Shown here: one piece after another, positions 1 through 64,000 of the stretch | Position numbering within the stretch: the stretch's first letter is position 1 | How the letters are laid out: each line of letters begins with the position of its first letter | Assembly (NCBI GenBank): GCA_965242865.1 | Contig: CBDETK010000013.1 | Span: 5,248,001-5,312,000, forward strand | Reading direction: 5' to 3' | Length of the DNA stretch: 64,000 bases | From: Candidatus Latescibacterota bacterium | GTDB lineage: Bacteria; Latescibacterota; UBA2968; UBA8231 | Made by a program: the position numbers and the translations under genes | Notes under the pieces: model-generated | What the model saw: the letters and a program-made list of their open reading frames with translations, nothing else | Told to the model about the DNA's origin: nothing | Databases searched by the model: none

Positions 1-278
1 ACGCTCGTAGCGCCCAAGCGCAGCGTATCCGCGGCCGCGCCAAAACCAGCGCCGCGAATGCCCACGATCACTTCGAGCGCGTCGTCTTGCAGATTTTTGA
101 GGGAAACGGCCGCCCGCGCCTCCACGCCGACGCCGACGACGCCCAAGTCGAGTGCCTTCGGGGTCGTGGCGATGGGTTGGGCGCGCAGGATCGCGGGCAG
201 GAGCAGGAGGGCGAACAGAACAAAAGAAGAGCGACCAACCCGCCAGAATACCGAATACAATGTTTGTCGAAGTTCCAC
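1..278 (-). CDS. Secreted protein with Ig-like (ASH/choice-of-anchor-D-like) domain, 5' part only; runs off window
   Basis: Frame not in ORF track reads ...SSFVLFALLLLPAILRA-QPIATTPKALDLGVVGVGVEARAAVSLKN...: signal-peptide-like stretch then P-x-x-LDxG-x-V-x-VG pattern. Start uncertain (GTG 278 or TTG 260). Confidence 0.55.
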   Translation of the reverse strand, partial: MELRQTLYSVFWRVGRSSFVLFALLLLPAILRAQPIATTPKALDLGVVGVGVEARAAVSLKNLQDDALEVIVGIRGAGFGAAADTLRLGATS

Positions 279-374
279 ATCGCAGAGAAGTGGAGAACTT
301 CCTCTGGGGCATTCTTTATGCGGATTCAGGTCGCTCTTTGTCTGCCGAAACATACGCTTAAATCTCTCACCATG

Positions 375-1541
375 TCAAGCGGAGAGAATCTGTCGCAACC
401 CTTCGACGAGCCGGTCCATGCCCTCGGCCACGTCCTCTTGGCGCAGTGCGCCGTAAGCAACGCGCAAATAGCAGTCTGCGCTCAATCCAAAGGCGTTGCC
501 GGGGATGACGGCGACCTTGTGGTCCCGCACCAAGCGCGTGACCACTGCCATGGCGTTGAGATCGGTTTGCAACCGCGCCAGCAAATAAAACGCGCCTTCG
601 GCCGCCGGCACTTGGACCCGGGGGCTTAGCGCGCCGAGCCGCGCTAAGCAGAGCTGGCGGACCGCATCCATGCCCGCGAGATAGCCCTCGCAGTACGCGG
701 CCCCGGCCGCGAGTGCCCCGAGCGCGGCGCATTGCGAGATGACCGGCGGGCATATAAGCACGGTGTCTTGAATTTTTTCCAGCGCACCTAGCAGGTGCCG
801 CGGGGCCACGAGGTAGCCGACCCGCCAACTGGCGAGGCCGTAGGCTTTGGAAAAGGAAAAGAGCGAGATGGTGTGCTCGGCGCTGTGGGGCAGGGAGCCG
901 GGCGAAAAGTGCCGGGCCGCGCCGTACGTGAAGTACTCGTACGCCTCGTCGGCAACGTGGTAAAGGCCCCGCTCGCAGCAGAGCCGATTGACCGCGGCCA
1001 AGTCTGCGGGCCGATACACCGCGCCCGTTGGATTGTTGGGCGAGATCGTGACAACCGCGCGGGTGCGCGGGGTGATCGCGGCCTCAATCGCGGCGAGGTC
1101 GAGCTGATAGGCTTCGTCCGTCGGCACGACGACCGCCCGGCAATTGGCCATGGCTACGGCCATTTCGTGGTTGAAGTAAAACGGCGCCATCACCACGATC
1201 TCGTCGCCCGGATCGGCCATGGCCAGCAACGCGTGGTAAAAGCCCATGTTGGAACCGGCCGTGACCATTAAGAGCTGGTCGTCGCCCACCTCAATTTGGT
1301 TCTCGGCCGCGAGCTTTTGCCGCAGTCCGGCCCTGAGTTCGGGCAGGCCGAGGGCGGCCTGATAGTGGTGCTCGGCCAGCGCGCCGCCAAAGTGGGCGAT
1401 CGCCTGCATGGCCTGGGGCGGCGGCGGGTAGTGAACCACGCCTTGGCCGAGGGAAATGGTGCCCTCGTGGTCGCGGATGAGGGCGGCCAAATACGGGATC
1501 ACCGGGCTTTGTACCGCCCGCATGCGCTTTGAGTCGAACAT
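375..1541 (-). CDS. PLP-dependent aminotransferase class I/II
   Basis: ISLGQG, SPNNPTG, DEAYEYF and SFSKAYGLASWRVG (PLP lysine) motifs; start moved to ATG 1541 (MFDSKR). Confidence 0.92.
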   Translation of the reverse strand: MFDSKRMRAVQSPVIPYLAALIRDHEGTISLGQGVVHYPPPPQAMQAIAHFGGALAEHHYQAALGLPELRAGLRQKLAAENQIEVGDDQLLMVTAGSNMGFYHALLAMADPGDEIVVMAPFYFNHEMAVAMANCRAVVVPTDEAYQLDLAAIEAAITPRTRAVVTISPNNPTGAVYRPADLAAVNRLCCERGLYHVADEAYEYFTYGAARHFSPGSLPHSAEHTISLFSFSKAYGLASWRVGYLVAPRHLLGALEKIQDTVLICPPVISQCAALGALAAGAAYCEGYLAGMDAVRQLCLARLGALSPRVQVPAAEGAFYLLARLQTDLNAMAVVTRLVRDHKVAVIPGNAFGLSADCYLRVAYGALRQEDVAEGMDRLVEGLRQILSA

Positions 1542-1685
1542 GGGCTGTTGAATTCTCGCTTTATGACAGCGGTTCAAGGTATAGAATACGCCGCAAGTAC
1601 ACTACACGCCACGACCCACCGCGGCCAAATCTCACCCATACGACAGTCTCGCCCCGCACGCCGTCGCTGCCTAGCTTCTGCACGT

Positions 1686-1711
1686 GGAACTTTCGCTAGC
1701 GGCGAAGCGTT
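1686..1711 (+). promoter_or_regulatory. Putative ECF sigma-factor promoter upstream of creD
   Basis: GGAAC-N17-CGTT (1686-1690, 1708-1711), then AAGGAG RBS before ATG 1743. Confidence 0.45.
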
Positions 1712-1742
1712 CAAACGCAAACGCGATTAAAGGAGAGCTATC

Positions 1743-2984
1743 ATGCTATACCGCATCGCCGCCATCGGCTTCATTTTTGCCGGCACGACCGTCGCTTGGC
1801 TCATCTTGGCGCAGGTCGTCTCCTACCGCACCCACCACCAAGACACCAAGCTCAAAGCGGCCGTGGGGCAATTGTGGGGCATCCCCCAATCCCAACTCGC
1901 TCCGCTCCTGTACTGGACCACCGAGGAAATCGTCGTCCAACCGGCCGCCGATGGCCCAGCGGTAGAGCACGTTAGGGAGCGGCGACACCTCCTGCCCCTA
2001 CAAGCGAGTCGCTTACAGGTCGATTTGCACCTCGAACACCGCCGCAAGGGCCTGCTGTGGTATCCCACCTATCAAGTGGCCCTAGACGCCACCTATACCG
2101 CGACCAACGCGACCGACCGACCCCTCGACCTGACCTTTGATCTAGCCCTGCCTAGTCCCCAAGCCGTGTACGACGATTTCACCCTGTCCCTCGACGGCCA
2201 ACCCAGCACCCCGCTGCCGCTGGCGGAAGGGCACCTGCGGCAGCCGTTGCACTTAGCGCCGGGCCAGAGCCGCCAAATCCGCCTTGCCTATCAATCGCAG
2301 GGGCTGGAACAATGGGAATACCGCTTCGGCGACCACGTCGAGCAAGTTTCCGACTTTGAGTTGACCATGCTCACGAATTTCGACGCCATTGACTTCCCGG
2401 GCCAAAGCCTGTCGCCCACCCACAAGGAGCGCACGGCCGACGGCTGGCGTCTCACCTGGCAGTACGATCGGCTGCTCACCGGGGCCGACCTCGGCATGGT
2501 CATGCCCGCCCGCCTCAACCCAGGCCCTTGGGTCCAAGACGTGACCGAGGCCGCTCCCATATCCCTCTTTCTCTTCTTCTTTGTGCTCTTCGTCTTCACC
2601 GCGGTCAAAGGCATTGATATTCACCCGATGAACTACTTCTTCATCGGCGCGGCCTTTTTCAGCTTCCACTTGCTGTTGGCCTATCTGGCCGACCACTTGC
2701 TCATCCACTACGCCTTTTTGGTAGCCGCGGCCGTGTCGGTTTTTCTAGTCGTCTCGTACATGCGGCTGGTGGTCGGCCTGCGGCTGGCCTTGGTGGAGGT
2801 GGGCTTGGCCCAATTCATTTACTTGGTCCTGTTCTCCTACACCTTCTTCTTTGTCGGCTACACCGGCTTGGCCATCACCGTCCTCTGCATCGCCACCCTG
2901 TTCGCTGCCATGCAGTTTACTGGCCGGATGGACTGGTCGGCCGCGTTTGCCCGGCCGCCGGCGTCGGCTCAGCAGTCCGAGTGA
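1743..2984 (+). CDS. creD: Inner membrane CreD-family protein
   Basis: N-terminal TM, periplasmic domain with RRKGLLWYPTY, C-terminal multi-TM bundle with IHPMNYFFIG...LLLAYL...; strong RBS. Confidence 0.75.
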   Translation: MLYRIAAIGFIFAGTTVAWLILAQVVSYRTHHQDTKLKAAVGQLWGIPQSQLAPLLYWTTEEIVVQPAADGPAVEHVRERRHLLPLQASRLQVDLHLEHRRKGLLWYPTYQVALDATYTATNATDRPLDLTFDLALPSPQAVYDDFTLSLDGQPSTPLPLAEGHLRQPLHLAPGQSRQIRLAYQSQGLEQWEYRFGDHVEQVSDFELTMLTNFDAIDFPGQSLSPTHKERTADGWRLTWQYDRLLTGADLGMVMPARLNPGPWVQDVTEAAPISLFLFFFVLFVFTAVKGIDIHPMNYFFIGAAFFSFHLLLAYLADHLLIHYAFLVAAAVSVFLVVSYMRLVVGLRLALVEVGLAQFIYLVLFSYTFFFVGYTGLAITVLCIATLFAAMQFTGRMDWSAAFARPPASAQQSE

Positions 2985-3624
2985 CGCCCCGCAACCGCGC
3001 CGACGCCTCCGTATCCAACAGATCCGTGCGGCCATCCGCCCCAATCGCACGAGCACCGAGTTTCAGCAGGTTCGCATTGGCGGGACTGTCGAGGGTGAGG
3101 AGGGGTTTGCCGGAGTCAGCAACCTTGCGGGCTAACTCCTCCGTCTTGCCAGCACGAGCGGCGTAGGCGATGAAAACCCGGCTAGCGAGCGTAACTACCA
3201 AGTCGTTTCGTTGGGCTGCCAGCTTTACCGTTGGACGGTGCTGCGACGGCGGGAAAGGCGACAGAACCAGCAGCCTTCGCTCGGCGATGGCCGGACGCCA
3301 GTCGCGGGGAACCCGCATGTTGTCAATGCTGCGAGCGGGGCATACCACGACGGGCTGGCTGCCTCGCAGCAACAGGCGCAGGCACTCCTTCTCCATGGGT
3401 GTCTGAAAGCCGCCTATTACGGGCGTCTTTGCCTCGCGCATGGCCCTCGCCAAATCGTAGGTCTTGAGGATTAGGTCGCCGGGGCAGCGGACGGAGCAGA
3501 AGAGTGCGGTGTGTTCCGAGTTGAGAATTTCGGGAGCACCGATAGCCCGCAAGCGAGGTTTGGACTTTGAGGGCAGCGGTTGGACCGCTAGCGTAGGAGT
3601 TGGGAACGACTGCATGTCTTGCAT
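2917..3624 (-). CDS. Short DprA/SMF (SLOG-like) protein
   Basis: ALFCSVRCPG...VIGGFQTPMEKECL...CPARS...AAQRN pattern of short DprA-like proteins; the C-terminal tail runs through the direct repeat into antisense creD. Confidence 0.72.
   Translation of the reverse strand: MQDMQSFPTPTLAVQPLPSKSKPRLRAIGAPEILNSEHTALFCSVRCPGDLILKTYDLARAMREAKTPVIGGFQTPMEKECLRLLLRGSQPVVVCPARSIDNMRVPRDWRPAIAERRLLVLSPFPPSQHRPTVKLAAQRNDLVVTLASRVFIAYAARAGKTEELARKVADSGKPLLTLDSPANANLLKLGARAIGADGRTDLLDTEASARLRGVTRTAEPTPAAGQTRPTSPSGQ
2968..3002 (+). repeat. Left copy of 35-bp direct repeat bounding defence island 1
   Basis: ctcagcagtccgagtgacgccccgcaaccgcgccg; matches 14638-14672 at 34/35. Confidence 0.92.
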
Positions 3625-3642
3625 TAGGGAATGAATTGTAGA

Positions 3643-6600
3643 TCATCCGAGACGGAGCTCAACGGTGATTGCAGGTTTTCTCTTTTGTACCGTCTTCACC
3701 GCAGTGGCTACGATATTGCTTCCTGAGTCGATTTCAGGTGCTAGGCGTTGAGCCAGGCCCCGCGGGAGGAAGCCGACTTGCCCAGCCTTATGATGTACGG
3801 CGATGGCATTCGGATCTACAGGATTTTCATAATCTCGGCGCAGTTCAAGTTTATCTTCTGCTCTGACACGCCGCGCAGCTATCCAGCGGTTTTCGTAGGA
3901 TATTCCAACTACCTTCTCCTGAATAGGAAGAACTTCATGGAGCGGCCTAATTGGATTAAGTAGTGGATTGACAGCCATTCTTCCAAGTTTGTACCTGAGG
4001 TCGTTGAGTACATATCCAGTAACGCCATATTCCTGACGTAGGGAGTCGTCAGATACGCTAGACAGCCAAGTAACGAAATTCTCGTGAGAAGAAATATCCG
4101 AGACTTGCCCTTCAAAGCCTTCTGCCAATCTGCATGCAATATCCCGAGAAGTAATTCCTGCCGACATCGCCCACGAAGCCACAGGATCAGGAAGCCCATG
4201 CTTAACCATTGACGGATAGCATCGAATGTACTCCGACAGTTCTTGGATACCTAATGCCTCCTTGGAAATCCGAAACAGAGCGGAGATAATCCAAGGTAGT
4301 CGATATCCAAATAACTCTTCTATATATCCAGATATATCCTCTACAGAGTCCGCTATACTCCGTGTACTCCTAACGATTTCATTTATGGACGTTCCGTCCA
4401 ACCACAAACCAAGCAAAACCTCGGGATCACCTGCAAAATCGGTTACAGTCTGTGCCTCAGGCAAAGGAAGGCTCGCATCGAGCACTAAGCGGTTTAGGTC
4501 TTTGAGGCTATCGGAGCCGGCATTGAGAAGCAGGACACTCAACGTATCTGTGTGTGTGTCTGCGAATCTACTCAATGTTTCACAAGAGTAGCTGCTTAGA
4601 CCTGTCTGAGCATAAATTCGTCTCCATGATGCTTCAGGGGCTCGATCGAACACTTTCTCGGCAGCTAGTTGAGCGGATTTGACTAGCGGGTCAATATTTA
4701 TATTCTGAGTACGAGATTGCTGCGTTATATATGTTTTCTCCAAACTAGTGATCCATTCATAGGTGTTGGCAGCCTCAACCTCCTCTTCTACTGCAATAGC
4801 AAGTATCTCTGGATCTAGAGTCGCCGCAGCATTTTCTATCGCCTCATCGGAGATGCGCGAGGAGACGATTTGCTGGAGTAGTTGATATAGTGCGCCAGAA
4901 ACAGGCTCCAGATTCCCGATGTTTCCGTAGTGGTTGAAGTCCCTCCGATCCTTGTCATCCAGAGTTATGTGGACGACCAGTCCTTCTGTTTCCTGTCCTG
5001 CCCGACCAGCCCGACCAGCTATATTCCAGTAGTCCCGACTTGTAATTCGCCATTTCCGACGCTCTGCGTCTGTACGCCAGACGCTGTGTATTATCACGGT
5101 CCTGACAGGCAGGTTCACACCTTGAGCCAGCGTATTGGTCGCAACAATCACTTTGTAATGACCAGCACGACAGTCAATCTCAATAGCCTCTCGAACGACG
5201 TTAGGCAGCCGCCCGTGATGAGGGGCAACTCCTTGGGATAAGGCTTGTGTGACAATATGTTCTTCTCCCAACCACTCCTTTGCAAGTGCAAGAGATCTAG
5301 TCGTCTCTACACGGACAAAGTGGGGATGGACTGATTCCCCAGTTAGCTCCCTAAACCGGATCGATTTGTTGAGAATCGCGTCGCAAACACTCTCAACCCA
5401 TTTTCGTTGTGTACAGAAAACCAGAACAGGACCCTGCTCCGAAAATGTATATGCTAGTTCAGCAGCGGTATCTCCCTTAGTTAGTTTTGGGTACTTAGAG
5501 GTATTTGTGCGTCGGGTATCCTTGTTTATGAAACGGTATTGCTTCTGTGATATGGCTCCAGGAACAAATGAATCCAAATCTGAAATTTCTGAATTCCGCT
5601 CAAATAGGATTACGCCATTAGTACCTTGCCAATCAAATCGCGCTCGTCTTTGAATTGTTGGTCGCCAATCCGACATGACGGTTCTATCGGGAGAATTCGC
5701 AAGCCACGCGGCAAAGTCCTTTAGCGTCGAATCTGGGACCACGGCAGACATTACCAAGAAGCGAATCGTTGGCAATCTGTGCTTTATTCTGCTCAACAAA
5801 AGCTCGAACTTTATACCGCGACTTGCGTCATCCATGATGTGGACTTCATCTAGCACTATTAGCTTGATCTGATCTGATATGTCTGGCCGGAGGCGCAGAA
5901 CAAGGTCCAGCTTTTCGGGTGTAAGTATCAGCAAATCGGCTGTTTGTAGAAGAAATTCCTCGAATTCGTCCGACTCGTAAGAACCGATGACGACAGATGA
6001 AACTCGATAACCTAGGTCATTCAGTACCGATCCCATGCTCCTTTCAACTTCTGCTGCCAAAGCTCGATATGGAGCAACAAACACGCACTTGGCTTCGGGA
6101 TGCCGTTGAAGGGTGTCAATGATGGCCATTTCCGCTATGCGCGTCTTACCGCCGCTGGTGGGCAGGCGAACAACAGCACTGTCATCTGAACCTAAGAAGC
6201 CAGATTCAAGCACTTTTATCTGGGACGGCCACAGTTCAGTCACTCCCCTAGAGCGGGGCCTTGCAAGGAGAGTCAAGTAACGCTTCCACACTTCAGATTC
6301 TCTAGAATGGCCTTCAAGTTGAGACCAAGTGCTTCGCTTCATCATTAACGGAAGCACTGATTGAATTCCATACGCGATGTTAGAGTGCAATGGAGCACCG
6401 AGGCCGGTGAATACCTTAGTAGCCTCATCCAACAACTTCATTGCCTCATGATATGCCGATTGATCACCACTCAGGAAGAAACGGCACGCTTTGGATAACC
6501 CGTCTGCAAGAACGACTTCGCCCAACTCTAACGATAGAACATCTAAGGGCAGTTCAAGGTCTGGTGGGAACTGGAGGAGACGATTGGCAAGCTGCTCAGT

Positions 6601-7065
6601 GACAATTATCCTCCGTTGTATGAACGACGCGACAAGTGCCTGAGCATCCGCCCTCGAATCGGGTTGCGGATCGGGCAAGACTTCCTTAGCGAGGTATGCT
6701 GCGTTGGCTTGATAGCCTGCAAGTTCGTATGCTAGAGCAGCGTTGAGTAAGGCGATTGGTCTTGTTACTCCCTCGTCCAGTCTAGCCAGACTTTCCCATG
6801 CGAGCGCTAGTTGGCGCGAGTGTTTCTCATTTTCGACAGCATAGTTCGGATCAGCAAGGGTCCCCGCCTCAAGCGCGTACAAAGCAGCGGCTGAATTTCG
6901 AGCAAAGCGGTTTGCAACATAAGTCCAGTGAGGAGATCGCTGAAGCTCGCCTATGGCCTGCAATGTTGCCTTCGACCTAACCTGAGCCAGTTCGCTCTGG
7001 AATCCTCGGTCGGCCAACAAAGCCTGCATACGAAATTGCAAATCAATATGATTGTCATTGGTCAT
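3643..7065 (-). CDS. hamB: Ski2-like DEAD/DEAH helicase (Hachiman HamB-like) with C-terminal HIRAN domain
   Basis: PTSGGKT, DEVH, QGVNLP, AGRAGR; C-terminal VVGISYENR...LRRDYENPVDPNAIAV...VGFLPR (HIRAN); start overlaps stop of HamA-like gene. Confidence 0.75.
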   Translation of the reverse strand: MTNDNHIDLQFRMQALLADRGFQSELAQVRSKATLQAIGELQRSPHWTYVANRFARNSAAALYALEAGTLADPNYAVENEKHSRQLALAWESLARLDEGVTRPIALLNAALAYELAGYQANAAYLAKEVLPDPQPDSRADAQALVASFIQRRIIVTEQLANRLLQFPPDLELPLDVLSLELGEVVLADGLSKACRFFLSGDQSAYHEAMKLLDEATKVFTGLGAPLHSNIAYGIQSVLPLMMKRSTWSQLEGHSRESEVWKRYLTLLARPRSRGVTELWPSQIKVLESGFLGSDDSAVVRLPTSGGKTRIAEMAIIDTLQRHPEAKCVFVAPYRALAAEVERSMGSVLNDLGYRVSSVVIGSYESDEFEEFLLQTADLLILTPEKLDLVLRLRPDISDQIKLIVLDEVHIMDDASRGIKFELLLSRIKHRLPTIRFLVMSAVVPDSTLKDFAAWLANSPDRTVMSDWRPTIQRRARFDWQGTNGVILFERNSEISDLDSFVPGAISQKQYRFINKDTRRTNTSKYPKLTKGDTAAELAYTFSEQGPVLVFCTQRKWVESVCDAILNKSIRFRELTGESVHPHFVRVETTRSLALAKEWLGEEHIVTQALSQGVAPHHGRLPNVVREAIEIDCRAGHYKVIVATNTLAQGVNLPVRTVIIHSVWRTDAERRKWRITSRDYWNIAGRAGRAGQETEGLVVHITLDDKDRRDFNHYGNIGNLEPVSGALYQLLQQIVSSRISDEAIENAAATLDPEILAIAVEEEVEAANTYEWITSLEKTYITQQSRTQNINIDPLVKSAQLAAEKVFDRAPEASWRRIYAQTGLSSYSCETLSRFADTHTDTLSVLLLNAGSDSLKDLNRLVLDASLPLPEAQTVTDFAGDPEVLLGLWLDGTSINEIVRSTRSIADSVEDISGYIEELFGYRLPWIISALFRISKEALGIQELSEYIRCYPSMVKHGLPDPVASWAMSAGITSRDIACRLAEGFEGQVSDISSHENFVTWLSSVSDDSLRQEYGVTGYVLNDLRYKLGRMAVNPLLNPIRPLHEVLPIQEKVVGISYENRWIAARRVRAEDKLELRRDYENPVDPNAIAVHHKAGQVGFLPRGLAQRLAPEIDSGSNIVATAVKTVQKRKPAITVELRLG

Positions 7066-7831
7066 CCTCAACTACCTCCACGCCAAGATTTGAAAATGCC
7101 GCGTCAGCGAGTTGCCTAAGATCAGTGATTCTTGCAACGTACACATGGAGAGGTTCAAGGCCGCGATTTTCGTCTTCAAGATTTATGAGAATTTGCTCAT
7201 CCCAAGTGGCCTCTTCATGTAGGAGCACTAAGAGAAATTCATCTAGCTCAGCTTCACGATTAAAAATATAGTCTTCGATCAATTTCGTAAGAGGATTATT
7301 TGTTTCTCGCAGTTGTCGAGCCACAAAGGCCAAGGTTTCAGAATTCGCGCTATCCGCATCTTGCTGTAGCTGCTTTGTCCCTTGGACAGCTACAGCTGGA
7401 TCCTTAGTAGTGCGAAATTTAGATTCGACGAACGCTACCTTGACGAGCTTATTGTCGGAAAATCGAAATGCGATACAGTCGGTTCCGGGTAAAGTCTGAT
7501 TCGCACTCATTTTGTACCTGAGCTTTATCACAGGGATATGATAGCCTTCCACGGTCTTGAGATATTCGACGGTTAGGGCTTCCCCAAAATCGCCGCGCCT
7601 CACTGAGGACCGAGTATCGGAACGCGACCTAAGAAATTTGTCGCGAACTTTCCCGTATCCGTATCTATCTGCTACATCGGCGAGGTAGTCAGTGCCCCAA
7701 TACGAGTCTCTCATAAGATCGGCCAATTCAGTAGGCGACGGCACTGAGTTGGTCTCTTTAACGTCAGTGACCTCAAACGAAAAGTTAGAACCTGTTCGTG
7801 GAATCGGCTTTAGCCAGTTAGTTATATTCAA
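7055..7831 (-). CDS. hamA: Hachiman HamA-like (DUF1837) PD-(D/E)xK nuclease
   Basis: RGDFGEAL...KLRYK...PGTD...VESKFR pattern; directly upstream of and overlapping the Ski2-like helicase. Confidence 0.68.
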   Translation of the reverse strand: MNITNWLKPIPRTGSNFSFEVTDVKETNSVPSPTELADLMRDSYWGTDYLADVADRYGYGKVRDKFLRSRSDTRSSVRRGDFGEALTVEYLKTVEGYHIPVIKLRYKMSANQTLPGTDCIAFRFSDNKLVKVAFVESKFRTTKDPAVAVQGTKQLQQDADSANSETLAFVARQLRETNNPLTKLIEDYIFNREAELDEFLLVLLHEEATWDEQILINLEDENRGLEPLHVYVARITDLRQLADAAFSNLGVEVVEDDQ

Positions 7832-7867
7832 GGTGTCCCCCCGGGAGAACTCTACGGAGCCTAGCGA

Positions 7868-10800
7868 TCACTTGTCAGCTCGTTCCTGTTTATCCTCAAA
7901 AGAAGTCCTAACGACTAGCGAATGCTCTAGTTCTATTTCTTCCCACAAGTCGCTTAGCCCCAACGCTTCCAGCCATATCTTATCCGTTCGGTCAGTAATG
8001 TGACGACAACGAGCCAAGTTGAAGTTTCCTATATTCTTTCCTGCATTCAACTTAAATACTAAGTTTTCATTCATTGCATTCTGCAATTCCGGTAGAGAGG
8101 TTAAGAGACGCTTTTGTTGGCGTCCATTAAGTTGTCTTGGCCCGAACGGGGCACTTGTGAAGCTGTTCTGGGTTACGTGAAAATCATCTCCTACAGCTAT
8201 CCACCATACGAACATTATCAAGCTGTTCCCAAGAAGCATGATCAGATCTCTGTTGTCTTGCTGAAGAAATCGGACAGTTCCGTACTGAGTCTGACTTATA
8301 GGGCGAGCACCCGCACCAAATGCCGGAGGCTGCTTTACACAGAAAGTCAGCCAATTATAGGCGGTCTGCTTGAAGTGAAGAGGGTATCCTTCATTACGGC
8401 GGTGAGACAGCTCGTTCCTGAGCCGATAATCGCCACCCTCCAGTAGAGCCTCGATACTCTGCAACAGGCGGGCACTACCTATTTTAGGAACCAGTCCCTC
8501 GAACGCCTCTGGAGAGAAAACAGAGTACCACAGACGGTCAAATAACGCTGGCCGCTCGGAGTCGAACCATCGATGTAGTCGCGTAGTGAAACAACGTCTA
8601 GGCGATTTGGATGATTTATGCCCCAAGAATATCGTGTTGCGAACTCGGGTATCGAAGCTGAAAAGAGCAGATGGAATTCTTCCAAAAGATGCGAACCAAC
8701 TGAGACCGCAGTCTTGATAAAGAAGCAATCTCAGATCGGCAAAATCCGAGCTGAAGGTCAAGCTGAGTGGTACTATCATGCTGATACGTCCGTTGGCTCC
8801 GCATAAACTGAGGCTTCTCTCAACAACCATGGCGTATATATCTGGACACACTGCCGTGCGGAATCCTTTCGTGGTATATGACTCGCTCACTTTTCGTTTC
8901 GACACATACGGCGGATTCCCAACAATCACGTCAAATCCACCCCTGTGCATGACATCGTAGAACTCGACGAACCAGTGGAAGGGCTGGTGGCTGGTACGCC
9001 ATTTCTGGTAGGCAGTCTCGTCGTCAGGTTTGACGCCGTACTCGGTCGCTAAGTAGCTATCCAGCTCGCCTCGTAATCCATCAAGCCGCTCCCGCAGTTC
9101 GACCTTCGCCGCTGCAAAATCCCCCGCGTCCATGCCTTCCACCGTCTGCATACGCTGAAACATACGAAAGGCTTGGGCCGCAATCTCAGCGCGTTCCTCA
9201 ATGTCCGGCAGGGCCAACTGCTTGATCAGGTCGCCACTCAGCGTCTGTCGGATTTCCTCCAGCGAAGTAAACCCAACCAATGTGTTGCCGGGGCGGATGT
9301 TGAAATCAATGTCTGGCAGTGGCTCGATCTGGTCGTAGGTCTCCAACTGAGCGACCAACTTGAGAAACAAACGCAGCTTACATATCTCGACCGCCTCTTC
9401 CATGATGTCCACGCCGTACAGATTGTTGAGCACGATGGACTTGAGGATGAAATACCGGGAGCTGGGATGCTTCTTGACCTCCTCTAAAACGTCCCTGAAG
9501 TCGCTGAGTGTTTTTGGATGATGGGGCCGCTCTGATCGCTCAAGATCGTCGCGAAAGCCCTGCATTCCTTCCAGACATGCTGTGTAGAGCGGTTCGAGGA
9601 TATTGAGCGCGGCGAACAGGAACGCGCCAGAGCCGCACGTGGGGTCGAGCACGGACACATCGCGCATCCCATGCCAAAACGCACGCAAAAGCTCCGGCCC
9701 TTCGCTCTGGACGATGACATCCTTTGCGAATTGTTCGATGTCCAAGTTCAGAGTGATGAGGTCGTTGACGTTTTGAACCTTGCCCGAGGCGAGTTGCTCG
9801 CGGACTTCGGCGTATCGCTGGCGGCGAGCCACCACCTCGCGCCAAGTTTCGGTAGGAAGCGCGTATTCGTCAGCAGCCGGAGTGTTCCATCCGCCCCGCT
9901 TGGACACGTCATCGATTCCCGCGGCGATCTCCTCCGGTAACTCAATGGGCTGTTCTAAACGCTCGGGATCGACATCCGGTGAGTATCTCCAAGCCACTCC
10001 GTGCGCCACAGCGGGGTAGATGTACCGATCGGGATCGTCCTGCAAGAGCCGCCACACGCCGCCATCCGGCAGGAACGCCACCGGGCATTTCTTTTTGGCA
10101 GCGTCGAAGAGGAATGGGATGACCGTGTTTCGGGTGATATAGCCGGTGATGTCCTCCTTGGTGTAATAGGCCCCCATCTGCTTCTGATTGATGTACTTCT
10201 CGAAAATGTATCCGAGAACGTCGGGATTGATCTCGTTGTCTTCCCCGCGAGACCGCTCGTCTAGGTGCCAGCGGTAGCCCTCAAAGAAGGCGAACACCCT
10301 CTCGAATGCCTCGTCCGGGATACTGATGTCGGGGTTGTCGCGCTCCAAGTCGTGAACATCGAACAGGCCGCCGTTGAGGAACGGCACCTTGCCCAGCAGC
10401 GCCGCTAGCTCGGGTGCTCTTTCGGATTCCGGCTGTCCCAGCCCTTCGTGGAACAGCCGCAGCAGGAAGATGCGGTAGAACTGTTGGAACCGCCCGGCCC
10501 CGCCTTCTGTCTGTTGTACCATGTGCAGACGGTTGCGGAGATAGTCGGTGTCATCATCAAGGAAACCCTGCTTCTGGACGAAGTAGATGAACATCATGCG
10601 ATTGAGCATCAGGGATGCGTACCACTCCCGGTCCCCCTGCTCGGTGATGCCGTCGATAAAGCCTTGGAATGCGTCGAGTTCCTTCCTGAATCGCTCGTAG
10701 AACTGCTTGGTGACCTTTTCGACATCCATCGCCTGTCGGACCCGTGACGCGACCTTGGTGACGCTGAGCCCCTCTTCGCTTTCTAGGCTAAACGCGATTG

Positions 10801-11203
10801 TCTGAAGGATTTGTAGGAGACGATTGCCCTGCTGACCGCTGCGATACGGTTCCTCGCGGCAGGCGTCGGGCTTGCCACGCTCTCGCTTGACCCACTGCCA
10901 GACTTGGAGAGTGTGTTCGGCGTCGATGAAGATGATAATATGTTCGAACGCCAGCTTGGCGACTTGGCGTTCTATCTTTCGTCTGATCGGGTACGATGGG
11001 ACTGAGCCATCGGCATCCGCGCCGCAGACATAGACGACGAAACTAGCCTTCTCCGCCACAGGTTCCAGCGCGTAGTCATGCCCGTCCAGCGAGATCCGTA
11101 CCGATTCGGCCTCGTAGTGGTTCCACCCTAAGCCTTCCACAAGGAGGCTTCGGAAGTCAAAGCTGTGGAGGTATGGGCGAAGTTGATCGGTATCTGCTTG
11201 CAT
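7868..11203 (-). CDS. Large N6-adenine DNA methyltransferase (Eco57I-like, gamma order) with C-terminal TRD
   Basis: VPFLNGGLF, GAYYT, VLDPTCGSGAFL, GFDVIVGNPPY. Confidence 0.88.
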   Translation of the reverse strand: MQADTDQLRPYLHSFDFRSLLVEGLGWNHYEAESVRISLDGHDYALEPVAEKASFVVYVCGADADGSVPSYPIRRKIERQVAKLAFEHIIIFIDAEHTLQVWQWVKRERGKPDACREEPYRSGQQGNRLLQILQTIAFSLESEEGLSVTKVASRVRQAMDVEKVTKQFYERFRKELDAFQGFIDGITEQGDREWYASLMLNRMMFIYFVQKQGFLDDDTDYLRNRLHMVQQTEGGAGRFQQFYRIFLLRLFHEGLGQPESERAPELAALLGKVPFLNGGLFDVHDLERDNPDISIPDEAFERVFAFFEGYRWHLDERSRGEDNEINPDVLGYIFEKYINQKQMGAYYTKEDITGYITRNTVIPFLFDAAKKKCPVAFLPDGGVWRLLQDDPDRYIYPAVAHGVAWRYSPDVDPERLEQPIELPEEIAAGIDDVSKRGGWNTPAADEYALPTETWREVVARRQRYAEVREQLASGKVQNVNDLITLNLDIEQFAKDVIVQSEGPELLRAFWHGMRDVSVLDPTCGSGAFLFAALNILEPLYTACLEGMQGFRDDLERSERPHHPKTLSDFRDVLEEVKKHPSSRYFILKSIVLNNLYGVDIMEEAVEICKLRLFLKLVAQLETYDQIEPLPDIDFNIRPGNTLVGFTSLEEIRQTLSGDLIKQLALPDIEERAEIAAQAFRMFQRMQTVEGMDAGDFAAAKVELRERLDGLRGELDSYLATEYGVKPDDETAYQKWRTSHQPFHWFVEFYDVMHRGGFDVIVGNPPYVSKRKVSESYTTKGFRTAVCPDIYAMVVERSLSLCGANGRISMIVPLSLTFSSDFADLRLLLYQDCGLSWFASFGRIPSALFSFDTRVRNTIFLGHKSSKSPRRCFTTRLHRWFDSERPALFDRLWYSVFSPEAFEGLVPKIGSARLLQSIEALLEGGDYRLRNELSHRRNEGYPLHFKQTAYNWLTFCVKQPPAFGAGARPISQTQYGTVRFLQQDNRDLIMLLGNSLIMFVWWIAVGDDFHVTQNSFTSAPFGPRQLNGRQQKRLLTSLPELQNAMNENLVFKLNAGKNIGNFNLARCRHITDRTDKIWLEALGLSDLWEEIELEHSLVVRTSFEDKQERADK

Positions 11204-14200
11204 CAGGCACCCCCTCTGTCTGTGTCAAAGAGTCCCAAGGAGCAGATGATTCGCGGTTCCTGGACCTCAGCGGTGTCCCTGTCCGTTACGCACAGCCGGT
11301 CATCGTTCCACAAGGCAATGACTATATCGGCAAGTTGAGCGTTGTCAATTCCACTGCGGAGCTGCCGATTTAAGGTATCGACTGCTGATTGGCGAAGGGG
11401 ATGCCGGTAAATGTCGTCGAGGGCCTTGTGTAATGAGTCAGTGTCAAACAACAGGCCCTCAATGTCGTCCGCGTACTCTTTGAGTCGGGTATAGGTGCGG
11501 AAACGTGCGCCGGAGGGCTGCCCAAGCTGGCCGCCGATTCTCTTCTCCACTTTCGCGATGTGCTTGACACCAGCGGCGACGAGTTGGTGGTGGCTATCGT
11601 GATGAGGTTGCGCGGAGGTTTCCGGCCTGCACTCTGCGGCGGAGAGGATTTCGAGTTGGGATTCGGTGATGCTCTCGCCGTTTCTGCCAACGTATGCGAG
11701 GGCGTCGTTGCCGTCTGCCGTGCGCGTGAAAACGAGGACTCCCTCCGGGCGCTGCGCGATGGGCGTGTGCTGCCGCGATGAGAACACCACGTCAGGTAGC
11801 CCAGAGATGGCTTTCTCTAGTGTTGGATCCGCGCTAATGGCGTTCTTCCATATCTGGTAGGCATAAGACGCGAGATCAACCTCGCCATCGGGGTCGCCAT
11901 CGAGAATGCCGGCCCGCTCGTGGTAGAGATTGAGAATGGTCTGATCGTCGGCCTCATCCTCGAAGAACACCTCGTCCGCGCCGACGACCTCAGCGTTTTC
12001 TTGGAGGCGCGACTTAACTCGGTTCCGAAGGTTGATAATGCGTTCGACGCCTTCGGCTGGCAGAAACGAGTAGCAAAGTATCTCCTCGGCCTGCTGGCCA
12101 ATGCGGTCAACTCGCCCAGCACGCTGGATTAGCCGGATAATGGCCCACGGCAAGTCGTAGTTCACGATTATCGAGCAGTCTTGGAGGTTTTGGCCTTCGC
12201 TCAACAGATCGGTAGAGATGACGATCCTAAGTTCTCGTTCTGGCTTAATCACGTCCTGCTTCTCGTTGCTCACCGGACTAAAACGCCACGCTATCTCCGC
12301 CGGGTTGGGCGAGTCCCCGGTAACACCTGTCATCGCTTCTACGCCCTTGCGCTCAAGCTGGCCTTCGAGATAACGGACGGTGTCGGCGAATTGGGAGAAA
12401 ACAAGCACCTTCTTGTCTGGAAAGGTCTCTATCAGGAGCTTCTGGAGAGCTTTCAGCTTGGCATCGTGCGCCGGGTTCCAATTTCCATATCTCTGGAGCA
12501 CTTGTAGGAGGGCGTCAATGTCCGACTGGAGATCGGCCTCTAATGCCTTGCCGAAAAGGTCGGGACGGAGCCAGCTAAAGCGTTTTTTGTAGCGTTTTGA
12601 ATACTCTGCGTACCCTTCGGCGGCCCGAGCCTCAAAATCGGGTGCAGTCCAAGACCCCACCTCTGTCGCTGCCGAATCTCCGACTTGGATCTCTTGCTGG
12701 TCGTCGTCAGGATCGAACATGCTTCCTTGTGCTTGGTCTATATCGGAATCGGTGAACCTAGAATCAAGCATTTCGGCATCCTGTGTACCAATCGGTAGCG
12801 GAAGGCCATTCCGAACTGCATGAAGGAATACGCAGTTCCGCAGGATGTGCCGATTCACAGACTGCAAGAAGGCCCAGCCACTGCTTTCGAGACGCTTGAA
12901 CAGATTTATCCGGCAGAACCCTATGAGCCGTTTCCCCGCTCGCGAGAGATTCTGGATGTGCTGTTTCTCCGTTGACGATGGGGGAATCGCCGGTGAATCA
13001 GCCACGTACGTACCTAGTCCGTATCGCGGCAGACTCAACGCACCGATAACATCAACCACAGCTTGGGAGTATAGTTTGGCGTACCGGTCTGTAGGGTCCG
13101 ACTCGTCAATGGTGAACTTGATGGTCTTAGGAACGCGAGTTGGGAAAAACGACTTGCTTCCGTCCTCGTAGGTCAGGTACTTCCGACTTGTCTCGGCATC
13201 GGTTTCGGCGTAGTTGTCTTGGATGAAGCTGCGCGTCCGTCGCACCATGTACAAGCGCATCAGGTCACGCCAATCATCGGCGTATTCACTGAATTCAAAA
13301 GCCGCAAGCGTTCGCGGGTTCGCTTGGTGCGTAGCACTAAAATTGACCTCGCCCAGGTCTTTGAGGAGTTGCTCCGGGCGAACGCCAAGATCCTGCTCTC
13401 CATCGACGAAGAGGCGTAGCTGGCTGGACAAGTCGAGATAGGTCTTGTTATACGGAGTCGCCGATAGCAAGATGCACTTGCTGTCGTTCTCTTGGATGTA
13501 TTCCTGTATCGCCCGGTATCGCTTGCCGCTTTTGTTGCGGAGGTTGTGGCTCTCATCAATGAGGACCAACCGATAGCGGCGGATCTTGGGCAACTCGCCG
13601 ATTACCTTGCTGAGCGAGAGAACCTGCGCCCTTAGACGGTACTGGTGTGCGTAATCCTCCCACATGCTCACGAGATTCTTGGGGCAGATTATCAGGGTCT
13701 CCAGTCCGTAGTCGTCCTCGAAGATACGGGCGACCGCCGTGGCCATCAGCGTCTTGCCAAGCCCAACCACATCGCCGATTAGGACGCCGCCGCGCTTGTT
13801 CAGGTGGAGAGCCGCTATCTTCACTGCGGCGGTCTGGAAGTCGAACATGCGGTTCCCGAAGTCTCGGGGAATCTGGAACTCGGCGAGACCTGCCCGAGCC
13901 TCGTGAGACAGGTGATAGGCCATTTTGAGATAGACCCAGTACGGTGGTATCAGATCCTGCCGTGCCCAACTCTCCTCGATAATTTTGATCAACTCTTCGG
14001 TGATGTCCATGCAGAACTTGTCGGTCCACCTATCTTCAAACCACTTGCTCAGCTTCTTACAGGCGTCTTGATCGAGCACATCCACGTTGAGTTCACCTTG
14101 GCCTGAAAGCCCCGCGAAGGTAAGATTGCTGCTGCCAAGATACCCCACCACGGGACTAACGGGATCGGAGCGAAAACACAGGTATAGCTTTGCGTGAAGT

Positions 14201-14607
14201 GGGTGCCTGAGAAAGAGTTTGACCGCTACTTTGCCAGCCCTGAGCTGGCTGACCAGTCGTTGCAAGGCGGCTTCGTCGTTGTTTGTCGGTACACCAGTCA
14301 CCAACTGATCGCGAAACTCTTCAGCGCAACGCTGTTTCAGGCGAATCGCGGCTTGGTTGTCAATGCCCCGATTATCCAGCGGACTGAACATTTCGCGGAG
14401 CTCGTCATGTGGAAGCCTGTGCATACCCACCAGCACACGTGCTTGGTTGCCTTCCGGCCAGCGCTCTATGTATGAGTCAATGTTCTTCCATCCGCGCAAG
14501 TTGAAGTATCCGACGCAGAAGTCTGCGCGAGCGGACAGCCCTAGAGTCGTCTGGAGAACGGGCAGAAGAGTGGAGTCAGGCGTCAGGTTGTCGAGAATTT
14601 GCGGCAT
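11203..14607 (-). CDS. PLD (HKD) nuclease-SNF2-type helicase fusion
   Basis: LHAKLY...GSSNLT (single HKD), DVVGLGKT, DESH, SAT, LLSEGQNLQ, QRAGRVDRIG; TGATG coupling to the MTase. Confidence 0.88.
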   Translation of the reverse strand: MPQILDNLTPDSTLLPVLQTTLGLSARADFCVGYFNLRGWKNIDSYIERWPEGNQARVLVGMHRLPHDELREMFSPLDNRGIDNQAAIRLKQRCAEEFRDQLVTGVPTNNDEAALQRLVSQLRAGKVAVKLFLRHPLHAKLYLCFRSDPVSPVVGYLGSSNLTFAGLSGQGELNVDVLDQDACKKLSKWFEDRWTDKFCMDITEELIKIIEESWARQDLIPPYWVYLKMAYHLSHEARAGLAEFQIPRDFGNRMFDFQTAAVKIAALHLNKRGGVLIGDVVGLGKTLMATAVARIFEDDYGLETLIICPKNLVSMWEDYAHQYRLRAQVLSLSKVIGELPKIRRYRLVLIDESHNLRNKSGKRYRAIQEYIQENDSKCILLSATPYNKTYLDLSSQLRLFVDGEQDLGVRPEQLLKDLGEVNFSATHQANPRTLAAFEFSEYADDWRDLMRLYMVRRTRSFIQDNYAETDAETSRKYLTYEDGSKSFFPTRVPKTIKFTIDESDPTDRYAKLYSQAVVDVIGALSLPRYGLGTYVADSPAIPPSSTEKQHIQNLSRAGKRLIGFCRINLFKRLESSGWAFLQSVNRHILRNCVFLHAVRNGLPLPIGTQDAEMLDSRFTDSDIDQAQGSMFDPDDDQQEIQVGDSAATEVGSWTAPDFEARAAEGYAEYSKRYKKRFSWLRPDLFGKALEADLQSDIDALLQVLQRYGNWNPAHDAKLKALQKLLIETFPDKKVLVFSQFADTVRYLEGQLERKGVEAMTGVTGDSPNPAEIAWRFSPVSNEKQDVIKPERELRIVISTDLLSEGQNLQDCSIIVNYDLPWAIIRLIQRAGRVDRIGQQAEEILCYSFLPAEGVERIINLRNRVKSRLQENAEVVGADEVFFEDEADDQTILNLYHERAGILDGDPDGEVDLASYAYQIWKNAISADPTLEKAISGLPDVVFSSRQHTPIAQRPEGVLVFTRTADGNDALAYVGRNGESITESQLEILSAAECRPETSAQPHHDSHHQLVAAGVKHIAKVEKRIGGQLGQPSGARFRTYTRLKEYADDIEGLLFDTDSLHKALDDIYRHPLRQSAVDTLNRQLRSGIDNAQLADIVIALWNDDRLCVTDRDTAEVQEPRIICSLGLFDTDRGGA

Positions 14608-14631
14608 GGCTTGGGCTGTCTTGGAATAAAG

Positions 14632-15531
14632 CTACTCCTCAGCAGTCCGAGTGACGCCCTGCAACCGCGCCGGCACCCCCACCGGCACTCCGCCGCGACA
14701 CACCACCGGAAAGTGCGGGCCGGCCTCGGCCATGGGCGCGCCGTCGGGCAAATCGACGAACTGCTTCATCAGGTGCTCGCCGCTTTGATCAAAACGCGCC
14801 GCGCCGGTCATGTAGTGGATGGCAATGGCGCGCCGGGGCCGGTGCGACTGATTGAAGGGCGAGCCGTGCCAAGTCAGGGAATGATGGAAGGAGACTTCCC
14901 CGCGCAACACCGGCCACGGCCGAGCCTCAACCTCGTCAATCTCGGCGTCGGCGGGCGGGGTAAAGCCCTGCAAGTCCTTGAAGTTTTCCAACAGCGACAA
15001 ATTGCCCTGCGTGCGCAAAAACGCAATCTGGTTGCCCCACTTGTGGCTGCCGGGCACCATCCACATACAGCCGTTGTCCTCGGTCGCGTCGTCCAAGGGA
15101 ATCCACGCCGAGACCGGCGTCATCGGCTTGATGATCGGCCACAAGGGCGCGTCTTGGTGCCAGTAAGTGGAGCCGCCGTAACGGGCGGGTTTGTACTGGA
15201 TCTGGTCGTGCCAGACCATGAGGTCGTCGTGGCCGGTGAGTTGGCTGATCCCGCGGACGACGGCCGGGTGGTAAATCAGCCGCTCCCAAGCCGGCGCAGC
15301 TTCCCAGATATTGACAATCTGCCACACCGGATGCTCGCTGACGCCGGCCCCGCCGGCTAGGTCGCGGAAGGATACTGGCCGCGCCTCGCCCACGGCAAAG
15401 CCGTCCGGGCCTTTGGCCAAAATTTCGTCGAGCGCGTCGCTCAATTCGCCTAATTCCTCGTCGGAGAGCACGCGCCCGCCGTTGAGAAAGCCGTTGCGGT
15501 GGAATGCGTCAATCTGTGCTTGTGCGAGCAT
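14632..15531 (-). CDS. Phytanoyl-CoA dioxygenase (PhyH) family protein
   Basis: QIDAFHRNGFL, WHQD, WIPLDD...NGCM..VPGSH, HHSLTWHGS..N.S..PRRA; start ATG 15531 with RBS. Confidence 0.9.
   Translation of the reverse strand: MLAQAQIDAFHRNGFLNGGRVLSDEELGELSDALDEILAKGPDGFAVGEARPVSFRDLAGGAGVSEHPVWQIVNIWEAAPAWERLIYHPAVVRGISQLTGHDDLMVWHDQIQYKPARYGGSTYWHQDAPLWPIIKPMTPVSAWIPLDDATEDNGCMWMVPGSHKWGNQIAFLRTQGNLSLLENFKDLQGFTPPADAEIDEVEARPWPVLRGEVSFHHSLTWHGSPFNQSHRPRRAIAIHYMTGAARFDQSGEHLMKQFVDLPDGAPMAEAGPHFPVVCRGGVPVGVPARLQGVTRTAEE
14638..14672 (+). repeat. Right copy of 35-bp direct repeat bounding defence island 1
   Basis: ctcagcagtccgagtgacgccctgcaaccgcgccg; lies in the last codons of the PhyH-family gene. 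Confidence 0.92.
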
Positions 15532-15557
15532 CGTCCATCCTTTCGGGGTAAAGCGTC

Positions 15558-18047
15558 TTACTGCATTCGCCGGAGCAGCTCGCCCCGCGCCTCGTTGAAC
15601 AGGCCAATCAGCCGCTGGCGGATCGCCTCGTCGCGGAAAACGCCCATCCGCTCGGCCCAAGCGATGCCGCCGTCAAGGTGCGTCAGCAGGTACTGACCCT
15701 CGGCCGGCACAAAGGCCCCGCGTCGGCCCACGTCGATGTAAATCGGCGAGGAATGGGCCATCACCGGACCAGCGTCCGTGTAGTGCGGCCCCCAGCAGCG
15801 CGCCGCAACCCAGCAGGAGCGCTCGGCCTTGAGCGCGAACCGCAGCTCGATCTGCCGGGCAGCCGGGGCGACCACCTCGCGTGCCACGGACGCGCCATTG
15901 CAAATGAGCTCCAGCCCGGCAAGCGGCCAAACGCTTTCGGCCACCGCCACGACCTCGACCGTGCCGCCGGTGCCGGGCAGGTCCAGTTCCTCGCCCATCT
16001 CCCGGCCCTCGACCGTTAGGTCGATCATCGCGCCGGTGCTGGCAAACGCTTGGCCGCGGCGCACGGCTTGGCACCAGTTGGCAAAGGTAAACTCCTCGCC
16101 GGCGCGCAGTTTGACGTACGTGCGCGAGCCGCCCAAAATGCGGCCGTTGGACATCTTGTCCGTGCCACCGACCAGCGGCAGCTTCTGGCCCACGTTGAGC
16201 CAGCGGTAGTAGCCTTGCTCGGCCGAGCTGATCTTTTCGCCCTCCCAAACCCAGCACATCTCGCCGGCGTCGGCGTGGCCCAAGACGATGTTGGCCGCGT
16301 TTTCAAAATCGGGCAGCGGTATGTGCGGCATAACGACCAACCCGCCCTGCTTTTTGCACTCCTCGGCCCAATCGGCCATCAGCGCATCCACGGACCCGCC
16401 GACCCAATCCTCGCTGGCGCCGCCAGTGCAGATGGGCGCGACCAGTTCCTTGAGCCCGAGCAGGCTGATGTGGCCGAGCACGTGCTGCCGGTTTTCTTGG
16501 CTGACCCAAACCAAGTGGTTGTCGCTGCTAGTCGGGGCCAAGCCGCCGGTAAACTCCTCCCACGAGGTAAAGAGCCGGCCCCACTGGCTGGCCAACAGAT
16601 GCACCACATTGAGGTCTTCGGCCTCGGCCTCTAAGTGGGCCGACTGGGAGGACAGGAAATGCACGTGGGTATCCCCCGAATAGTAGCCGCGCTGCTTCAT
16701 GTCCAAGGCGCGTTTGACCTTGAGCGTCAGGGCGCGCTGACCGGGCTTGATCTCGACTCGCTGGCGCAGCGGCTGGTACTCAAAGCCGCGCACGACTTCG
16801 GCGTACACCGGGCCGATGGGCAAGTCGATCTGGCAGGTGCCGTCGATGTAAGCGTAGGGCACGCCCCCGGTCTTGCAATCGCCGCCCACGTCCTCAAACC
16901 ACGCCACATTGACGTCGGCTTGGTGCCCGTGCGGGGCCAGATAGGCCCCGTGCTCCGAGCGGAAGTGGACGCGGGTTCCCACGGGCTGGCCGGTGTCCGC
17001 GTCCTCAACCCGCACGTGGACCCACTGCTTGCCGGTGGGGGCGACGACCTCGATTCGCACCTTGCCTTGGGCGACTTTCTTCTCTTTGAGCACCTCGCCC
17101 CAGCCGATGCGCTCTTCGACATCGTCTCCGGCCTTAATCGCGAGCTGACCGGCGGCTGAGCCGTGGATTTCCAGATAGCCGCCGGCAACTGCTGCTTGGC
17201 CGCCTCGGCCCCAGCCGGCTTCCTCGGAAGTGAGAAAATCCGCGCTCGGCACCCAGAGTTGATCGCGGCGCACGATTTCGCCGCGCTCCATCGCCACTTC
17301 GGGCACTCCTTCGGCCTCGACCCGCAGGGCCACCTCCTGCCGCGCTGGCCAAGCAAAAGGATCGCCCTCCTCGTGGCAGAGCGTAAGACCGGCCACCGCG
17401 AGGGCCGCCGGGCTAGCCGCCAATACTGTGACCGCCGCAATCTCCGCGTCGGGCGCGGGATTTTCCCAGTCGTAGAGCCACCAGCCCTGCAAGTCGCTGC
17501 CCTCGCGGGTAAAAGCCCCGGTCTGCACCATGCCATAGCCGTGCTCGCGACTGTCTAGCGGCACGGAGTAGAAGTGGCGGCAATTGCGGCAGAGAAAGGG
17601 ATGGTGCCCCCAAGGGACCTGCGCGTCGTGGATTTCAAAGCGGCGGCGCAGCGGCTGCTCAACGGTGTGGCCATCGGCATAGCGGACGTGATAGGTTCCG
17701 ATTGCCTCGCCCGTGCCTTCGACCGTGGTCGAGGCCCCCGGCACCGGCGCACAAGCGTGGGCGTAGAGGATGCGACGCGCCTTGGCATGTATCGGAATCT
17801 CGGCCGCTTCGCGCACCGCGCCCCCGGCCTTTTGCGCGACCAACACCACGGCCTTGGCCGCCCCGGCCGCGGCCAAGCGAAAGGGCACCCCCCAAAACTG
17901 CTGCTCGCCCCAAGGCAGCCCCACGAGCGGGGTATGGTCGGGCGCGTCGGCGGGTGCCGGCCACAGCAGGCCGCCTTCGGACTCAACATTGCCGACGCCG
18001 GCATTATACGCTGCACTCAGGTCCAACGGCACAAATGCGTCGCTCAT
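15558..18047 (-). CDS. CehA/McbA-family (PHP-like) metallohydrolase
   Basis: SGDTHVHF, QENRQHVLGH, GGTDKMS, GGSRTY, AHSSPIY. Confidence 0.75.
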   Translation of the reverse strand: MSDAFVPLDLSAAYNAGVGNVESEGGLLWPAPADAPDHTPLVGLPWGEQQFWGVPFRLAAAGAAKAVVLVAQKAGGAVREAAEIPIHAKARRILYAHACAPVPGASTTVEGTGEAIGTYHVRYADGHTVEQPLRRRFEIHDAQVPWGHHPFLCRNCRHFYSVPLDSREHGYGMVQTGAFTREGSDLQGWWLYDWENPAPDAEIAAVTVLAASPAALAVAGLTLCHEEGDPFAWPARQEVALRVEAEGVPEVAMERGEIVRRDQLWVPSADFLTSEEAGWGRGGQAAVAGGYLEIHGSAAGQLAIKAGDDVEERIGWGEVLKEKKVAQGKVRIEVVAPTGKQWVHVRVEDADTGQPVGTRVHFRSEHGAYLAPHGHQADVNVAWFEDVGGDCKTGGVPYAYIDGTCQIDLPIGPVYAEVVRGFEYQPLRQRVEIKPGQRALTLKVKRALDMKQRGYYSGDTHVHFLSSQSAHLEAEAEDLNVVHLLASQWGRLFTSWEEFTGGLAPTSSDNHLVWVSQENRQHVLGHISLLGLKELVAPICTGGASEDWVGGSVDALMADWAEECKKQGGLVVMPHIPLPDFENAANIVLGHADAGEMCWVWEGEKISSAEQGYYRWLNVGQKLPLVGGTDKMSNGRILGGSRTYVKLRAGEEFTFANWCQAVRRGQAFASTGAMIDLTVEGREMGEELDLPGTGGTVEVVAVAESVWPLAGLELICNGASVAREVVAPAARQIELRFALKAERSCWVAARCWGPHYTDAGPVMAHSSPIYIDVGRRGAFVPAEGQYLLTHLDGGIAWAERMGVFRDEAIRQRLIGLFNEARGELLRRMQ

Positions 18048-18116
18048 TGCGGTTTCCTTTCTAACGGTGAAGGGCCGCTCAATATATTCCGGCCAGAATT
18101 CCCGAACAAGGCGGCC

Positions 18117-18251
18117 TCAGTGCGGCACCCCTAATTGGTGCATCCGGCGGTGAATCTCCGCCCGCGCTTGGTGGAAGGGCCGCTCCAGATAGGCGAGGTG
18201 ATCCGCCTCGCCGTGGTGGTGCGTGACGGCGTCGCGCAGATGTCGGAGCAT
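18117..18251 (-). pseudogene. C-terminal remnant of a CehA/McbA-type paralog (44-aa ORF)
   Basis: Reads MLRHLRDAVTHHHGEADHLAYLERPFHQARAEIHRRMHQLGVPH*; F..AR.E..RRM matches the end of the adjacent 829-aa protein (FNEARGELLRRMQ). Confidence 0.55.
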
Positions 18252-18280
18252 CTAGCACCGAATGCACACCGCGCCGCGCC

Positions 18281-19192
18281 CTAGGCCCGGTACGGCTCGC
18301 CCGTGCGCCGCAGCTTCTTGGTCACCGCGATCTGACAGGTCGCGTACCCGCCCATGTAGCCGGTGGCAAAGCCTGGGCGCGCATCCCCAATGGTGCCGAC
18401 GATCATGTTGGCGTATTCGTACGTGGTGTCGTAGCGGTCGCAGATCAGGGCCACCATTTCGAGCCAAGCCGCTTTGAGCGCGTCGCCCCACTCGGCCGCC
18501 CGCGCACTCGTGAGGTATTCCTCGGCGTCTTCCACAACCCGAGTCGTCTCCACCACCGGGCTGCTGGTGGGAAACCCGGGCGAGCGATTGACCTTGAGCG
18601 TGATGGCCGAGTCGATCTCAACGCCGGCCCCAGTCAACTCGCCGTCGCCCATGCGCGCATGGACATCGCCCAACGACAGCAATCCCCCGGGCTTTTGTGC
18701 GCGGATGTGGACGGTGCTGCCGGGCTGGATGGCGTTGAAATCCATGTTGCCGCCGTGATCTATGGCGTTGGGGGCCCACGATTCGAGCTGGACGACGCCG
18801 ATCATGGGCCGCACCGGCACGACAAAATCCGGCGGAAAGTGGATCAGTCCGTCGCGCACCGGGGCCACGCAGCGCCAATTGCCCCAGTTGGGACCGCCGT
18901 TGCGGTAGAAGCCGTAGGGGCCGACCTCAATAGCGATGATCTCGATGGCGACCCAATCGTCCGGCTCAATGCCCTCGATGAGAAAGGGGCCGCCGGGGCG
19001 GGCGTAGCGGCGATGGCTCTCCCCAGAAGTAATCATGCCGGCGCGGGTCTCGCCGGCCGCTTCAAAGTCGTTGTCCGCTCCGCCAATGGTCTCGATGAGG
19101 ACGGTTTCGCCGAGTGCCAACGTGCCGCGCACTTGGCCGATTGCCGGGTCGTCCGGTCCGCTGTAATGGGGGGTGCGGGTAAAGCGACGCAT
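18281..19192 (-). CDS. Acetamidase/formamidase family protein
   Basis: GPFLIEG, PVRPMIGV, HGGNMD, LSLGDVHARMGDGE; start ATG 19192 with AAGGAG. Confidence 0.85.
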   Translation of the reverse strand: MRRFTRTPHYSGPDDPAIGQVRGTLALGETVLIETIGGADNDFEAAGETRAGMITSGESHRRYARPGGPFLIEGIEPDDWVAIEIIAIEVGPYGFYRNGGPNWGNWRCVAPVRDGLIHFPPDFVVPVRPMIGVVQLESWAPNAIDHGGNMDFNAIQPGSTVHIRAQKPGGLLSLGDVHARMGDGELTGAGVEIDSAITLKVNRSPGFPTSSPVVETTRVVEDAEEYLTSARAAEWGDALKAAWLEMVALICDRYDTTYEYANMIVGTIGDARPGFATGYMGGYATCQIAVTKKLRRTGEPYRA

Positions 19193-19238
19193 ACGCGATC
19201 TCCTTTGGAAAATTGGGGCGGTGGGTACGTGGCAATCC

Positions 19239-20033
19239 CTAGTGCCGCTCGGCAAACGGAAAGGTCCCGTCGTACCCGAGCGCGGCCATGGCCGGCAGGG
19301 GCGAGCTGACAAAGGGAATCCCCGGGAACATGGGCGTCTGCTGGTAGTGTAGCACCACGTTGCAGCGGATGGGGGCGTCGGCCTCTTCCCGCAGCTTCGC
19401 GCCCTGATGCGGGATGTGGCTGAAGAACACCACGGCGTCGCCGGTCATGGGATGGAGGTGGATGTGCTCCTGTCGATCGCACCACTGGTAAAAGGGGTTG
19501 TCGGAATTGTACCCGCCTAGGTGGCGGATTTCTTCTGGCAGGGCGTTGTGGCAGAAGTTGTTGATAAAGGTCAAACGCCCGGTCTCGGGCGCGTTGTCCG
19601 TCAGGTAAAACGTGGTGTTTATGCACAGGGGCCGCAGCGCGTGCCGCGCCTCGTCGGGCGCGTCCCAATAATAGCCAAAGTCCTTGTGCCATTCTTGGGT
19701 ATAAGCCCCCGGATTGATGTGTGCCCGAAAGCTCCGCAACTGACATTGCCGCCCGAGCATGGCCTGCAAATACGGCGCGACCGAGGAGTGGCCGACCATG
19801 GGCCGAGCCAGCTCGGGTTCCTGTTCCAGCAAGTGGTCAAAAGCCACATTGCCCACCTCGTTGCTAATGTCCCATTCCCGCCGCTCGTACTTCCGCACCA
19901 AGCACGCCCGCCAAGCCAGCACCTCGTCTTCGGGCAGCGCGTTGCGCACCAATAGAAAGCCGTGCCGGTCGAGCGCGTCGAGTTGGTCGTCGAGCGCGGG
20001 AATTTGGGCCGTATCGGCGATGATTTCGCTCAT
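19239..20033 (-). CDS. Phytanoyl-CoA dioxygenase (PhyH) family protein
   Basis: LDRHGFLLVRNAL, WHKD, FYLTD, GDAVVF..H.PHQG; start ATG 20033 with AAGGAG. Confidence 0.8.
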   Translation of the reverse strand: MSEIIADTAQIPALDDQLDALDRHGFLLVRNALPEDEVLAWRACLVRKYERREWDISNEVGNVAFDHLLEQEPELARPMVGHSSVAPYLQAMLGRQCQLRSFRAHINPGAYTQEWHKDFGYYWDAPDEARHALRPLCINTTFYLTDNAPETGRLTFINNFCHNALPEEIRHLGGYNSDNPFYQWCDRQEHIHLHPMTGDAVVFFSHIPHQGAKLREEADAPIRCNVVLHYQQTPMFPGIPFVSSPLPAMAALGYDGTFPFAERH

Positions 20034-20142
20034 GGGAAAGCTCCTTTCTATACTAGGGTTGTGTTGTATAGCAATCCTAAATGCCTTGAAAGCATGGAAT
20101 GTTGATCGGCGCAGTCTTTTTTGCATTGAGGTGTCATTTGTA

Positions 20143-20220
20143 TGTTGCGGCCGGGTTTCCGATTGGCCACTCCCGCAACAGAACGTCACCCCGTGCTCCG
20201 ACACGAGGCGGGAATCCAGA
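20143..20220. repeat. Intergenic hairpin plus REP-like element
   Basis: tgttgcgg...ccgcaaca stem (20143-20180) followed by gtcaccccgtgctccgacacgaggcgggaatccag, resembling GTCA..-GGCGGGAATCCAG REP-type elements. Confidence 0.35.
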
Positions 20221-20275
20221 AAAGGACCAAGCCGAATCAGAAACTGAAACCCTAATGTTAAGAACGCTTCTAAAG

Positions 20276-20496
20276 TTAATCTCTAACGCTTCGCTCAATC
20301 TCCGCTGCCAACCACCGGAAAGCGGCCAATTTGTACTCGAAAGTTTCTTGGGAGGATGCGGCAGGAGACGCAAGTCGGCGAACTCCGCTTGGATGGGAAT
20401 CACACCGCAGAACTGGCGCAATAGCCAAGTGAGAATCGGTAAGAGGGCGCGATCAGACGATCCATCCGCCACTAGCGTATAGCGCAGTCGCTGCAT
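20276..20496 (-). pseudogene. Internally deleted TOPRIM-like (DUF4276-like) partner of the ABC ATPase
   Basis: N-terminus YTLVADGSSDRALLPILTWLL...PPKKLS joined out of frame to a C-terminus-like KLAAFRWLAAEIERSVRD*. Confidence 0.6.
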
Positions 20497-20511
20497 TCGA
20501 CGCCAATTCCA

Positions 20512-21942
20512 CTATGAAGTAAACGGAAGTAGTTGCCGCATATCGTCCCTATCCACTACCCGCTTCTTTCTTGCTGCTTCTGCATATTTCTTAGGCAACA
20601 CCGGATTCAGATAGGGGAGCAGATCGCCGAGAGCGGCGTCTTCGCTCATGTTGCGCCAAGTGTCGGACAGGCAGAGGAAATGGGCCTTTTTGTAGCAGCG
20701 TCCCTCCGCGTCTAGATCCTCTCTTGCCTTTACGAATACGACGCTCTCGTCCGGGACTTGCTGGAATACTGCGGGCGAGTGGGTATTGACGATCACTTGG
20801 CGCAGGGGGTTGTCCTCCCCAACAGGCTCTTGGGTATCCACCGCAATATCCCTAAGCAGTTGCAGTATGGCCGGAATCCGCGCCGGATGAATGCCGTTTT
20901 CTGGCTCTTCCAAACAAAGCACCCCCTGTATATGCGGGTCGCTCTCCAAGACAGCGAGTGCGAGGAAGCGCAAGGTGCCATCCGACAGGGCGCGGGCTGG
21001 ATGAAAGGTCCCCTCCTCGTTTTTTACATATAAAGTCAATAGCTCCCGTTTCTCATCCGGCTCTATGCGGATATCATGCACACCGTCAATGAGTTCGGCC
21101 AAGCGGTTGGCGATCTGGCTATATACCTTTTGGTCATGGCGACCCAAGCGATACAGCGTAGCCGCCAAATACCGGCCATCGGCTCCTAAGTGCGTAGGAG
21201 CACCAAATTCATCGGGCCTTCTCAGGGCCGAAGGCTCCAGTTGCAGCATCTGCCAAGATTCCATCTCGCGGCGAGCGGCTAACACCGTAGGGCTTTCCGC
21301 TGCATTGGCGATGGAAAGCACCGTGCGCGGCAGGTGATCAGCCGACCGGGGCAAAGGACGACCGCTGCTGCCGCCATCCTGATGTAGCTTTATGACTCTG
21401 TTCTCGCCCTCGCCAGCGGTTGAAATGAAGGGAACAGGGCGCTTGCCGCACACGGCGGATTTGCGCCAGTCCTTTGCGCTGTGGGGAAACAAAAGGTGTT
21501 GGGAGGCGTCGCGTTGGGCGATGGGGACCAATTCTTCTCGGACGATAGCCAGAGCACCTCGCACCAAGCTGTCGTCCGTCTCTCGGTAGGCCAGATCTAG
21601 GGAATAGCGCAAAAACGTAATACTGGCCTCGGCCTCCTGCCCCAAGTCGTCAATGGCCCGCCGAGGGACGATCATCTCGGCCTCAAAGGTTATGCGCTCG
21701 GCATAGTGATCGCCCACGCGGTGGAAAAGGTCGCGCACAGGTGCTGTGCGGCTGTCTTGGTCGCGCACGGCCGCGGCGGCCTCCATAAGCGTACCATTGG
21801 CCAGCGCACTCAGAAACCGAATAGCGTCGAACAGGTTTGACTTACCCACCCCATTCGGCCCAACGACACAGGTAAACGGCCCGAGAGCCAAATCCACCTC
21901 TACCAAATTTTTGAAATTAGAGACTTTTAGGCGGGTCAACAT
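20512..21942 (-). CDS. AAA_21/ABC-type ATPase (defence-associated)
   Basis: NFKNL, GPNGVGKSN, LSDGTLRFLAL, EEPENGIHP, NTHSP. Confidence 0.88.
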   Translation of the reverse strand: MLTRLKVSNFKNLVEVDLALGPFTCVVGPNGVGKSNLFDAIRFLSALANGTLMEAAAAVRDQDSRTAPVRDLFHRVGDHYAERITFEAEMIVPRRAIDDLGQEAEASITFLRYSLDLAYRETDDSLVRGALAIVREELVPIAQRDASQHLLFPHSAKDWRKSAVCGKRPVPFISTAGEGENRVIKLHQDGGSSGRPLPRSADHLPRTVLSIANAAESPTVLAARREMESWQMLQLEPSALRRPDEFGAPTHLGADGRYLAATLYRLGRHDQKVYSQIANRLAELIDGVHDIRIEPDEKRELLTLYVKNEEGTFHPARALSDGTLRFLALAVLESDPHIQGVLCLEEPENGIHPARIPAILQLLRDIAVDTQEPVGEDNPLRQVIVNTHSPAVFQQVPDESVVFVKAREDLDAEGRCYKKAHFLCLSDTWRNMSEDAALGDLLPYLNPVLPKKYAEAARKKRVVDRDDMRQLLPFTS

Positions 21943-22069
21943 AGGTCATCTCCTCATTGGTTCATCCTCGATCTCGCCCGAGGCAGAATGTCCAATAATA
22001 GGCAATTGGCCCTACCGCCGCCTCGTTCTTAGCTTAAACAAATACCCGCACTTAACGATAGGAGCTATC

Positions 22070-22810
22070 ATGGTCGAAACCAACGACATCCAACGCCCCC
22101 CCAAAGACCTCATCGCCGCCCTCGCCTCCATCTCCAGCGCGACTGCGGCCGGCGAACTCGCCCGCTTGGGCATCCGCGACCCCCACATCCAAGGGCCGGT
22201 GGCCCGCACCCCGGGCAAGCACATCGTCGGCCCGGCTCTGACCTTGCAGTTCATGCCGAAGCGCGAAGACCAATACTCGGTGGACGAATACGCCGACCCA
22301 GAAAAGCAGCTCCACCGCCACGCGCTCTACCACACCCAACCCGGCGACATCATCGTCGTCGATGCGCGCGGCGATATGCACAGCGGGGTTTTCGGCGAAA
22401 TGATGCTCACCTTCTTCATGGGGCGCGGCGGCCAAGGCGCGGTCATCGACGGCTGCATCCGCGACTTTCCCAAGGTGCTCGAAGACCTCGACCTCGGGCT
22501 TTGGCTGCGCGGCACCACCCCCAACTTCCACACCCAAACCAACATCTTCCCCTTTGCCGTCAACGTGCCCATCGCCTGCGGCGACACCTTAGTTATGCCC
22601 GGCGACATCATCGTCGCCGACGACGACGGCGCCACCGTCGTCCCGGCCCAGCTCGCCCCCGAATTGACCGAAAAGGCCCAAGCCCACGCCGAGTGGGAGG
22701 ACTTTAGCCGCATGAAGCTGGCCGAGGGGGGGCACCTACGCAAGTACTACCCCCTCAGCGAAGAGGCCCGCGCCGAATACGAAGCGTGGCGGGCAGAACA
22801 GGAACAATAG
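22070..22810 (+). CDS. RraA/HMG-aldolase family protein
   Basis: VGPALTL, GDIIVVDA, GVFGEMM, DGCIRD, PGDIIVADDDG; start ATG 22070 after GGAG. Confidence 0.88.
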   Translation: MVETNDIQRPPKDLIAALASISSATAAGELARLGIRDPHIQGPVARTPGKHIVGPALTLQFMPKREDQYSVDEYADPEKQLHRHALYHTQPGDIIVVDARGDMHSGVFGEMMLTFFMGRGGQGAVIDGCIRDFPKVLEDLDLGLWLRGTTPNFHTQTNIFPFAVNVPIACGDTLVMPGDIIVADDDGATVVPAQLAPELTEKAQAHAEWEDFSRMKLAEGGHLRKYYPLSEEARAEYEAWRAEQEQ

Positions 22811-22811
22811 C

Positions 22812-24596
22812 ATGGCTCCGCGTCCCAACATCGTCTTCGTCCTCACCGACGACCAAGGCTACGGCGACTTGGGTTGCCACGACAACAGTGCCATCCGCAC
22901 GCCCTGCCTCGACCGCTTCCACCGCGACGCCGTGCGCTTCACCGATTACCACGTCGGCTCCACCTGCGCCCCCACCCGCGCCGGCCTGCTCACCGGGCAC
23001 TACTGCAATAGCGCGGGCGTTTGGCACACCATCGGCGGACGCTCCCTGTTGCGTAGCGACGAGTGGACTCTCGCGGACGCGCTCGCGGGCGTTGGCTACC
23101 GCACCGGCCACTTCGGCAAGTGGCACCTCGGCGACAGCCCCCCGTACCGTCCGCACGAGCGCGGCTTCGCCGAATCCGTTTTTCACGCGGGCGGCGGCAT
23201 CGGCAACACCGGCGACGCTTGGGGCAACGACTACTTTGACGACACCTATTTCAAAAACGGCGTCCCCACGCGGTACGAGGGCTACTGCACGGACGTGTTC
23301 TTCCGCGAGGGCCGGCGCTTTATCCAAGAAAACGCCGACCGGCCCTTTTTCTGCTACATCGCCACCAACGCGCCGCACGGGCCGCTCAACGTCGAGCCGC
23401 GCTACGTCGAGCCATACCGCGACAGCACCCCGCACGAAGCCCGCGCCCGGTTCTACGGCATGATCACCAACATCGACGAAAACTTTGGCCGCTTGCAAGA
23501 CGCCCTCGACGAGCTGGGAATCGCCGATAATACCATCCTGATCTTTATGACCGACAACGGCACGGCCACGGGCGTCGAATTAGACGCTGATCAATTCCCC
23601 CGCGAAGGGCCGGGGAGCTACAACGCTGGCATGCGCGGCAAAAAAGGCTCCCCGTACGAAGGCGGGCACCGCGTACCCTTTCTCATCCGCTACCCCAACG
23701 GGCACATTGCCGGCGGCCGCGACATTGACGCGCTGACCAGCTACGTGGATTTCATGCCGACCCTGCTCGACTTGTGCGAGGTGGAAGTCCCGGCCGGCCG
23801 CACCTTCCACGGCCAGAGCCTAGGGCCGCTGCTGCGCGGCGCGGACGACGCAGCTTGGGCCGAGCGCGTCCACGTCTGCGACACCCAGCGCGTGGCCGCT
23901 CCGGTCAAGTGGCGCAAGAGCGCGGTGATGAAGGGCAAGTGGCGGCTCATCGATGGCCGTGCGCTCTACGATCTCGGCACCGACCCCGGCCAGCGGCTAG
24001 ATGTGGCCGCGGCGCATCCCGCAATCGTCGCCGACCTGCGCGCCGCGTACGATGACTGGTGGACGCTGGTGTCCGCCCAGTTCGACCGCGACGAACCCAT
24101 AGCTTTGGGCGGGGACGACCAATCGGTCAAGCTCACCACCCACGACATCCGCAATGAGGCCTGCAGTGCTGTCTGGAATCAGCGGCAAGTCCGCGCCGGG
24201 CAGGTCGCGAGTGGTTTTTGGGCCGTTGAGGTCAAAGAGGCGGGCCGCTACCAAATCGAGCTGCGGCGCTGGCCCGAGGAAACCGGCTACGCGCTAGCAG
24301 CGGGCATTGAGGGCGACGACAGCGGCTGGTATCGCGCCGGCATCCAGCCCAAGGAGGCCCCGGCCTACGAGGGGGGAGTCGCCCTCGCGCTCGGCTGGGC
24401 GCAGCTAACCATCGGCGGCCAGAATCTCCAGCGCGAAGTCGATCCCGACGCGCCGAGTGCCTGTTTTGAGCTCGATCTGGCCGCTGGCCCCGGCCGGCTC
24501 TACGCCTCGTTCTACGACCACGCCGAGCGGACCATCGCCCCGTATTACGTGTACGTGCAGCGGCTGAAAGGGGCACCATGCGCATCGGCATCGTAG
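22812..24596 (+). CDS. Arylsulfatase
   Basis: PNIVFVLTDDQGYGD, CAPTRAGLLTG (CxPxR), GKWHLG, TDNG, YEGGHRVP. Confidence 0.95.
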   Translation: MAPRPNIVFVLTDDQGYGDLGCHDNSAIRTPCLDRFHRDAVRFTDYHVGSTCAPTRAGLLTGHYCNSAGVWHTIGGRSLLRSDEWTLADALAGVGYRTGHFGKWHLGDSPPYRPHERGFAESVFHAGGGIGNTGDAWGNDYFDDTYFKNGVPTRYEGYCTDVFFREGRRFIQENADRPFFCYIATNAPHGPLNVEPRYVEPYRDSTPHEARARFYGMITNIDENFGRLQDALDELGIADNTILIFMTDNGTATGVELDADQFPREGPGSYNAGMRGKKGSPYEGGHRVPFLIRYPNGHIAGGRDIDALTSYVDFMPTLLDLCEVEVPAGRTFHGQSLGPLLRGADDAAWAERVHVCDTQRVAAPVKWRKSAVMKGKWRLIDGRALYDLGTDPGQRLDVAAAHPAIVADLRAAYDDWWTLVSAQFDRDEPIALGGDDQSVKLTTHDIRNEACSAVWNQRQVRAGQVASGFWAVEVKEAGRYQIELRRWPEETGYALAAGIEGDDSGWYRAGIQPKEAPAYEGGVALALGWAQLTIGGQNLQREVDPDAPSACFELDLAAGPGRLYASFYDHAERTIAPYYVYVQRLKGAPCASAS

Positions 24597-25579
24597 GCAT
24601 CCACTATGGGCACATCGGCGGCATGATCCAATCCGCCTTGCAGGCCGCAAACGGCCAGATCGTCGGCTTGGTCGAAAACGACGACGCGCTCTGTGCGCGC
24701 TACGCCTCCATCCCCCGCTTTGCCACCGTGGACGACCTGATCGACCGCGCCCGGCCCGAGCTAATCCTCGAAGGCTTGATTCACCCCGAGAAAACCGCGC
24801 TCGTAGAAACCTGCGCCCGCGCCGGCATTCACCTGCTCCTCGACAAACCCCTGTGCCGCACGCTCAGCGACTGGGAGCGCATGCGCCGCGCGGTCGCGGC
24901 CAACCCGATCCACGTATCCATGTGGTTCACTTCGCGCAGCTACCCGCCGTTCATCGCCCTGCGCCAAGCCATCCTCGACGGTGCCCTCGGGACCATCGCC
25001 AGCCTCATTTCCACGCACCCGCACAAGCTCAACCGCGCCACCGCTCCGGCTTGGTATTTCGATCCCAACCAGTACACAGGTGCGTTCCACGACCTCGCGT
25101 GTCACGGCGTCGATCAAATCCGCTGGCTCACCGGCACCGAATGCGTGGGCGTCCACGCCCTCGCCACCTGCAAGCGGTTTGCGGCTGAGCCGCGCTTAGA
25201 CGACCACGTACAGGCTTCCTTTGAGCTAGCCGACGGCGCGTTGGCGACCCTCACCGCCGACTGGCTCACGCCCCGAGCCGCGCCCTCGTTTGGCGACACC
25301 CGCTTCATCATCATGGGCACGGCTGGCTCGGCCCACCTGCGCGCCTATGCCGACGACCACCTGCTCATCGCTACCGACGACCGCCCCCCGTACGCGCCCG
25401 AGTTGCCCGCCGACCAAAGCGGCGCGTTCGTCGCCAACCTGATCGACGCCATTGAACGCGGCACCGCCCCGTTCATCCCCACCCGCTCGGTGTTCGCCAC
25501 CGCCCAAGCCTGCTTGCTGGCCCAAGAGTCGGCCCGGCAGGGGGGCGCGTTCCTCCGCATTCCGCCGTTTGAGCTATGA
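24578..25579 (+). CDS. Gfo/Idh/MocA oxidoreductase
   Basis: MRIGIVG, HLLLDKP, GAFHDLACHGVD. Confidence 0.88.
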   Translation: MRIGIVGIHYGHIGGMIQSALQAANGQIVGLVENDDALCARYASIPRFATVDDLIDRARPELILEGLIHPEKTALVETCARAGIHLLLDKPLCRTLSDWERMRRAVAANPIHVSMWFTSRSYPPFIALRQAILDGALGTIASLISTHPHKLNRATAPAWYFDPNQYTGAFHDLACHGVDQIRWLTGTECVGVHALATCKRFAAEPRLDDHVQASFELADGALATLTADWLTPRAAPSFGDTRFIIMGTAGSAHLRAYADDHLLIATDDRPPYAPELPADQSGAFVANLIDAIERGTAPFIPTRSVFATAQACLLAQESARQGGAFLRIPPFEL

Positions 25580-25670
25580 ATACGCGGTGGGCTTTGCCGG
25601 ACACGGGAAACTACGTAGCTAGATCGTTTTTCGATAATCACCAAACGTTCTAACCGCAAGAGGTATCGTT

Positions 25671-25943
25671 ATGCACGTAAAAGTTTTCAAAGCACGAACG
25701 CCTCAAGTACCAGGTACATTCACCTTTCTCGTCATTCCCATAGAGAAAGACGCGGATAGTGTTCCGGCCAACATTCGCAACAAGCTCGGGGAACTCGTGG
25801 AATTTAAGCATCTTGACATCAGGCCTGGGGAGAAGCGGATTGGGGCGAACGTTGATAAAATTCTGAGACAAATTTATAAAAACGGCTATGCTATCCAGCG
25901 AACCGAAGTGAATATCCGGGAATACGCTATGGGCGACACCTGA
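25671..25943 (+). CDS. Small YcgL-like protein
   Basis: VP..I...LG......LD....KR...NVDKIL.QI...GY.IQ pattern recalls YcgL; AT-richer than neighbours; RBS-like GAGG. Confidence 0.5.
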   Translation: MHVKVFKARTPQVPGTFTFLVIPIEKDADSVPANIRNKLGELVEFKHLDIRPGEKRIGANVDKILRQIYKNGYAIQRTEVNIREYAMGDT

Positions 25944-25962
25944 TACCGGAGCCAAAAACGCC

Positions 25963-26337
25963 GTGTCCACCGCACTCATCGACCCAAAAAAGCACCGCCA
26001 GCTCTTCCTCGACAGCCGCGCCTTAGTCGCCGAGCAAGGCACCACCCGCACCCTGCACCCGCCCAAAAGGTGCGGCCCTCTCATCACCGACCGCATCCAA
26101 AGCCGCAGTGCGCCCTTGTGGAACCCGGACGAGGTGCGCTACGAGTGGTGGTACAACGGCCCGCCGGTCCGCTTGGCCATCTCTGGCGATGGCGAGCACT
26201 GGGAACAGCCCTCTCTCGGGCTTTACGAGTGGAACGGCAGCAAAGACAACAACATCGCCTGCGACCCCAACGGCCCAAGCCTGTACCACATCGTCCGCGA
26301 TGAGTGCTGCTCCGTGCAAGTTGTGGCGGCAAGGTAA
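25963..26337 (+). pseudogene. 3'-truncated beta-propeller (GH32/43-like) hypothetical protein
   Basis: RQLFLD...AISGDGEHWEQPSLGLYEWNGSKDNNI parallels AESADGFCWQRPALHLQAYGGRTANNL of the 488-aa protein at 62214; coding-like sequence ends near 26303. Confidence 0.6.
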
Positions 26338-26366
26338 CGCTCGGCCCTCGACGGTAACAGGTTCGG

Positions 26367-26621
26367 CTACCCCGCAAACACCTTGATCGCTATCGTCAAG
26401 AGCAAGCCCATCGTCGTCACCCACATGCCTATCATCGTGCCGACTAGCCAGCGAAAGTCCCGCCGGTGGCTGCTCTCCAAGCGGCTCATGCGAGCCTCTA
26501 AGCTGTCCTTGAAGCTAGTCATGCGAGCCTCCAAGTTGCCGAGGCGGTCGTTGATCTGCTCAATGATTCCTTCTAGGCGGCCAATGCGGTCGCCGTAGTC
26601 AAAGGGGGAACGTTCTGCCAT
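26367..26621 (-). CDS. Small coiled-coil protein with C-terminal TM (DUF1640/CCDC90-like)
   Basis: LEARM repeated at 11-aa spacing, FRWLVG followed by a hydrophobic helix; AGGAG RBS. Confidence 0.65.
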   Translation of the reverse strand: MAERSPFDYGDRIGRLEGIIEQINDRLGNLEARMTSFKDSLEARMSRLESSHRRDFRWLVGTMIGMWVTTMGLLLTIAIKVFAG

Positions 26622-26706
26622 GCCTGCCATCTCCTGCTCGATAGATTCAATATACTCGCCGACGGATACCTCTCCAAAAGCAAAATGCGGGCCAGCAGCC
26701 TTATCT

Positions 26707-28659
26707 TTAGCGCACCAACGTCATCTTCCCGGTCCGCACCTCGCCCATAGTGGCCAAGCGATACAAGTACACGCCGCTGGCCACGGCCCGCCCGGCAGCG
26801 TCGCGCCCGTCCCAGCGCGCCTCGTGCCACCCCGGGGCAGCCACGCCCTGCACGAGGGTCCGCACCGGCTGGCCGTTTAGGGCATAGACCGCTAAATGCA
26901 CCGGCGCGGACGCGGGGAGCGCGTAGCCAATCGCGGTCGCCGCGTTGAACGGGTTGGGGTAATTGGCGGCCAACGCCAAGGCGACCGGCTGGGACGCGGC
27001 TGCGGGGCGCACGGCCGTCGGCGTCGGCCCCACAATCCGCAGCTCGTCGAACCAGAACTGGACCCCGTCTAACGAATGGTGCTCGGCCACGATGTCGAAG
27101 CGGTCGACCGCCTGCCAGTCGAACGCGCCCACCGGCTCGAACCACTCGCGTTCCCAAGCTCCGTGCTCGGCGAGGTCGCGCAAGGGGATGCGCACCGCGT
27201 GCCACGCGCCATCCCACGGCGCGACTTGCTCGTCTAGGGTGTAGCGCACGCGCCACGGGCGGTCGTCCGGGTCGGACGTATCCGTATCGACCAAGCGAAT
27301 GTCAAACGACGCCCCGGGCGTATCTCCCCGCACCCAGAACTCAATCGCATAGCCCGTTGCGGTCAACGCGGACAGGTCCTTGAACGGCTTGAAGTCGAAG
27401 CCAATGAACCCATAGAGCGGCGCCCCGGTCCAGCGAATGCAGTAGCGGCCCACCGCAGGCGTCGCCTCGGCGTAGTAATCAACCGCGCCCGGCCCAAGGT
27501 GGTTGGACTCAACGAGGTGCGGGCCGAGGAAATCGTCGTAGAGCACAAACCCCTGCTGGGCTGGCTCGACGACAAAATCCCGTTGCGGTGGCACGGTCAG
27601 GCCCAACGCCTCCAACAGCGGCACGTTTAGGTCAAATTCAAACAACTCGCTCGACCCGCGCTCGAACAACCCAAAACCGCCGCGGTAATCCCACGTGGTC
27701 CACGCAATGCCGCGGGCCTCCAAGTGCTGCCGCACCCCCTCGTACCACGAGACGCGGTCGCCGGGGTCGCTATTGGGGCTGTACACCCCAAATTCCCCAC
27801 AAAACAGGGGCACGCCGCGATCCTTGCCAAAGGCCGCGGCCTCGTCGATTAGCAGGCGCACCTGCGCGATGGTGCCCTCTTGGCTGTAATTGCCCAGTGC
27901 TTGGCCGACCCAAGTGCCCAGCAAGGACGGGGGCAACGCCGGCATGCGCGCCCGGTCGTAGGGAAAGGGCACGCCGCGCAGCGGGACCAAGGAGGGATCG
28001 ACCCAGCCCGCGCCTTGGTGGGTAAAGACAAAAGGCTCGTAAAAGTGAAACGTGTACACGAGGTTGTCGTCGGCAAAGACCGGCATCTGGTGCAGGTTGC
28101 GGAAGCTGTTCCAGTTGGCCGGGCCAACCACGATCGCGTGTTGCCGATCCACCTGCCGGATCGCGTCGATCACCTGCTGCTGGATCGCGTTCCACGCCGC
28201 GTCGCTGATGCCGTGCGGCTCGTTGAGGATCTCGTAGTAAAGCTGGGCTGGATGCGCGGCAAAGTGGGCGGCGAGTTGGGTCCACACCGGCACTAAGACC
28301 TCGCCGATGTCCGGGGCCGTGCTCACGGCCGGGTCAAACGCGTGGTTGTCCAAGATCAGCTGTAGCCCCAACTCGCTGGCCCAATCTGCGATTTGCTCGA
28401 GAAAAACGTAGAGCAAGGGGTCGATGCGGTAGTCTGGCGGGCCGCTGGTCATGGCATGCAGATTGATCGGCAGGCGCACCACGTCGCAACCGAGTTGTTG
28501 GATCTGCGCCAAGTCGGCGCGGCCAAACTTGGCAAAGTGGACGCTCTGCACACTCGACGCTTGCAGCCAATTGGTCAGGTTGACGCCCCGGCTAAATGGC
28601 GTCTCAGCACCCCCCGCCGCAATGGGCCACCCCAAAAGCAGGAGCCAAATTTTTCGCAT
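26707..28659 (-). CDS. Secreted GH5 glycoside hydrolase with CBM-like domain and FlgD-Ig/CTD tail
   Basis: Signal peptide; RGVNL, VRLPI, YEILNEP (acid/base), FHFYEP, CGEFG (nucleophile); NYPNPFN...WDGRD...ASGVYLYRL tail. Confidence 0.92.
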   Translation of the reverse strand: MRKIWLLLLGWPIAAGGAETPFSRGVNLTNWLQASSVQSVHFAKFGRADLAQIQQLGCDVVRLPINLHAMTSGPPDYRIDPLLYVFLEQIADWASELGLQLILDNHAFDPAVSTAPDIGEVLVPVWTQLAAHFAAHPAQLYYEILNEPHGISDAAWNAIQQQVIDAIRQVDRQHAIVVGPANWNSFRNLHQMPVFADDNLVYTFHFYEPFVFTHQGAGWVDPSLVPLRGVPFPYDRARMPALPPSLLGTWVGQALGNYSQEGTIAQVRLLIDEAAAFGKDRGVPLFCGEFGVYSPNSDPGDRVSWYEGVRQHLEARGIAWTTWDYRGGFGLFERGSSELFEFDLNVPLLEALGLTVPPQRDFVVEPAQQGFVLYDDFLGPHLVESNHLGPGAVDYYAEATPAVGRYCIRWTGAPLYGFIGFDFKPFKDLSALTATGYAIEFWVRGDTPGASFDIRLVDTDTSDPDDRPWRVRYTLDEQVAPWDGAWHAVRIPLRDLAEHGAWEREWFEPVGAFDWQAVDRFDIVAEHHSLDGVQFWFDELRIVGPTPTAVRPAAASQPVALALAANYPNPFNAATAIGYALPASAPVHLAVYALNGQPVRTLVQGVAAPGWHEARWDGRDAAGRAVASGVYLYRLATMGEVRTGKMTLVR

Positions 28660-28761
28660 GATCCAATCCTCCGTTTCGCGCTCCGCCTATCATCGCTTTT
28701 TTGCGCCCAAAGTCAAGGAGCCGTACCTTCCCCCGACCTTTGATCGCATAGGAGCCGCGCC

Positions 28762-30021
28762 ATGCAAATCACCACCATCGAAGTCATTCCCTTGCGCCTT
28801 CCCTACGAGGAGCGCATCCGCAAAGCGTTCTACCACTTCGGCATGACCGAAGAGCTGACCGTGTACAAATTCCACACCGACACCGGGCTGGTAGGCTTGG
28901 GGGAAAACCCCGGGCCGCCCTTTGAGCAGCGCGTGCTCGACGCCTATCTCGGCACCCATCCCTTTGACCACGTCATGGGCACCGGGCGCTTCAACCTCGA
29001 CATGGCCTGTTACGACCTGATGGGCCAACACCTCGGGCTGCCGGCGCACAAGCTGATGGGCCAACAGCGGCGGGAGTGGGTGAGCATGGGGTGGTGGATG
29101 CCCTGCATGTCGCCCGAGGACTCGGCCGCTGAGGTGCGCGAAGCGGCCGCGTGCGGCTATCGCGGGCTGAAGTGCAAGGCCCGCGCCTTTTACGACGTGG
29201 TCGAGCAAGCCCACGCCATGCAGGAGGCGGCCCCGCCCGACTTCCGCCTTGAATTCGACTTCAACGGCGCGCTCGTCAACGTCGAAAGAGCCTTGCCCAT
29301 CCTGCGCCAGCTAGAGCAGGTCCCCATCGTCAAAGGAATCGAAGAGCCGATCTTCGCCTACGACCTCGCAGGCTGGCGACGCCTCCGCCAACAGATCCGC
29401 ATTCCCTTCTATCTCCACGGCGTCAGCACGATTTTCGACGGCCCTTCGCGCCAGCCTTCGGGCCCTTGGCTCGGGCTGCGTGCCGGCGATTTCGACGGCG
29501 CGCTCTGTAGCCACGAGACCATCCGCAACGCGCTGGCCGCTTCTTGGGCCTTTGCCGCGGCCAATACCCCGATTCTCTTGCAATACGTCGGCACCGGCAT
29601 CACCGCGGCCTTCGCCTGCCACCTCGGCGCGGTCATGCACACGGCCACCCTGCCGGGCGTAACGGCCCATCACACCTACGCAGACGACCTGATCGTCGAG
29701 CCGCATCCCGTCCAACGCGGCTTTATGCAGGTGCCCACCGGCCCGGGCTTGGGGGTCGAGCTAGACGAGGACGCGATCGCGCGCTACCGCGATGTGCCCG
29801 CGCCGCCGTGGCCGCGCCACTTCTCGGTCGTAACCCTCCCCGGCGGCCTCAAACACTACTACCGCGACCTGCGCCAAGCCGAGTGCCTCATGAAACAAGG
29901 CGTTGACGAAGCCTTCGCCCCGGGCGTCCGCCTCACCGAGCGCGAAGACGATGGCAGCGCAGCCTTCGACCAGCTCTGGCGCACCCTCCAAGACCGCGAC
30001 TGGCCCATCTGGCGCCAGTAG
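28762..30021 (+). CDS. Mandelate racemase/muconate lactonizing enzyme family protein
   Basis: TDTGLVGLGE, DMACYDLMG, KCK, DFN, IEEP, PTGPGLGVELD. Confidence 0.88.
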   Translation: MQITTIEVIPLRLPYEERIRKAFYHFGMTEELTVYKFHTDTGLVGLGENPGPPFEQRVLDAYLGTHPFDHVMGTGRFNLDMACYDLMGQHLGLPAHKLMGQQRREWVSMGWWMPCMSPEDSAAEVREAAACGYRGLKCKARAFYDVVEQAHAMQEAAPPDFRLEFDFNGALVNVERALPILRQLEQVPIVKGIEEPIFAYDLAGWRRLRQQIRIPFYLHGVSTIFDGPSRQPSGPWLGLRAGDFDGALCSHETIRNALAASWAFAAANTPILLQYVGTGITAAFACHLGAVMHTATLPGVTAHHTYADDLIVEPHPVQRGFMQVPTGPGLGVELDEDAIARYRDVPAPPWPRHFSVVTLPGGLKHYYRDLRQAECLMKQGVDEAFAPGVRLTEREDDGSAAFDQLWRTLQDRDWPIWRQ

Positions 30022-30027
30022 TGATTG

Positions 30028-30209
30028 GCCCCCGTGCCAATCAGCCCCCGTGCCAATCAGCCCCCGTGCCAATCAGCCCCCGTGCCAATCAGCCCCTGTG
30101 CCAATCAGCCCCCGTGCCAATCAGCCCCCGTGCCAATCAGCCCCTGTGCCAATCAGCCCCCGTGCCAATCAGCCCCTGTGCCAATCACCCGCCGTGCCAA
30201 TCACCCGCC
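30028..30209 (+). repeat. 16-bp tandem repeat, 11 units plus partial
   Basis: Unit gcccc(c/t)gtgccaatca counted at 30028, 30044 ... 30188; preceded by the inverted arm tgattggc (30022-30029). Confidence 0.97.
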
Positions 30210-30266
30210 TCATCCTCCCATCGTCGAGGAGAAACCCAAGGTCCATTCCGCCGAGGAGCTTCCGCA

Positions 30267-31844
30267 ATGCGCTTTTTTAATACGAGCGGTCCGGTGGTGG
30301 CCGCGGATCACTACTGCATTCCGCCCTTGGACCGGCTGAACCTTTCCGAGGTGCGCCGGTTCGTCCGCGAAAAACGCTACTTTGTCCTGTACGCGCCGCG
30401 CCAGACCGGCAAGACATCGGTCCTGCTGACGCTGCGCGACCTGCTCAACGCCGAAGGCGACTATCGCTGCGTGTATGTCAACGTGGAAGGCGGGCAGGCC
30501 GGGCGCGAGGATGCCGAACAGGTGGTGCGCACCATTTTGGGCACCTTGGCGTTGCGAGCGAGCGCGACGCTGGGCGACGAATTTCTGCTCGCGGTCTGGT
30601 CGAGCATCTTAGCCGAGTTCGGGCCGCACGCTGCGCTGCAAGTGGCCCTGACGCGCTGGGCCGAGGCCCACCCCAAGCCCTTGGTGCTGCTGATCGACGA
30701 AATCGACGCGCTGCTGGGCGACGCGCTGCTGTCGGTGCTGCGGCAGTTGCGCGCCGGCTACGATTTGCGGCCAGCGGGGTTTCCGCAGAGCGTGGTGCTG
30801 TGCGGGGTGCGGGATGTGCGCGATTACCGGATTCAATCTACTGCGGAGCAGGTGCTTATCGCCGGGGGCAGCGCGTTCAACATTAAGGCGCGGTCGTTGC
30901 GGTTGGGCGACTTTTCTCGGGCGGAGGTCGTAGCACTGCTAAGGCAGCACACCGCGGCGACCGGACAGCCCTTTACCCCGGACGCTTTAGAGACCATCTG
31001 GCGGCAGACCCAAGGGCAGCCGTGGCTGGTCAATGCGCTGGCTTACGAGACCTGCTTTGCCGGCGCGTTGGCCGAAGCGTGGCATCGTCCCGTCGCCGCC
31101 GAGGCGATCCTCGCCGCGCAAGAGCAACTCATCCTGCGACGCGAGACGCACTTGGATCAGTTGGCCGACAAGCTCAAGGAAGAGCGGGTGCGGCGGGTGG
31201 TTGAGCCGCTGTTGAGCGGAAGCGAGGTGCGCCACTTTGCCGACCGCGACTTGGAGTACGTGCGGGATTTGGGTTTGGTCGCCCAAGATCGTCCGTTGCG
31301 CCTAGCCAATCCGATTTACACCGAGGTGGTGCCGCGCGAGCTGACGTGGGTGGTGCAAGAGGAGTTCGAGCAGGAGACCGCGTGGTATGTGGACGACAAA
31401 GGCCATCTGGAGGTGGACAAGCTGCTAACGGCGTTCCAAGCCTTCTTTCGCACGCATTCCGAGCACTGGGTTGAGCGGTTCGCGTACAAAGAAGCGGGGC
31501 CGCAGTTGCTATTGCAGGCTTTCTTACAGCGGATCGTCAACAGCGGCGGTCGGATCGAGCGCGAATATGGCCTCGGCCGGATGCGAACGGATTTGCTGAT
31601 TTTGTGGCCGCAGGGCGAGCAGACGCGCAAGGTAGTGGTCGAGTGTAAAATCCTGCACAAGAGCTTGGAGCAGACCCTTGCCGAGGGGGTGGAACAGACG
31701 GCCGAGTACATGGACCGGTGCGGGGCAAAGGCAGGTCATCTGGTGATTTTCGACCGGGACAAGGGGCGGCGTTGGGCGGACAAAGTGTTTCACGACCGTC
31801 GGGTAGCGGCCGGCGGAGTGGAGATTGACGTGTGGGGGATGTAA
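30267..31844 (+). CDS. AAA-like ATPase with C-terminal PD-(D/E)xK-like domain
   Basis: MRFFNTSGP, APRQTGKT, LIDEID, GSAFNI, TQGQPWLVNAL, REYGLGRMRTDL...VECK; GAGGAG RBS before ATG 30267. Confidence 0.88.
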   Translation: MRFFNTSGPVVAADHYCIPPLDRLNLSEVRRFVREKRYFVLYAPRQTGKTSVLLTLRDLLNAEGDYRCVYVNVEGGQAGREDAEQVVRTILGTLALRASATLGDEFLLAVWSSILAEFGPHAALQVALTRWAEAHPKPLVLLIDEIDALLGDALLSVLRQLRAGYDLRPAGFPQSVVLCGVRDVRDYRIQSTAEQVLIAGGSAFNIKARSLRLGDFSRAEVVALLRQHTAATGQPFTPDALETIWRQTQGQPWLVNALAYETCFAGALAEAWHRPVAAEAILAAQEQLILRRETHLDQLADKLKEERVRRVVEPLLSGSEVRHFADRDLEYVRDLGLVAQDRPLRLANPIYTEVVPRELTWVVQEEFEQETAWYVDDKGHLEVDKLLTAFQAFFRTHSEHWVERFAYKEAGPQLLLQAFLQRIVNSGGRIEREYGLGRMRTDLLILWPQGEQTRKVVVECKILHKSLEQTLAEGVEQTAEYMDRCGAKAGHLVIFDRDKGRRWADKVFHDRRVAAGGVEIDVWGM

Positions 31845-33928
31845 ACCGTTCCGCATTCGAGTGGATCGCCCGGTTCCGGCGCGACCCCTTCGCGCTGCTC
31901 ATCGTCGTCCTCGCCGGGCTGGGCACCGCCCACATCCTCGTCCGCACCGCCACCTACGGCGCCGCATTCCCTTCCTACGACTCCATGGCTTTCTTGTCCA
32001 CGGCCCTGAACGTCCTCGCGGGCGAGGGCTGGCGGGATTTCAGGGGCAACCTGCTGATGGGATGGCCGCCTTTGTTCCCCCTGCTGCTGGTGGCCGGCGG
32101 CTGGGTCGGCCTCGAGCCACTGACGGTGGGGCGGTGGGTCAATGCCATCGCCTTCGGGCTGACCATCCTCGCCGCGGGGGGCTGGCTGCGCTCGAATCTC
32201 CAAGCGCGGTGGCTGGGACTGACCGCCACCGCGACTATCGCGACCTCTCTGCCCTTGACCCATTTCGCGTCGAGCTTCTTGACCGAGCCCCTCTTTGTCC
32301 TGTTCACGCTCCTCGCCTTGGTCCAATTGGCATCCTTCCTGCAGCGCGGCGGACGGATGGCCCTGCTGTGGGGCGCGGTTTGTACCGCACTGGCCGCGCA
32401 GACCCGCTGGCCGGGCGCGGTGCTGATCGGCGTCGGCGTCCTGCTGCTGCTGGTGCGTCGCGCTCCGCCGCTGGCCGCCCGGTTGAAGCACACCGTCGTC
32501 TTTGGCGCGATCTCGTTTCTGCCCTTGCTCGCGGTATTGGCGCACAATTGGGCGGTCACCGGAGACCTGACCCAAGCAACGGGGAACAGAATAGACCCTT
32601 CGGGGCAGTCCCTAGCCGAGGGGCTGAACCAGATATATCCATCGTCGGGCCATCCTCAAAGGTGGCGTCCTTCGGGGCAGTCCCTAGCCGAGGGGTTGAG
32701 CCAGACTGTCGATGTGTTCCGCGAGTGGGTCGTCCCTTCAAATGCGCCGGACGGGTTTGGTGCTCTCCTGTGGCTGGCGGCTGGGCTAGTTGTGGTCGTG
32801 GGGATGGGGATCGGGGTGTGGGGGCACGGCAGGGGCGAGAATAAGGGCAAGGCTCGGCCGGCGGCGCCGCCTTTCGGGTTGGGGCCGGCACTCCCATTCG
32901 GGGGATTCGCCCTAGCCTACTCCGTATCCCTAGTCGCTGTCGTGCCCTTCACGGTTTGTCAGGGCATCGACAGCCGCTATCTGCTGCCGATATACGGGCC
33001 GTTGCTGTTGGCGGCGATGGTGCTGCTAGACCGATTCCTATCTATCGAGGCCGCGGGCAGGATGGTTGCCATCCGCTACGGACTAGCGTCCGTCGTCTTG
33101 CTGGCGGCCCTCGCCCACATCGGTTTCTCGGCGCACAGCAGCCTCCGCATTACCGCCAAAGGATATGTGGCCGGGTTCGAAGAGACACACAATAACTCCT
33201 ACTGGGAATCTTCCGAGACCCTGAATTACATCAGGACCCACCTTCGCGAGGGCCGGATTTACAGCAACCACGCCCACCTTGCTTGGTTTTGGGATCGGAC
33301 CGCCGCCTTGGGAAAGCACCAAGATCTCCCGTGGGTCGGGATTCACAACTTGACCGTGCGCATCATGCGAAAGACCGCTGGTGCTGGCGCCCATATCGTT
33401 TGGTTCCAGCATGGAAAGTCTTATTACGACTACGACGCCCTAGACGTCCGCTGCCTGCCTGGGGTGGAACCCGTGGCCGAGCTATCCGATGGCGTGGTGT
33501 TGCGCGTAACGGCGGCCGAACCCTCCGATGCGGAAAGGCTTCGCGCTCGGAAACAACGCCACCTAGAGCAACTCATCCAACAGGCCGGCGAGCCGGTGAT
33601 CCGCGCTAACTGGGACGTGTACCGCAACGGACGCAAGCTGACTTACCTCAAAAAGCCGTGTACACCCGCCGATGTGCAGGCCAAGTTCGTTTTGCACGTC
33701 ATCCCCGTCGATCGGGCCGACCTGCCAGTCTATCGTCAGCGGTACGGCTTTGACAACTTCGACTTCTATTTCGACCCACGCGGCGTACGGCGTGGTATGC
33801 GGCACGGCGACCAGTGTATGGCGATCGCCCATCTGCCCAACTACGCCATCGGCCGCATCCGGGTCGGCCAGTGGATTTCCACTGAGAACCGCACCGTCTG
33901 GGAAGCAGAGTTTGCGCCGGGCCGGTGA
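31832..33928 (+). CDS. GT-C-like (ArnT/PMT-like) membrane protein, paralog 1
   Basis: Multi-TM; DS in first loop, WPPLFP, TEPLF, TRWPG, RYLLP; soluble C-terminal domain. Start uncertain. Confidence 0.65.
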   Translation: MGDVNRSAFEWIARFRRDPFALLIVVLAGLGTAHILVRTATYGAAFPSYDSMAFLSTALNVLAGEGWRDFRGNLLMGWPPLFPLLLVAGGWVGLEPLTVGRWVNAIAFGLTILAAGGWLRSNLQARWLGLTATATIATSLPLTHFASSFLTEPLFVLFTLLALVQLASFLQRGGRMALLWGAVCTALAAQTRWPGAVLIGVGVLLLLVRRAPPLAARLKHTVVFGAISFLPLLAVLAHNWAVTGDLTQATGNRIDPSGQSLAEGLNQIYPSSGHPQRWRPSGQSLAEGLSQTVDVFREWVVPSNAPDGFGALLWLAAGLVVVVGMGIGVWGHGRGENKGKARPAAPPFGLGPALPFGGFALAYSVSLVAVVPFTVCQGIDSRYLLPIYGPLLLAAMVLLDRFLSIEAAGRMVAIRYGLASVVLLAALAHIGFSAHSSLRITAKGYVAGFEETHNNSYWESSETLNYIRTHLREGRIYSNHAHLAWFWDRTAALGKHQDLPWVGIHNLTVRIMRKTAGAGAHIVWFQHGKSYYDYDALDVRCLPGVEPVAELSDGVVLRVTAAEPSDAERLRARKQRHLEQLIQQAGEPVIRANWDVYRNGRKLTYLKKPCTPADVQAKFVLHVIPVDRADLPVYRQRYGFDNFDFYFDPRGVRRGMRHGDQCMAIAHLPNYAIGRIRVGQWISTENRTVWEAEFAPGR
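32597..32705 (+). repeat. In-frame 37-bp direct repeat with 35-bp intervening sequence inside paralog 1
   Basis: ccttcggggcagtccctagccgagggg(c/t)tga(a/g)ccaga at 32597-32633 and 32669-32705. Confidence 0.9.
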
Positions 33929-33946
33929 TTGAAAACTTTATGAGAT

Positions 33947-35925
33947 GGATGAAGTCCTCCGCCTCCGAGTGGCTCGCCCGGTGGCGGCGAGATCTCTTCA
34001 GGCTGCTCATCGTCGTCCTCGCCGGGCTGGGCACCGCCCACCTCCTCGTCCGCACCGCCACCTACGGCCCCGCGGTCACCCAAGACTCCTCACGTCTCCT
34101 GTCCACGGCCCTGAACTTTCTCGCCGGAGAGGGCTGGCAGGATTTCAGGGGCAGACCGCTGATCGGCTGGCCGCCCCTGTTCCCCCTGGTGCTGGCGGTC
34201 GGCGGTTGGGTCGGCCTCGATCCGGTGGCGGCAGGTCGGTGGATCAACGCCACCGCCTTCGGGCTGACCATCCTCGCGGCGGGGGGCTGGCTGCGCTCGA
34301 ATCTTAGGTCGCAGTGGCTGGCACTGGCCACCACCGCAACCATCGCGGCCTCTCTGCCCTTGAGCGAGCTCGCGTCCAGCCTCATGACAGACCCCCTCTT
34401 TGTCCTGTTGACGCTCCTCGCCTTGATCCAATTGGCGTCCTTCCTGCATCGCGGCGGGCGGACGCCCTTGCTGCTAGGCGCGGTTTTCACCGCGCTGGCC
34501 GCGCTGACCCGCTATCCGGGCGTGGTGCTGATCGGCGTCGGCGTCCTGCTGGTGCTGGTGCGTCGCACCCCGCCGCTGGCCATCCGATTGAAGCAGGCCA
34601 TCGCATTTGGGGCTGTCTCATCCTTTCCCCTCGCAGGGGTGCTGACGCGCAACTGGGCTATCTCCGGCACCCTGACCGGGCGGCAAAGCCAGTCGGGGCA
34701 GTCCTTGTCCGATTCGCTGAGCCAAGTGGCGGATGTATTCCGGCAGTGGGTGATTCCCCCGAATGCGCTGGACGGGTGGGGGCCGCTCCTGTGGATAGCG
34801 GCCGGGCTGGTGGGGGCCGTGGGGGTGGGGATCGTTGTGTCGGGTCGCGGCATGGGCGGCAAGGCTCGGCCGGCGTCGCCGCTTTTCGGGTTGGGACCGG
34901 CACTCCCATTCGGGGGATTCGCCCTAGCTTACCTCGGATTTATGATCGTCGTGGTGCCCTTCACGGCTTATCAGGGCATTGACAGCCGCTACCTGCTGCC
35001 GGTGTACGGGCCGCTGCTGTTGACGGCGGCGGCGGTGCTGGATCGGTTCCTGTCCATCGCGGCGGCGGGTTGGAGGGCCGCGGCCAAATGGGGGCTGGCG
35101 TCCCTCGTCTTGCTGGGGGCCTTCGCCCACGTCGGCTTTTCGGCGCACGGAAATCTCCGTATTACCGCCAAAGGATATGTAGCCGGATTCGGGACGCTCA
35201 ATGACCCCTATTGGGAACCTTCCGAGACCCTAAATTACATCAGGACCCACCTTCGCGAGGGCCGGATTTACAGCAACAACGCCTATCTTGCTTGGTTTTG
35301 GGGTCGGAACGCCGCCCCGGGAAAGTACCAGCGGCTCCCGTGGGTCGAAATTCACGAGGTGATACCGCACATCATGCGAAAGACCAATGGCAACGGCGCA
35401 CCTATCGTTTGGTTCCAAAATGAAAAGTCTTGGTACGACTACGACGCCTTGGACATCCGCTGCTTGCCCGGGGTGGAACCCGTGGCTGAGCTATCCGATG
35501 GCATGGTATTCCGCGCAACGGCGGCCGAACCCTTCGATGCAGAAAGGCATCGCGCCCGCAAACAACGCTACTTAGACCAACTCCTCCAACAGGCTGGCGA
35601 GCGGGTGGTTCGCTCCAACTGGGACGTGTACCGCAACGGACGCAAGCTGACCTATCTCAAAAAGCCGTGTGCCCCTGCCGATGTGCAGGCCAAGTTCGTT
35701 TTGCGCGTCATCCCGGCCGACCCGGCCGATCTTTCTCGCTCCCGCCAGCGGTACGGCTATGACAACCTCGGCTTCTATTTCGACCGACGCGGCATGAGGC
35801 GCGGCGACCAGTGTATGGCGATTGCTCATCTGCCCGACTATCCCATCGGCCGCATCCGGGTCGGCCAGCGGATTTCCAGAGAGAACCGCACCCTCTGGGA
35901 CGCAGAGTTTTCGCCGGGCCGGTGA
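33947..35925 (+). CDS. GT-C-like membrane protein, paralog 2
   Basis: Same motifs (WPPLFP, TDPLF, TRYPG, RYLLP); high nucleotide similarity to neighbours; start approximate (MKSSA). Confidence 0.68.
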
Positions 35926-35932
35926 TCAAAAG

Positions 35933-37891
35933 ATGAAGCCCTCCGCATTCGAATGGATCGCCCGGTTCGGGCGCGACCCCTTCGCGCTGCTCAGCGTCGT
36001 CCTCGCCGGGCTAGGCACCGCCCACATCCTCGTCCGCACCGCCACCTATGGCCTAGTGGTCAAAACGGACTCCGTACAGTTCCTGTCCACGGCCATGAAC
36101 TTTCTCGCCGGCGAGGGCTGGCGGAATTTCACGGGCGAACCGCTGGTGGGATGGCCGCCCTTGTTCCCCTTGCTGCTGGCGGCCTTCGGTTGGGTCGGCC
36201 TCGACCCGCTGGAGGCGGGGCGGTGGGTCAACGCCACCGCCTTCGGGCTGACCATCCTCGCCGCAGGGAGTTGGCTGCGTTCGAATCTCCGGGCGCGGTG
36301 GCTGGCACTGGCCGCCACCGCCACCCTCGCAGCCTCCCTGCCCTTGAGCCGTTGGGCGTCCCACTTACGAACCGACTTTCTCTTCGCCCTGTTGACGCTC
36401 CTCGCCTTGGTCCAATTGGCGGCCTTCCTCCGCCGGCGGACAGACGCGCCGCTGGGGTGGGCGGCGGTTTGCACCGCGCTGGCCGCGCTGACCCGCTATC
36501 CGGGCGTGGTCCTAATCGGCGTCGGCATCCTGCTGCTGGGCCCCCTCGCCCGGCCGAAAAAGACCCTCGCCTTTGGCGCGATCTCATCCCTGCCCTTGCT
36601 GGCGGTATTGGGGCATAATTGGGCAGTCGCCGAGACCCTGACGGGGCGATCTGCGAAGGGCTCGGGACAGTCCCTATCGGCTGGGCTGAGCCAAACCGTC
36701 GCGGTGTTCCGCGGGTGGGTCGTCCCCCCCAACGCGCCGGAGGGGGTGGCGTATCTGCTGGGACTGGCGGTCGCCGCAGTCGTCCTCGCTGGCGGGACCG
36801 TAATCCTGCGCATGCTCCGAATGCACCGCGACGACGAAGAGGCCGCGCCGGCATACTTCCGCTTGAGACCAGCACTCCCATTCGCGGTGTTCGCCGTAGG
36901 CTACCTCGGATCCATGGTCGCCGTGGTACCCTTCACGGTTAGGCAGGCCATCGACAGCCGCTATCTGCTGCCGGTGTATGTGCCGCTGCTGTTGGTGGCC
37001 GCGTTGCTACTGGATCGGTTGCTGTCCATCGAGGCGGCGGGTCGGATGGCCGGGGCCAAGTGGGGGCTGGCGTCCCTCGTCTTGCTGGGGGGGCTTGCCC
37101 ACACCGGCTTCTCGATACACAGCAACCTTACCCGCCAAGTATGGAGAGCCGAGGCCTGGGTATACAATGTGTCCCACTGGGAATCTTCCGAGCCCCTGAA
37201 TTATATCAGGACCCACCTTCGCGAGGGCCGGATTTACAGCAACCACGCCCCCCTTGCTTGGTTTTGGGATCGGACCGCCCCCCCAGGAAAGCACCAGTAT
37301 CTCCCGCATAAGATTCACCAAGTGGTACCGCGCATAATGGGGAAGACCGATAGCGATGGAGCCCATATCGTTTGGTTCCAGGATAGAAAGCTTTGGTACC
37401 GCTACGACGCCTTCGATATCCACTGCTTGCCCGGGGTGGAACCCGTGGCCGAGCTATCCAATGGCGTGGTGTTTCGCGTAACGGCGGCGGCCGAACCGTT
37501 CGATGCGGAAAGGCATCGCACCCGGAAACAACGTTACTTAGACCAACTCATCCAACAGGCTGGCGAGTTGGTGGTCCGCTCCAACTGGGACGTGTACCGC
37601 AACGGACGCAAGCTGACGTACCTCAAACAGCCGTGTACACCAGCCGATGTGCAGGCCAAGTTCGTTTTGCACGTCACTCCCGTCGACCCGGCCGACCTGC
37701 CAACCTATCGCCAGCGGTACGGCTTTGACAACTTCGACTTCTATTTCGACCGGCGCGGCGTCCAAGTTGGCGACCAGTGTATAGTGACCGCCCATCTGCC
37801 CAACTACGCCATCCGCCGCATCCGAGTCGGCCAGTGGATTTCCGACGGAAACCGCACCCTCTGGGACGCGGAGTTTGCGCCAAGCCGGTGA
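35933..37891 (+). CDS. GT-C-like membrane protein, paralog 3
   Basis: Same motifs; start ATG 35933 (MKPSAFEW). Confidence 0.68.
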   Translation: MKPSAFEWIARFGRDPFALLSVVLAGLGTAHILVRTATYGLVVKTDSVQFLSTAMNFLAGEGWRNFTGEPLVGWPPLFPLLLAAFGWVGLDPLEAGRWVNATAFGLTILAAGSWLRSNLRARWLALAATATLAASLPLSRWASHLRTDFLFALLTLLALVQLAAFLRRRTDAPLGWAAVCTALAALTRYPGVVLIGVGILLLGPLARPKKTLAFGAISSLPLLAVLGHNWAVAETLTGRSAKGSGQSLSAGLSQTVAVFRGWVVPPNAPEGVAYLLGLAVAAVVLAGGTVILRMLRMHRDDEEAAPAYFRLRPALPFAVFAVGYLGSMVAVVPFTVRQAIDSRYLLPVYVPLLLVAALLLDRLLSIEAAGRMAGAKWGLASLVLLGGLAHTGFSIHSNLTRQVWRAEAWVYNVSHWESSEPLNYIRTHLREGRIYSNHAPLAWFWDRTAPPGKHQYLPHKIHQVVPRIMGKTDSDGAHIVWFQDRKLWYRYDAFDIHCLPGVEPVAELSNGVVFRVTAAAEPFDAERHRTRKQRYLDQLIQQAGELVVRSNWDVYRNGRKLTYLKQPCTPADVQAKFVLHVTPVDPADLPTYRQRYGFDNFDFYFDRRGVQVGDQCIVTAHLPNYAIRRIRVGQWISDGNRTLWDAEFAPSR

Positions 37892-37928
37892 TTACCACGC
37901 CAGAACCCCAACCTAAAGGAGCACCGCC

Positions 37929-39002
37929 ATGGACGAAAAATACACGGTCGCCATCATTGGCTGCGGCCGCCTCGGCCAGCACTACGCCGAAGTCTATCAA
38001 ACCTTGCCCCACACCGAGCTAGTCGCCATCGCCGAATACAACCCCGAGCGGCGTCAAGCCGTTGGCGAGCGATTCGGCGTCCGCGCACTCTATCGGGACG
38101 CGCCGGCCCTCTTCCGGCACATCGTCCCGGACATTGCGGTCGTCGTGCTGCCCGGCCAGTACATCAAGGAGGCCGTCATCGCGGCCGCGCAAGCGGGCGT
38201 CAAGGGCGTCTCCACGGACAAGCCCATTGGGGCTCGCCTGTCCGAGGTCGATGCCATGATCGAGGAATGCGAAAGGCGCGGCGTAGTCTTTGCCGGCGGC
38301 AACCTGCAACGGGCTATGGGCGAGGTGCAAGAAGCCGCCGGCTGGCTGCGGGCGGGCGAGTTCGGCCCATTGCGCGGGGCCAGCGTCCACGGCTGGGGCG
38401 GCGAAATCTCCGGCGGGGGCTGCCAGCACATCGCCGTTTTGCGGCTCTTCACCCAAGCCGAGATCACCCAAGTCATCGCTTGGGGTGCCCCAGCGGAGGC
38501 CCTCGCGCGCGACGACGACGAGGGCCTGATCGTCAACGGGCAATTTTTGCTCAGCAACGGCTTGGTCTGTCCGGTGTTTGGCCGCCCGACGCCCAGCCGC
38601 GGCGTAGCAGTGTGGACCGACGACGCGCTCGTCCGCTGGGATTGGGGACCGCCCGAAATTTTCCAAGGCCGCGACGCGCAGGGGGTTCGCACCCAGCTCG
38701 ACCGCCGCTATACGCCGCTCGCCTACCCCCGCTTCTCCTACCTGGGCACCTCGGTGCTGTCGTTTTTGGATGTCGTGCAAAACGGCGGCCCGCTCTACGT
38801 CTCCGGCCACGACCTGCGCCAAGCGCTCGAAGTGGCCATCGCCGCCAAGTACTCGGCCCTGTGGGGCAATGTGCCGCTCAACCTGCCGCTCGCCGACCGC
38901 TCCCTCGCGCTCTACCCGCGGGCCTATCGCTGGCTCGGCGGCGACCAGTCCGGGCGTCCACAACCCTACGCCGAGGCGCGGGAAGGGACGCTTTTTTCTT
39001 AG
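37929..39002 (+). CDS. Gfo/Idh/MocA oxidoreductase
   Basis: VAIIGCGRLG, TDKPI; AAGGAG RBS. Confidence 0.88.
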   Translation: MDEKYTVAIIGCGRLGQHYAEVYQTLPHTELVAIAEYNPERRQAVGERFGVRALYRDAPALFRHIVPDIAVVVLPGQYIKEAVIAAAQAGVKGVSTDKPIGARLSEVDAMIEECERRGVVFAGGNLQRAMGEVQEAAGWLRAGEFGPLRGASVHGWGGEISGGGCQHIAVLRLFTQAEITQVIAWGAPAEALARDDDEGLIVNGQFLLSNGLVCPVFGRPTPSRGVAVWTDDALVRWDWGPPEIFQGRDAQGVRTQLDRRYTPLAYPRFSYLGTSVLSFLDVVQNGGPLYVSGHDLRQALEVAIAAKYSALWGNVPLNLPLADRSLALYPRAYRWLGGDQSGRPQPYAEAREGTLFS

Positions 39003-39040
39003 GATGGATTCCGGTTCTCGCTTCCGTTATACTTCGATTT

Positions 39041-39433
39041 ATGCACGCTTACCGATCGTACATTGAGGCTTGGCAAAAGCGTCTGCGCCAAGAGCGGGAA
39101 GCACTCGACCAAGCCGCGCGACAAGCGCGGACGCAGGCCCAAGCCTGCGCTCAGGCTCTGGTCGAGGAGTACGGGGCCGAGCGCGTGCATCTCATCGGCT
39201 CGCTGGCCCGAGGCAGCGGTTTCCACGCGCGCTCGGATATCGACTTGGTCGTCGCGGGCTTGGCACCGGAACGCTACTTTGCGGTGTTAGCCGATGTGGC
39301 CGAGCGAGCGGGCCGCGAGGTCGATTTGATTCTACTTGAGTCGGCAACGCCGGCGTTGCGTCAGTGCGTTGCCAACGAGGGAGTGCTGCTATATGAGCGC
39401 ACAGAAATTCCTGCTGCTGCGGGCGGACATTGA
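39041..39433 (+). CDS. Minimal nucleotidyltransferase (MNT) antitoxin
   Basis: LIGSLARG...SDIDLVV...VDLI; overlaps downstream HEPN gene. Confidence 0.85.
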   Translation: MHAYRSYIEAWQKRLRQEREALDQAARQARTQAQACAQALVEEYGAERVHLIGSLARGSGFHARSDIDLVVAGLAPERYFAVLADVAERAGREVDLILLESATPALRQCVANEGVLLYERTEIPAAAGGH

Positions 39434-39880
39434 CCGGGCGCTAGAGCCGCTTGCCGCCGTGGTGGCGGAAGGTCGGGAGATCCTCGAGAAACTCGACGGA
39501 CCGCCCACCACGTGGAACTGCGCGGCATTGGCAGCATCTTACACGACTTCTATACCGGCATGGAACAACTCCTAGAGCACATCGCCAGCGAGCTCGATGG
39601 CGAGATACCTGTCGGCGCTTACTGGCACACGCAGCTTTTGGGCCGGATGACGAGCGAAATAGAAGGGGTGCGCCCGGCCGTCCTCAGCGCAGAACTCGCA
39701 GACGCACTGCGCCCCTACCTGCGCTTCCTCCATCTCTTCAGGAATATATACGGTACGCAATTGCGCTGGGAGTTGTGCCGCGAATTGGCCACTGAGATGG
39801 AAGACGTCTGGGAAAAATTCCACCGAGAGCTGGAAGCGTTCAAAGACCTATTGAAGAGGTTGTACGCCGGCTGTAGTTAG
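39393..39880 (+). pseudogene. HepT-like HEPN toxin, frameshifted
   Basis: MSAQKF...PPT frame switches near 39510 to VELRGIGSILHDFYTGME...WH..LL...FLHLFRNIYG. Confidence 0.78.
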
Positions 39881-39895
39881 CCGCAAACCCGTTTC

Positions 39896-41341
39896 TCAAT
39901 CGAGGCCGGGCAGTGCTACTTCGTCGCCGGTCTGCACCTGCCAAGCGCGAATCCGCTCGCTCAGTTGGCCAATTCGCACGCGCTGCTCGGGCCGGTGGTA
40001 TAGATTTTCCAGCTCGTGGGGGTCGGCGTTCAGGTCGTATAGCTCGCCTTGGCCCTGGCCGTACAGATTGAGCTTCCAGCCATCGGCCGCGACGAGGGTG
40101 CGGAGGGGATGCACCAAGCTGCGGTTCGGCTCGGCTTCGCCGATCGAGGCCGGCGGGTGCCCGTCGGCGCCGCTCCACTCGACAAACACATCGTTGGCCG
40201 CCAAGTCCGAGCGGCCGCGCAGCACCGGCACCCGGCTCTGCCCCTGCAAATGGCCCGGGGCCTCTATCCCCAGCAAATCGAGCAGCGTGGGCAGCAAGTC
40301 GATATGGCTGAACCGGCCACCAATGCGCCGGGGCGGCGCGCCGAGCATGGGTGCGCGCAGCAGCAGCGGCACCTTGATCGACTCCTCGTACATCAGGGTC
40401 TTGCCCAAAATGCCGTGATCGCCCATGAGTTCGCCGTGATCCGACGTAAAAATCACCACGGTATCGTCGGCCTTGCCGCTGTCGTCCAACGCCCGGAGGA
40501 TTTGGGCCACCGAGCGATCCACCAGCGTCACATTGCCCCAATAGCGGGCCATCAGCCCGCGCCAGCCCGCCTCGGTCTGCAAGTCCAACCCGTAGTTTTC
40601 CGAGGCCGAGTAAAAGGCCGCCATCACCCGCACGATCAAGGGCGCGTCGCCCGGCGGGAGCTGCCGAAAGCTCGGCCCGGTCGGCAGCGCCTGCGGGTCG
40701 TAGTAGTCGTTGAGCGGCCCGGTGTGCGGCGGATGCGGCTCCAGATAGCTGACGCACAGCGCGAACGGCGCGTCGCCGCTGCGGCGGATGTACTCTGCGG
40801 CCTGCGCCCCCAAAAACGCCGCCTTAGTGCATTCCTCCGGCATGGAGGCTTGGGCGTGGCGCGAGAACACGCGCTGGCCGAGGCTTTCCGCGTCGGGCGC
40901 GAACCCCTGCTCGACCAAGAAGTGGTGATACGGGCTGAGCACCTCCAGCCGCTCCGGCTCGGAGTAACCACGCCGGTACGAGTCTTCGCTGCCGACCCAC
41001 GTGGCAAAGCCGTGCTGGGGAAAAATCTCATCCCCCAAGTGCCACTTGCCCATAAAGGCCGTCTGGTATTCTGGCGGCAGCATCTCGGCCAAGGTCGGCA
41101 CCTCAGCGGCCAGCGGCACATTGCACGCCGGCACCCCGGCCGCGTGCGGCCACAGCCCGGTCAGCATGGTGGCCCGCGCCGGGCTGCACACCGGCTGGCT
41201 CGCGTACGCGTTTTCAAAGACAAAGCCAGCGGCGGCCAGCGAGTCGAGGGCCGGGGTCTCTATCTGGGCATTGCCGTAGCAGCCCAGCGTATCCACGCGC
41301 TGCTGATCCGTGAAGATGTAAAGGAGGTTGGGGGGTTTCAC
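39896..41341 (-). CDS. Sulfatase
   Basis: PNLLYIFTDQQR, CSPARATMLTG, GKWHLG, TSDHG, YEESIKVP, ELYDL..DP.E. Confidence 0.95.
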   Translation of the reverse strand: MKPPNLLYIFTDQQRVDTLGCYGNAQIETPALDSLAAAGFVFENAYASQPVCSPARATMLTGLWPHAAGVPACNVPLAAEVPTLAEMLPPEYQTAFMGKWHLGDEIFPQHGFATWVGSEDSYRRGYSEPERLEVLSPYHHFLVEQGFAPDAESLGQRVFSRHAQASMPEECTKAAFLGAQAAEYIRRSGDAPFALCVSYLEPHPPHTGPLNDYYDPQALPTGPSFRQLPPGDAPLIVRVMAAFYSASENYGLDLQTEAGWRGLMARYWGNVTLVDRSVAQILRALDDSGKADDTVVIFTSDHGELMGDHGILGKTLMYEESIKVPLLLRAPMLGAPPRRIGGRFSHIDLLPTLLDLLGIEAPGHLQGQSRVPVLRGRSDLAANDVFVEWSGADGHPPASIGEAEPNRSLVHPLRTLVAADGWKLNLYGQGQGELYDLNADPHELENLYHRPEQRVRIGQLSERIRAWQVQTGDEVALPGLD

Positions 41342-42390
41342 GGGCGTCCCTCGCGGTTGGCGCGCGAGCGCGGCGTCAGGTCGAAGTAAGTCTGGTGGCC
41401 CGAGAAAAAGCGCGCTAATTCATCGACCATGAGGCGGAAAAAGTGCGGGTACGCGTCGCCGGTGCGCCCGGAAAAGTGCGGGGTCAAAAACACGTTGGGC
41501 AGGCCGATAATCTCGCTGTCGGCCGGGATCGGCTCCGGGTCAAAGACATCGAAGCCGGCCGCAATGTCGCCGCGCTTGAGCCGCTCGATCAGGGCGGCGG
41601 AGTCGAAGATGGGGCCGCGCGAGACATTGACCAAAGCCGCTCCCGCCGGAATGAGCTCCAACTCGCCGCGGCCAATCATGCCCCTAGTCTGCGGGGTCAG
41701 CGGCGCGACGCAGACAATGGCATCGCAGTGCGACAGCACGTTGTCCAGCGACGTTTGCAAAAAGCCCAGCGCCTCGGCCAACTCCGGCGGCAGGTACGGA
41801 TCGCAAACCCACAACTCGACCTCAAAGGGCTGCAACAGCTTCATCAGCCGCCGCCCCAAGTGGCCGCCGCCGATCAACCCCACCCGCTTGCCGGTGAGCA
41901 TGCCGGCCATCGGCTCCATGGTGGAGCGGTCTTGGGTATTCCCCGCGAGGATGCGGCGGAAGAGCGCGCCGGCGTTGCGCATGGCAATTAGGGTCAGGGC
42001 CAAGGCCCACTCGGCCACCGGATAGGACGAGCCATTCGTCGTATCCACGGTGCGGATGCCCCGCGCCCATGCCGCGTCTAGGTCGATGCGCGTGGCAAAG
42101 CGATCGCCTTCCAACTCGCCGATAAAACCCAGTTGCGGGGCGGCTTCCAAAACGGCCGGCCCAATCCTCGGAGCGCCGTGGCAGACGACGAGCGCATCCA
42201 CCGCGTCCATTTCCTGGGCCAACTGCGCGGTGGCCGCGGCGTCTTCGCTGGCGCGGTAAATGTTGCCGCCCTCGCAGGCAAACCACGCCCAGTCGGCCAC
42301 TTGCTCTAGGCGCGTTAGCTCCTCGGGCGGCAGGTAGCCATGGCGCACCCGCTCGCTGCAGGCGATGAGTACTTGCGGACGATTTTCCAT
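41338..42390 (-). CDS. D-isomer-specific 2-hydroxyacid dehydrogenase
   Basis: VAEWAL, VGLIGGGHLG, PLTPQT, VNVSRG, DVFDPEP, LTPH. Confidence 0.92.
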   Translation of the reverse strand: MENRPQVLIACSERVRHGYLPPEELTRLEQVADWAWFACEGGNIYRASEDAAATAQLAQEMDAVDALVVCHGAPRIGPAVLEAAPQLGFIGELEGDRFATRIDLDAAWARGIRTVDTTNGSSYPVAEWALALTLIAMRNAGALFRRILAGNTQDRSTMEPMAGMLTGKRVGLIGGGHLGRRLMKLLQPFEVELWVCDPYLPPELAEALGFLQTSLDNVLSHCDAIVCVAPLTPQTRGMIGRGELELIPAGAALVNVSRGPIFDSAALIERLKRGDIAAGFDVFDPEPIPADSEIIGLPNVFLTPHFSGRTGDAYPHFFRLMVDELARFFSGHQTYFDLTPRSRANREGRP

Positions 42391-42415
42391 AGATTTCTCC
42401 TAAATTTAGACCTAG

Positions 42416-44047
42416 CTAAAAGAAGTACCAATACACCGCGCCATACACCAACAGCAATCCCGCCGCTCCCAGCCAGTACACCCGATCCTGCGACCGGCTC
42501 GGCCTCCACGCCCAGTCCCCTTGCTTTGAAAGCACCGGCCCCTCGTCGCCAAACGCAAAGCTAAAGCCAAACAGCAACGCACTCGACGCCGCAAAAACGA
42601 CAAAGGCCGCGTGGAGGAAGTGCATCTCCAAAAAGGCCCAGCCGAGGCCGGCGTCGCCGCAGACGAGCCGGTGGATGGTCGCCGAGTCATTGGCCAGCCA
42701 CAACAAGACGCCCAAGAGCGACCCGGCGATGAGGGTGGCAAAGGCCGCTTTGCGCGTGGGCCGCTGCGACAGGACGCCCCACAAGAAGCAGGCCGCGACC
42801 GCCCCGGGTATGTACGAGGCAAATTTGGCCAGATACTCGTAGAGGAAGCGGAACTGCGGAATGACCACGATCGCCCACAACACCCCGATGGCGACCGCGA
42901 CGCCCGCCAAGACGCGCCCGGCCCACACCAAGCGCTGCTGAGTCGCTGCCGGCCGATAGGGCCGATACCAATCCATGGCAAACAGGCCCGAGGCCGCGCA
43001 AATCTCCGAGTCCAACGAGCTCATCAGGGCCGCGATCAGCCCGGCCAACACCAAGCCCACCAACCCGGTCGGCAGCAGGGTTTGCACCATCGCCGGATAG
43101 AGCTGATCCGGGCTGGCCACTTCGAGCAGCGGCTGCGGCCCCTGCGCCATGACGTACCCTATCAGCCCGGGAATCAAAACGATAAAGACCGCGACCACCT
43201 TGAGCAGCCCGGCCAACAGCCCGCCCATGCGCGCCTCGTGGACGCTGCGGGCCGCCAAGGCGCGCTGCACCATGACGTGACTGGTCGCACCAAAGGCCAA
43301 GGCGTGTACCGTCAGGCCCAGCACCACGCCGGTCCAAGGCACGTTGGGGTGATCGAGCGGCTGCACCAGCGACAGCATGTCCCAATCGCCGGTCCCTTGC
43401 AACGCCTGCATCCGGGCCTCAAAAGCACCCCAGCCTCCCAGATAATCCAAGCCCACATAGAGCATGGCCGCGCCCCCGACCACCAGCAGCAAGCACTGGA
43501 CAAAGTCCGTCAAGATGACGGTGCGCAGCCCCCCGGCCATGGCGTATGGGCCGACCACCAGTGCCAAAATTAGCACCCCCGGCACAATCGACTCAAAGCC
43601 AAAGATCACCTCCATCACCCGCCCGCCGGCGTATAGGGAACCGGGGATGCCGGCAAAGGCAATGGTCACGAGGGTGATAAAAGAAAAGAAGCGGCGGCTT
43701 TCCGGGCCGTAGCGTCGCTCCAAAAACTCCGGGGTGGTGTAAAGCCCCAGCCGCATGTATATCGGCAGGAAAACCGCTCCCATCGCCACGAAGGCCAAGA
43801 CGCCGGCGAGCTGGTAATTGGCGACCGCCAAGCCGACGACAAAGGCCAAGCCCGCTTGGCCGACGAACTGCTCGGCCGAAATGTTGGTGGCAAACAGGGA
43901 CGCGCCGACAAAGGGCCAGCGCATATTGCGTCCCGCGAGAAAAAAGTCGCTCGCGCCGCGGACCCGGCGGCTGCTCGCCACCGCAATGGCGACGACCGAG
44001 ATCAGAAAGGCCGCGATGATCGCCCCATCGAGCGCGGAAATGTTCAT
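42416..44047 (-). CDS. Sodium:solute symporter (SLC5)
   Basis: [46 protein letters not shown]. Confidence 0.93.
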
Positions 44048-44115
44048 TGGAACCGCCTAAAGGAGTCAGCAAAGCGGTGTCGGCGCGCTTGGGCCGACAC
44101 CGCTCGCTTCACCCC

Positions 44116-45045
44116 TCACTCCAACTGGCCCTGCAAGTGGCTCTTGATCCGCCCCCACGAGTTGTCCTGCACGGACGTCGGGCCGTCGGTGCCCAAGCCG
44201 ATCCAGTCGGGCATCTGATCGCCCTTTTGGTCTTGCGCGGCGGCCGATCCCAAGGGCAGTAAGTTGTGCCGGAACGGCGACGCTTCATCCGAGGCCACCG
44301 GCTCGCGGTCGTTGAACTTGGGGCCTATGTGGACCACCTGATTTTCCGCGAACACATGGCGCACACTCTCCTCGGGCGTCGTCGCATAGCTGTCCCACAG
44401 GGCGCAGCGGAACTCCATGGTCCACGTGACATTGGTCGAGCCGTGCCCGGCCCCGGACGGCAGCAGGGTCCAGCCCACCTCGAACCAAGGCGTGGGCTCG
44501 CCGTTGAACACATCCGAGCTCCAGCCGATCGCCGGCAGGTCGATGTATTCGAGTTGGCTGTTGTACGCCACCGGCTGGCCCGGCCCTGGATTGATGCGGA
44601 GGTGGTAGCGTTGGCCATTGAGCACGTGGTCCAAGTTTTCGCCCAAGAAGTCGCCGCCCGAGTGATCGGCATCAAACGTGATCTGGATGATGTCGTCCGA
44701 CCACCAGCGCTTTTGATCGGATTCGAGCAGCTTGAGCGTGTCGTCGGTCACCACCGCATAGAAGTAGAGCCGATTGTCCGGCGGCGCGCTCCACGCCATC
44801 CAGAAGGCCACGTCGATATCGTCGCGCGAAATCTCCTCGCCTTGCTGGCCAAACATCTGCTCGGTGGTGATGGCAAACTCCTCTTGGTCGAGCCAGCCCC
44901 AGTCGTCGGCTTTGCCGTCCATGACCATAGCGGCGGGATCGGGCACTTGCGGATAAAAATACTCGACCCCCACGTGCCCCCAAGCGGTCGCACTGACGAG
45001 GAGCGCCAAGGCCCCTCCCAACAGGATCTGTGCATGCGTTTTCAT
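44116..45045 (-). CDS. Secreted protein with CBM9/DOMON-like domain and C-terminal 'SWGRIK' tail
   Basis: Signal peptide; MDGKADDW, LYFYAVVTDD, D.IQITFDAD, WTMEF; ends PTSVQDNSWGRIK. Confidence 0.65.
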   Translation of the reverse strand: MKTHAQILLGGALALLVSATAWGHVGVEYFYPQVPDPAAMVMDGKADDWGWLDQEEFAITTEQMFGQQGEEISRDDIDVAFWMAWSAPPDNRLYFYAVVTDDTLKLLESDQKRWWSDDIIQITFDADHSGGDFLGENLDHVLNGQRYHLRINPGPGQPVAYNSQLEYIDLPAIGWSSDVFNGEPTPWFEVGWTLLPSGAGHGSTNVTWTMEFRCALWDSYATTPEESVRHVFAENQVVHIGPKFNDREPVASDEASPFRHNLLPLGSAAAQDQKGDQMPDWIGLGTDGPTSVQDNSWGRIKSHLQGQLE

Positions 45046-45142
45046 GCGATTTTCCTCGTTTTAGAGTAAAACAACTCGACAAAAAGCACCTCGCTCGCCT
45101 TGCCAAAGCCCCTCCTTTCTCGGCGCGCAGTGGAAACGCTGG

Positions 45143-46426
45143 TTAATGAGCGCATATCCATCGCAAGCGGTCAAGTGCGTCCTGCTGATTTTCTGGCAAC
45201 CCCTTGAGTACCTTCATCAACCGCTGGACGCTATCCGCGGGATTCGCGACATCGAATGGCAGGCATATCAAGAGCGGGCCATTGAAGAAGCGGTAGTACA
45301 GTTCCGTCGTGAAGCTACGGGTTCGCGGGTAGATCAGCGCCACCGCGTCACACCGGTAGCGCGTACCGTAGGCGTAGAGCTGATACATATCGGCTTGGTC
45401 AATCCCGTGCTTTGAATCGGCACCGGGCACTTCGATGGCTTTCCATTTGGCGTCGAGAATGAACGCGACGCGCCCTCTATCCATGAGCGAGATATCGGGC
45501 TTCATCGTGAATACTTCCTCGCCGTCAATTTCCGCCAACGGCTTTTGCGGACCCTGAGCGACCACGTCGTAGTCTTTCTGGTAACGGCGAAAACTGTGCG
45601 TGACAAAGTCCTCAAACACTTGCTCCATGGGAAACAGCAGCGACAGATTCGCGTGAGGTCCAGAAAACGTGGTTAGTCCCTCGTTGAACAGAAAAAGGCC
45701 GACCCATTGCATCACCCACCCGTAGTGCTGCATGGAGCGGTCAACGTGGTGCTTCTGCCAGTCGGCATATAGGTTGGTCGCTTGCGGAACGTCGGCAAAC
45801 GCCGCGGTCAACTGGCGGAGCAGTTGTCGGTTCGCGCCGCTCCGCACCCCGGCCGCGATCTTGATCAGCGCACTGTGGATCAGGCGATTGGCAGGCCGAT
45901 TGACGCTTAACTCGTCATGCGCGACGTAGAACCGCGCTTGGTTGGTCAAGTTCTCGCGTATTTGCTCGCGAAAGAGGAGCCGTCCCCGGAGGCACAGCAG
46001 GTTCTCCTCCACCGAGACGTAGCGCCGGGCGAGACCGTTGTGGGCGAGCGCGTTCAGGTTGGCGAGAAACTGGCGCACGAAGATGTCGAGCATGGGGAAT
46101 CGCGGCGTGGCGCGAATGCTGCTTTCGGGCAATCCCTTCTCCCCAACCCCCAGCCGACGCCAGCACCGCAGCATCCGCAGGAACGTTTGCCTCGTCTTCT
46201 CGTGGTCGGGGTCTGCTGTGCCGCCGAGGTCGATCTTCGGGAGGATTTCCACTACCATGCCACGCTTCGTGGTGATGACACCAACGTAGTTGCTCGCGGC
46301 CAGGTCGCCATCCCTGCGTTTGAGCACCTTGCCCGCGAACTCCTCTAGATAGGTCACATCCTCCTTGCTCAACGAAGGGCCGACAGCCAATTTCTCGTGC
46401 TCCCGGACCGTGAGGACGCCGCGCAT
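45143..46426 (-). CDS. mcrC: McrC family restriction component
   Basis: NYVGVI, VEILPKI, LLFPMEQVFEDFV, KPDI...ILDAKWK, DMYQLYAY; TGATG coupling to mcrB. Confidence 0.92.
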   Translation of the reverse strand: MRGVLTVREHEKLAVGPSLSKEDVTYLEEFAGKVLKRRDGDLAASNYVGVITTKRGMVVEILPKIDLGGTADPDHEKTRQTFLRMLRCWRRLGVGEKGLPESSIRATPRFPMLDIFVRQFLANLNALAHNGLARRYVSVEENLLCLRGRLLFREQIRENLTNQARFYVAHDELSVNRPANRLIHSALIKIAAGVRSGANRQLLRQLTAAFADVPQATNLYADWQKHHVDRSMQHYGWVMQWVGLFLFNEGLTTFSGPHANLSLLFPMEQVFEDFVTHSFRRYQKDYDVVAQGPQKPLAEIDGEEVFTMKPDISLMDRGRVAFILDAKWKAIEVPGADSKHGIDQADMYQLYAYGTRYRCDAVALIYPRTRSFTTELYYRFFNGPLLICLPFDVANPADSVQRLMKVLKGLPENQQDALDRLRWICAH

Positions 46427-48471
46427 CAGGAGTCTTTCGCGTAGATCTTGCAGTACTGCTCGGAGTCCTTCCATGCCGAGTCGCCGTCAGGCAACCGCTC
46501 GTAAACGGCTTGATCTTCGTCCGCCAAATCCGCCAAATTCAGGCCCTTGACGTTCCTCTTTTTGACAAAGGCGTTATGGCCCAAGATCGCCTTTATCTTC
46601 GTCCAATCGTCGAAGAAGTACTCCTGCAGCAGAGGAAATATCTGGTTCTGGAACGCTTTCGATAACCCACCTATCTCATCCACCTCCAACAGGTATGTGT
46701 GTCCGATCTGGTGCTCCCGATCGAGCAGAACCGCGATGCGTTCATTCATGGTCTCGAGCATCGCCGCGCAATCAATGCCGTCAATGTCTCGGCAAATGCC
46801 CTTGTGTTCCGGGTCCGGCATCATCTCGATAAAGGCGAAGCGTCTTCGCAACGCAGTGTCGAGCAACTGAATGGAGCGGTCTGCCGTGTTCATCGTGCCA
46901 ATAATGTACAAATTGTCCGGGACGCCAAACTCATCTTGCGAATAAGGCAACGTGACGCGGGTCTCGTCCTTTTTGCCGATACGCCGGGAGTCCTCAACCA
47001 GCGTGATTAGCTCGCCGAAGATCTTCGCGATGTTGCCCCGATTTATTTCGTCAATGATCAGAACGAATCCCTCATCCCGTCGATCCTTGGCCGCTTCCAC
47101 GATGCGCTTGAAAATTCCCTCGTGGACCTCGTAGGCGAGATTGTTTTCTCCTCCCAACACGGGCCTAATGCCTTCGATGAAATCCTCGTAGGCGAAGTTC
47201 TGGTGAAAAGTCACCATTGCTATCTGGCCTTGCTCTTTCAATTCATCAAATCGTCCCTTGACCTTTTTGCGGTCTTCACGTTCAATTTCCTCCAAATTTT
47301 TGCCCTCAATAATTGCCAGCGCACGATAGACGGTGTTCCATGTCTTGCCGGTTCCCGGCGGGCCGTAGAGGATCTGGTTGAGCGGGTGTTTTGTTTCCAC
47401 AGAACCATTTTCAGGAGATGGTTCTTCTTCGATCTTTCCGCGGTTTTCCAGCCGATCGAGTAGCTCAAACGTCGAAGCATACGTTTGGCGAAATAAGTCG
47501 ATAGTGGGTTTATGGGCGCGAGAAAACCCAATCCTAGGCGCACTCGCTGATAGTGTTGCTTTTGTCTTGTTTAGCCATAACACATGTAATCGATGCTCCT
47601 CATCGAATTCGCCTTGGTAGTCGTTCTCATAGATGATTCCAATACCGCGGCCCTTCCATTGTCCGGTTCTGACGAGGATGACATCTCCAATTTTCGGTTG
47701 ATCAAGGGGATACTTCTTTTCTTCCCCGGGTCCTCCGGTGTAAACATGATTGTTCGATGTGAAATCGGCCCAATAATCGTCACCGTCGTTATACACATTT
47801 GTACTGACTTGGAAGCAAGTATCTGCATGAACAACCAACTCGCCTGACGATTGTAGATAGGCAAACAAGTTGGCCTCATAGAGATGGCACCCAGGCAATC
47901 CGGTCTTTACTCGGTCAATTAGTTGTCGATAGTGCTCCCAACTGATTTTGTTGGGAACCGAATCAAAGAAACCCAGAGAGTTCGTGTGGTCATCAATGGG
48001 GAAAAAGACTTCAGGATTGATGAGAAAGAGAACTTGTGTCAATTTCGCGGTCGCGACGTTGTCTATCCTCAGCGCACTTTCAAAATCACGGGGGTTGACC
48101 AAGCCGAATCCTGATACAGCATCCCGGAACAATCTCCAAAGCAACGATGGTTCGCCGCGAAAGAGAGCAGTGCGTGCTGGCGGCGTGGGGAATATGAACG
48201 CATTGTCGGAGTCAGGATCAAGCTCCCGACCCATGGCGAAAGTGCTGGCGATACTCGGATATATCCGCCTCCTGCTCGCCGGGGATGAGCTTCGGCTCGC
48301 AAGGGTGTAGAAAAACGACAACGGATCGATGTTCCGCAGCAACGCCGGTTCTCTGTCTCCGCTTCCCCACGGAACCGTCTTCACTCTTTCAATCAAGTAC
48401 TGTTCGCCGCCTTCGGCAATTTTCTCCGCGAGTTCCTTGAACCACGGCACCCAGTCGTATATCTCTTTCAT
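46426..48471 (-). CDS. mcrB: McrB family GTPase
   Basis: ILYGPPGTGKT, VTFHQ...YEDFIEG, IIDEINRGN, GTMNTADRS, ALRRRF. Confidence 0.93.
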   Translation of the reverse strand: MKEIYDWVPWFKELAEKIAEGGEQYLIERVKTVPWGSGDREPALLRNIDPLSFFYTLASRSSSPASRRRIYPSIASTFAMGRELDPDSDNAFIFPTPPARTALFRGEPSLLWRLFRDAVSGFGLVNPRDFESALRIDNVATAKLTQVLFLINPEVFFPIDDHTNSLGFFDSVPNKISWEHYRQLIDRVKTGLPGCHLYEANLFAYLQSSGELVVHADTCFQVSTNVYNDGDDYWADFTSNNHVYTGGPGEEKKYPLDQPKIGDVILVRTGQWKGRGIGIIYENDYQGEFDEEHRLHVLWLNKTKATLSASAPRIGFSRAHKPTIDLFRQTYASTFELLDRLENRGKIEEEPSPENGSVETKHPLNQILYGPPGTGKTWNTVYRALAIIEGKNLEEIEREDRKKVKGRFDELKEQGQIAMVTFHQNFAYEDFIEGIRPVLGGENNLAYEVHEGIFKRIVEAAKDRRDEGFVLIIDEINRGNIAKIFGELITLVEDSRRIGKKDETRVTLPYSQDEFGVPDNLYIIGTMNTADRSIQLLDTALRRRFAFIEMMPDPEHKGICRDIDGIDCAAMLETMNERIAVLLDREHQIGHTYLLEVDEIGGLSKAFQNQIFPLLQEYFFDDWTKIKAILGHNAFVKKRNVKGLNLADLADEDQAVYERLPDGDSAWKDSEQYCKIYAKDS

Positions 48472-48521
48472 TGGACTATTTCCTTTTCAATGACAAAAAT
48501 CTCTCGGTTTCGATCTCCGGC

Positions 48522-49322
48522 TCACAAAGCGACTCGATACCGTCTTGGATCGTCAACATTTGGATCAACCGCGATGCGACCAGCGACCAAAGGCTGGAAA
48601 TCCTCGCCGCTCATCGGCTCGTGCTTTTTCCAGCGGCCACGCATTTCAATCAAAACGCGCTGCCTTGACGGCGCGGGCATGGGATTGACGCGCACTACTT
48701 TCGCTGTGTAGTCATTGGGGCCTTCGGCCATCGCCCGGACCAAGTCGCTCACGAGATAGCGCGGCGTCCAGCCGATCATACAGTAGTCCGTCGTCTGGAG
48801 TTGCACGGCCAGCTTGGTCGCCGGATTGGTCAATTCGAGGGTTACGTACAGCTCTTCTTCTGGCTTGAGTTCATCGATCCGCTCTTGAGCCGCTTTACTT
48901 ACCCGTTGCCAACTGTGTAGGAAGAATCGACAGGTAAAATATCCGTCGGCGTCCTTTTCGAGTTTGGGGAATACCTCGTAGGCGTCCGTGACGCGCGTGC
49001 CGCCATTGACCGATAGAATTTCGACAGGAGTCGCGTCCTCCGAGAGATCGAGGCAGCGCAGGTAATCCAAGCGGTCCGGCCTTCCCTTTGCCATGACGCG
49101 ATTCCTGAACAACGCAAACAACTCTGAGGAACGGTAATCGCTATCTAACCAAGGAAAATCGATCAATGGAGAAAATCCAATTTCCCTTTCTGCGCGTTTC
49201 GCACCGCCGATATAGCGGAAGCGATAAAGCGACGGCTCGACATCCAACCTGCCCACCGGAAACCACGGTCGGCCTTCTGTTCTTCTATCCTGCCATGCCA
49301 AGAACAAGGTTTTCGTACTCAT
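48522..49322 (-). CDS. HipS-like/HIRAN-like partner of HipA-type kinase
   Basis: LFLAWQD..WFPVGRL..YRFRY, LF..FRNR....RPD, GG.R.TD, ELTNP....AV...IGWTPRYL; AAGGAG RBS before ATG 49322. Confidence 0.72.
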   Translation of the reverse strand: MSTKTLFLAWQDRRTEGRPWFPVGRLDVEPSLYRFRYIGGAKRAEREIGFSPLIDFPWLDSDYRSSELFALFRNRVMAKGRPDRLDYLRCLDLSEDATPVEILSVNGGTRVTDAYEVFPKLEKDADGYFTCRFFLHSWQRVSKAAQERIDELKPEEELYVTLELTNPATKLAVQLQTTDYCMIGWTPRYLVSDLVRAMAEGPNDYTAKVVRVNPMPAPSRQRVLIEMRGRWKKHEPMSGEDFQPLVAGRIAVDPNVDDPRRYRVAL

Positions 49323-49932
49323 CGAAAAATCTCCTTTAGCTGGTTTATCGAGTAGTTCTCGTCCTAGCGAGGTCGCGTGATCAAAAGATGGTGCCACAAA
49401 TCCCCTCAAGCTATAATCTTGGCGTCGGAGAAGCAGACCCCAATTCTCGTGATGACGATCCGTATTGCCAATCAGCGCATCTAACACCATGTAACTCCGC
49501 AAGAATACGTTTCGCTCGGCTCGCAGCTTCAGGATTGGCAAAAACGCGGTCCATTCCTGCAAAGATATTCGCCAGCGTATGCTGCGATTGGTGGAATTTT
49601 TTCTTGGGATCGTAATCGCCAACGGTCCACCCCAATACTTGGTTGCCGTGATATAACGCCCTGCCGCCGCGGGCAAAAGATTTTGTCGTCGAACCACGCC
49701 CTCCTTCAAACCCTGCCAATTCCACCTTCGCGTGTCTAACTCCGATCACAGACGCAACTTCCGCGGCAATTTTCTCTGACCAGTGTTCCCCGGTGTCTGG
49801 ACGAGGATACTTGAAGAGCCATCTTACTTCGCCATCAGGATCGCGATACCAAAACTTCGTCTTGGTTCCCATATCTTCCCGGTCGATGACCCATTCCGGT
49901 TTCACTTCAACGATGCGATACAGGTCTGCCAT
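49323..49932 (-). pseudogene. HipA-like kinase, frameshifted and apparently C-terminally shortened
   Basis: GTKTKFW, LFKY, GEHWSEK in one frame; DALIGNTDRHHENWG and APSFDHATSLG in another after an extra T near 49494. Confidence 0.8.
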
Positions 49933-49950
49933 AAATGGATAGCTGCTACT

Positions 49951-52900
49951 TCACGCCGCATTTTCGTAATACGGCGACGGCACTGTTGGGTAGGCGCGGA
50001 ACACGTGCCGGAATAGGTCGTCCGTCTTGGTTTTGACTTCGGCTTCCGAGTAATCACCTGTGGGTAAGCCGGTTTCGTCGCTCCACAGGAAATCATAGAT
50101 CGCAACATGGACAGCATCCCGGGTCGCTTGCTTGTCGCGCCACTGGCTCACGCGCAGCTTCTCGGCCTTCAGCGTTTTCAGCAATTTGACGGCGACTTGC
50201 TTGATCCGCTCGCGCTTCGGTGCGCTCAGGTTCGATTTCTGCAACAGATCGAAAATCGCCAGCGACTCCTCGTCCAAGCCCTCGCGGGCCGCCCGACTCT
50301 CCTCCTGATCCAGCTCCTGAACCAAATCGAGTAACTCCTCAAAGGTCTGTTCGATGGTCGGGCGATCTTTCTCGCGGTTGTAGGCCGCGACGATTGCTTC
50401 GTAGCGCTGCTGGAAATCCGTGCGTAGTGGGTTCCGCTCCAGCATGCGCTGGAGTTTCTTTTGTATGGTGTCCTTGAGTTGCTGCACGTCGGTGCGCTGG
50501 CGGGCACTGTGCCTGAACTCCTGCTTGAGCCGCTCAAAGTCAATGCGGCTGATGTCGTAGAGGGACTGTCCGGCCACTGTGCCCGGCTGCACCTCAACCG
50601 CTTCACTCGCCACCTCGTGCAACGCACGGAGGATGTCGCTGATGTCGGCCCGGTCCCGGTCCCGTTGCAGGCTCTTGTAAATGATGTCAATGGCGTCTCG
50701 GTCCGTGCGGTGGTCGTTGACAACGGAGGCGTTGATGCACGCCCGGAACTTCCTGAACACCTCGCGGCACATCACCTCAAAACGCCGGCGGGTCTCGTCG
50801 TTCTCGTTGACGACCTCCTTGCAGGAGACGATGGCGGCGTTGCGCCCAAAGCCAGTTTGGCCGATGACGTCGTCGAGCGGCACACCGCCTCTAGCGAGAA
50901 AATCGCGCATCAGCGCAATCGCCTCGGCCAAGTCGGCAAGCAGGTCCTCTTCCGGCTTGGCAGGGTCCATTGCGTGGCCTTCACCGCCCGGTTCTGCGCC
51001 GGCAAAGGTCGCCAGTGCATGACGCAGATGCTTGAGGATGCCGCAGTAATCCACGATCAGCCCGTTGTTTTTGCCTTCGTTCACTCGGTTGGCGCGGGCA
51101 ATGGCCTGCATCAGCGTGTGTGCCTTGAGCGGCTTGTCGAGGTAGAGCGTGGAGAGGCAGGGCACGTCAAAGCCAGTCAGCCACATGGCGCAGACCATGG
51201 CGATGCGGAACGGATGCGCTGGCTCCTTGAAGGCATCGTCGAGATCCATGCGCTGCTTGTTGCGGAACGCTGGCTCGTCGCGCAGGGACGCGGGCAGTTC
51301 CATGCCCTCCTTGATGAGCCGACGGTGCGGTATAATATCCAAGCCCACCTCGTCGAACTTCTCCACCTCGCCCTGTTCCTCGCTCACCACAACGGCCATG
51401 CGCGTCTCGCGCATCCATGCGATCTGCTTTTCGGTCTGTTCGTCCTGTGTCCGCTCAAGCTCGGCTTCCAGTTCATTGGCGTACTCGTTCCAATAGAACT
51501 CAATCAGCCGGTGCATCCGCACACAGGTGATCTTGTCGATGCAGATCAGCATGGCCTTGCCGGTCTCCCAAGCGGTCGAATAATGCCGCACGAAATCCCG
51601 CGCAATCTGATCGAGCCGCTGTTTAGCAGTGATGACATGGTAGTCTTGTGCAAGTGCCTGCTCCAAGCGCTGCTGCACGTCAATATCGTCGATTTCAAGC
51701 TCCTCTAATTTCGCGGCGATGCGCTCGTTCAGGTCGCCGATGGCCACCTCTAGTTTGTCGCCGCGGGCGTCGTAGTAGAGCGGCACAGTGGCCTCGTCTT
51801 CTACGGCGCGTTGGAAGTCGTAGGTGGAGACGTACTCGCCAAAGACCCGCCGCGTGAGTTCGTCGTCCTTGAACAGCGGCGTCCCGGTGAAGCCGATATA
51901 GCTGGCGTTGGGCAGGGCGGTGTGCATGTTACTCGCGAGCGTACCGTACTGAGTGCGGTGCGCTTCGTCCGAGACGACGATGAGGTCGTCGCGGTCGGTG
52001 TACGCCGCGCTGGGATTCGCGTTGAACTTCTGAATCAGCGAAAAGACGTATGCCTTGTGCTCGGTCAAAAGCTGGCTCAGGTGGCGTCCATCGGACGCTC
52101 GGCAAGGATCGCGGTCGTGATTTACTACATCACAGCCGGCGAAGGTCTTGTAGATTTGGCTGTCGAGGTCGTCGCGGTCGGTTAGCACTAGAAAGGTAAA
52201 ATTGCCGCCTAACTTGCGACGCACCTTGCGGGTGAACATCACCATGGAGTAGCTCTTGCCCGCGCCCTGCGTGTGCCAGAAAACGCCGAGTTTGCCACTG
52301 CGCGTTTTGCGCTGGCGCACGGCTTCAACGGCGCGGTTCACCCCCAAGAACTGGTGGTTGCGAGCGAGGATTTTCCTCGTCGTACCGGACGACTCGTCGA
52401 AGAGGATGAAGTTCTCCACGAGATCCATGAAATCGCGCTTGTCGCAGACGCCCTTGAGCAGCGTCTCCATATCCACGACGCCCGGTTCCTCTTCCTCCAG
52501 CCGCTTCCACTCGTGGAAATGCTCCCACTGGCTGGTGATAGAGCCGATCTTCGCCTGCTCGCCGTTGCCGAACATCACTACTGAGTTGTGGTGAAAGAGA
52601 TAGGGGATGGTGGTTTTGTAATCCGAAAAGTTTTGATCGAAAGCGGCCTTGAGGTTGCGGTGGATGTTCTTGCACTCAATGAACAGCAGGGGCAGGCCGT
52701 TGACAAAGCCCACGATGTCGGCTCGCCGGCGGTAGAGGTCGCCGCGCACCCACAACTCGCGCACACAGAGAAAGCGGTTGTTCTCCGGCGTCTCAAAGTC
52801 AAAGACCTTTAGCCGCTGCCGCACCCGCTCGTCCTTGTCGTTGTGGAAGGTAACCGGGACGCCATCGCGCAGCAGGTCGTATTGCTTGCGGTTGGCGGCG

Positions 52901-53169
52901 ACGAAAGTCTGCGAAGCGGCGGTGGCGGTAATCTGCTGCACGGCGTCGTCATAAGCGGCGTCCGGCAGGCCCGGATTTAGCGAGCGCAGCGTAGCGTGTA
53001 GATGGCGAGTCAGCACTACCTCGCGGTCGGAAGTGCGGCCCAGCAGGCTGGTTGGGCCGAAGTCTTCACTGTTGTAGGCGTAGATGGCTTCCCAGCCGAG
53101 TCGGTGTTCTAAATAATCGGCCGTGGTCTGCTGGACGAGGATGTCTTCAGTGTAGGGCGCGGGGGTCAT
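49951..53169 (-). CDS. hsdR: Type I restriction endonuclease subunit R
   Basis: RADIVGFVNGLPLLFIECK, WHTQGAGKS, DEAHRTQYG, FTGTP, LTGFD, QAIARANR; start ATG 53169. Confidence 0.95.
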   Translation of the reverse strand: MTPAPYTEDILVQQTTADYLEHRLGWEAIYAYNSEDFGPTSLLGRTSDREVVLTRHLHATLRSLNPGLPDAAYDDAVQQITATAASQTFVAANRKQYDLLRDGVPVTFHNDKDERVRQRLKVFDFETPENNRFLCVRELWVRGDLYRRRADIVGFVNGLPLLFIECKNIHRNLKAAFDQNFSDYKTTIPYLFHHNSVVMFGNGEQAKIGSITSQWEHFHEWKRLEEEEPGVVDMETLLKGVCDKRDFMDLVENFILFDESSGTTRKILARNHQFLGVNRAVEAVRQRKTRSGKLGVFWHTQGAGKSYSMVMFTRKVRRKLGGNFTFLVLTDRDDLDSQIYKTFAGCDVVNHDRDPCRASDGRHLSQLLTEHKAYVFSLIQKFNANPSAAYTDRDDLIVVSDEAHRTQYGTLASNMHTALPNASYIGFTGTPLFKDDELTRRVFGEYVSTYDFQRAVEDEATVPLYYDARGDKLEVAIGDLNERIAAKLEELEIDDIDVQQRLEQALAQDYHVITAKQRLDQIARDFVRHYSTAWETGKAMLICIDKITCVRMHRLIEFYWNEYANELEAELERTQDEQTEKQIAWMRETRMAVVVSEEQGEVEKFDEVGLDIIPHRRLIKEGMELPASLRDEPAFRNKQRMDLDDAFKEPAHPFRIAMVCAMWLTGFDVPCLSTLYLDKPLKAHTLMQAIARANRVNEGKNNGLIVDYCGILKHLRHALATFAGAEPGGEGHAMDPAKPEEDLLADLAEAIALMRDFLARGGVPLDDVIGQTGFGRNAAIVSCKEVVNENDETRRRFEVMCREVFRKFRACINASVVNDHRTDRDAIDIIYKSLQRDRDRADISDILRALHEVASEAVEVQPGTVAGQSLYDISRIDFERLKQEFRHSARQRTDVQQLKDTIQKKLQRMLERNPLRTDFQQRYEAIVAAYNREKDRPTIEQTFEELLDLVQELDQEESRAAREGLDEESLAIFDLLQKSNLSAPKRERIKQVAVKLLKTLKAEKLRVSQWRDKQATRDAVHVAIYDFLWSDETGLPTGDYSEAEVKTKTDDLFRHVFRAYPTVPSPYYENAA

Positions 53170-54448
53170 TGGGGCTGCCAAACGAGTAGGGCTTGCGATC
53201 CTGCGGCGGCACGACCTCCGGTACTTGAATACGACACAGAGGTTTTGTTGTTGGTAGGCTCTTTGTGGGACGGCCAAGATGATAGGCGGAGATAATTTCT
53301 TCCTTTATTAACCCTTTATGACCAGAACGTACAGGAGGCAGCAATCTATCGTTGATGGGATCGCTGAATCGGTCAAAAAGTGTAAAGCCCTTCTCCTCCA
53401 AAATTGTGTGTAGAATATTCCAAGTACATATTCTGAAACCTCCGACAAGGTTGTCTCCACATACAACTACTAGGCAAGCATTCTGCTTCAATGACTCCTT
53501 CACTGCGTCGAATGCATTACTCATGTCGTAAAAATAGCGATGGACAACGGCACAAAGCCGAGGTGTGCTGGTTTTTAATCGCCTCAACTCCGGTATCAAT
53601 GCGAGATCTCTCTCGATAGATTCCTGAGAAACTCGTTCCAATAATTGACCTCGTTCCGTCCCTACGAAGCGTTCCCGAAGGTTGCTCACTTTGAAGGGCA
53701 AGATACCTTCCAACAGGTATAGCTCCAGCTTGAAGTTTCGGAAGTAGTCCTGTGCGTTTATGTAAGGTGGAGAGGTTATAGCATGGGAGTGTCTCTCTAG
53801 GCCATCAAACTGACGACGAGGATCGCAGACATCAGCACAAACAAAACGAAAACGAGTGTTCTCTTGCCGATCGACACCATAGAGTGCTGAAAGCTGTTCC
53901 AATAGTTCAAGGATAATTCGGTTTGGATCGAAATGCCGGCCAGTTCTTGAGCGCCGGGCTTCCTGCGATATGAAAGGTTTTGGGCTGCGCTGATCGGCTC
54001 TGGAGCATAGTCTAACAGCGAGGGTGTAACTGAGAAGGACAGCCCAGCCTTCGGGATTGTTTCTGAGAGGAATAATCTTACTCGCGGCTCTCAATCGCTC
54101 GAACTTGTTAAGAGTACCCCGCGTAAACCAGTAGTCCTTTCTACTCCAATCAACTGGTAGAGGCTCAATGGGTCCCTCTGCCTCCGAGATCCATGCCCTG
54201 CCAAGTCTTAGAGCACGAGTGGGATCGAATCCCTTGATCTTTACTCGACAAAACAATTCTGAGATCGGATTCAGATCAACGCCGGAAACGGGAAGTCCAG
54301 CTTGATTGGCAGCAACGAGGATGGCACCCGATCCGCAGAACGGATCAAAAATAGAATCAGCCTCAGAGGCGTACCGTTGAATCAAGCGTTTGGCTAGCTT
54401 GGACACCATTTTGGCAGGGTAGCGGTCCAGTTTTGTGGGCAATCTCAT
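53147..54448 (-). CDS. DNA methyltransferase (alpha order, SPPY; probably m4C)
   Basis: YPAKM, FDPFCGSG, ITSPPY, VVCGD. Confidence 0.85.
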   Translation of the reverse strand: MRLPTKLDRYPAKMVSKLAKRLIQRYASEADSIFDPFCGSGAILVAANQAGLPVSGVDLNPISELFCRVKIKGFDPTRALRLGRAWISEAEGPIEPLPVDWSRKDYWFTRGTLNKFERLRAASKIIPLRNNPEGWAVLLSYTLAVRLCSRADQRSPKPFISQEARRSRTGRHFDPNRIILELLEQLSALYGVDRQENTRFRFVCADVCDPRRQFDGLERHSHAITSPPYINAQDYFRNFKLELYLLEGILPFKVSNLRERFVGTERGQLLERVSQESIERDLALIPELRRLKTSTPRLCAVVHRYFYDMSNAFDAVKESLKQNACLVVVCGDNLVGGFRICTWNILHTILEEKGFTLFDRFSDPINDRLLPPVRSGHKGLIKEEIISAYHLGRPTKSLPTTKPLCRIQVPEVVPPQDRKPYSFGSPNDPRALH

Positions 54449-55401
54449 TTGTCGTCAGCCGTCTTCAGGATCCAAGTCTTACCGAGTCCTCTAGAAAAGA
54501 AAGCATGATTGTGCCGTAGCGGGCCGGCATAGACGATTGCTGGTGGGTCGTCTGATTCCCTGATGTAGTTATAGACACCTAAAGTCTGTGGCTTGGTCCC
54601 GAGTGGACAGATAATCCTCGCAAAATCATCTCTCCTAGACTTTGACTTTCCGAGAACATCTATGAGAGTCTCAGTTGTAGCGTCTGGATCGAGCGCATCG
54701 ATTTTGCGAACTGCTTGTTCGTCAACCAAGGATAGAAGGTCACGGTTGAACTGCTCGGTTCTTCCCGTCCAGCTTGGTTGGTATGGAGGATCTGGCACCG
54801 CTAGGGTCGTCTTCATCGGCTGGATGTGTTCATAGACCGCCAACGCCCGATCACCTTCATACCCCAAGAACATCATCAGGTGAACGGGCCTACTGAGATC
54901 TGGGCACGCAGAAAAACCGGGGATTTGCTGGAGGGAAGCGAGTCCGAATGAGAGAGGAATGTATTGAGAAACTAGATAATCACCTGGCTCACTATACACG
55001 ATGTATAGTCGGCTCCAAAGATTATAGTCATCAAGCCATCTCAGCATCATAAGCAGATGCCGTTTTGTAAAAACGGATATATCAATTACGATAGCACTAT
55101 AGTCTGCACGATCTATAGTACGCCGAAGATGCTGCATGTTATCGCGAAGGCTACTGACCGCATCCGATTCGGTGAACTGGAGAACCGTCACCCGAGAAGC
55201 CATATTCTGAAACTCGGACTCCATGAGGCGATGGTTCCCTTCACGGATAGGGTTAGTGTCATCGTAGTGGAAGAAAACTACTTCGTCCAGCGACCAACTC
55301 TGGACATGGGACAGTAATCCCTTACATCGGTCTTCGTGACTGGAACATGTAACAAGAACTGCTCGATCTGGTAAGTCTCCTAATCTAAGTTGTCGTTTCA
55401 C
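54445..55401 (-). CDS. Hypothetical protein, possible divergent Rossmann/CARF-like fold
   Basis: SHEDR, IDISVFTK, YSEPGDY, FLGYEGDR, PLGTKP motifs; 4-nt overlaps with both neighbours. Confidence 0.6.
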   Translation of the reverse strand: MKRQLRLGDLPDRAVLVTCSSHEDRCKGLLSHVQSWSLDEVVFFHYDDTNPIREGNHRLMESEFQNMASRVTVLQFTESDAVSSLRDNMQHLRRTIDRADYSAIVIDISVFTKRHLLMMLRWLDDYNLWSRLYIVYSEPGDYLVSQYIPLSFGLASLQQIPGFSACPDLSRPVHLMMFLGYEGDRALAVYEHIQPMKTTLAVPDPPYQPSWTGRTEQFNRDLLSLVDEQAVRKIDALDPDATTETLIDVLGKSKSRRDDFARIICPLGTKPQTLGVYNYIRESDDPPAIVYAGPLRHNHAFFSRGLGKTWILKTADDK

Positions 55402-57683
55402 TCGCGGCCTCCCGGTGGAAAGGGTAGATTGCCTTGCACCTCTCTGGGTTTCGCTACTCCGGGTTTCTCTACAGTGTTCTTTAATTCTCGAATCGCTTGA
55501 GCCCTCTTACCAGGCTGAAGTAAACGCTGCAAGTGCCTGCATTTTACGTTAGTTCTCCAGCGGAGTCGTGGACTGATCTGGAGAACAGGCGCGTAAACTC
55601 GACAGATATTGAATTCCGTGGGTTGAGGATCGGACCCGTGTTTCGGCTTGAATGCAGGACGCCCCTCCTTAGTCTGAAACACTCCTTCTCTCTCCCCGAC
55701 TGCGAGGATGCGCTTCAGCATCTTCATTGTGTCTTCTTCCAACATCTCAGGGTCCTTTATCGTTAGACGCGCCGCTTCCGGTTCGCTTGTATGCTTGAGT
55801 AATTTATGCCTCAAACAATCACCGAGGTCTAGTAGGAAATACTTAAGCTCTTCGCCATGTCGCTCTACATTTTTGCTAAGTGTAGTAAGGTTGTGTTGAG
55901 AGACGATATGGACAGCCTGGGATTGTTGCTCTGGTGGGAGAATAAGAACGCCTTGAGGAGGAGGATCAGCTTTGAATGTAAGATGATAGCCCACACTCAA
56001 AAACTCTTGAAAATAGCGGATTACTCCAGATCCCAAAAGTGCAAGTTCTTTGAACCCTGCGAACCGTTTCTCAGCATGGCGTCCGGGCCTTCCAATAAGG
56101 ACCCGATAGGTCGCTGCTTCACCATAGTACGTTTTCTTTTCGCGTTGCTTTTCGTTTGGTAAATTCTCAAATTCCTCAAGAGTGATCTTATGGAGCTTTA
56201 CCACTTCTGCTAACCACAAGGACTCATCGACTTCGGAATCGCGGAAACGAGGAAGGAGTTTATCCACATCAACCGACTGAGAGCTTTCAAGCTTAGCCAT
56301 GTTTGATACGATATGGCTCAGTAGTTCATAATAGGCTTTTCGTTCAGCCGGGACTTCGACGTTGTAAACTAATGGCACTCTTGTATAGTCGTGAATCTCT
56401 TGTAGATCCTGACCTGTCGTGGTTCCCGGTATATCTTCACTAGCAAGTTTCTTGGCAATTTTGATTGAGATATGCGGAGGACCAAGTTTGAGCAGACTAT
56501 TGACTATTCGCCTCTGATAGGGGAAGAGATTCTCATACTCGTCAAGCAAAACAACGAACATCGACTTTTCGAGCGACGGAGTGTGGTGGCGTACTAAAGA
56601 TATGACACGTTTTAGTTGCTCCAGATCAAGAGTAGCTATCGGGACCGAGGCGGAGTCCCCATAAATGAACCTACGGCGAATGAAATCAGCTAGCTTTTTG
56701 TGCATATCTGAGAGTTTGATTTGCAGTTCGACGAACGAGATAGCCTTATGCCCATTGGAATCGAACAGCAGTTCGTCCGCCGCTTCGCAGAAGTTCCGTT
56801 CGACAAGTCGGTCATGATTGATCAAGGCGTGCTCAACGCAGTACACCAGTTCCGATAACAGACTCTCCGTTATCTGTAGATACAGTTCTTGTGCAGCCAC
56901 GTCTCTGAGGACGGCGGTGTGAATAGTTGAATCTAGGTGTTCGTCCTCAAGAGGGACTCCCGCATTGCAGATTGCCCCGCGGGTGAGCTTCAAGTAAAAA
57001 CCGAAGCGTTGAGGTGCGTCTTCTTCGCCGGGGCTCCGTTGTAGAAAATTACGAGCGCGTAAAGACAGCAAGAGCATTGACTTACCTGTACCTCTCGATC
57101 CTTCGAGAATGCACGGTTTCATGTCCTCAAGTGCTCCGACTTTTATCGCGTCTGGTAAAGCGAAGGTCTTTGCGTAGAGTTCGGGCTGATACTCGAAGAA
57201 TTCAGCTCTAAGATGGCGGAAGGGATTTTTTGAATTGGGAGTAAAAGCCTCGGCAACCAAAGACGAGGTTGTCTGTTCGCTGAATAGTACGTCGCAGATG
57301 CCTTCCACTAACTTCCTTAGGGATTCTTGGTCGCTTTGTATCAGCTTCCCATACACCTTAAGACCAAGTATAGGTGGTATCGGTGTATCGTCTAGACGGA
57401 CGACAATACATTTCCCACCAGATTGAGAAACTTGGTTCCAAACTGCGGCATCGATTTCAAGGTTCTGCCAATTCGCGCCAGCGGTGTGCTTGGAGAAGAG
57501 AATAATGACTACAGCGGCATCTGCGATTCCATCGTTCATAAAGGCAATGGCGTTGTCCCCAAGACTAAGGTCTTGGGTGTCGATCTTAGTCTCATGGCCG
57601 GCATTGCGCAGATGCTCTGCCAACTCTGTTGCAATTTCCTCATCTGGGGTGGCATGTGAAATGAAGATATGCTTGATACTCAT
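55398..57683 (-). CDS. TIR domain + ORC/CDC6-like (STAND-related) NTPase
   Basis: IFISHA...W..LE (TIR); NPF..RAE, GSRGTGKS (Walker A), LLDEYEN (Walker B), SG.IRYF.E; AAGGAG RBS. Confidence 0.78.
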   Translation of the reverse strand: MSIKHIFISHATPDEEIATELAEHLRNAGHETKIDTQDLSLGDNAIAFMNDGIADAAVVIILFSKHTAGANWQNLEIDAAVWNQVSQSGGKCIVVRLDDTPIPPILGLKVYGKLIQSDQESLRKLVEGICDVLFSEQTTSSLVAEAFTPNSKNPFRHLRAEFFEYQPELYAKTFALPDAIKVGALEDMKPCILEGSRGTGKSMLLLSLRARNFLQRSPGEEDAPQRFGFYLKLTRGAICNAGVPLEDEHLDSTIHTAVLRDVAAQELYLQITESLLSELVYCVEHALINHDRLVERNFCEAADELLFDSNGHKAISFVELQIKLSDMHKKLADFIRRRFIYGDSASVPIATLDLEQLKRVISLVRHHTPSLEKSMFVVLLDEYENLFPYQRRIVNSLLKLGPPHISIKIAKKLASEDIPGTTTGQDLQEIHDYTRVPLVYNVEVPAERKAYYELLSHIVSNMAKLESSQSVDVDKLLPRFRDSEVDESLWLAEVVKLHKITLEEFENLPNEKQREKKTYYGEAATYRVLIGRPGRHAEKRFAGFKELALLGSGVIRYFQEFLSVGYHLTFKADPPPQGVLILPPEQQSQAVHIVSQHNLTTLSKNVERHGEELKYFLLDLGDCLRHKLLKHTSEPEAARLTIKDPEMLEEDTMKMLKRILAVGEREGVFQTKEGRPAFKPKHGSDPQPTEFNICRVYAPVLQISPRLRWRTNVKCRHLQRLLQPGKRAQAIRELKNTVEKPGVAKPREVQGNLPFPPGGRE

Positions 57684-57779
57684 ACTCTGTCAGACTCCTT
57701 ACCTTTCGTAGTAAGCGGTTTCATAACTAGCGTCGGGCCGCCTCAAGGAGCGTCCAACACCTTCGCGTTGACGCATTTT

Positions 57780-58952
57780 TCATCGGACGCGACGCTTTTG
57801 ATTCAACGTTTTTTCTGCGCATAACGAACCGAATCCGGCTACCAAACGCGGCAGAAGCAGGTCGCGGGCTTGGGTGAGTTGTAATATTCCCTGCTTCAAA
57901 CAACGCACTTGCCGAATAATATCGCCAGCCAATCTCCGAAACTCGAAAACCAAAGACTCCGCTGGGACGATAATATCCATCTGACGAAATCTTCCCTTGC
58001 TTATTTCGGGATACGTCGTACCCTTCGCGTTGCTTCGGATCTCGGAGACCCGACTCATCAGGTTAAAAAGCAGGAACATCCTCATCGCCTCATCGTGAGG
58101 AATGATATTGATAAATCCTTGATTAGTACAGGATTCAACATCCATAAGCGCGAAAAACCCCACGGATGCCCGGCTCGTCATCAGGATAGTGTTCGCCGGA
58201 ACCAGTTGTGCAGACGATTCACGAAGTCCTTTCTCGGTAATCTTGCGTTCCGAGTCAAGTAGGACCAAGCAGTCGTTTCTGGTAACGTCTGTTGGAACGA
58301 CCCAAGTGATGTCGCCTTCCCAATACTCTGCCACTCTGGTGGATGGAGTGCCACCTCCAACAGTATCACATACGTCGGCTATTTTTTTCTTTTCCCACCC
58401 CTCCGGCACACCGTCCTCGACCTTGATGTGCTCATGGCCGGGGAAGCGAAGGTGAACAAACCATTCCTTATAGAGCAGCCGCGCCGCCTGCTCCAGTAAC
58501 TGAATCCGCCGCCGATTGTTCTCTATCAGGTCGTCGTAAGCGGAAAGGATGGAGGCAACGCGCTTTTGCTCGCATAGAACAGGCACTTCAAGCGAAAGCG
58601 TGTCTAATACATTGCGATTCAGCGTCGGAACAGACACGCCGCCGTTGAAGCGTTCAAGATGTAGAGTTTGGAGTTTATAGTAAACGAACTGTGGGTCATT
58701 GCCCTTGAAGTCTCTGACCCAGAGTACCGTATTGTGAGGCCAGTATGGTTGGTTGATGTACTGAACTCGTCCTAGAGTGCCGGACCTTCCTGTCACAACC
58801 CCCGGAGGTTCCACCTTGGCTTCACTGTGAAAACCGATCACACTGTGGGATCCGAGAACCGGAACATCGCCATCGTCCATCTGGGACTTAGGCAGGTCGA
58901 ACCCTCTCTGTAGAGTCACAAAGTCCTTAAATAGAAGACGCTTCCTGTTCAT
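57780..58952 (-). CDS. hsdS: Type I RM specificity subunit S
   Basis: Two TRDs; EQKRVASILSAYDDLIENNRRRIQLLE, VPEGWE, GGTPST, RDLLLPRL. Confidence 0.93.
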   Translation of the reverse strand: MNRKRLLFKDFVTLQRGFDLPKSQMDDGDVPVLGSHSVIGFHSEAKVEPPGVVTGRSGTLGRVQYINQPYWPHNTVLWVRDFKGNDPQFVYYKLQTLHLERFNGGVSVPTLNRNVLDTLSLEVPVLCEQKRVASILSAYDDLIENNRRRIQLLEQAARLLYKEWFVHLRFPGHEHIKVEDGVPEGWEKKKIADVCDTVGGGTPSTRVAEYWEGDITWVVPTDVTRNDCLVLLDSERKITEKGLRESSAQLVPANTILMTSRASVGFFALMDVESCTNQGFINIIPHDEAMRMFLLFNLMSRVSEIRSNAKGTTYPEISKGRFRQMDIIVPAESLVFEFRRLAGDIIRQVRCLKQGILQLTQARDLLLPRLVAGFGSLCAEKTLNQKRRVR

Positions 58953-59001
58953 TCTCTGGCCTCGATCTGTTTGTACAAAACCCACCTGCAGCACTGTTTG
59001 C

Positions 59002-59193
59002 CTACTCCTCGTACATCTTAGGATCCGGTTCAATCTCAATGACCTCGCCTTTTTCCATAACCACTACCCCGGTCTTGTGCTGATGGGCAACCTTATGTGC
59101 GCGTCTGGCGGCCCGGTGTAGCGCGTTAAGGACATCCTGCGTTTCCTTATCGTCATATTGCGAGGCAGGGGTATCTCGGTTTTGTTCAGTCAC
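59002..59193 (-). CDS. Small hypothetical protein, putative partner of zeta-like ATPase
   Basis: ALHRAARRA..VA......VVV...G.V pattern; 4-nt overlap with upstream gene. Confidence 0.6.
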   Translation of the reverse strand: MTEQNRDTPASQYDDKETQDVLNALHRAARRAHKVAHQHKTGVVVMEKGEVIEIEPDPKMYEE

Positions 59194-59714
59194 AGGTTTT
59201 CTCCCTTATCAATCAATGTAGGAATACGGCCGCTATTATCAAACCGCTGCCAATAATCGACGATGGGGCGGTACGTATTCTGAAAATTCTGCAACCCGCT
59301 CGCAAAGCGGCGGCGAATAACATCCGGTGGAACGTAGTGGCCGCCTTGCCTCACGCGCAATTCAACCCGCTTGATCGCTTCTTCCGGCGTTGCCAGCGAC
59401 AGAAATATCAGCTTGACCGCATACCCGTCGCCGCGCCAGCGCGGGATCATCCGAGCATAGCCGAGACCAGACAAGGTCGTTTCAAAGGCAAAACTTCTTC
59501 GCTGCTGCACGTGATTTTTAATCTCTTCCAACATCAGCCGACCGGCGCGAAAAAGAGCGGCGTCCGGCTGAAAGGGGGACAAACCCGTTGCGATCAAGTC
59601 GGCGTTGACAAAGGCGGGACATTGCGCCTCGTGCGGCAAATGCTCCAGTGCAAAGGTCGTTTTCCCCGCACCATTGGGTCCGGCGATGATAATGATTTTC
59701 CGGTCCGCGTCCAT
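59190..59714 (-). CDS. Zeta-toxin-like P-loop ATPase
   Basis: IAGPNGAGKTTF, FVNADLIA, FAFETTLSG, RVRQGGH, FDNS. Confidence 0.85.
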   Translation of the reverse strand: MDADRKIIIIAGPNGAGKTTFALEHLPHEAQCPAFVNADLIATGLSPFQPDAALFRAGRLMLEEIKNHVQQRRSFAFETTLSGLGYARMIPRWRGDGYAVKLIFLSLATPEEAIKRVELRVRQGGHYVPPDVIRRRFASGLQNFQNTYRPIVDYWQRFDNSGRIPTLIDKGENL

Positions 59715-59718
59715 CGCC

Positions 59719-61806
59719 TCATATCCCCAACGTCTTGAAGTTATGCTTGATGGTTGCCGCCAGCGTCGCCGCCTCTGCGTCAAGCCCGTCCAGTTCCTCG
59801 TGAATTTCGCGCAGAGCCTCCCTAAAGTCGAAGTCCTCGTCCTCCTCTTCGGGCGCGATCCCCACGTAGCGACCCGGAGTCAAGCTCCAATCGTTGGCCT
59901 CAATCTCGGCGCGATCCACCAGCTTAACCAGCCCTTCCACATCGCGCAGTTCAGCGTCTGGAAAACGCTCGGTGAGCCAGTGGGCCTCCTGATAGAAGTA
60001 GCGCACCTGCTTGAGTTGCTCAACGGCGCACTGGCGGGCCTCGTCGGCGGCCCTACAGGCGCGAGTGACGCCGCGGGCGTCATAGACGGCACTGGACTTG
60101 GCGTCGCATTCCTCCGCGCAAATCTCGATGAGGTGGGTAGCCAGCTTGTACAGGTGCTCGGTCTGTCTGGCAAGATCGCGGCTACGCTCGGCCAGCGAGG
60201 CGAGGCCATCAACCCTCGGCTTCATCGTGCCGCTGTTAATTTTCTGCCCGGCCCAAGCCTCCCGCTGCGCGGAGATTGCCTTTTGGAAAGCGTCCCCATC
60301 CGCCTCAAACTCGCGCAGGGCGTTCGCCAACTTCTCGGACGCCTCGGCATGGGCGTCTTCTGCATCCAGCGTATTGAGAAAGGGAACCAGCACATCCCGT
60401 AGGCTGTTGAGCGAGATTAGAAAATTCGGCAGGCCAATGCTAAAACATCCCTTCCCCTCGTCGAGAGCACGGTCGCAATAGCGCGACACCAACTCGACAA
60501 AACGCTCCCTCTCGCCCCGGTAGAGCCAGACGATAGCCAGCAAGTTCTGCTGCTGTTCGGGGCTGAAGTCGCAGATTTTGCGCGTCACTTGGCGGTACAC
60601 AGTGCGGGCGTCGATCATCAGCACCTTGTCGCGGTGCGCCTCGGGCTTGCTGCGGTTGAAAAACCACAGCTCGCACGGCACGGTGCGGGTGTAGAAGAAA
60701 TTGTTGCGAATGGCGATCATCGCGTCCACATCGCCGCTCTCCACCAGTTTCCGCCGCACCTGCGCCTCGCTACCACCAGCACTAGACGCCTGCGACGACA
60801 TCACAAAGCCGGCCCGGCCCCGCTCGTTCAGATAGCTGTAGAAGTAGCTAATCCAGACGTAGTTGCCGTTGCTGACTTTGCCCTGCTTGTTGACGCCAGG
60901 CAGGCCAAACGGCAAGCGCGGATCAACCTTCACCTTGTCGGCGTCAATCTCATCCACATTAAAGGGCGGATTGGCCATGAGGTAGTCGGCCCGCCCCACC
61001 AGTTCGTGCGGATCCTCATAGTACGTAATGGCCTGCTGGATGTCGCCTTCGAGTCCGTGGACAGCGAGATTCATCTTGGCGAGGTGGATGGTGGTGGCGT
61101 TTTTCTCCAAGCCGCGAAACGTGAGCCGCTCGGTGGGACTTTGGCCGTGCTCCTCTACGGTGCGGGCACTCTGTACGAACATGCCACCGGAACCACACGC
61201 CGGGTCCAGCACCGTGCCGCGCTGCGGGTCGAGCACATGGGCGATTAGCGACACCAGCGACACGGGCGTGAAAAACTCCCCGCCGTCGTGGGCCTTCTGA
61301 TCGGCGAACTGCGTCAGGAAGTACTCGTAGATGCGGCCGAAGACATCGCCGGAGACCTGCTTCAACTCGTCCGGGTTGAGCGTCCGCAGGAGTTGGCCGA
61401 GGACGGCACTGTCCAATTCCCGGTATTCGCTCTTGGGCAGAACGCCGCGCAGGTTATCGTAGTCATCTTCAATGGACTCCATGGCCGCGATGATAGCCCC
61501 GGCCCGATCCGCTCCATCGGGCAAGGCGACGAGGTAGTCAAACTGCGCTTCGGGCCGGAGAAAAATAGCACTCTTTTGCGAGAAATCTCCTTTGGTAAGT
61601 CCCCGCCTTATGCCGTCGCGAATGGGCAGATTATCCTCGATGCCGGGCTTGACGGCCAGATAGCGGCTGTAGGCGTGACGTAGAAAGACCAGTCCCATCA
61701 CCGGCAAAAAGTACTCGTTGCTGGCGTGACTGGTATTGGCGCGGAGCGTATCTGCCGCGCTCCAGAGGCGTCTTTCAATAGCTTCAATATGTTCGAGTTG
61801 CGACAT
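59719..61806 (-). CDS. hsdM: Type I RM methyltransferase subunit M
   Basis: LWSAADTLR, GEFFTP, LDPACGSGGMF, ANPPFN, WSLTPGRYVG. Confidence 0.95.
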   Translation of the reverse strand: MSQLEHIEAIERRLWSAADTLRANTSHASNEYFLPVMGLVFLRHAYSRYLAVKPGIEDNLPIRDGIRRGLTKGDFSQKSAIFLRPEAQFDYLVALPDGADRAGAIIAAMESIEDDYDNLRGVLPKSEYRELDSAVLGQLLRTLNPDELKQVSGDVFGRIYEYFLTQFADQKAHDGGEFFTPVSLVSLIAHVLDPQRGTVLDPACGSGGMFVQSARTVEEHGQSPTERLTFRGLEKNATTIHLAKMNLAVHGLEGDIQQAITYYEDPHELVGRADYLMANPPFNVDEIDADKVKVDPRLPFGLPGVNKQGKVSNGNYVWISYFYSYLNERGRAGFVMSSQASSAGGSEAQVRRKLVESGDVDAMIAIRNNFFYTRTVPCELWFFNRSKPEAHRDKVLMIDARTVYRQVTRKICDFSPEQQQNLLAIVWLYRGERERFVELVSRYCDRALDEGKGCFSIGLPNFLISLNSLRDVLVPFLNTLDAEDAHAEASEKLANALREFEADGDAFQKAISAQREAWAGQKINSGTMKPRVDGLASLAERSRDLARQTEHLYKLATHLIEICAEECDAKSSAVYDARGVTRACRAADEARQCAVEQLKQVRYFYQEAHWLTERFPDAELRDVEGLVKLVDRAEIEANDWSLTPGRYVGIAPEEEDEDFDFREALREIHEELDGLDAEAATLAATIKHNFKTLGI

Positions 61807-61829
61807 ACCCATCCCGCAGTAAAAGGGGC

Positions 61830-61862
61830 TTACATGCTCCCCGCAATCAGATACCTGATCAT
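61830..61862 (-). pseudogene. vapC remnant (first ~5 codons)
   Basis: TGATG coupling after vapB gives MIRYLIAGSM*, matching the usual VapC start M..Y(L/M)LDTN only for the first codons. Confidence 0.45.
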
Positions 61863-62098
61863 CACAGTTTTTCCCGCTGTCCATCGGCTGGCTGACCCCG
61901 TGCAGACATAAAATCATCTGAAACACCGGGGCCGTTGAACCACTCAGCCCAACTCTCGCCAGCAGGCGTGATAACGCGCTTTGACCCTATCGCGACGATA
62001 TCGACCTCTCGCACCGATTCCGGCAGCTCGACGGCTTTGGGCAGCCGCACCGCTTGGCTCTTGTTGCTCATAAAAACTTTCGTGTGTGCTGTTGCCAT
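61862..62098 (-). CDS. vapB: VapB (AbrB/MazE-type) antitoxin
   Basis: VFMSNKSQAVRLPKAV..P..V..V.I...G..RVITP...SW..WF....VSDDFM..R.QP. Confidence 0.92.
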   Translation of the reverse strand: MATAHTKVFMSNKSQAVRLPKAVELPESVREVDIVAIGSKRVITPAGESWAEWFNGPGVSDDFMSARGQPADGQREKL

Positions 62099-62120
62099 GC
62101 TATAACCTCGCTTCGGTATG

Positions 62121-62144
62121 GTATGCTAGTCCCTACCCGCATAC
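62121..62144. promoter_or_regulatory. Putative vapB operator inverted repeat
   Basis: gtatgc-N12-gcatac just upstream of vapB. Confidence 0.35.
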
Positions 62145-62157
62145 ATCTTGGGATAAT

Positions 62158-62206
62158 GAATGACATCCGGTGAACGTGGTGGCCGCCTTGCCTCACGCGC
62201 AATTCA
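62158..62206 (+). repeat. ~50-bp copy of an internal segment of the zeta-like gene (59315-59364)
   Basis: gaatgacatccggtg-aacgtggtggccgccttgcctcacgcgcaattca vs gaataacatccggtggaacgtagtggccgccttgcctcacgcgcaattca. Confidence 0.9.
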
Positions 62207-62213
62207 GCTACCC

Positions 62214-63680
62214 CTACAGCCCCACCGCAAACACCTTCGCCCGCGCCAGATGCAGGCGAACGGCTACCTGCTTACCGCGCAGGGCCGACAAATCGCTGCG
62301 GCCCCGCCACGTCGCCACCCCAGCCAACTCGTCGCCGGCCAGCGCGTCCGCCTCGGCGAGCCCGAAGCCCGCGATGGCCTGCACCGGCGCAGCCGGCGAA
62401 GCGGGCGGCTCAACCAGCTCGGCCTTGATCCAACCGCCTTCCTTTTGCGTCTGGAAGTTGAGCGTCAGCGTGCGGCCCTCGCACGCGCGCTCGACCAGCG
62501 TTACGCGGCCCTCCACCGGCGCTTCGAGCGCGACCAGCCGATCTCGCTGCCAAGTGGCCCAACGCCATTCGGCCGGCCGGCCCGGGTCGTGCCGCTCGCC
62601 CCAGTCGTGCAAGTCGTACTGCCCCACGAACATCACGCCCCACGTATCCGAGTCGAGCGCGACCAGTTCCGGGAAGGCAAACATCATGCCGTACCCTTCG
62701 GGATCCGAGGAGATGATGGGCTTGCGCTCGGGCCGGCTCCACAGCAAGCCGTCGCGGCTCGTCGCCAACTGCACATCGACCGTGGCTGTCCAGCGATGGT
62801 ACATAGCGGGGAACATCAGGTGGAAGCCGCCGTGGGGATAGCGGCAATAGCCGGCCGCGTACACGTCGTCGTCAATGGGGTCTTGCGGGTCCGCGCCGAA
62901 TACCGGGCGCGGCTGCGACCACTGGCCAAACTCCGCGCCCTCGGTGCGGCGCACGATGCGGCGGCGCTGCTGCTGGCCGCGCAAATAGGCTACATACCGC
63001 CCGGCTGCCGCGTCGTACGCGGCGATGTTGTGGCTGTCGAGTCCGGTGCGGCCCACGTTCAAAAGCGGCTCCTCCAAGAAGGTCCACCGCTTGCCGTCGG
63101 GCGACACCGCGCCTTTGAGCAAGCCGACGAAATATAGCGCGGCCGCCCGCTGCTCGGGCGTGTAACCGGCCTCCTGCATGGCGCGGCGAATGGCCCACTT
63201 GCGCTCCCGCGTCATCCCGGGCACCGCCACGCCCTCGTGATAGGCAATCGCATCGCGGGCCATGGCCTTGTACCGAGCCTCCGGCGGAGCCACCGGATCG
63301 ACAAACACAGATTGCAGCCCAAAGTCGCCAAAGGGAAAGAGCAAGTTGTTGGCCGTGCGGCCGCCGTACGCTTGCAAATGCAAGGCCGGGCGTTGCCAAC
63401 AAAAGCCATCGGCACTCTCGGCGTACGCAATGAAGGGGGCCTCGCTAGCGCCGCGGGCGATGTACCACATCTTCAGCACCCCGCCATCGCTGAGGACGAC
63501 TTGGGGCGTCAAGCCGCCGGCTTCCCAAGGGTGCGCCGGCTCGATAAAGACCGGCGATTTACGCGCCTCCTGGACGGCCAAGCACACGCCGACCGGCGGG
63601 TCTTGCACCCAGGCTTGGCCACCTTGGATGCCGGCTTGACCGGCCCACACGCCGTACCAGTCGAGAAAGGGCTGGAGCAT
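62214..63680 (-). CDS. Hypothetical protein, GH32/43-like five-bladed beta-propeller
   Basis: Asp-box-like AESADG..W, VSPDG..W, TSRDG..W repeats; C-terminal LTLN..G.I..EL...W....DLS.L.G..V.VR domain. Confidence 0.65.
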   Translation of the reverse strand: MLQPFLDWYGVWAGQAGIQGGQAWVQDPPVGVCLAVQEARKSPVFIEPAHPWEAGGLTPQVVLSDGGVLKMWYIARGASEAPFIAYAESADGFCWQRPALHLQAYGGRTANNLLFPFGDFGLQSVFVDPVAPPEARYKAMARDAIAYHEGVAVPGMTRERKWAIRRAMQEAGYTPEQRAAALYFVGLLKGAVSPDGKRWTFLEEPLLNVGRTGLDSHNIAAYDAAAGRYVAYLRGQQQRRRIVRRTEGAEFGQWSQPRPVFGADPQDPIDDDVYAAGYCRYPHGGFHLMFPAMYHRWTATVDVQLATSRDGLLWSRPERKPIISSDPEGYGMMFAFPELVALDSDTWGVMFVGQYDLHDWGERHDPGRPAEWRWATWQRDRLVALEAPVEGRVTLVERACEGRTLTLNFQTQKEGGWIKAELVEPPASPAAPVQAIAGFGLAEADALAGDELAGVATWRGRSDLSALRGKQVAVRLHLARAKVFAVGL

Positions 63681-63683
63681 GGC

Positions 63684-64000
63684 CTAGGTCGGCCAGTTCT
63701 GATGGGCCAACAGGCGCAAGCGGTCGGCTTCGCTGAGGTGCTTTTTGATTGCGCCGGCGAACTCTTCCAACGTCTGCTCCACCGTGGCGTCGGACGTGTC
63801 GAGGGCGAATTTCTTGCGGATGAGCGAGTCGCGGTATTCCTCCTCAAAGCGCTGCAACACGAGTTCGATGTCCTTTTCCTGCACTACTGGCCGCTCGTGC
63901 GGCTGGTCGCGCATGCGCTGGGCAATGACTTGGGGCCGCGCCCGCAACAGCACGAGCACTGTGTCGGGCGCGTGCTGCATGATCTCCTCGTCGAGGGCGC
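63684..64000 (-). CDS. Partial P-loop kinase-like protein (3' end)
   Basis: VLVLLRARPQVIAQR...LDTSDATVEQTLEE resembles nucleoside-kinase C-termini; 5' end outside window. Confidence 0.5.
   Translation of the reverse strand, partial: ALDEEIMQHAPDTVLVLLRARPQVIAQRMRDQPHERPVVQEKDIELVLQRFEEEYRDSLIRKKFALDTSDATVEQTLEEFAGAIKKHLSEADRLRLLAHQNWPT

Follow-up and report, generated by a model that had tools for sequence, protein, structure and literature searches.

To our knowledge, the CARF and SAVED sensors understood so far all answer a dedicated nucleotide cyclase, either Cas10 or a CD-NTase. Within this group, Cat1 (a CARF-TIR protein of type III CRISPR) and TIR-SAVED (of CBASS) use a nucleotide sensor to control the assembly of a TIR NADase. 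In Thoeris, TIR domains can act as signal synthases. A different logic is seen in BREX and MADS, which couple a DNA methylase to an ATPase of the ORC/Cdc6 clade and do without a classical restriction enzyme. MADS is described as an eight-gene mad1-mad8 operon with MAD3/MAD4 and MAD7/MAD8 ATPase-nuclease modules, which distinguishes self from phage by m6A (PMC13662399). Here, we describe a widespread family that joins a tandem CARF protein, an AAA+ ATPase and a DNA methylase, without a cyclase.

The locus lies in a stretch of 64,000 nucleotides from a Candidatus Latescibacterota bacterium, referred to as the window, and has the following features:

55398-57683, minus strand: gene 1, TIR plus ORC/Cdc6-like ATPase with a C-terminal helical/winged-helix region, 761 aa (ORF, Pfam, model)
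57306-57668, minus strand: TIR domain of gene 1, residues 6-126, putative catalytic Glu76 in WQNLE (Pfam TIR_2, E 1.3e-20)
55560-57227, minus strand: AAA+ ATPase module of gene 1, residues 153-708 (Pfam PF24389, ORC-CDC6-like, E 9.7e-49)
54445-55401, minus strand: gene 2, tandem CARF protein with no effector domain, 318 aa (ORF, PADLOC, model)
53147-54448, minus strand: gene 3, predicted SAM-dependent amino-methyltransferase, 433 aa (ORF, Pfam, PADLOC, motifs)
49951-53277, minus strand: hsdR, context only (HSDR_N, SWI2_SNF2, T1RH-like_C; PADLOC REase_I E 1e-156)
57780-59039, minus strand: hsdS, context only (Methylase_S E 1e-37; PADLOC Specificity_I E 1e-103)
59719-61926, minus strand: hsdM, context only (N6_Mtase E 1.5e-74, HsdM_N; PADLOC MTase_I E 7e-256)

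An earlier note on this DNA had described three co-oriented genes with 4-nt overlaps, AT-richer than their surroundings and placed between hsdS and hsdR. All of this is borne out: the ORF coordinates and the two start/stop junctions, GTGA and ATGA, are exactly as claimed, the triplet is lower in GC (0.486) than the window (0.594) or hsdR and hsdM (0.596 each), and Pfam and PADLOC identify both flanks, with hsdS upstream and hsdR downstream. The true start of hsdR is probably the ATG at 53169 and not the TTG of the long ORF, leaving a 23-nt overlap with the 3’ end of the methylase gene. Together with McrBC and a PDC-M03-like gene, the type I R-M genes place the window copy in a defence island. 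What does not hold is the idea that nesting in a type I R-M operon is a feature of the system: hsd homologues flank only the window copy and one of the 29 other loci, its closest relative L001, where they are present as remnants, and a conserved R-M context as part of the system is thereby ruled out. Thus, nothing points to the guarding of this operon, nor to the sensing of anti-RM proteins, the latter having been envisaged by the note.

The triplet itself is conserved. All three genes, whole or broken, are found in the same order in 26 of the 29 loci of other genomes, the hosts being Latescibacterota, Nitrospirales, Acidobacteriota, Verrucomicrobiota, Planctomycetota, Spirochaetia, Methanoregula and Nitrosopumilus. 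Order and overlap are kept from bacteria to archaea at identities down to 27-37%, overlapping stop/start junctions recur among relatives, and no fourth conserved gene near the triplet is common to the 29 loci, so that the three genes form the conserved, self-contained unit that had been suspected. As also suspected, they match no named system: PADLOC, Pfam and NCBIfam cover no such combination. No paper describing it was found in the literature searched; Makarova 2020 NAR, Burroughs 2015 NAR and Burroughs & Aravind 2020 J Bacteriol, which lie outside that search, may well describe it. Matches on plasmids (three) and phages (two) are all at 22-24% identity, the informative one being on a conjugative plasmid of Sinorhizobium meliloti.

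Gene 1 is a member of PF24389: it matches positions 1-566 of the 571 in the Pfam profile with 167 bits, the cut-off being 27. Its Walker A motif is GSRGTGKS (195-202), with an Arg inside the P-loop, and its Walker B motif is LLDEYE (379-384), containing Asp381/Glu382; G195, R197, G198, G200, K201, D381 and E382 are invariant in 45 sequences. The TIR Glu aligns in the window copy and in every full-length homologue but L029 (20 of 21). The WQNLE Glu and the intact Walker motifs on which the note had relied are thus seen in the translation and kept across relatives. The AlphaFold model of gene 1 (pLDDT 85) yields VIA fold matches to TIR domains at Z 14-16; the TIR domain matches those of SARM1 (Z 15.2, rmsd 2.1, 123 aligned) and Cat1 (Z 13.8, rmsd 2.0), as well as ThsB (Z 12.4) and TIR-SAVED 7qqk (Z 12.2). 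The ATPase matches PAB2304, SSO1545, Cdc6/Orc1, ORC and BrxC at Z 10.8-13.1 in VIA, PAB2304 2qen_A giving Z 13.1 (325 aligned, rmsd 4.8) and Cdc6/Orc1 2qby_B Z 12.3 (259 aligned); searched as a profile against PDB sequences, it returned nothing below E 0.2. Among the 29 loci, the TIR-ATPase is the most often broken of the three genes: it is missing from L004 and L010, is interrupted in L009 and, with ISL3 transposases present, in L005 and L012, and carries a frameshift in L015, which we take as a sign of the cost of carrying it.

Gene 2, in which the note had recognised a CARF-like protein, is in fact a tandem CARF. It matches the PADLOC model CARF6--CARF_CARF_CARF (PDLC01917) over its full length at E 1e-26, nine CARF6 models match in all, and Pfam and NCBIfam return no match. 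The clade name (PADLOC-DB PDLC01911-01923) presumably goes back to Makarova et al. 2020 NAR. The predicted structure (pLDDT 91, pTM 0.91) is closest in VIA to Can1 6sce_A, with both domains covered (Z 14.2, rmsd 3.5, 232 aligned), followed by the single CARF domains of Can2, Card1, Csa3 and Csm6 (Z 10-12). Foldseek against the PDB gave a single meaningful match, a local one to the Csm6 CARF (rmsd 4.3); NKCC1/KCC C-terminal domains, FabG4 and cysteine synthase, at rmsd 15-18, were rejected as sharing merely a two-Rossmann arrangement. The CARF profile found nothing below E 0.2 among PDB sequences, and the ESM Atlas returned ‘hypothetical protein’ clusters and nothing else. Gene 2 thus belongs to the CARF superfamily, CARF6 clade, with two fused CARF domains. 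Its putative ligand-binding loops, TCSSHExRC (18-26), DISVFTKRH (107-115), FLGYEGDR (178-185) and PLGTKPQT (266-273), of which the note had picked out DISVFTK, FLGYEG and PLGTKP correctly, are conserved in both CARF halves across 35 TIR-linked and PRTase-linked sequences. Two fused forms of gene 2, one of 747 aa (PF24389 plus CARF) and one of 616 aa, occur in one sequence each and are read as probable broken or merged gene calls.

In gene 3, motif I (DPFCGSG, 35-41) precedes motif IV (TSPPY, 225-229); both, reported by the note, are present in the translation and invariant in 24 sequences. PADLOC MTase_II matches at E 8.5e-22, and Pfam N6_N4_Mtase PF01555 at E 4e-12, the latter in the region of motif I alone. 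By its motifs, gene 3 belongs to the DNA amino-methyltransferases (N6A/N4C) and is predicted to be catalytically intact, with substrate and base putative; around motif I there is also a likeness to tRNA m2G methyltransferases. The C-terminal tail from about residue 395, i.e. the last ~40 aa, is not conserved. In one locus (L008), the methylase is apparently frameshifted beside intact TIR-ATPase and CARF genes which, if real and not an assembly error, argues against loss of the methylase being lethal.

Structure prediction supports binding of the ATPase to the CARF protein. The predicted complex has an ipSAE of 0.64 (0.60-0.69 among runs), a score which is the model’s own confidence and no measurement, while the best of three controls reached 0.00. 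Of 80 solved complexes, 58 attain a mark of 0.64, as do 2 of 110 mismatched pairs; these counts are only roughly valid because our own alignments were used. At least 72% of contacts agree between runs, and partner pLDDT is at least 79. The predicted interface on the ATPase comprises residues 229-242, 266-278 and 318-342; a helical insert at ~253-340 within the ATPase module is predicted to hold the CARF protein.

The earlier note had asked for a survey of swapped effectors, and such swaps exist. A search with the ATPase profile only gave 1832 representatives at E <= 1e-3, whose extra domains vary and include an N-terminal TIR, a C-terminal TIR and an unassigned N-terminal helical domain of ~200 aa, some representatives having none; some ATPases carry C-terminal tandem repeats that read as TIR/deoxyribosyltransferase-like from sequence and match no family. 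Distant ATPases were compared in 37 metagenome loci: in 34 of the 35 with room for it, the fused TIR gives way to a separate PRTase-CE gene upstream of the ATPase, and all 34 members of this cluster match PF24390. Since the extra domains vary and PRTase-CE can replace TIR, the TIR would be a killing module rather than a fixed signal synthase. A CARF6-type ORF follows the ATPase in all 26 loci with at least 900 bp of room, those of PRTase-linked loci matching CARF6 models at E 1.7e-78 and E 8.7e-35. A methylase adjoins in 17/17 loci with at least 1200 bp covered on both sides (28/37 overall). It is mostly a gamma-type N6_Mtase/Eco57I enzyme (20 of 21 cluster members), with a C5 DNA_methylase in two loci, a beta-type N6_N4_Mtase in two others, and the SPPY family of the window in three loci and on the S. 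meliloti plasmid. DNA methylation being the trait common to these four interchangeable families, the methylase is expected to act on DNA, and we infer that the target of the window’s family is likewise DNA rather than RNA. Together, these results show that the ATPase-CARF pair is the invariant core, while the poison module and the methylase family are interchangeable. PADLOC also contains a fused family, CARF6--CARF_STK_AAA, whose AAA part has weak similarity to variant ATPases (E 1e-5 to 1e-6).

The reading we prefer, to which as a whole we give an even chance, is that the triplet is a self-contained, horizontally mobile candidate anti-phage module, inserted by chance in a type I R-M operon, in which the methylase would provide the self mark, the ATPase and CARF protein would serve as the switch, and NADase activity of the TIR would lead to abortive infection. 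The methyltransferase would methylate host DNA and thereby mark self. The ORC/Cdc6-like AAA+ ATPase would join with the tandem-CARF protein in one sensor/switch complex, the ATPase giving DNA contact and ATP-driven assembly, and the CARF pseudo-dimer offering one asymmetric pocket in which a nucleotide-like ligand may gate the switch. On detection of unmethylated foreign DNA and/or a CARF ligand, the ATPase would assemble and bring the N-terminal TIRs together, and the clustered TIRs would hydrolyse NAD+ and stop the infected cell. CARF/SAVED control of TIR NADases has precedent, Cat1 and TIR-SAVED being among the structural matches. Two points count against this explanation. With the methylase families being swapped, a reader of methylation would have to re-adapt, or else DNA recognition must fall to the methylase itself; and a scheme based on methylation does not account for the CARF protein.

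A signal relay appears unlikely. Here, the TIR (PRTase-CE in relatives) would make a nucleotide-derived messenger on infection, the tandem CARF would be its receptor, and the CARF-bound ATPase or the methylase would execute, e.g. by binding and blocking unmethylated DNA. TIR synthases such as those of Thoeris, with ThsB among the fold matches, speak for it, as does the presence of a CARF sensor in an operon with no other candidate signal maker. However, the pocket motifs are conserved between TIR- and PRTase-linked systems, though the products of the two enzymes would differ, some ATPase variants have a non-enzymatic-looking helical N-terminal domain or none, and no classical downstream effector (nuclease, pore or protease) is linked.

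We attach a distinctly low probability to the tandem CARF sensing, in trans, cyclic oligoadenylates or other cyclic nucleotides made by type III CRISPR-Cas or CBASS and then firing the TIR-ATPase. The CARF fold is indeed nearest to the cA4 sensors Can1, Can2 and Card1; the source genome encodes a Csm1-type Cas10 (536 bits) ~470 kb from the triplet and three SMODS genes more than 1 Mb away, and G005 has a Cmr2-like gene ~4 kb away from where L005 begins. However, no cas10 or CD-NTase was found among the recurrent ORF clusters within +-8 kb of the 29 genome loci and +-7 kb of the 37 metagenome loci, a survey of 66 loci that covers ORFs shared by more than one locus. Of the 29 host genomes, some of which are incomplete, no more than 8 have a Cas10 above the curated cut-off (Csm1 in two, Cmr2 in six). 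Classification as a type III CRISPR-Cas ancillary CARF effector, which rests on cas10 association, and as CBASS, for which a CD-NTase (SMODS) would be expected in the operon or conserved flanking clusters, was rejected on these grounds. The obligatory methylase would also be left unexplained.

Similarly improbable is selfish addiction, in which the TIR-ATPase/CARF pair and the methylase form an R-M-type toxin and antidote that mainly ensure their own maintenance, with phage defence incidental or absent. The patchy distribution across phyla, a GC content below that of the host, the conjugative plasmid copy and the frequent inactivation of the TIR-ATPase would all fit. However, the same traits are typical of genuine defence systems, and the window copy lies within a defence island.

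There is also a slim chance that the CARF switch needs no cyclase, the tandem CARF binding an adenosyl metabolite, SAH or SAM, which the methylase would pass on locally. The alarm would be a burst of methylation on unmethylated DNA, or SAM collapse caused by phage SAM-degrading enzymes, and the ATPase would then assemble the TIR NADase. This reading arises because SAM consumption and SAH release are the sole trait common to the four methylase families. One ATPase variant (P0348) carries a C-terminal S-adenosylhomocysteine-hydrolase-like NAD-binding domain (PF00670, E 7e-11), a mere hint in this respect. Finally, the idea that an orphan methylase, a TIR protein and a hypothetical gene became neighbours by chance and form no functional unit is scarcely credible and, as far as computation reaches, refuted by the conserved order and overlap, the same four-part logic being repeated in distant relatives.

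If the triplet is a defence system, it would unite epigenetic self-marking with nucleotide-sensor-gated NAD+ depletion in one small module and would point to a new class of CARF ligand. The swappable poison modules (TIR, PRTase-CE and others) and the four methylase families offer handles for experiments, and the S. meliloti plasmid copy, in a culturable host, is a tractable start.

How, then, does the triplet compare with known systems? PADLOC holds CARF6 as protein models only, and no PADLOC system definition matched ATPase plus CARF plus methylase. PD-Lambda-5 models are absent from all 10 PADLOC matches of gene 1, all 10 of gene 2 and the best 25 of 40 of gene 3. Type III-A retrons have a PRTase effector that shares PF24390 with the effector gene of the distant relatives, which PADLOC PRTase_III-A matches; the difference is that no reverse transcriptase is seen and the window copy uses TIR. 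Thoeris, likewise a small defence operon that encodes a bacterial TIR protein, was rejected: a ThsA partner (SIR2/SLOG or Macro) is lacking, the ThsB_TIR score of 21.1 bits falls just short of the cut-off (21.2), and the Thoeris NCBIfam models are far below their cut-offs (type III ThcB4, 24 bits against 220). TIR-NLR/Avs STAND proteins share with gene 1 a TIR effector at the N-terminus, an NTPase as the switch and a sensor region at the C-terminus; the NTPase of gene 1 is an ORC/Cdc6-clade AAA+ (PF24389) with two further obligatory genes, Pfam finds no NACHT or NB-ARC in it, and plant RPP1, the top whole-chain Foldseek match (E 3e-5), superposes at an rmsd of 24-25.

BREX and MADS resemble the triplet in coupling a methylase to an ORC/Cdc6-clade ATPase with no classical restriction enzyme, and lack its TIR (or PRTase) poison module and CARF sensor. 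The likeness to BrxC (Z 10.8, 277 aligned) is at fold level only, with no PglZ, BrxL, BrxA or BrxB in the window region or conserved flanks. For MADS, no mad1 or mad3-7 homologues were found; in PADLOC, mad8 weakly matches the gene 1 ATPase (E 2.7e-4; a variant ATPase, 3.7e-8), and mad2 gives a weak partial match to the window triplet (E 1.8e-6) and E 7e-27 with the gamma-type methylases of relatives. As in Cat1 and TIR-SAVED, a nucleotide sensor would control TIR assembly, and the tandem CARF resembles SAVED pseudo-dimers (Z ~8, 190-200 residues aligned in VIA). Unlike in those effectors, the TIR of the triplet is encoded apart from the sensor, with an AAA+ ATPase as the bridge between the two; neither Cas10 nor a CD-NTase is linked, and the obligatory partner is a DNA methylase.

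Three minus-strand ORFs make up the triplet, and both their coordinates and their location between hsdS and hsdR were found to be exactly as the earlier note had them. They are surrounded by a full set of type I R-M genes and by further defence genes:

59719-61926, hsdM, type I R-M
59190-59783, minus strand, zeta-toxin-like/AAA_33 kinase ORF (Zeta_toxin, E 8e-10)
57780-59039, hsdS, type I R-M
55398-57683, minus strand, gene 1, TIR-ATPase ORF, 761 aa
54445-55401, minus strand, gene 2, CARF ORF, 318 aa
53147-54448, minus strand, gene 3, methylase ORF, 433 aa
49951-53277, hsdR, type I R-M
48522-49709, minus strand, PDC-M03-like gene, 395 aa (PADLOC candidate system PDC-M03)
46426-48471, minus strand, McrB-like AAA_5 GTPase, 681 aa
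45143-46474, minus strand, McrC (PF10117, E 5e-82)

The 4-nt stop/start overlaps described previously are present at both junctions (GTGA and ATGA), the triplet is indeed AT-richer (GC 0.486, where the window as a whole has 0.594 and hsdR and hsdM have 0.596), and every motif that had been quoted was found in the translations. The methylase ORF overshoots the ends of its homologues by about 40 non-conserved codons, running into the start of hsdR (53147-53277); hsdR most likely starts at the ATG at 53169, with an overlap of 23 nt with the methylase ORF.

A second insertion in this operon is the zeta-toxin-like kinase ORF, which lies between hsdM and hsdS and overlaps the 3’ end of hsdM by 65 nt; L001, the locus most closely related to that of the window, has a copy of it with 87% identity upstream of the triplet. 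The PDC-M03-like ORF matches the B part of PDC-M03 at full length (E 5e-74), and its N-terminus contains a short PDC-M03A/HipA_C-like piece; the ORF also has a weak HIRAN match. Since the HipA-like part forms a separate 295-aa ORF (HipA_C, E 1e-14) in the corresponding region of L001 (L001:11792-13479), the copy in the window may be either a fusion or the truncated form of a pair. With the McrB-like gene and McrC (45143-48471), the defence island downstream of hsdR is complete.

Residues 6-126 of gene 1 match TIR_2 (E 1.3e-20) and residues 153-708 match PF24389, ‘ORC-CDC6-like’ (E 9.7e-49), in Pfam. Its AlphaFold model (pLDDT 85) matches TIR domains with Z scores of 14-16, among them those of SARM1 (Z 15.2, rmsd 2.1, 123 aligned) and of the CRISPR-associated Cat1 (Z 13.8, rmsd 2.0). 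Beyond the TIR domain, the fold matches are ORC/Cdc6-clade AAA+ proteins: PAB2304 (2qen_A; Z 13.1, 325 aligned), Cdc6/Orc1 (2qby_B; Z 12.3, 259 aligned), SSO1545, MuB, TnsC and BrxC (Z 10.8). Of 21 full-length homologues, 20 share the aligned TIR residue Glu76 with the window protein; the exception is the Nitrosopumilus copy (L029). A Walker A motif with an arginine within the P-loop (G-x-R-G-x-G-K) and the D-E of Walker B are invariant (n = 45 sequences).

Gene 2 has no match in Pfam or NCBIfam. It does match nine PADLOC ‘CARF6--CARF_CARF_CARF’ models, the best of them over its full length (E 1e-26), and its predicted structure (pLDDT 91, pTM 0.91) consists of two tandem Rossmann-like domains. 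The closest structure is that of Can1, a two-CARF cA4-activated nuclease (6sce_A; Z 14.2, rmsd 3.5, 232 aligned), followed by the single CARF domains of Can2, Card1, Csa3 and Csm6 (Z 10-12); SAVED domains match with Z of about 8 over 190-200 residues. By these matches, the protein is a CARF pseudo-dimer without effector domain. Thus, the 318-aa protein, which had been regarded as CARF-like, is in fact a tandem CARF. Its relatives at E ≤ 1e-3 in a 90%-cluster database number 450, all of about 316 aa and unnamed. In gene 3, motif I (DPFCGSG) precedes motif IV (TSPPY), both being invariant (n = 24 sequences); among PADLOC models, those of type II methyltransferases match the protein (E 8.5e-22).

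A genome scan, taking one genome per species and scoring gene states by local tblastn, returned 29 further loci, from Latescibacterota to Methanoregula and Nitrosopumilus. The three genes are collinear and unbroken in 19 of them, and two more (L019, L023), although cut by contig ends, are consistent with the triplet. The methylase of L008 and the ATPase of L015 are each split across two frames, such frameshifts in metagenome-assembled genomes being possible assembly errors, and an insertion interrupts the TIR-ATPase gene in L005, L009 and L012. Only L004 and L010, without TIR-ATPase, and L029, without methylase, miss a gene; thus, all three are detectable by tblastn, whole or broken, in 26 of the 29 loci. 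When all ORFs flanking the triplet, called by a simple longest-ORF rule, were clustered, no fourth shared gene emerged. The conserved linkage is therefore that of a self-contained unit, and the nesting within a type I R-M operon, which the earlier note had made part of its candidate, does not belong to it: in none of these loci but L001 is the triplet flanked by homologues of the window’s hsd genes, and those of L001 are remnants.

Individual loci showed further features. The insertions in L005 (5543-7246) and L012 (5258-6892), from two Vicinamibacterales genomes, are ISL3-family transposases at different positions; that in L009 measures 0.9 kb. The L029 copy (5774-8918, 9168-10733), with neither an aligned TIR catalytic Glu nor a methylase, is adjoined on the opposite strand by an AlwI-like restriction endonuclease gene. 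A protein combining SLFN_AlbA_2, HATPase_c_4 and Fic-like_C is encoded directly downstream of the system in two unrelated loci, one TIR-type (L001:10214-11722) and one with a separate PRTase-CE gene in place of the fused TIR (L059:8778-10577).

A profile of the ATPase region only (A3) retrieved 1832 representative proteins at E ≤ 1e-3, the best 150 of which were surveyed for extra domains. Some of these 150 carry an N-terminal TIR, some an unassigned N-terminal helical domain of ~200 aa, and one a C-terminal TIR (P0297); others, of about 630-680 aa, have no extra domain at all. The 1023-aa variant P0348 ends in an AdoHcyase_NAD-like (S-adenosylhomocysteine-hydrolase-like NAD-binding) domain (PF00670, E 7e-11). 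The long C-terminal extensions of P0302, P0313 and P0323 gave no family match, and their repeats look TIR/deoxyribosyltransferase-like in sequence.

At least 37 loci with such ATPase variants were obtained from metagenomes via two P-loop/Walker B peptide patterns, as a sample and not a census, and analysed with local HMMs, clustering and Pfam/PADLOC scans on ORFs called by the same rule. Among the matches listed, the ATPase gene is immediately followed by a CARF6-type ORF in all 26 loci with at least 900 bp of room, and a PRTase-CE gene sits immediately upstream of it in 34 of the 35 with room, L030 with its C-terminally extended ATPase being the sole exception. All 34 PRTase-CE members match PF24390, to which retron type III-A effectors belong. 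Together with the varied extra domains of the ATPases, this bears out the earlier expectation of swapped effectors. A methylase is adjacent in 28 of the 37 distant loci among the matches listed, and in 17 of 17 where at least 1200 bp are covered on both sides. Four families fill this slot among the same matches: gamma-type N6_Mtase/Eco57I (20 of the 21 members of that cluster), C5 DNA_methylase (L032, L049), beta-type N6_N4_Mtase (L044, L050) and the window’s own family (L030, L031, L060). Since DNA methylation is all that the four have in common, the methylase target is probably DNA.

Among cultured bacteria, a conjugative Sinorhizobium meliloti plasmid (NZ_CP085526.1, L069) carries thyX, a window-family methylase, PRTase-CE, ATPase and CARF protein, of which the last three are annotated ‘hypothetical’ and the first two are named. 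ThyX/Thy1 flavin-dependent thymidylate-synthase-like genes recur beside PRTase-type relatives:

L031:5716-6342, ThyX/Thy1-like gene (Pfam)
L069:578-1489, ThyX/Thy1-like gene (annotated thyX)
L033:70-666 and L049:1859-2593, ThyX/Thy1-like genes (BLAST clustering)

The ATPase and the CARF protein probably form a complex, as suggested by their invariant adjacency, a complex prediction and a fused PADLOC model. Prediction with ATPase residues 150-745 gave an ipSAE of 0.64 (runs 0.60, 0.64 and 0.69), with at least 72% contact agreement between runs and partner pLDDT of at least 79; the highest of three controls stayed at 0.00. Of 80 solved complexes 58 reach this level, as do 2 of 110 mismatched pairs, a calibration that holds only roughly because our own alignments were the input. 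The predicted interface, which supports binding, involves the helical insert that separates the Walker A and Walker B motifs of the ATPase (229-242, 266-278, 318-342) and, on the CARF side, helices 80-89 and 118-125 and a conserved PGF loop (158-171); within it, ATPase residues 318-342 pair with CARF residues 118-125 and 158-171. The AAA part of the fused ‘CARF6--CARF_STK_AAA’ model bears a weak similarity to variant ATPases (E 1e-5 to 1e-6).

On the combined basis of sequence, structure prediction and genomic neighbourhood, we propose, at roughly even confidence, that the methylase would mark host DNA, that the ATPase-CARF complex would act as a switch, and that the TIR domain would consume NAD+ as an abortive-infection effector for which PRTase-CE or other modules could stand in. 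By analogy with type I/III R-M and BREX, the methylase may itself be the DNA-recognition subunit. That the TIR domain instead makes a signal sensed by the CARF protein would fit with the finding of no linked cyclase in the recurrent flanking ORF clusters of 66 loci. We consider it unlikely, since the TIR is replaceable and its gene often inactivated, which argues for an effector over a signal maker. Moreover, the CARF loops of both halves stay conserved whether the system is TIR-linked or PRTase-linked (n = 35 sequences), which argues for one common ligand, not the product of a particular poison enzyme.

Less probable still is that the CARF protein responds to nucleotides made elsewhere in the genome by type III CRISPR or CBASS: the window’s genome does encode a full Csm1-type Cas10 about 470 kb off (G000:C13:4777206-4779509) and three SMODS genes, but of the 29 other host genomes, some of which are incomplete, no more than 8 have a Cas10 above the curated cut-off (Csm1 in 2, Cmr2 in 6). 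In the L005 host, about 4 kb separate a Cmr2-like ORF (G005:C1:1286326-1287726) from the start of the locus and roughly 11 kb from the CARF gene. We would equally give little credence to a CARF protein that senses SAH or SAM and thereby reads methylase turnover; the AdoHcyase_NAD-like domain of P0348 alone hints at a connection with SAM/SAH chemistry. A mainly selfish addiction module is likewise improbable.

Returning to the proposed methylase, switch and effector, the parts of this system are already catalogued, as PADLOC CARF6 models and Pfam PF24389/PF24390, and the consecutive accessions of the latter suggest that both derive from a single published neighbourhood. No description of the combination itself was found in the literature searched; the system is experimentally uncharacterised and may already have been predicted computationally. 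Membership in Thoeris, CBASS, type III CRISPR ancillary sets, BREX and MADS was in each case rejected. In function, the triplet as proposed would most resemble Cat1 and TIR-SAVED, where a nucleotide sensor gates a TIR NADase, and would combine such gating with epigenetic discrimination like that of BREX and MADS.
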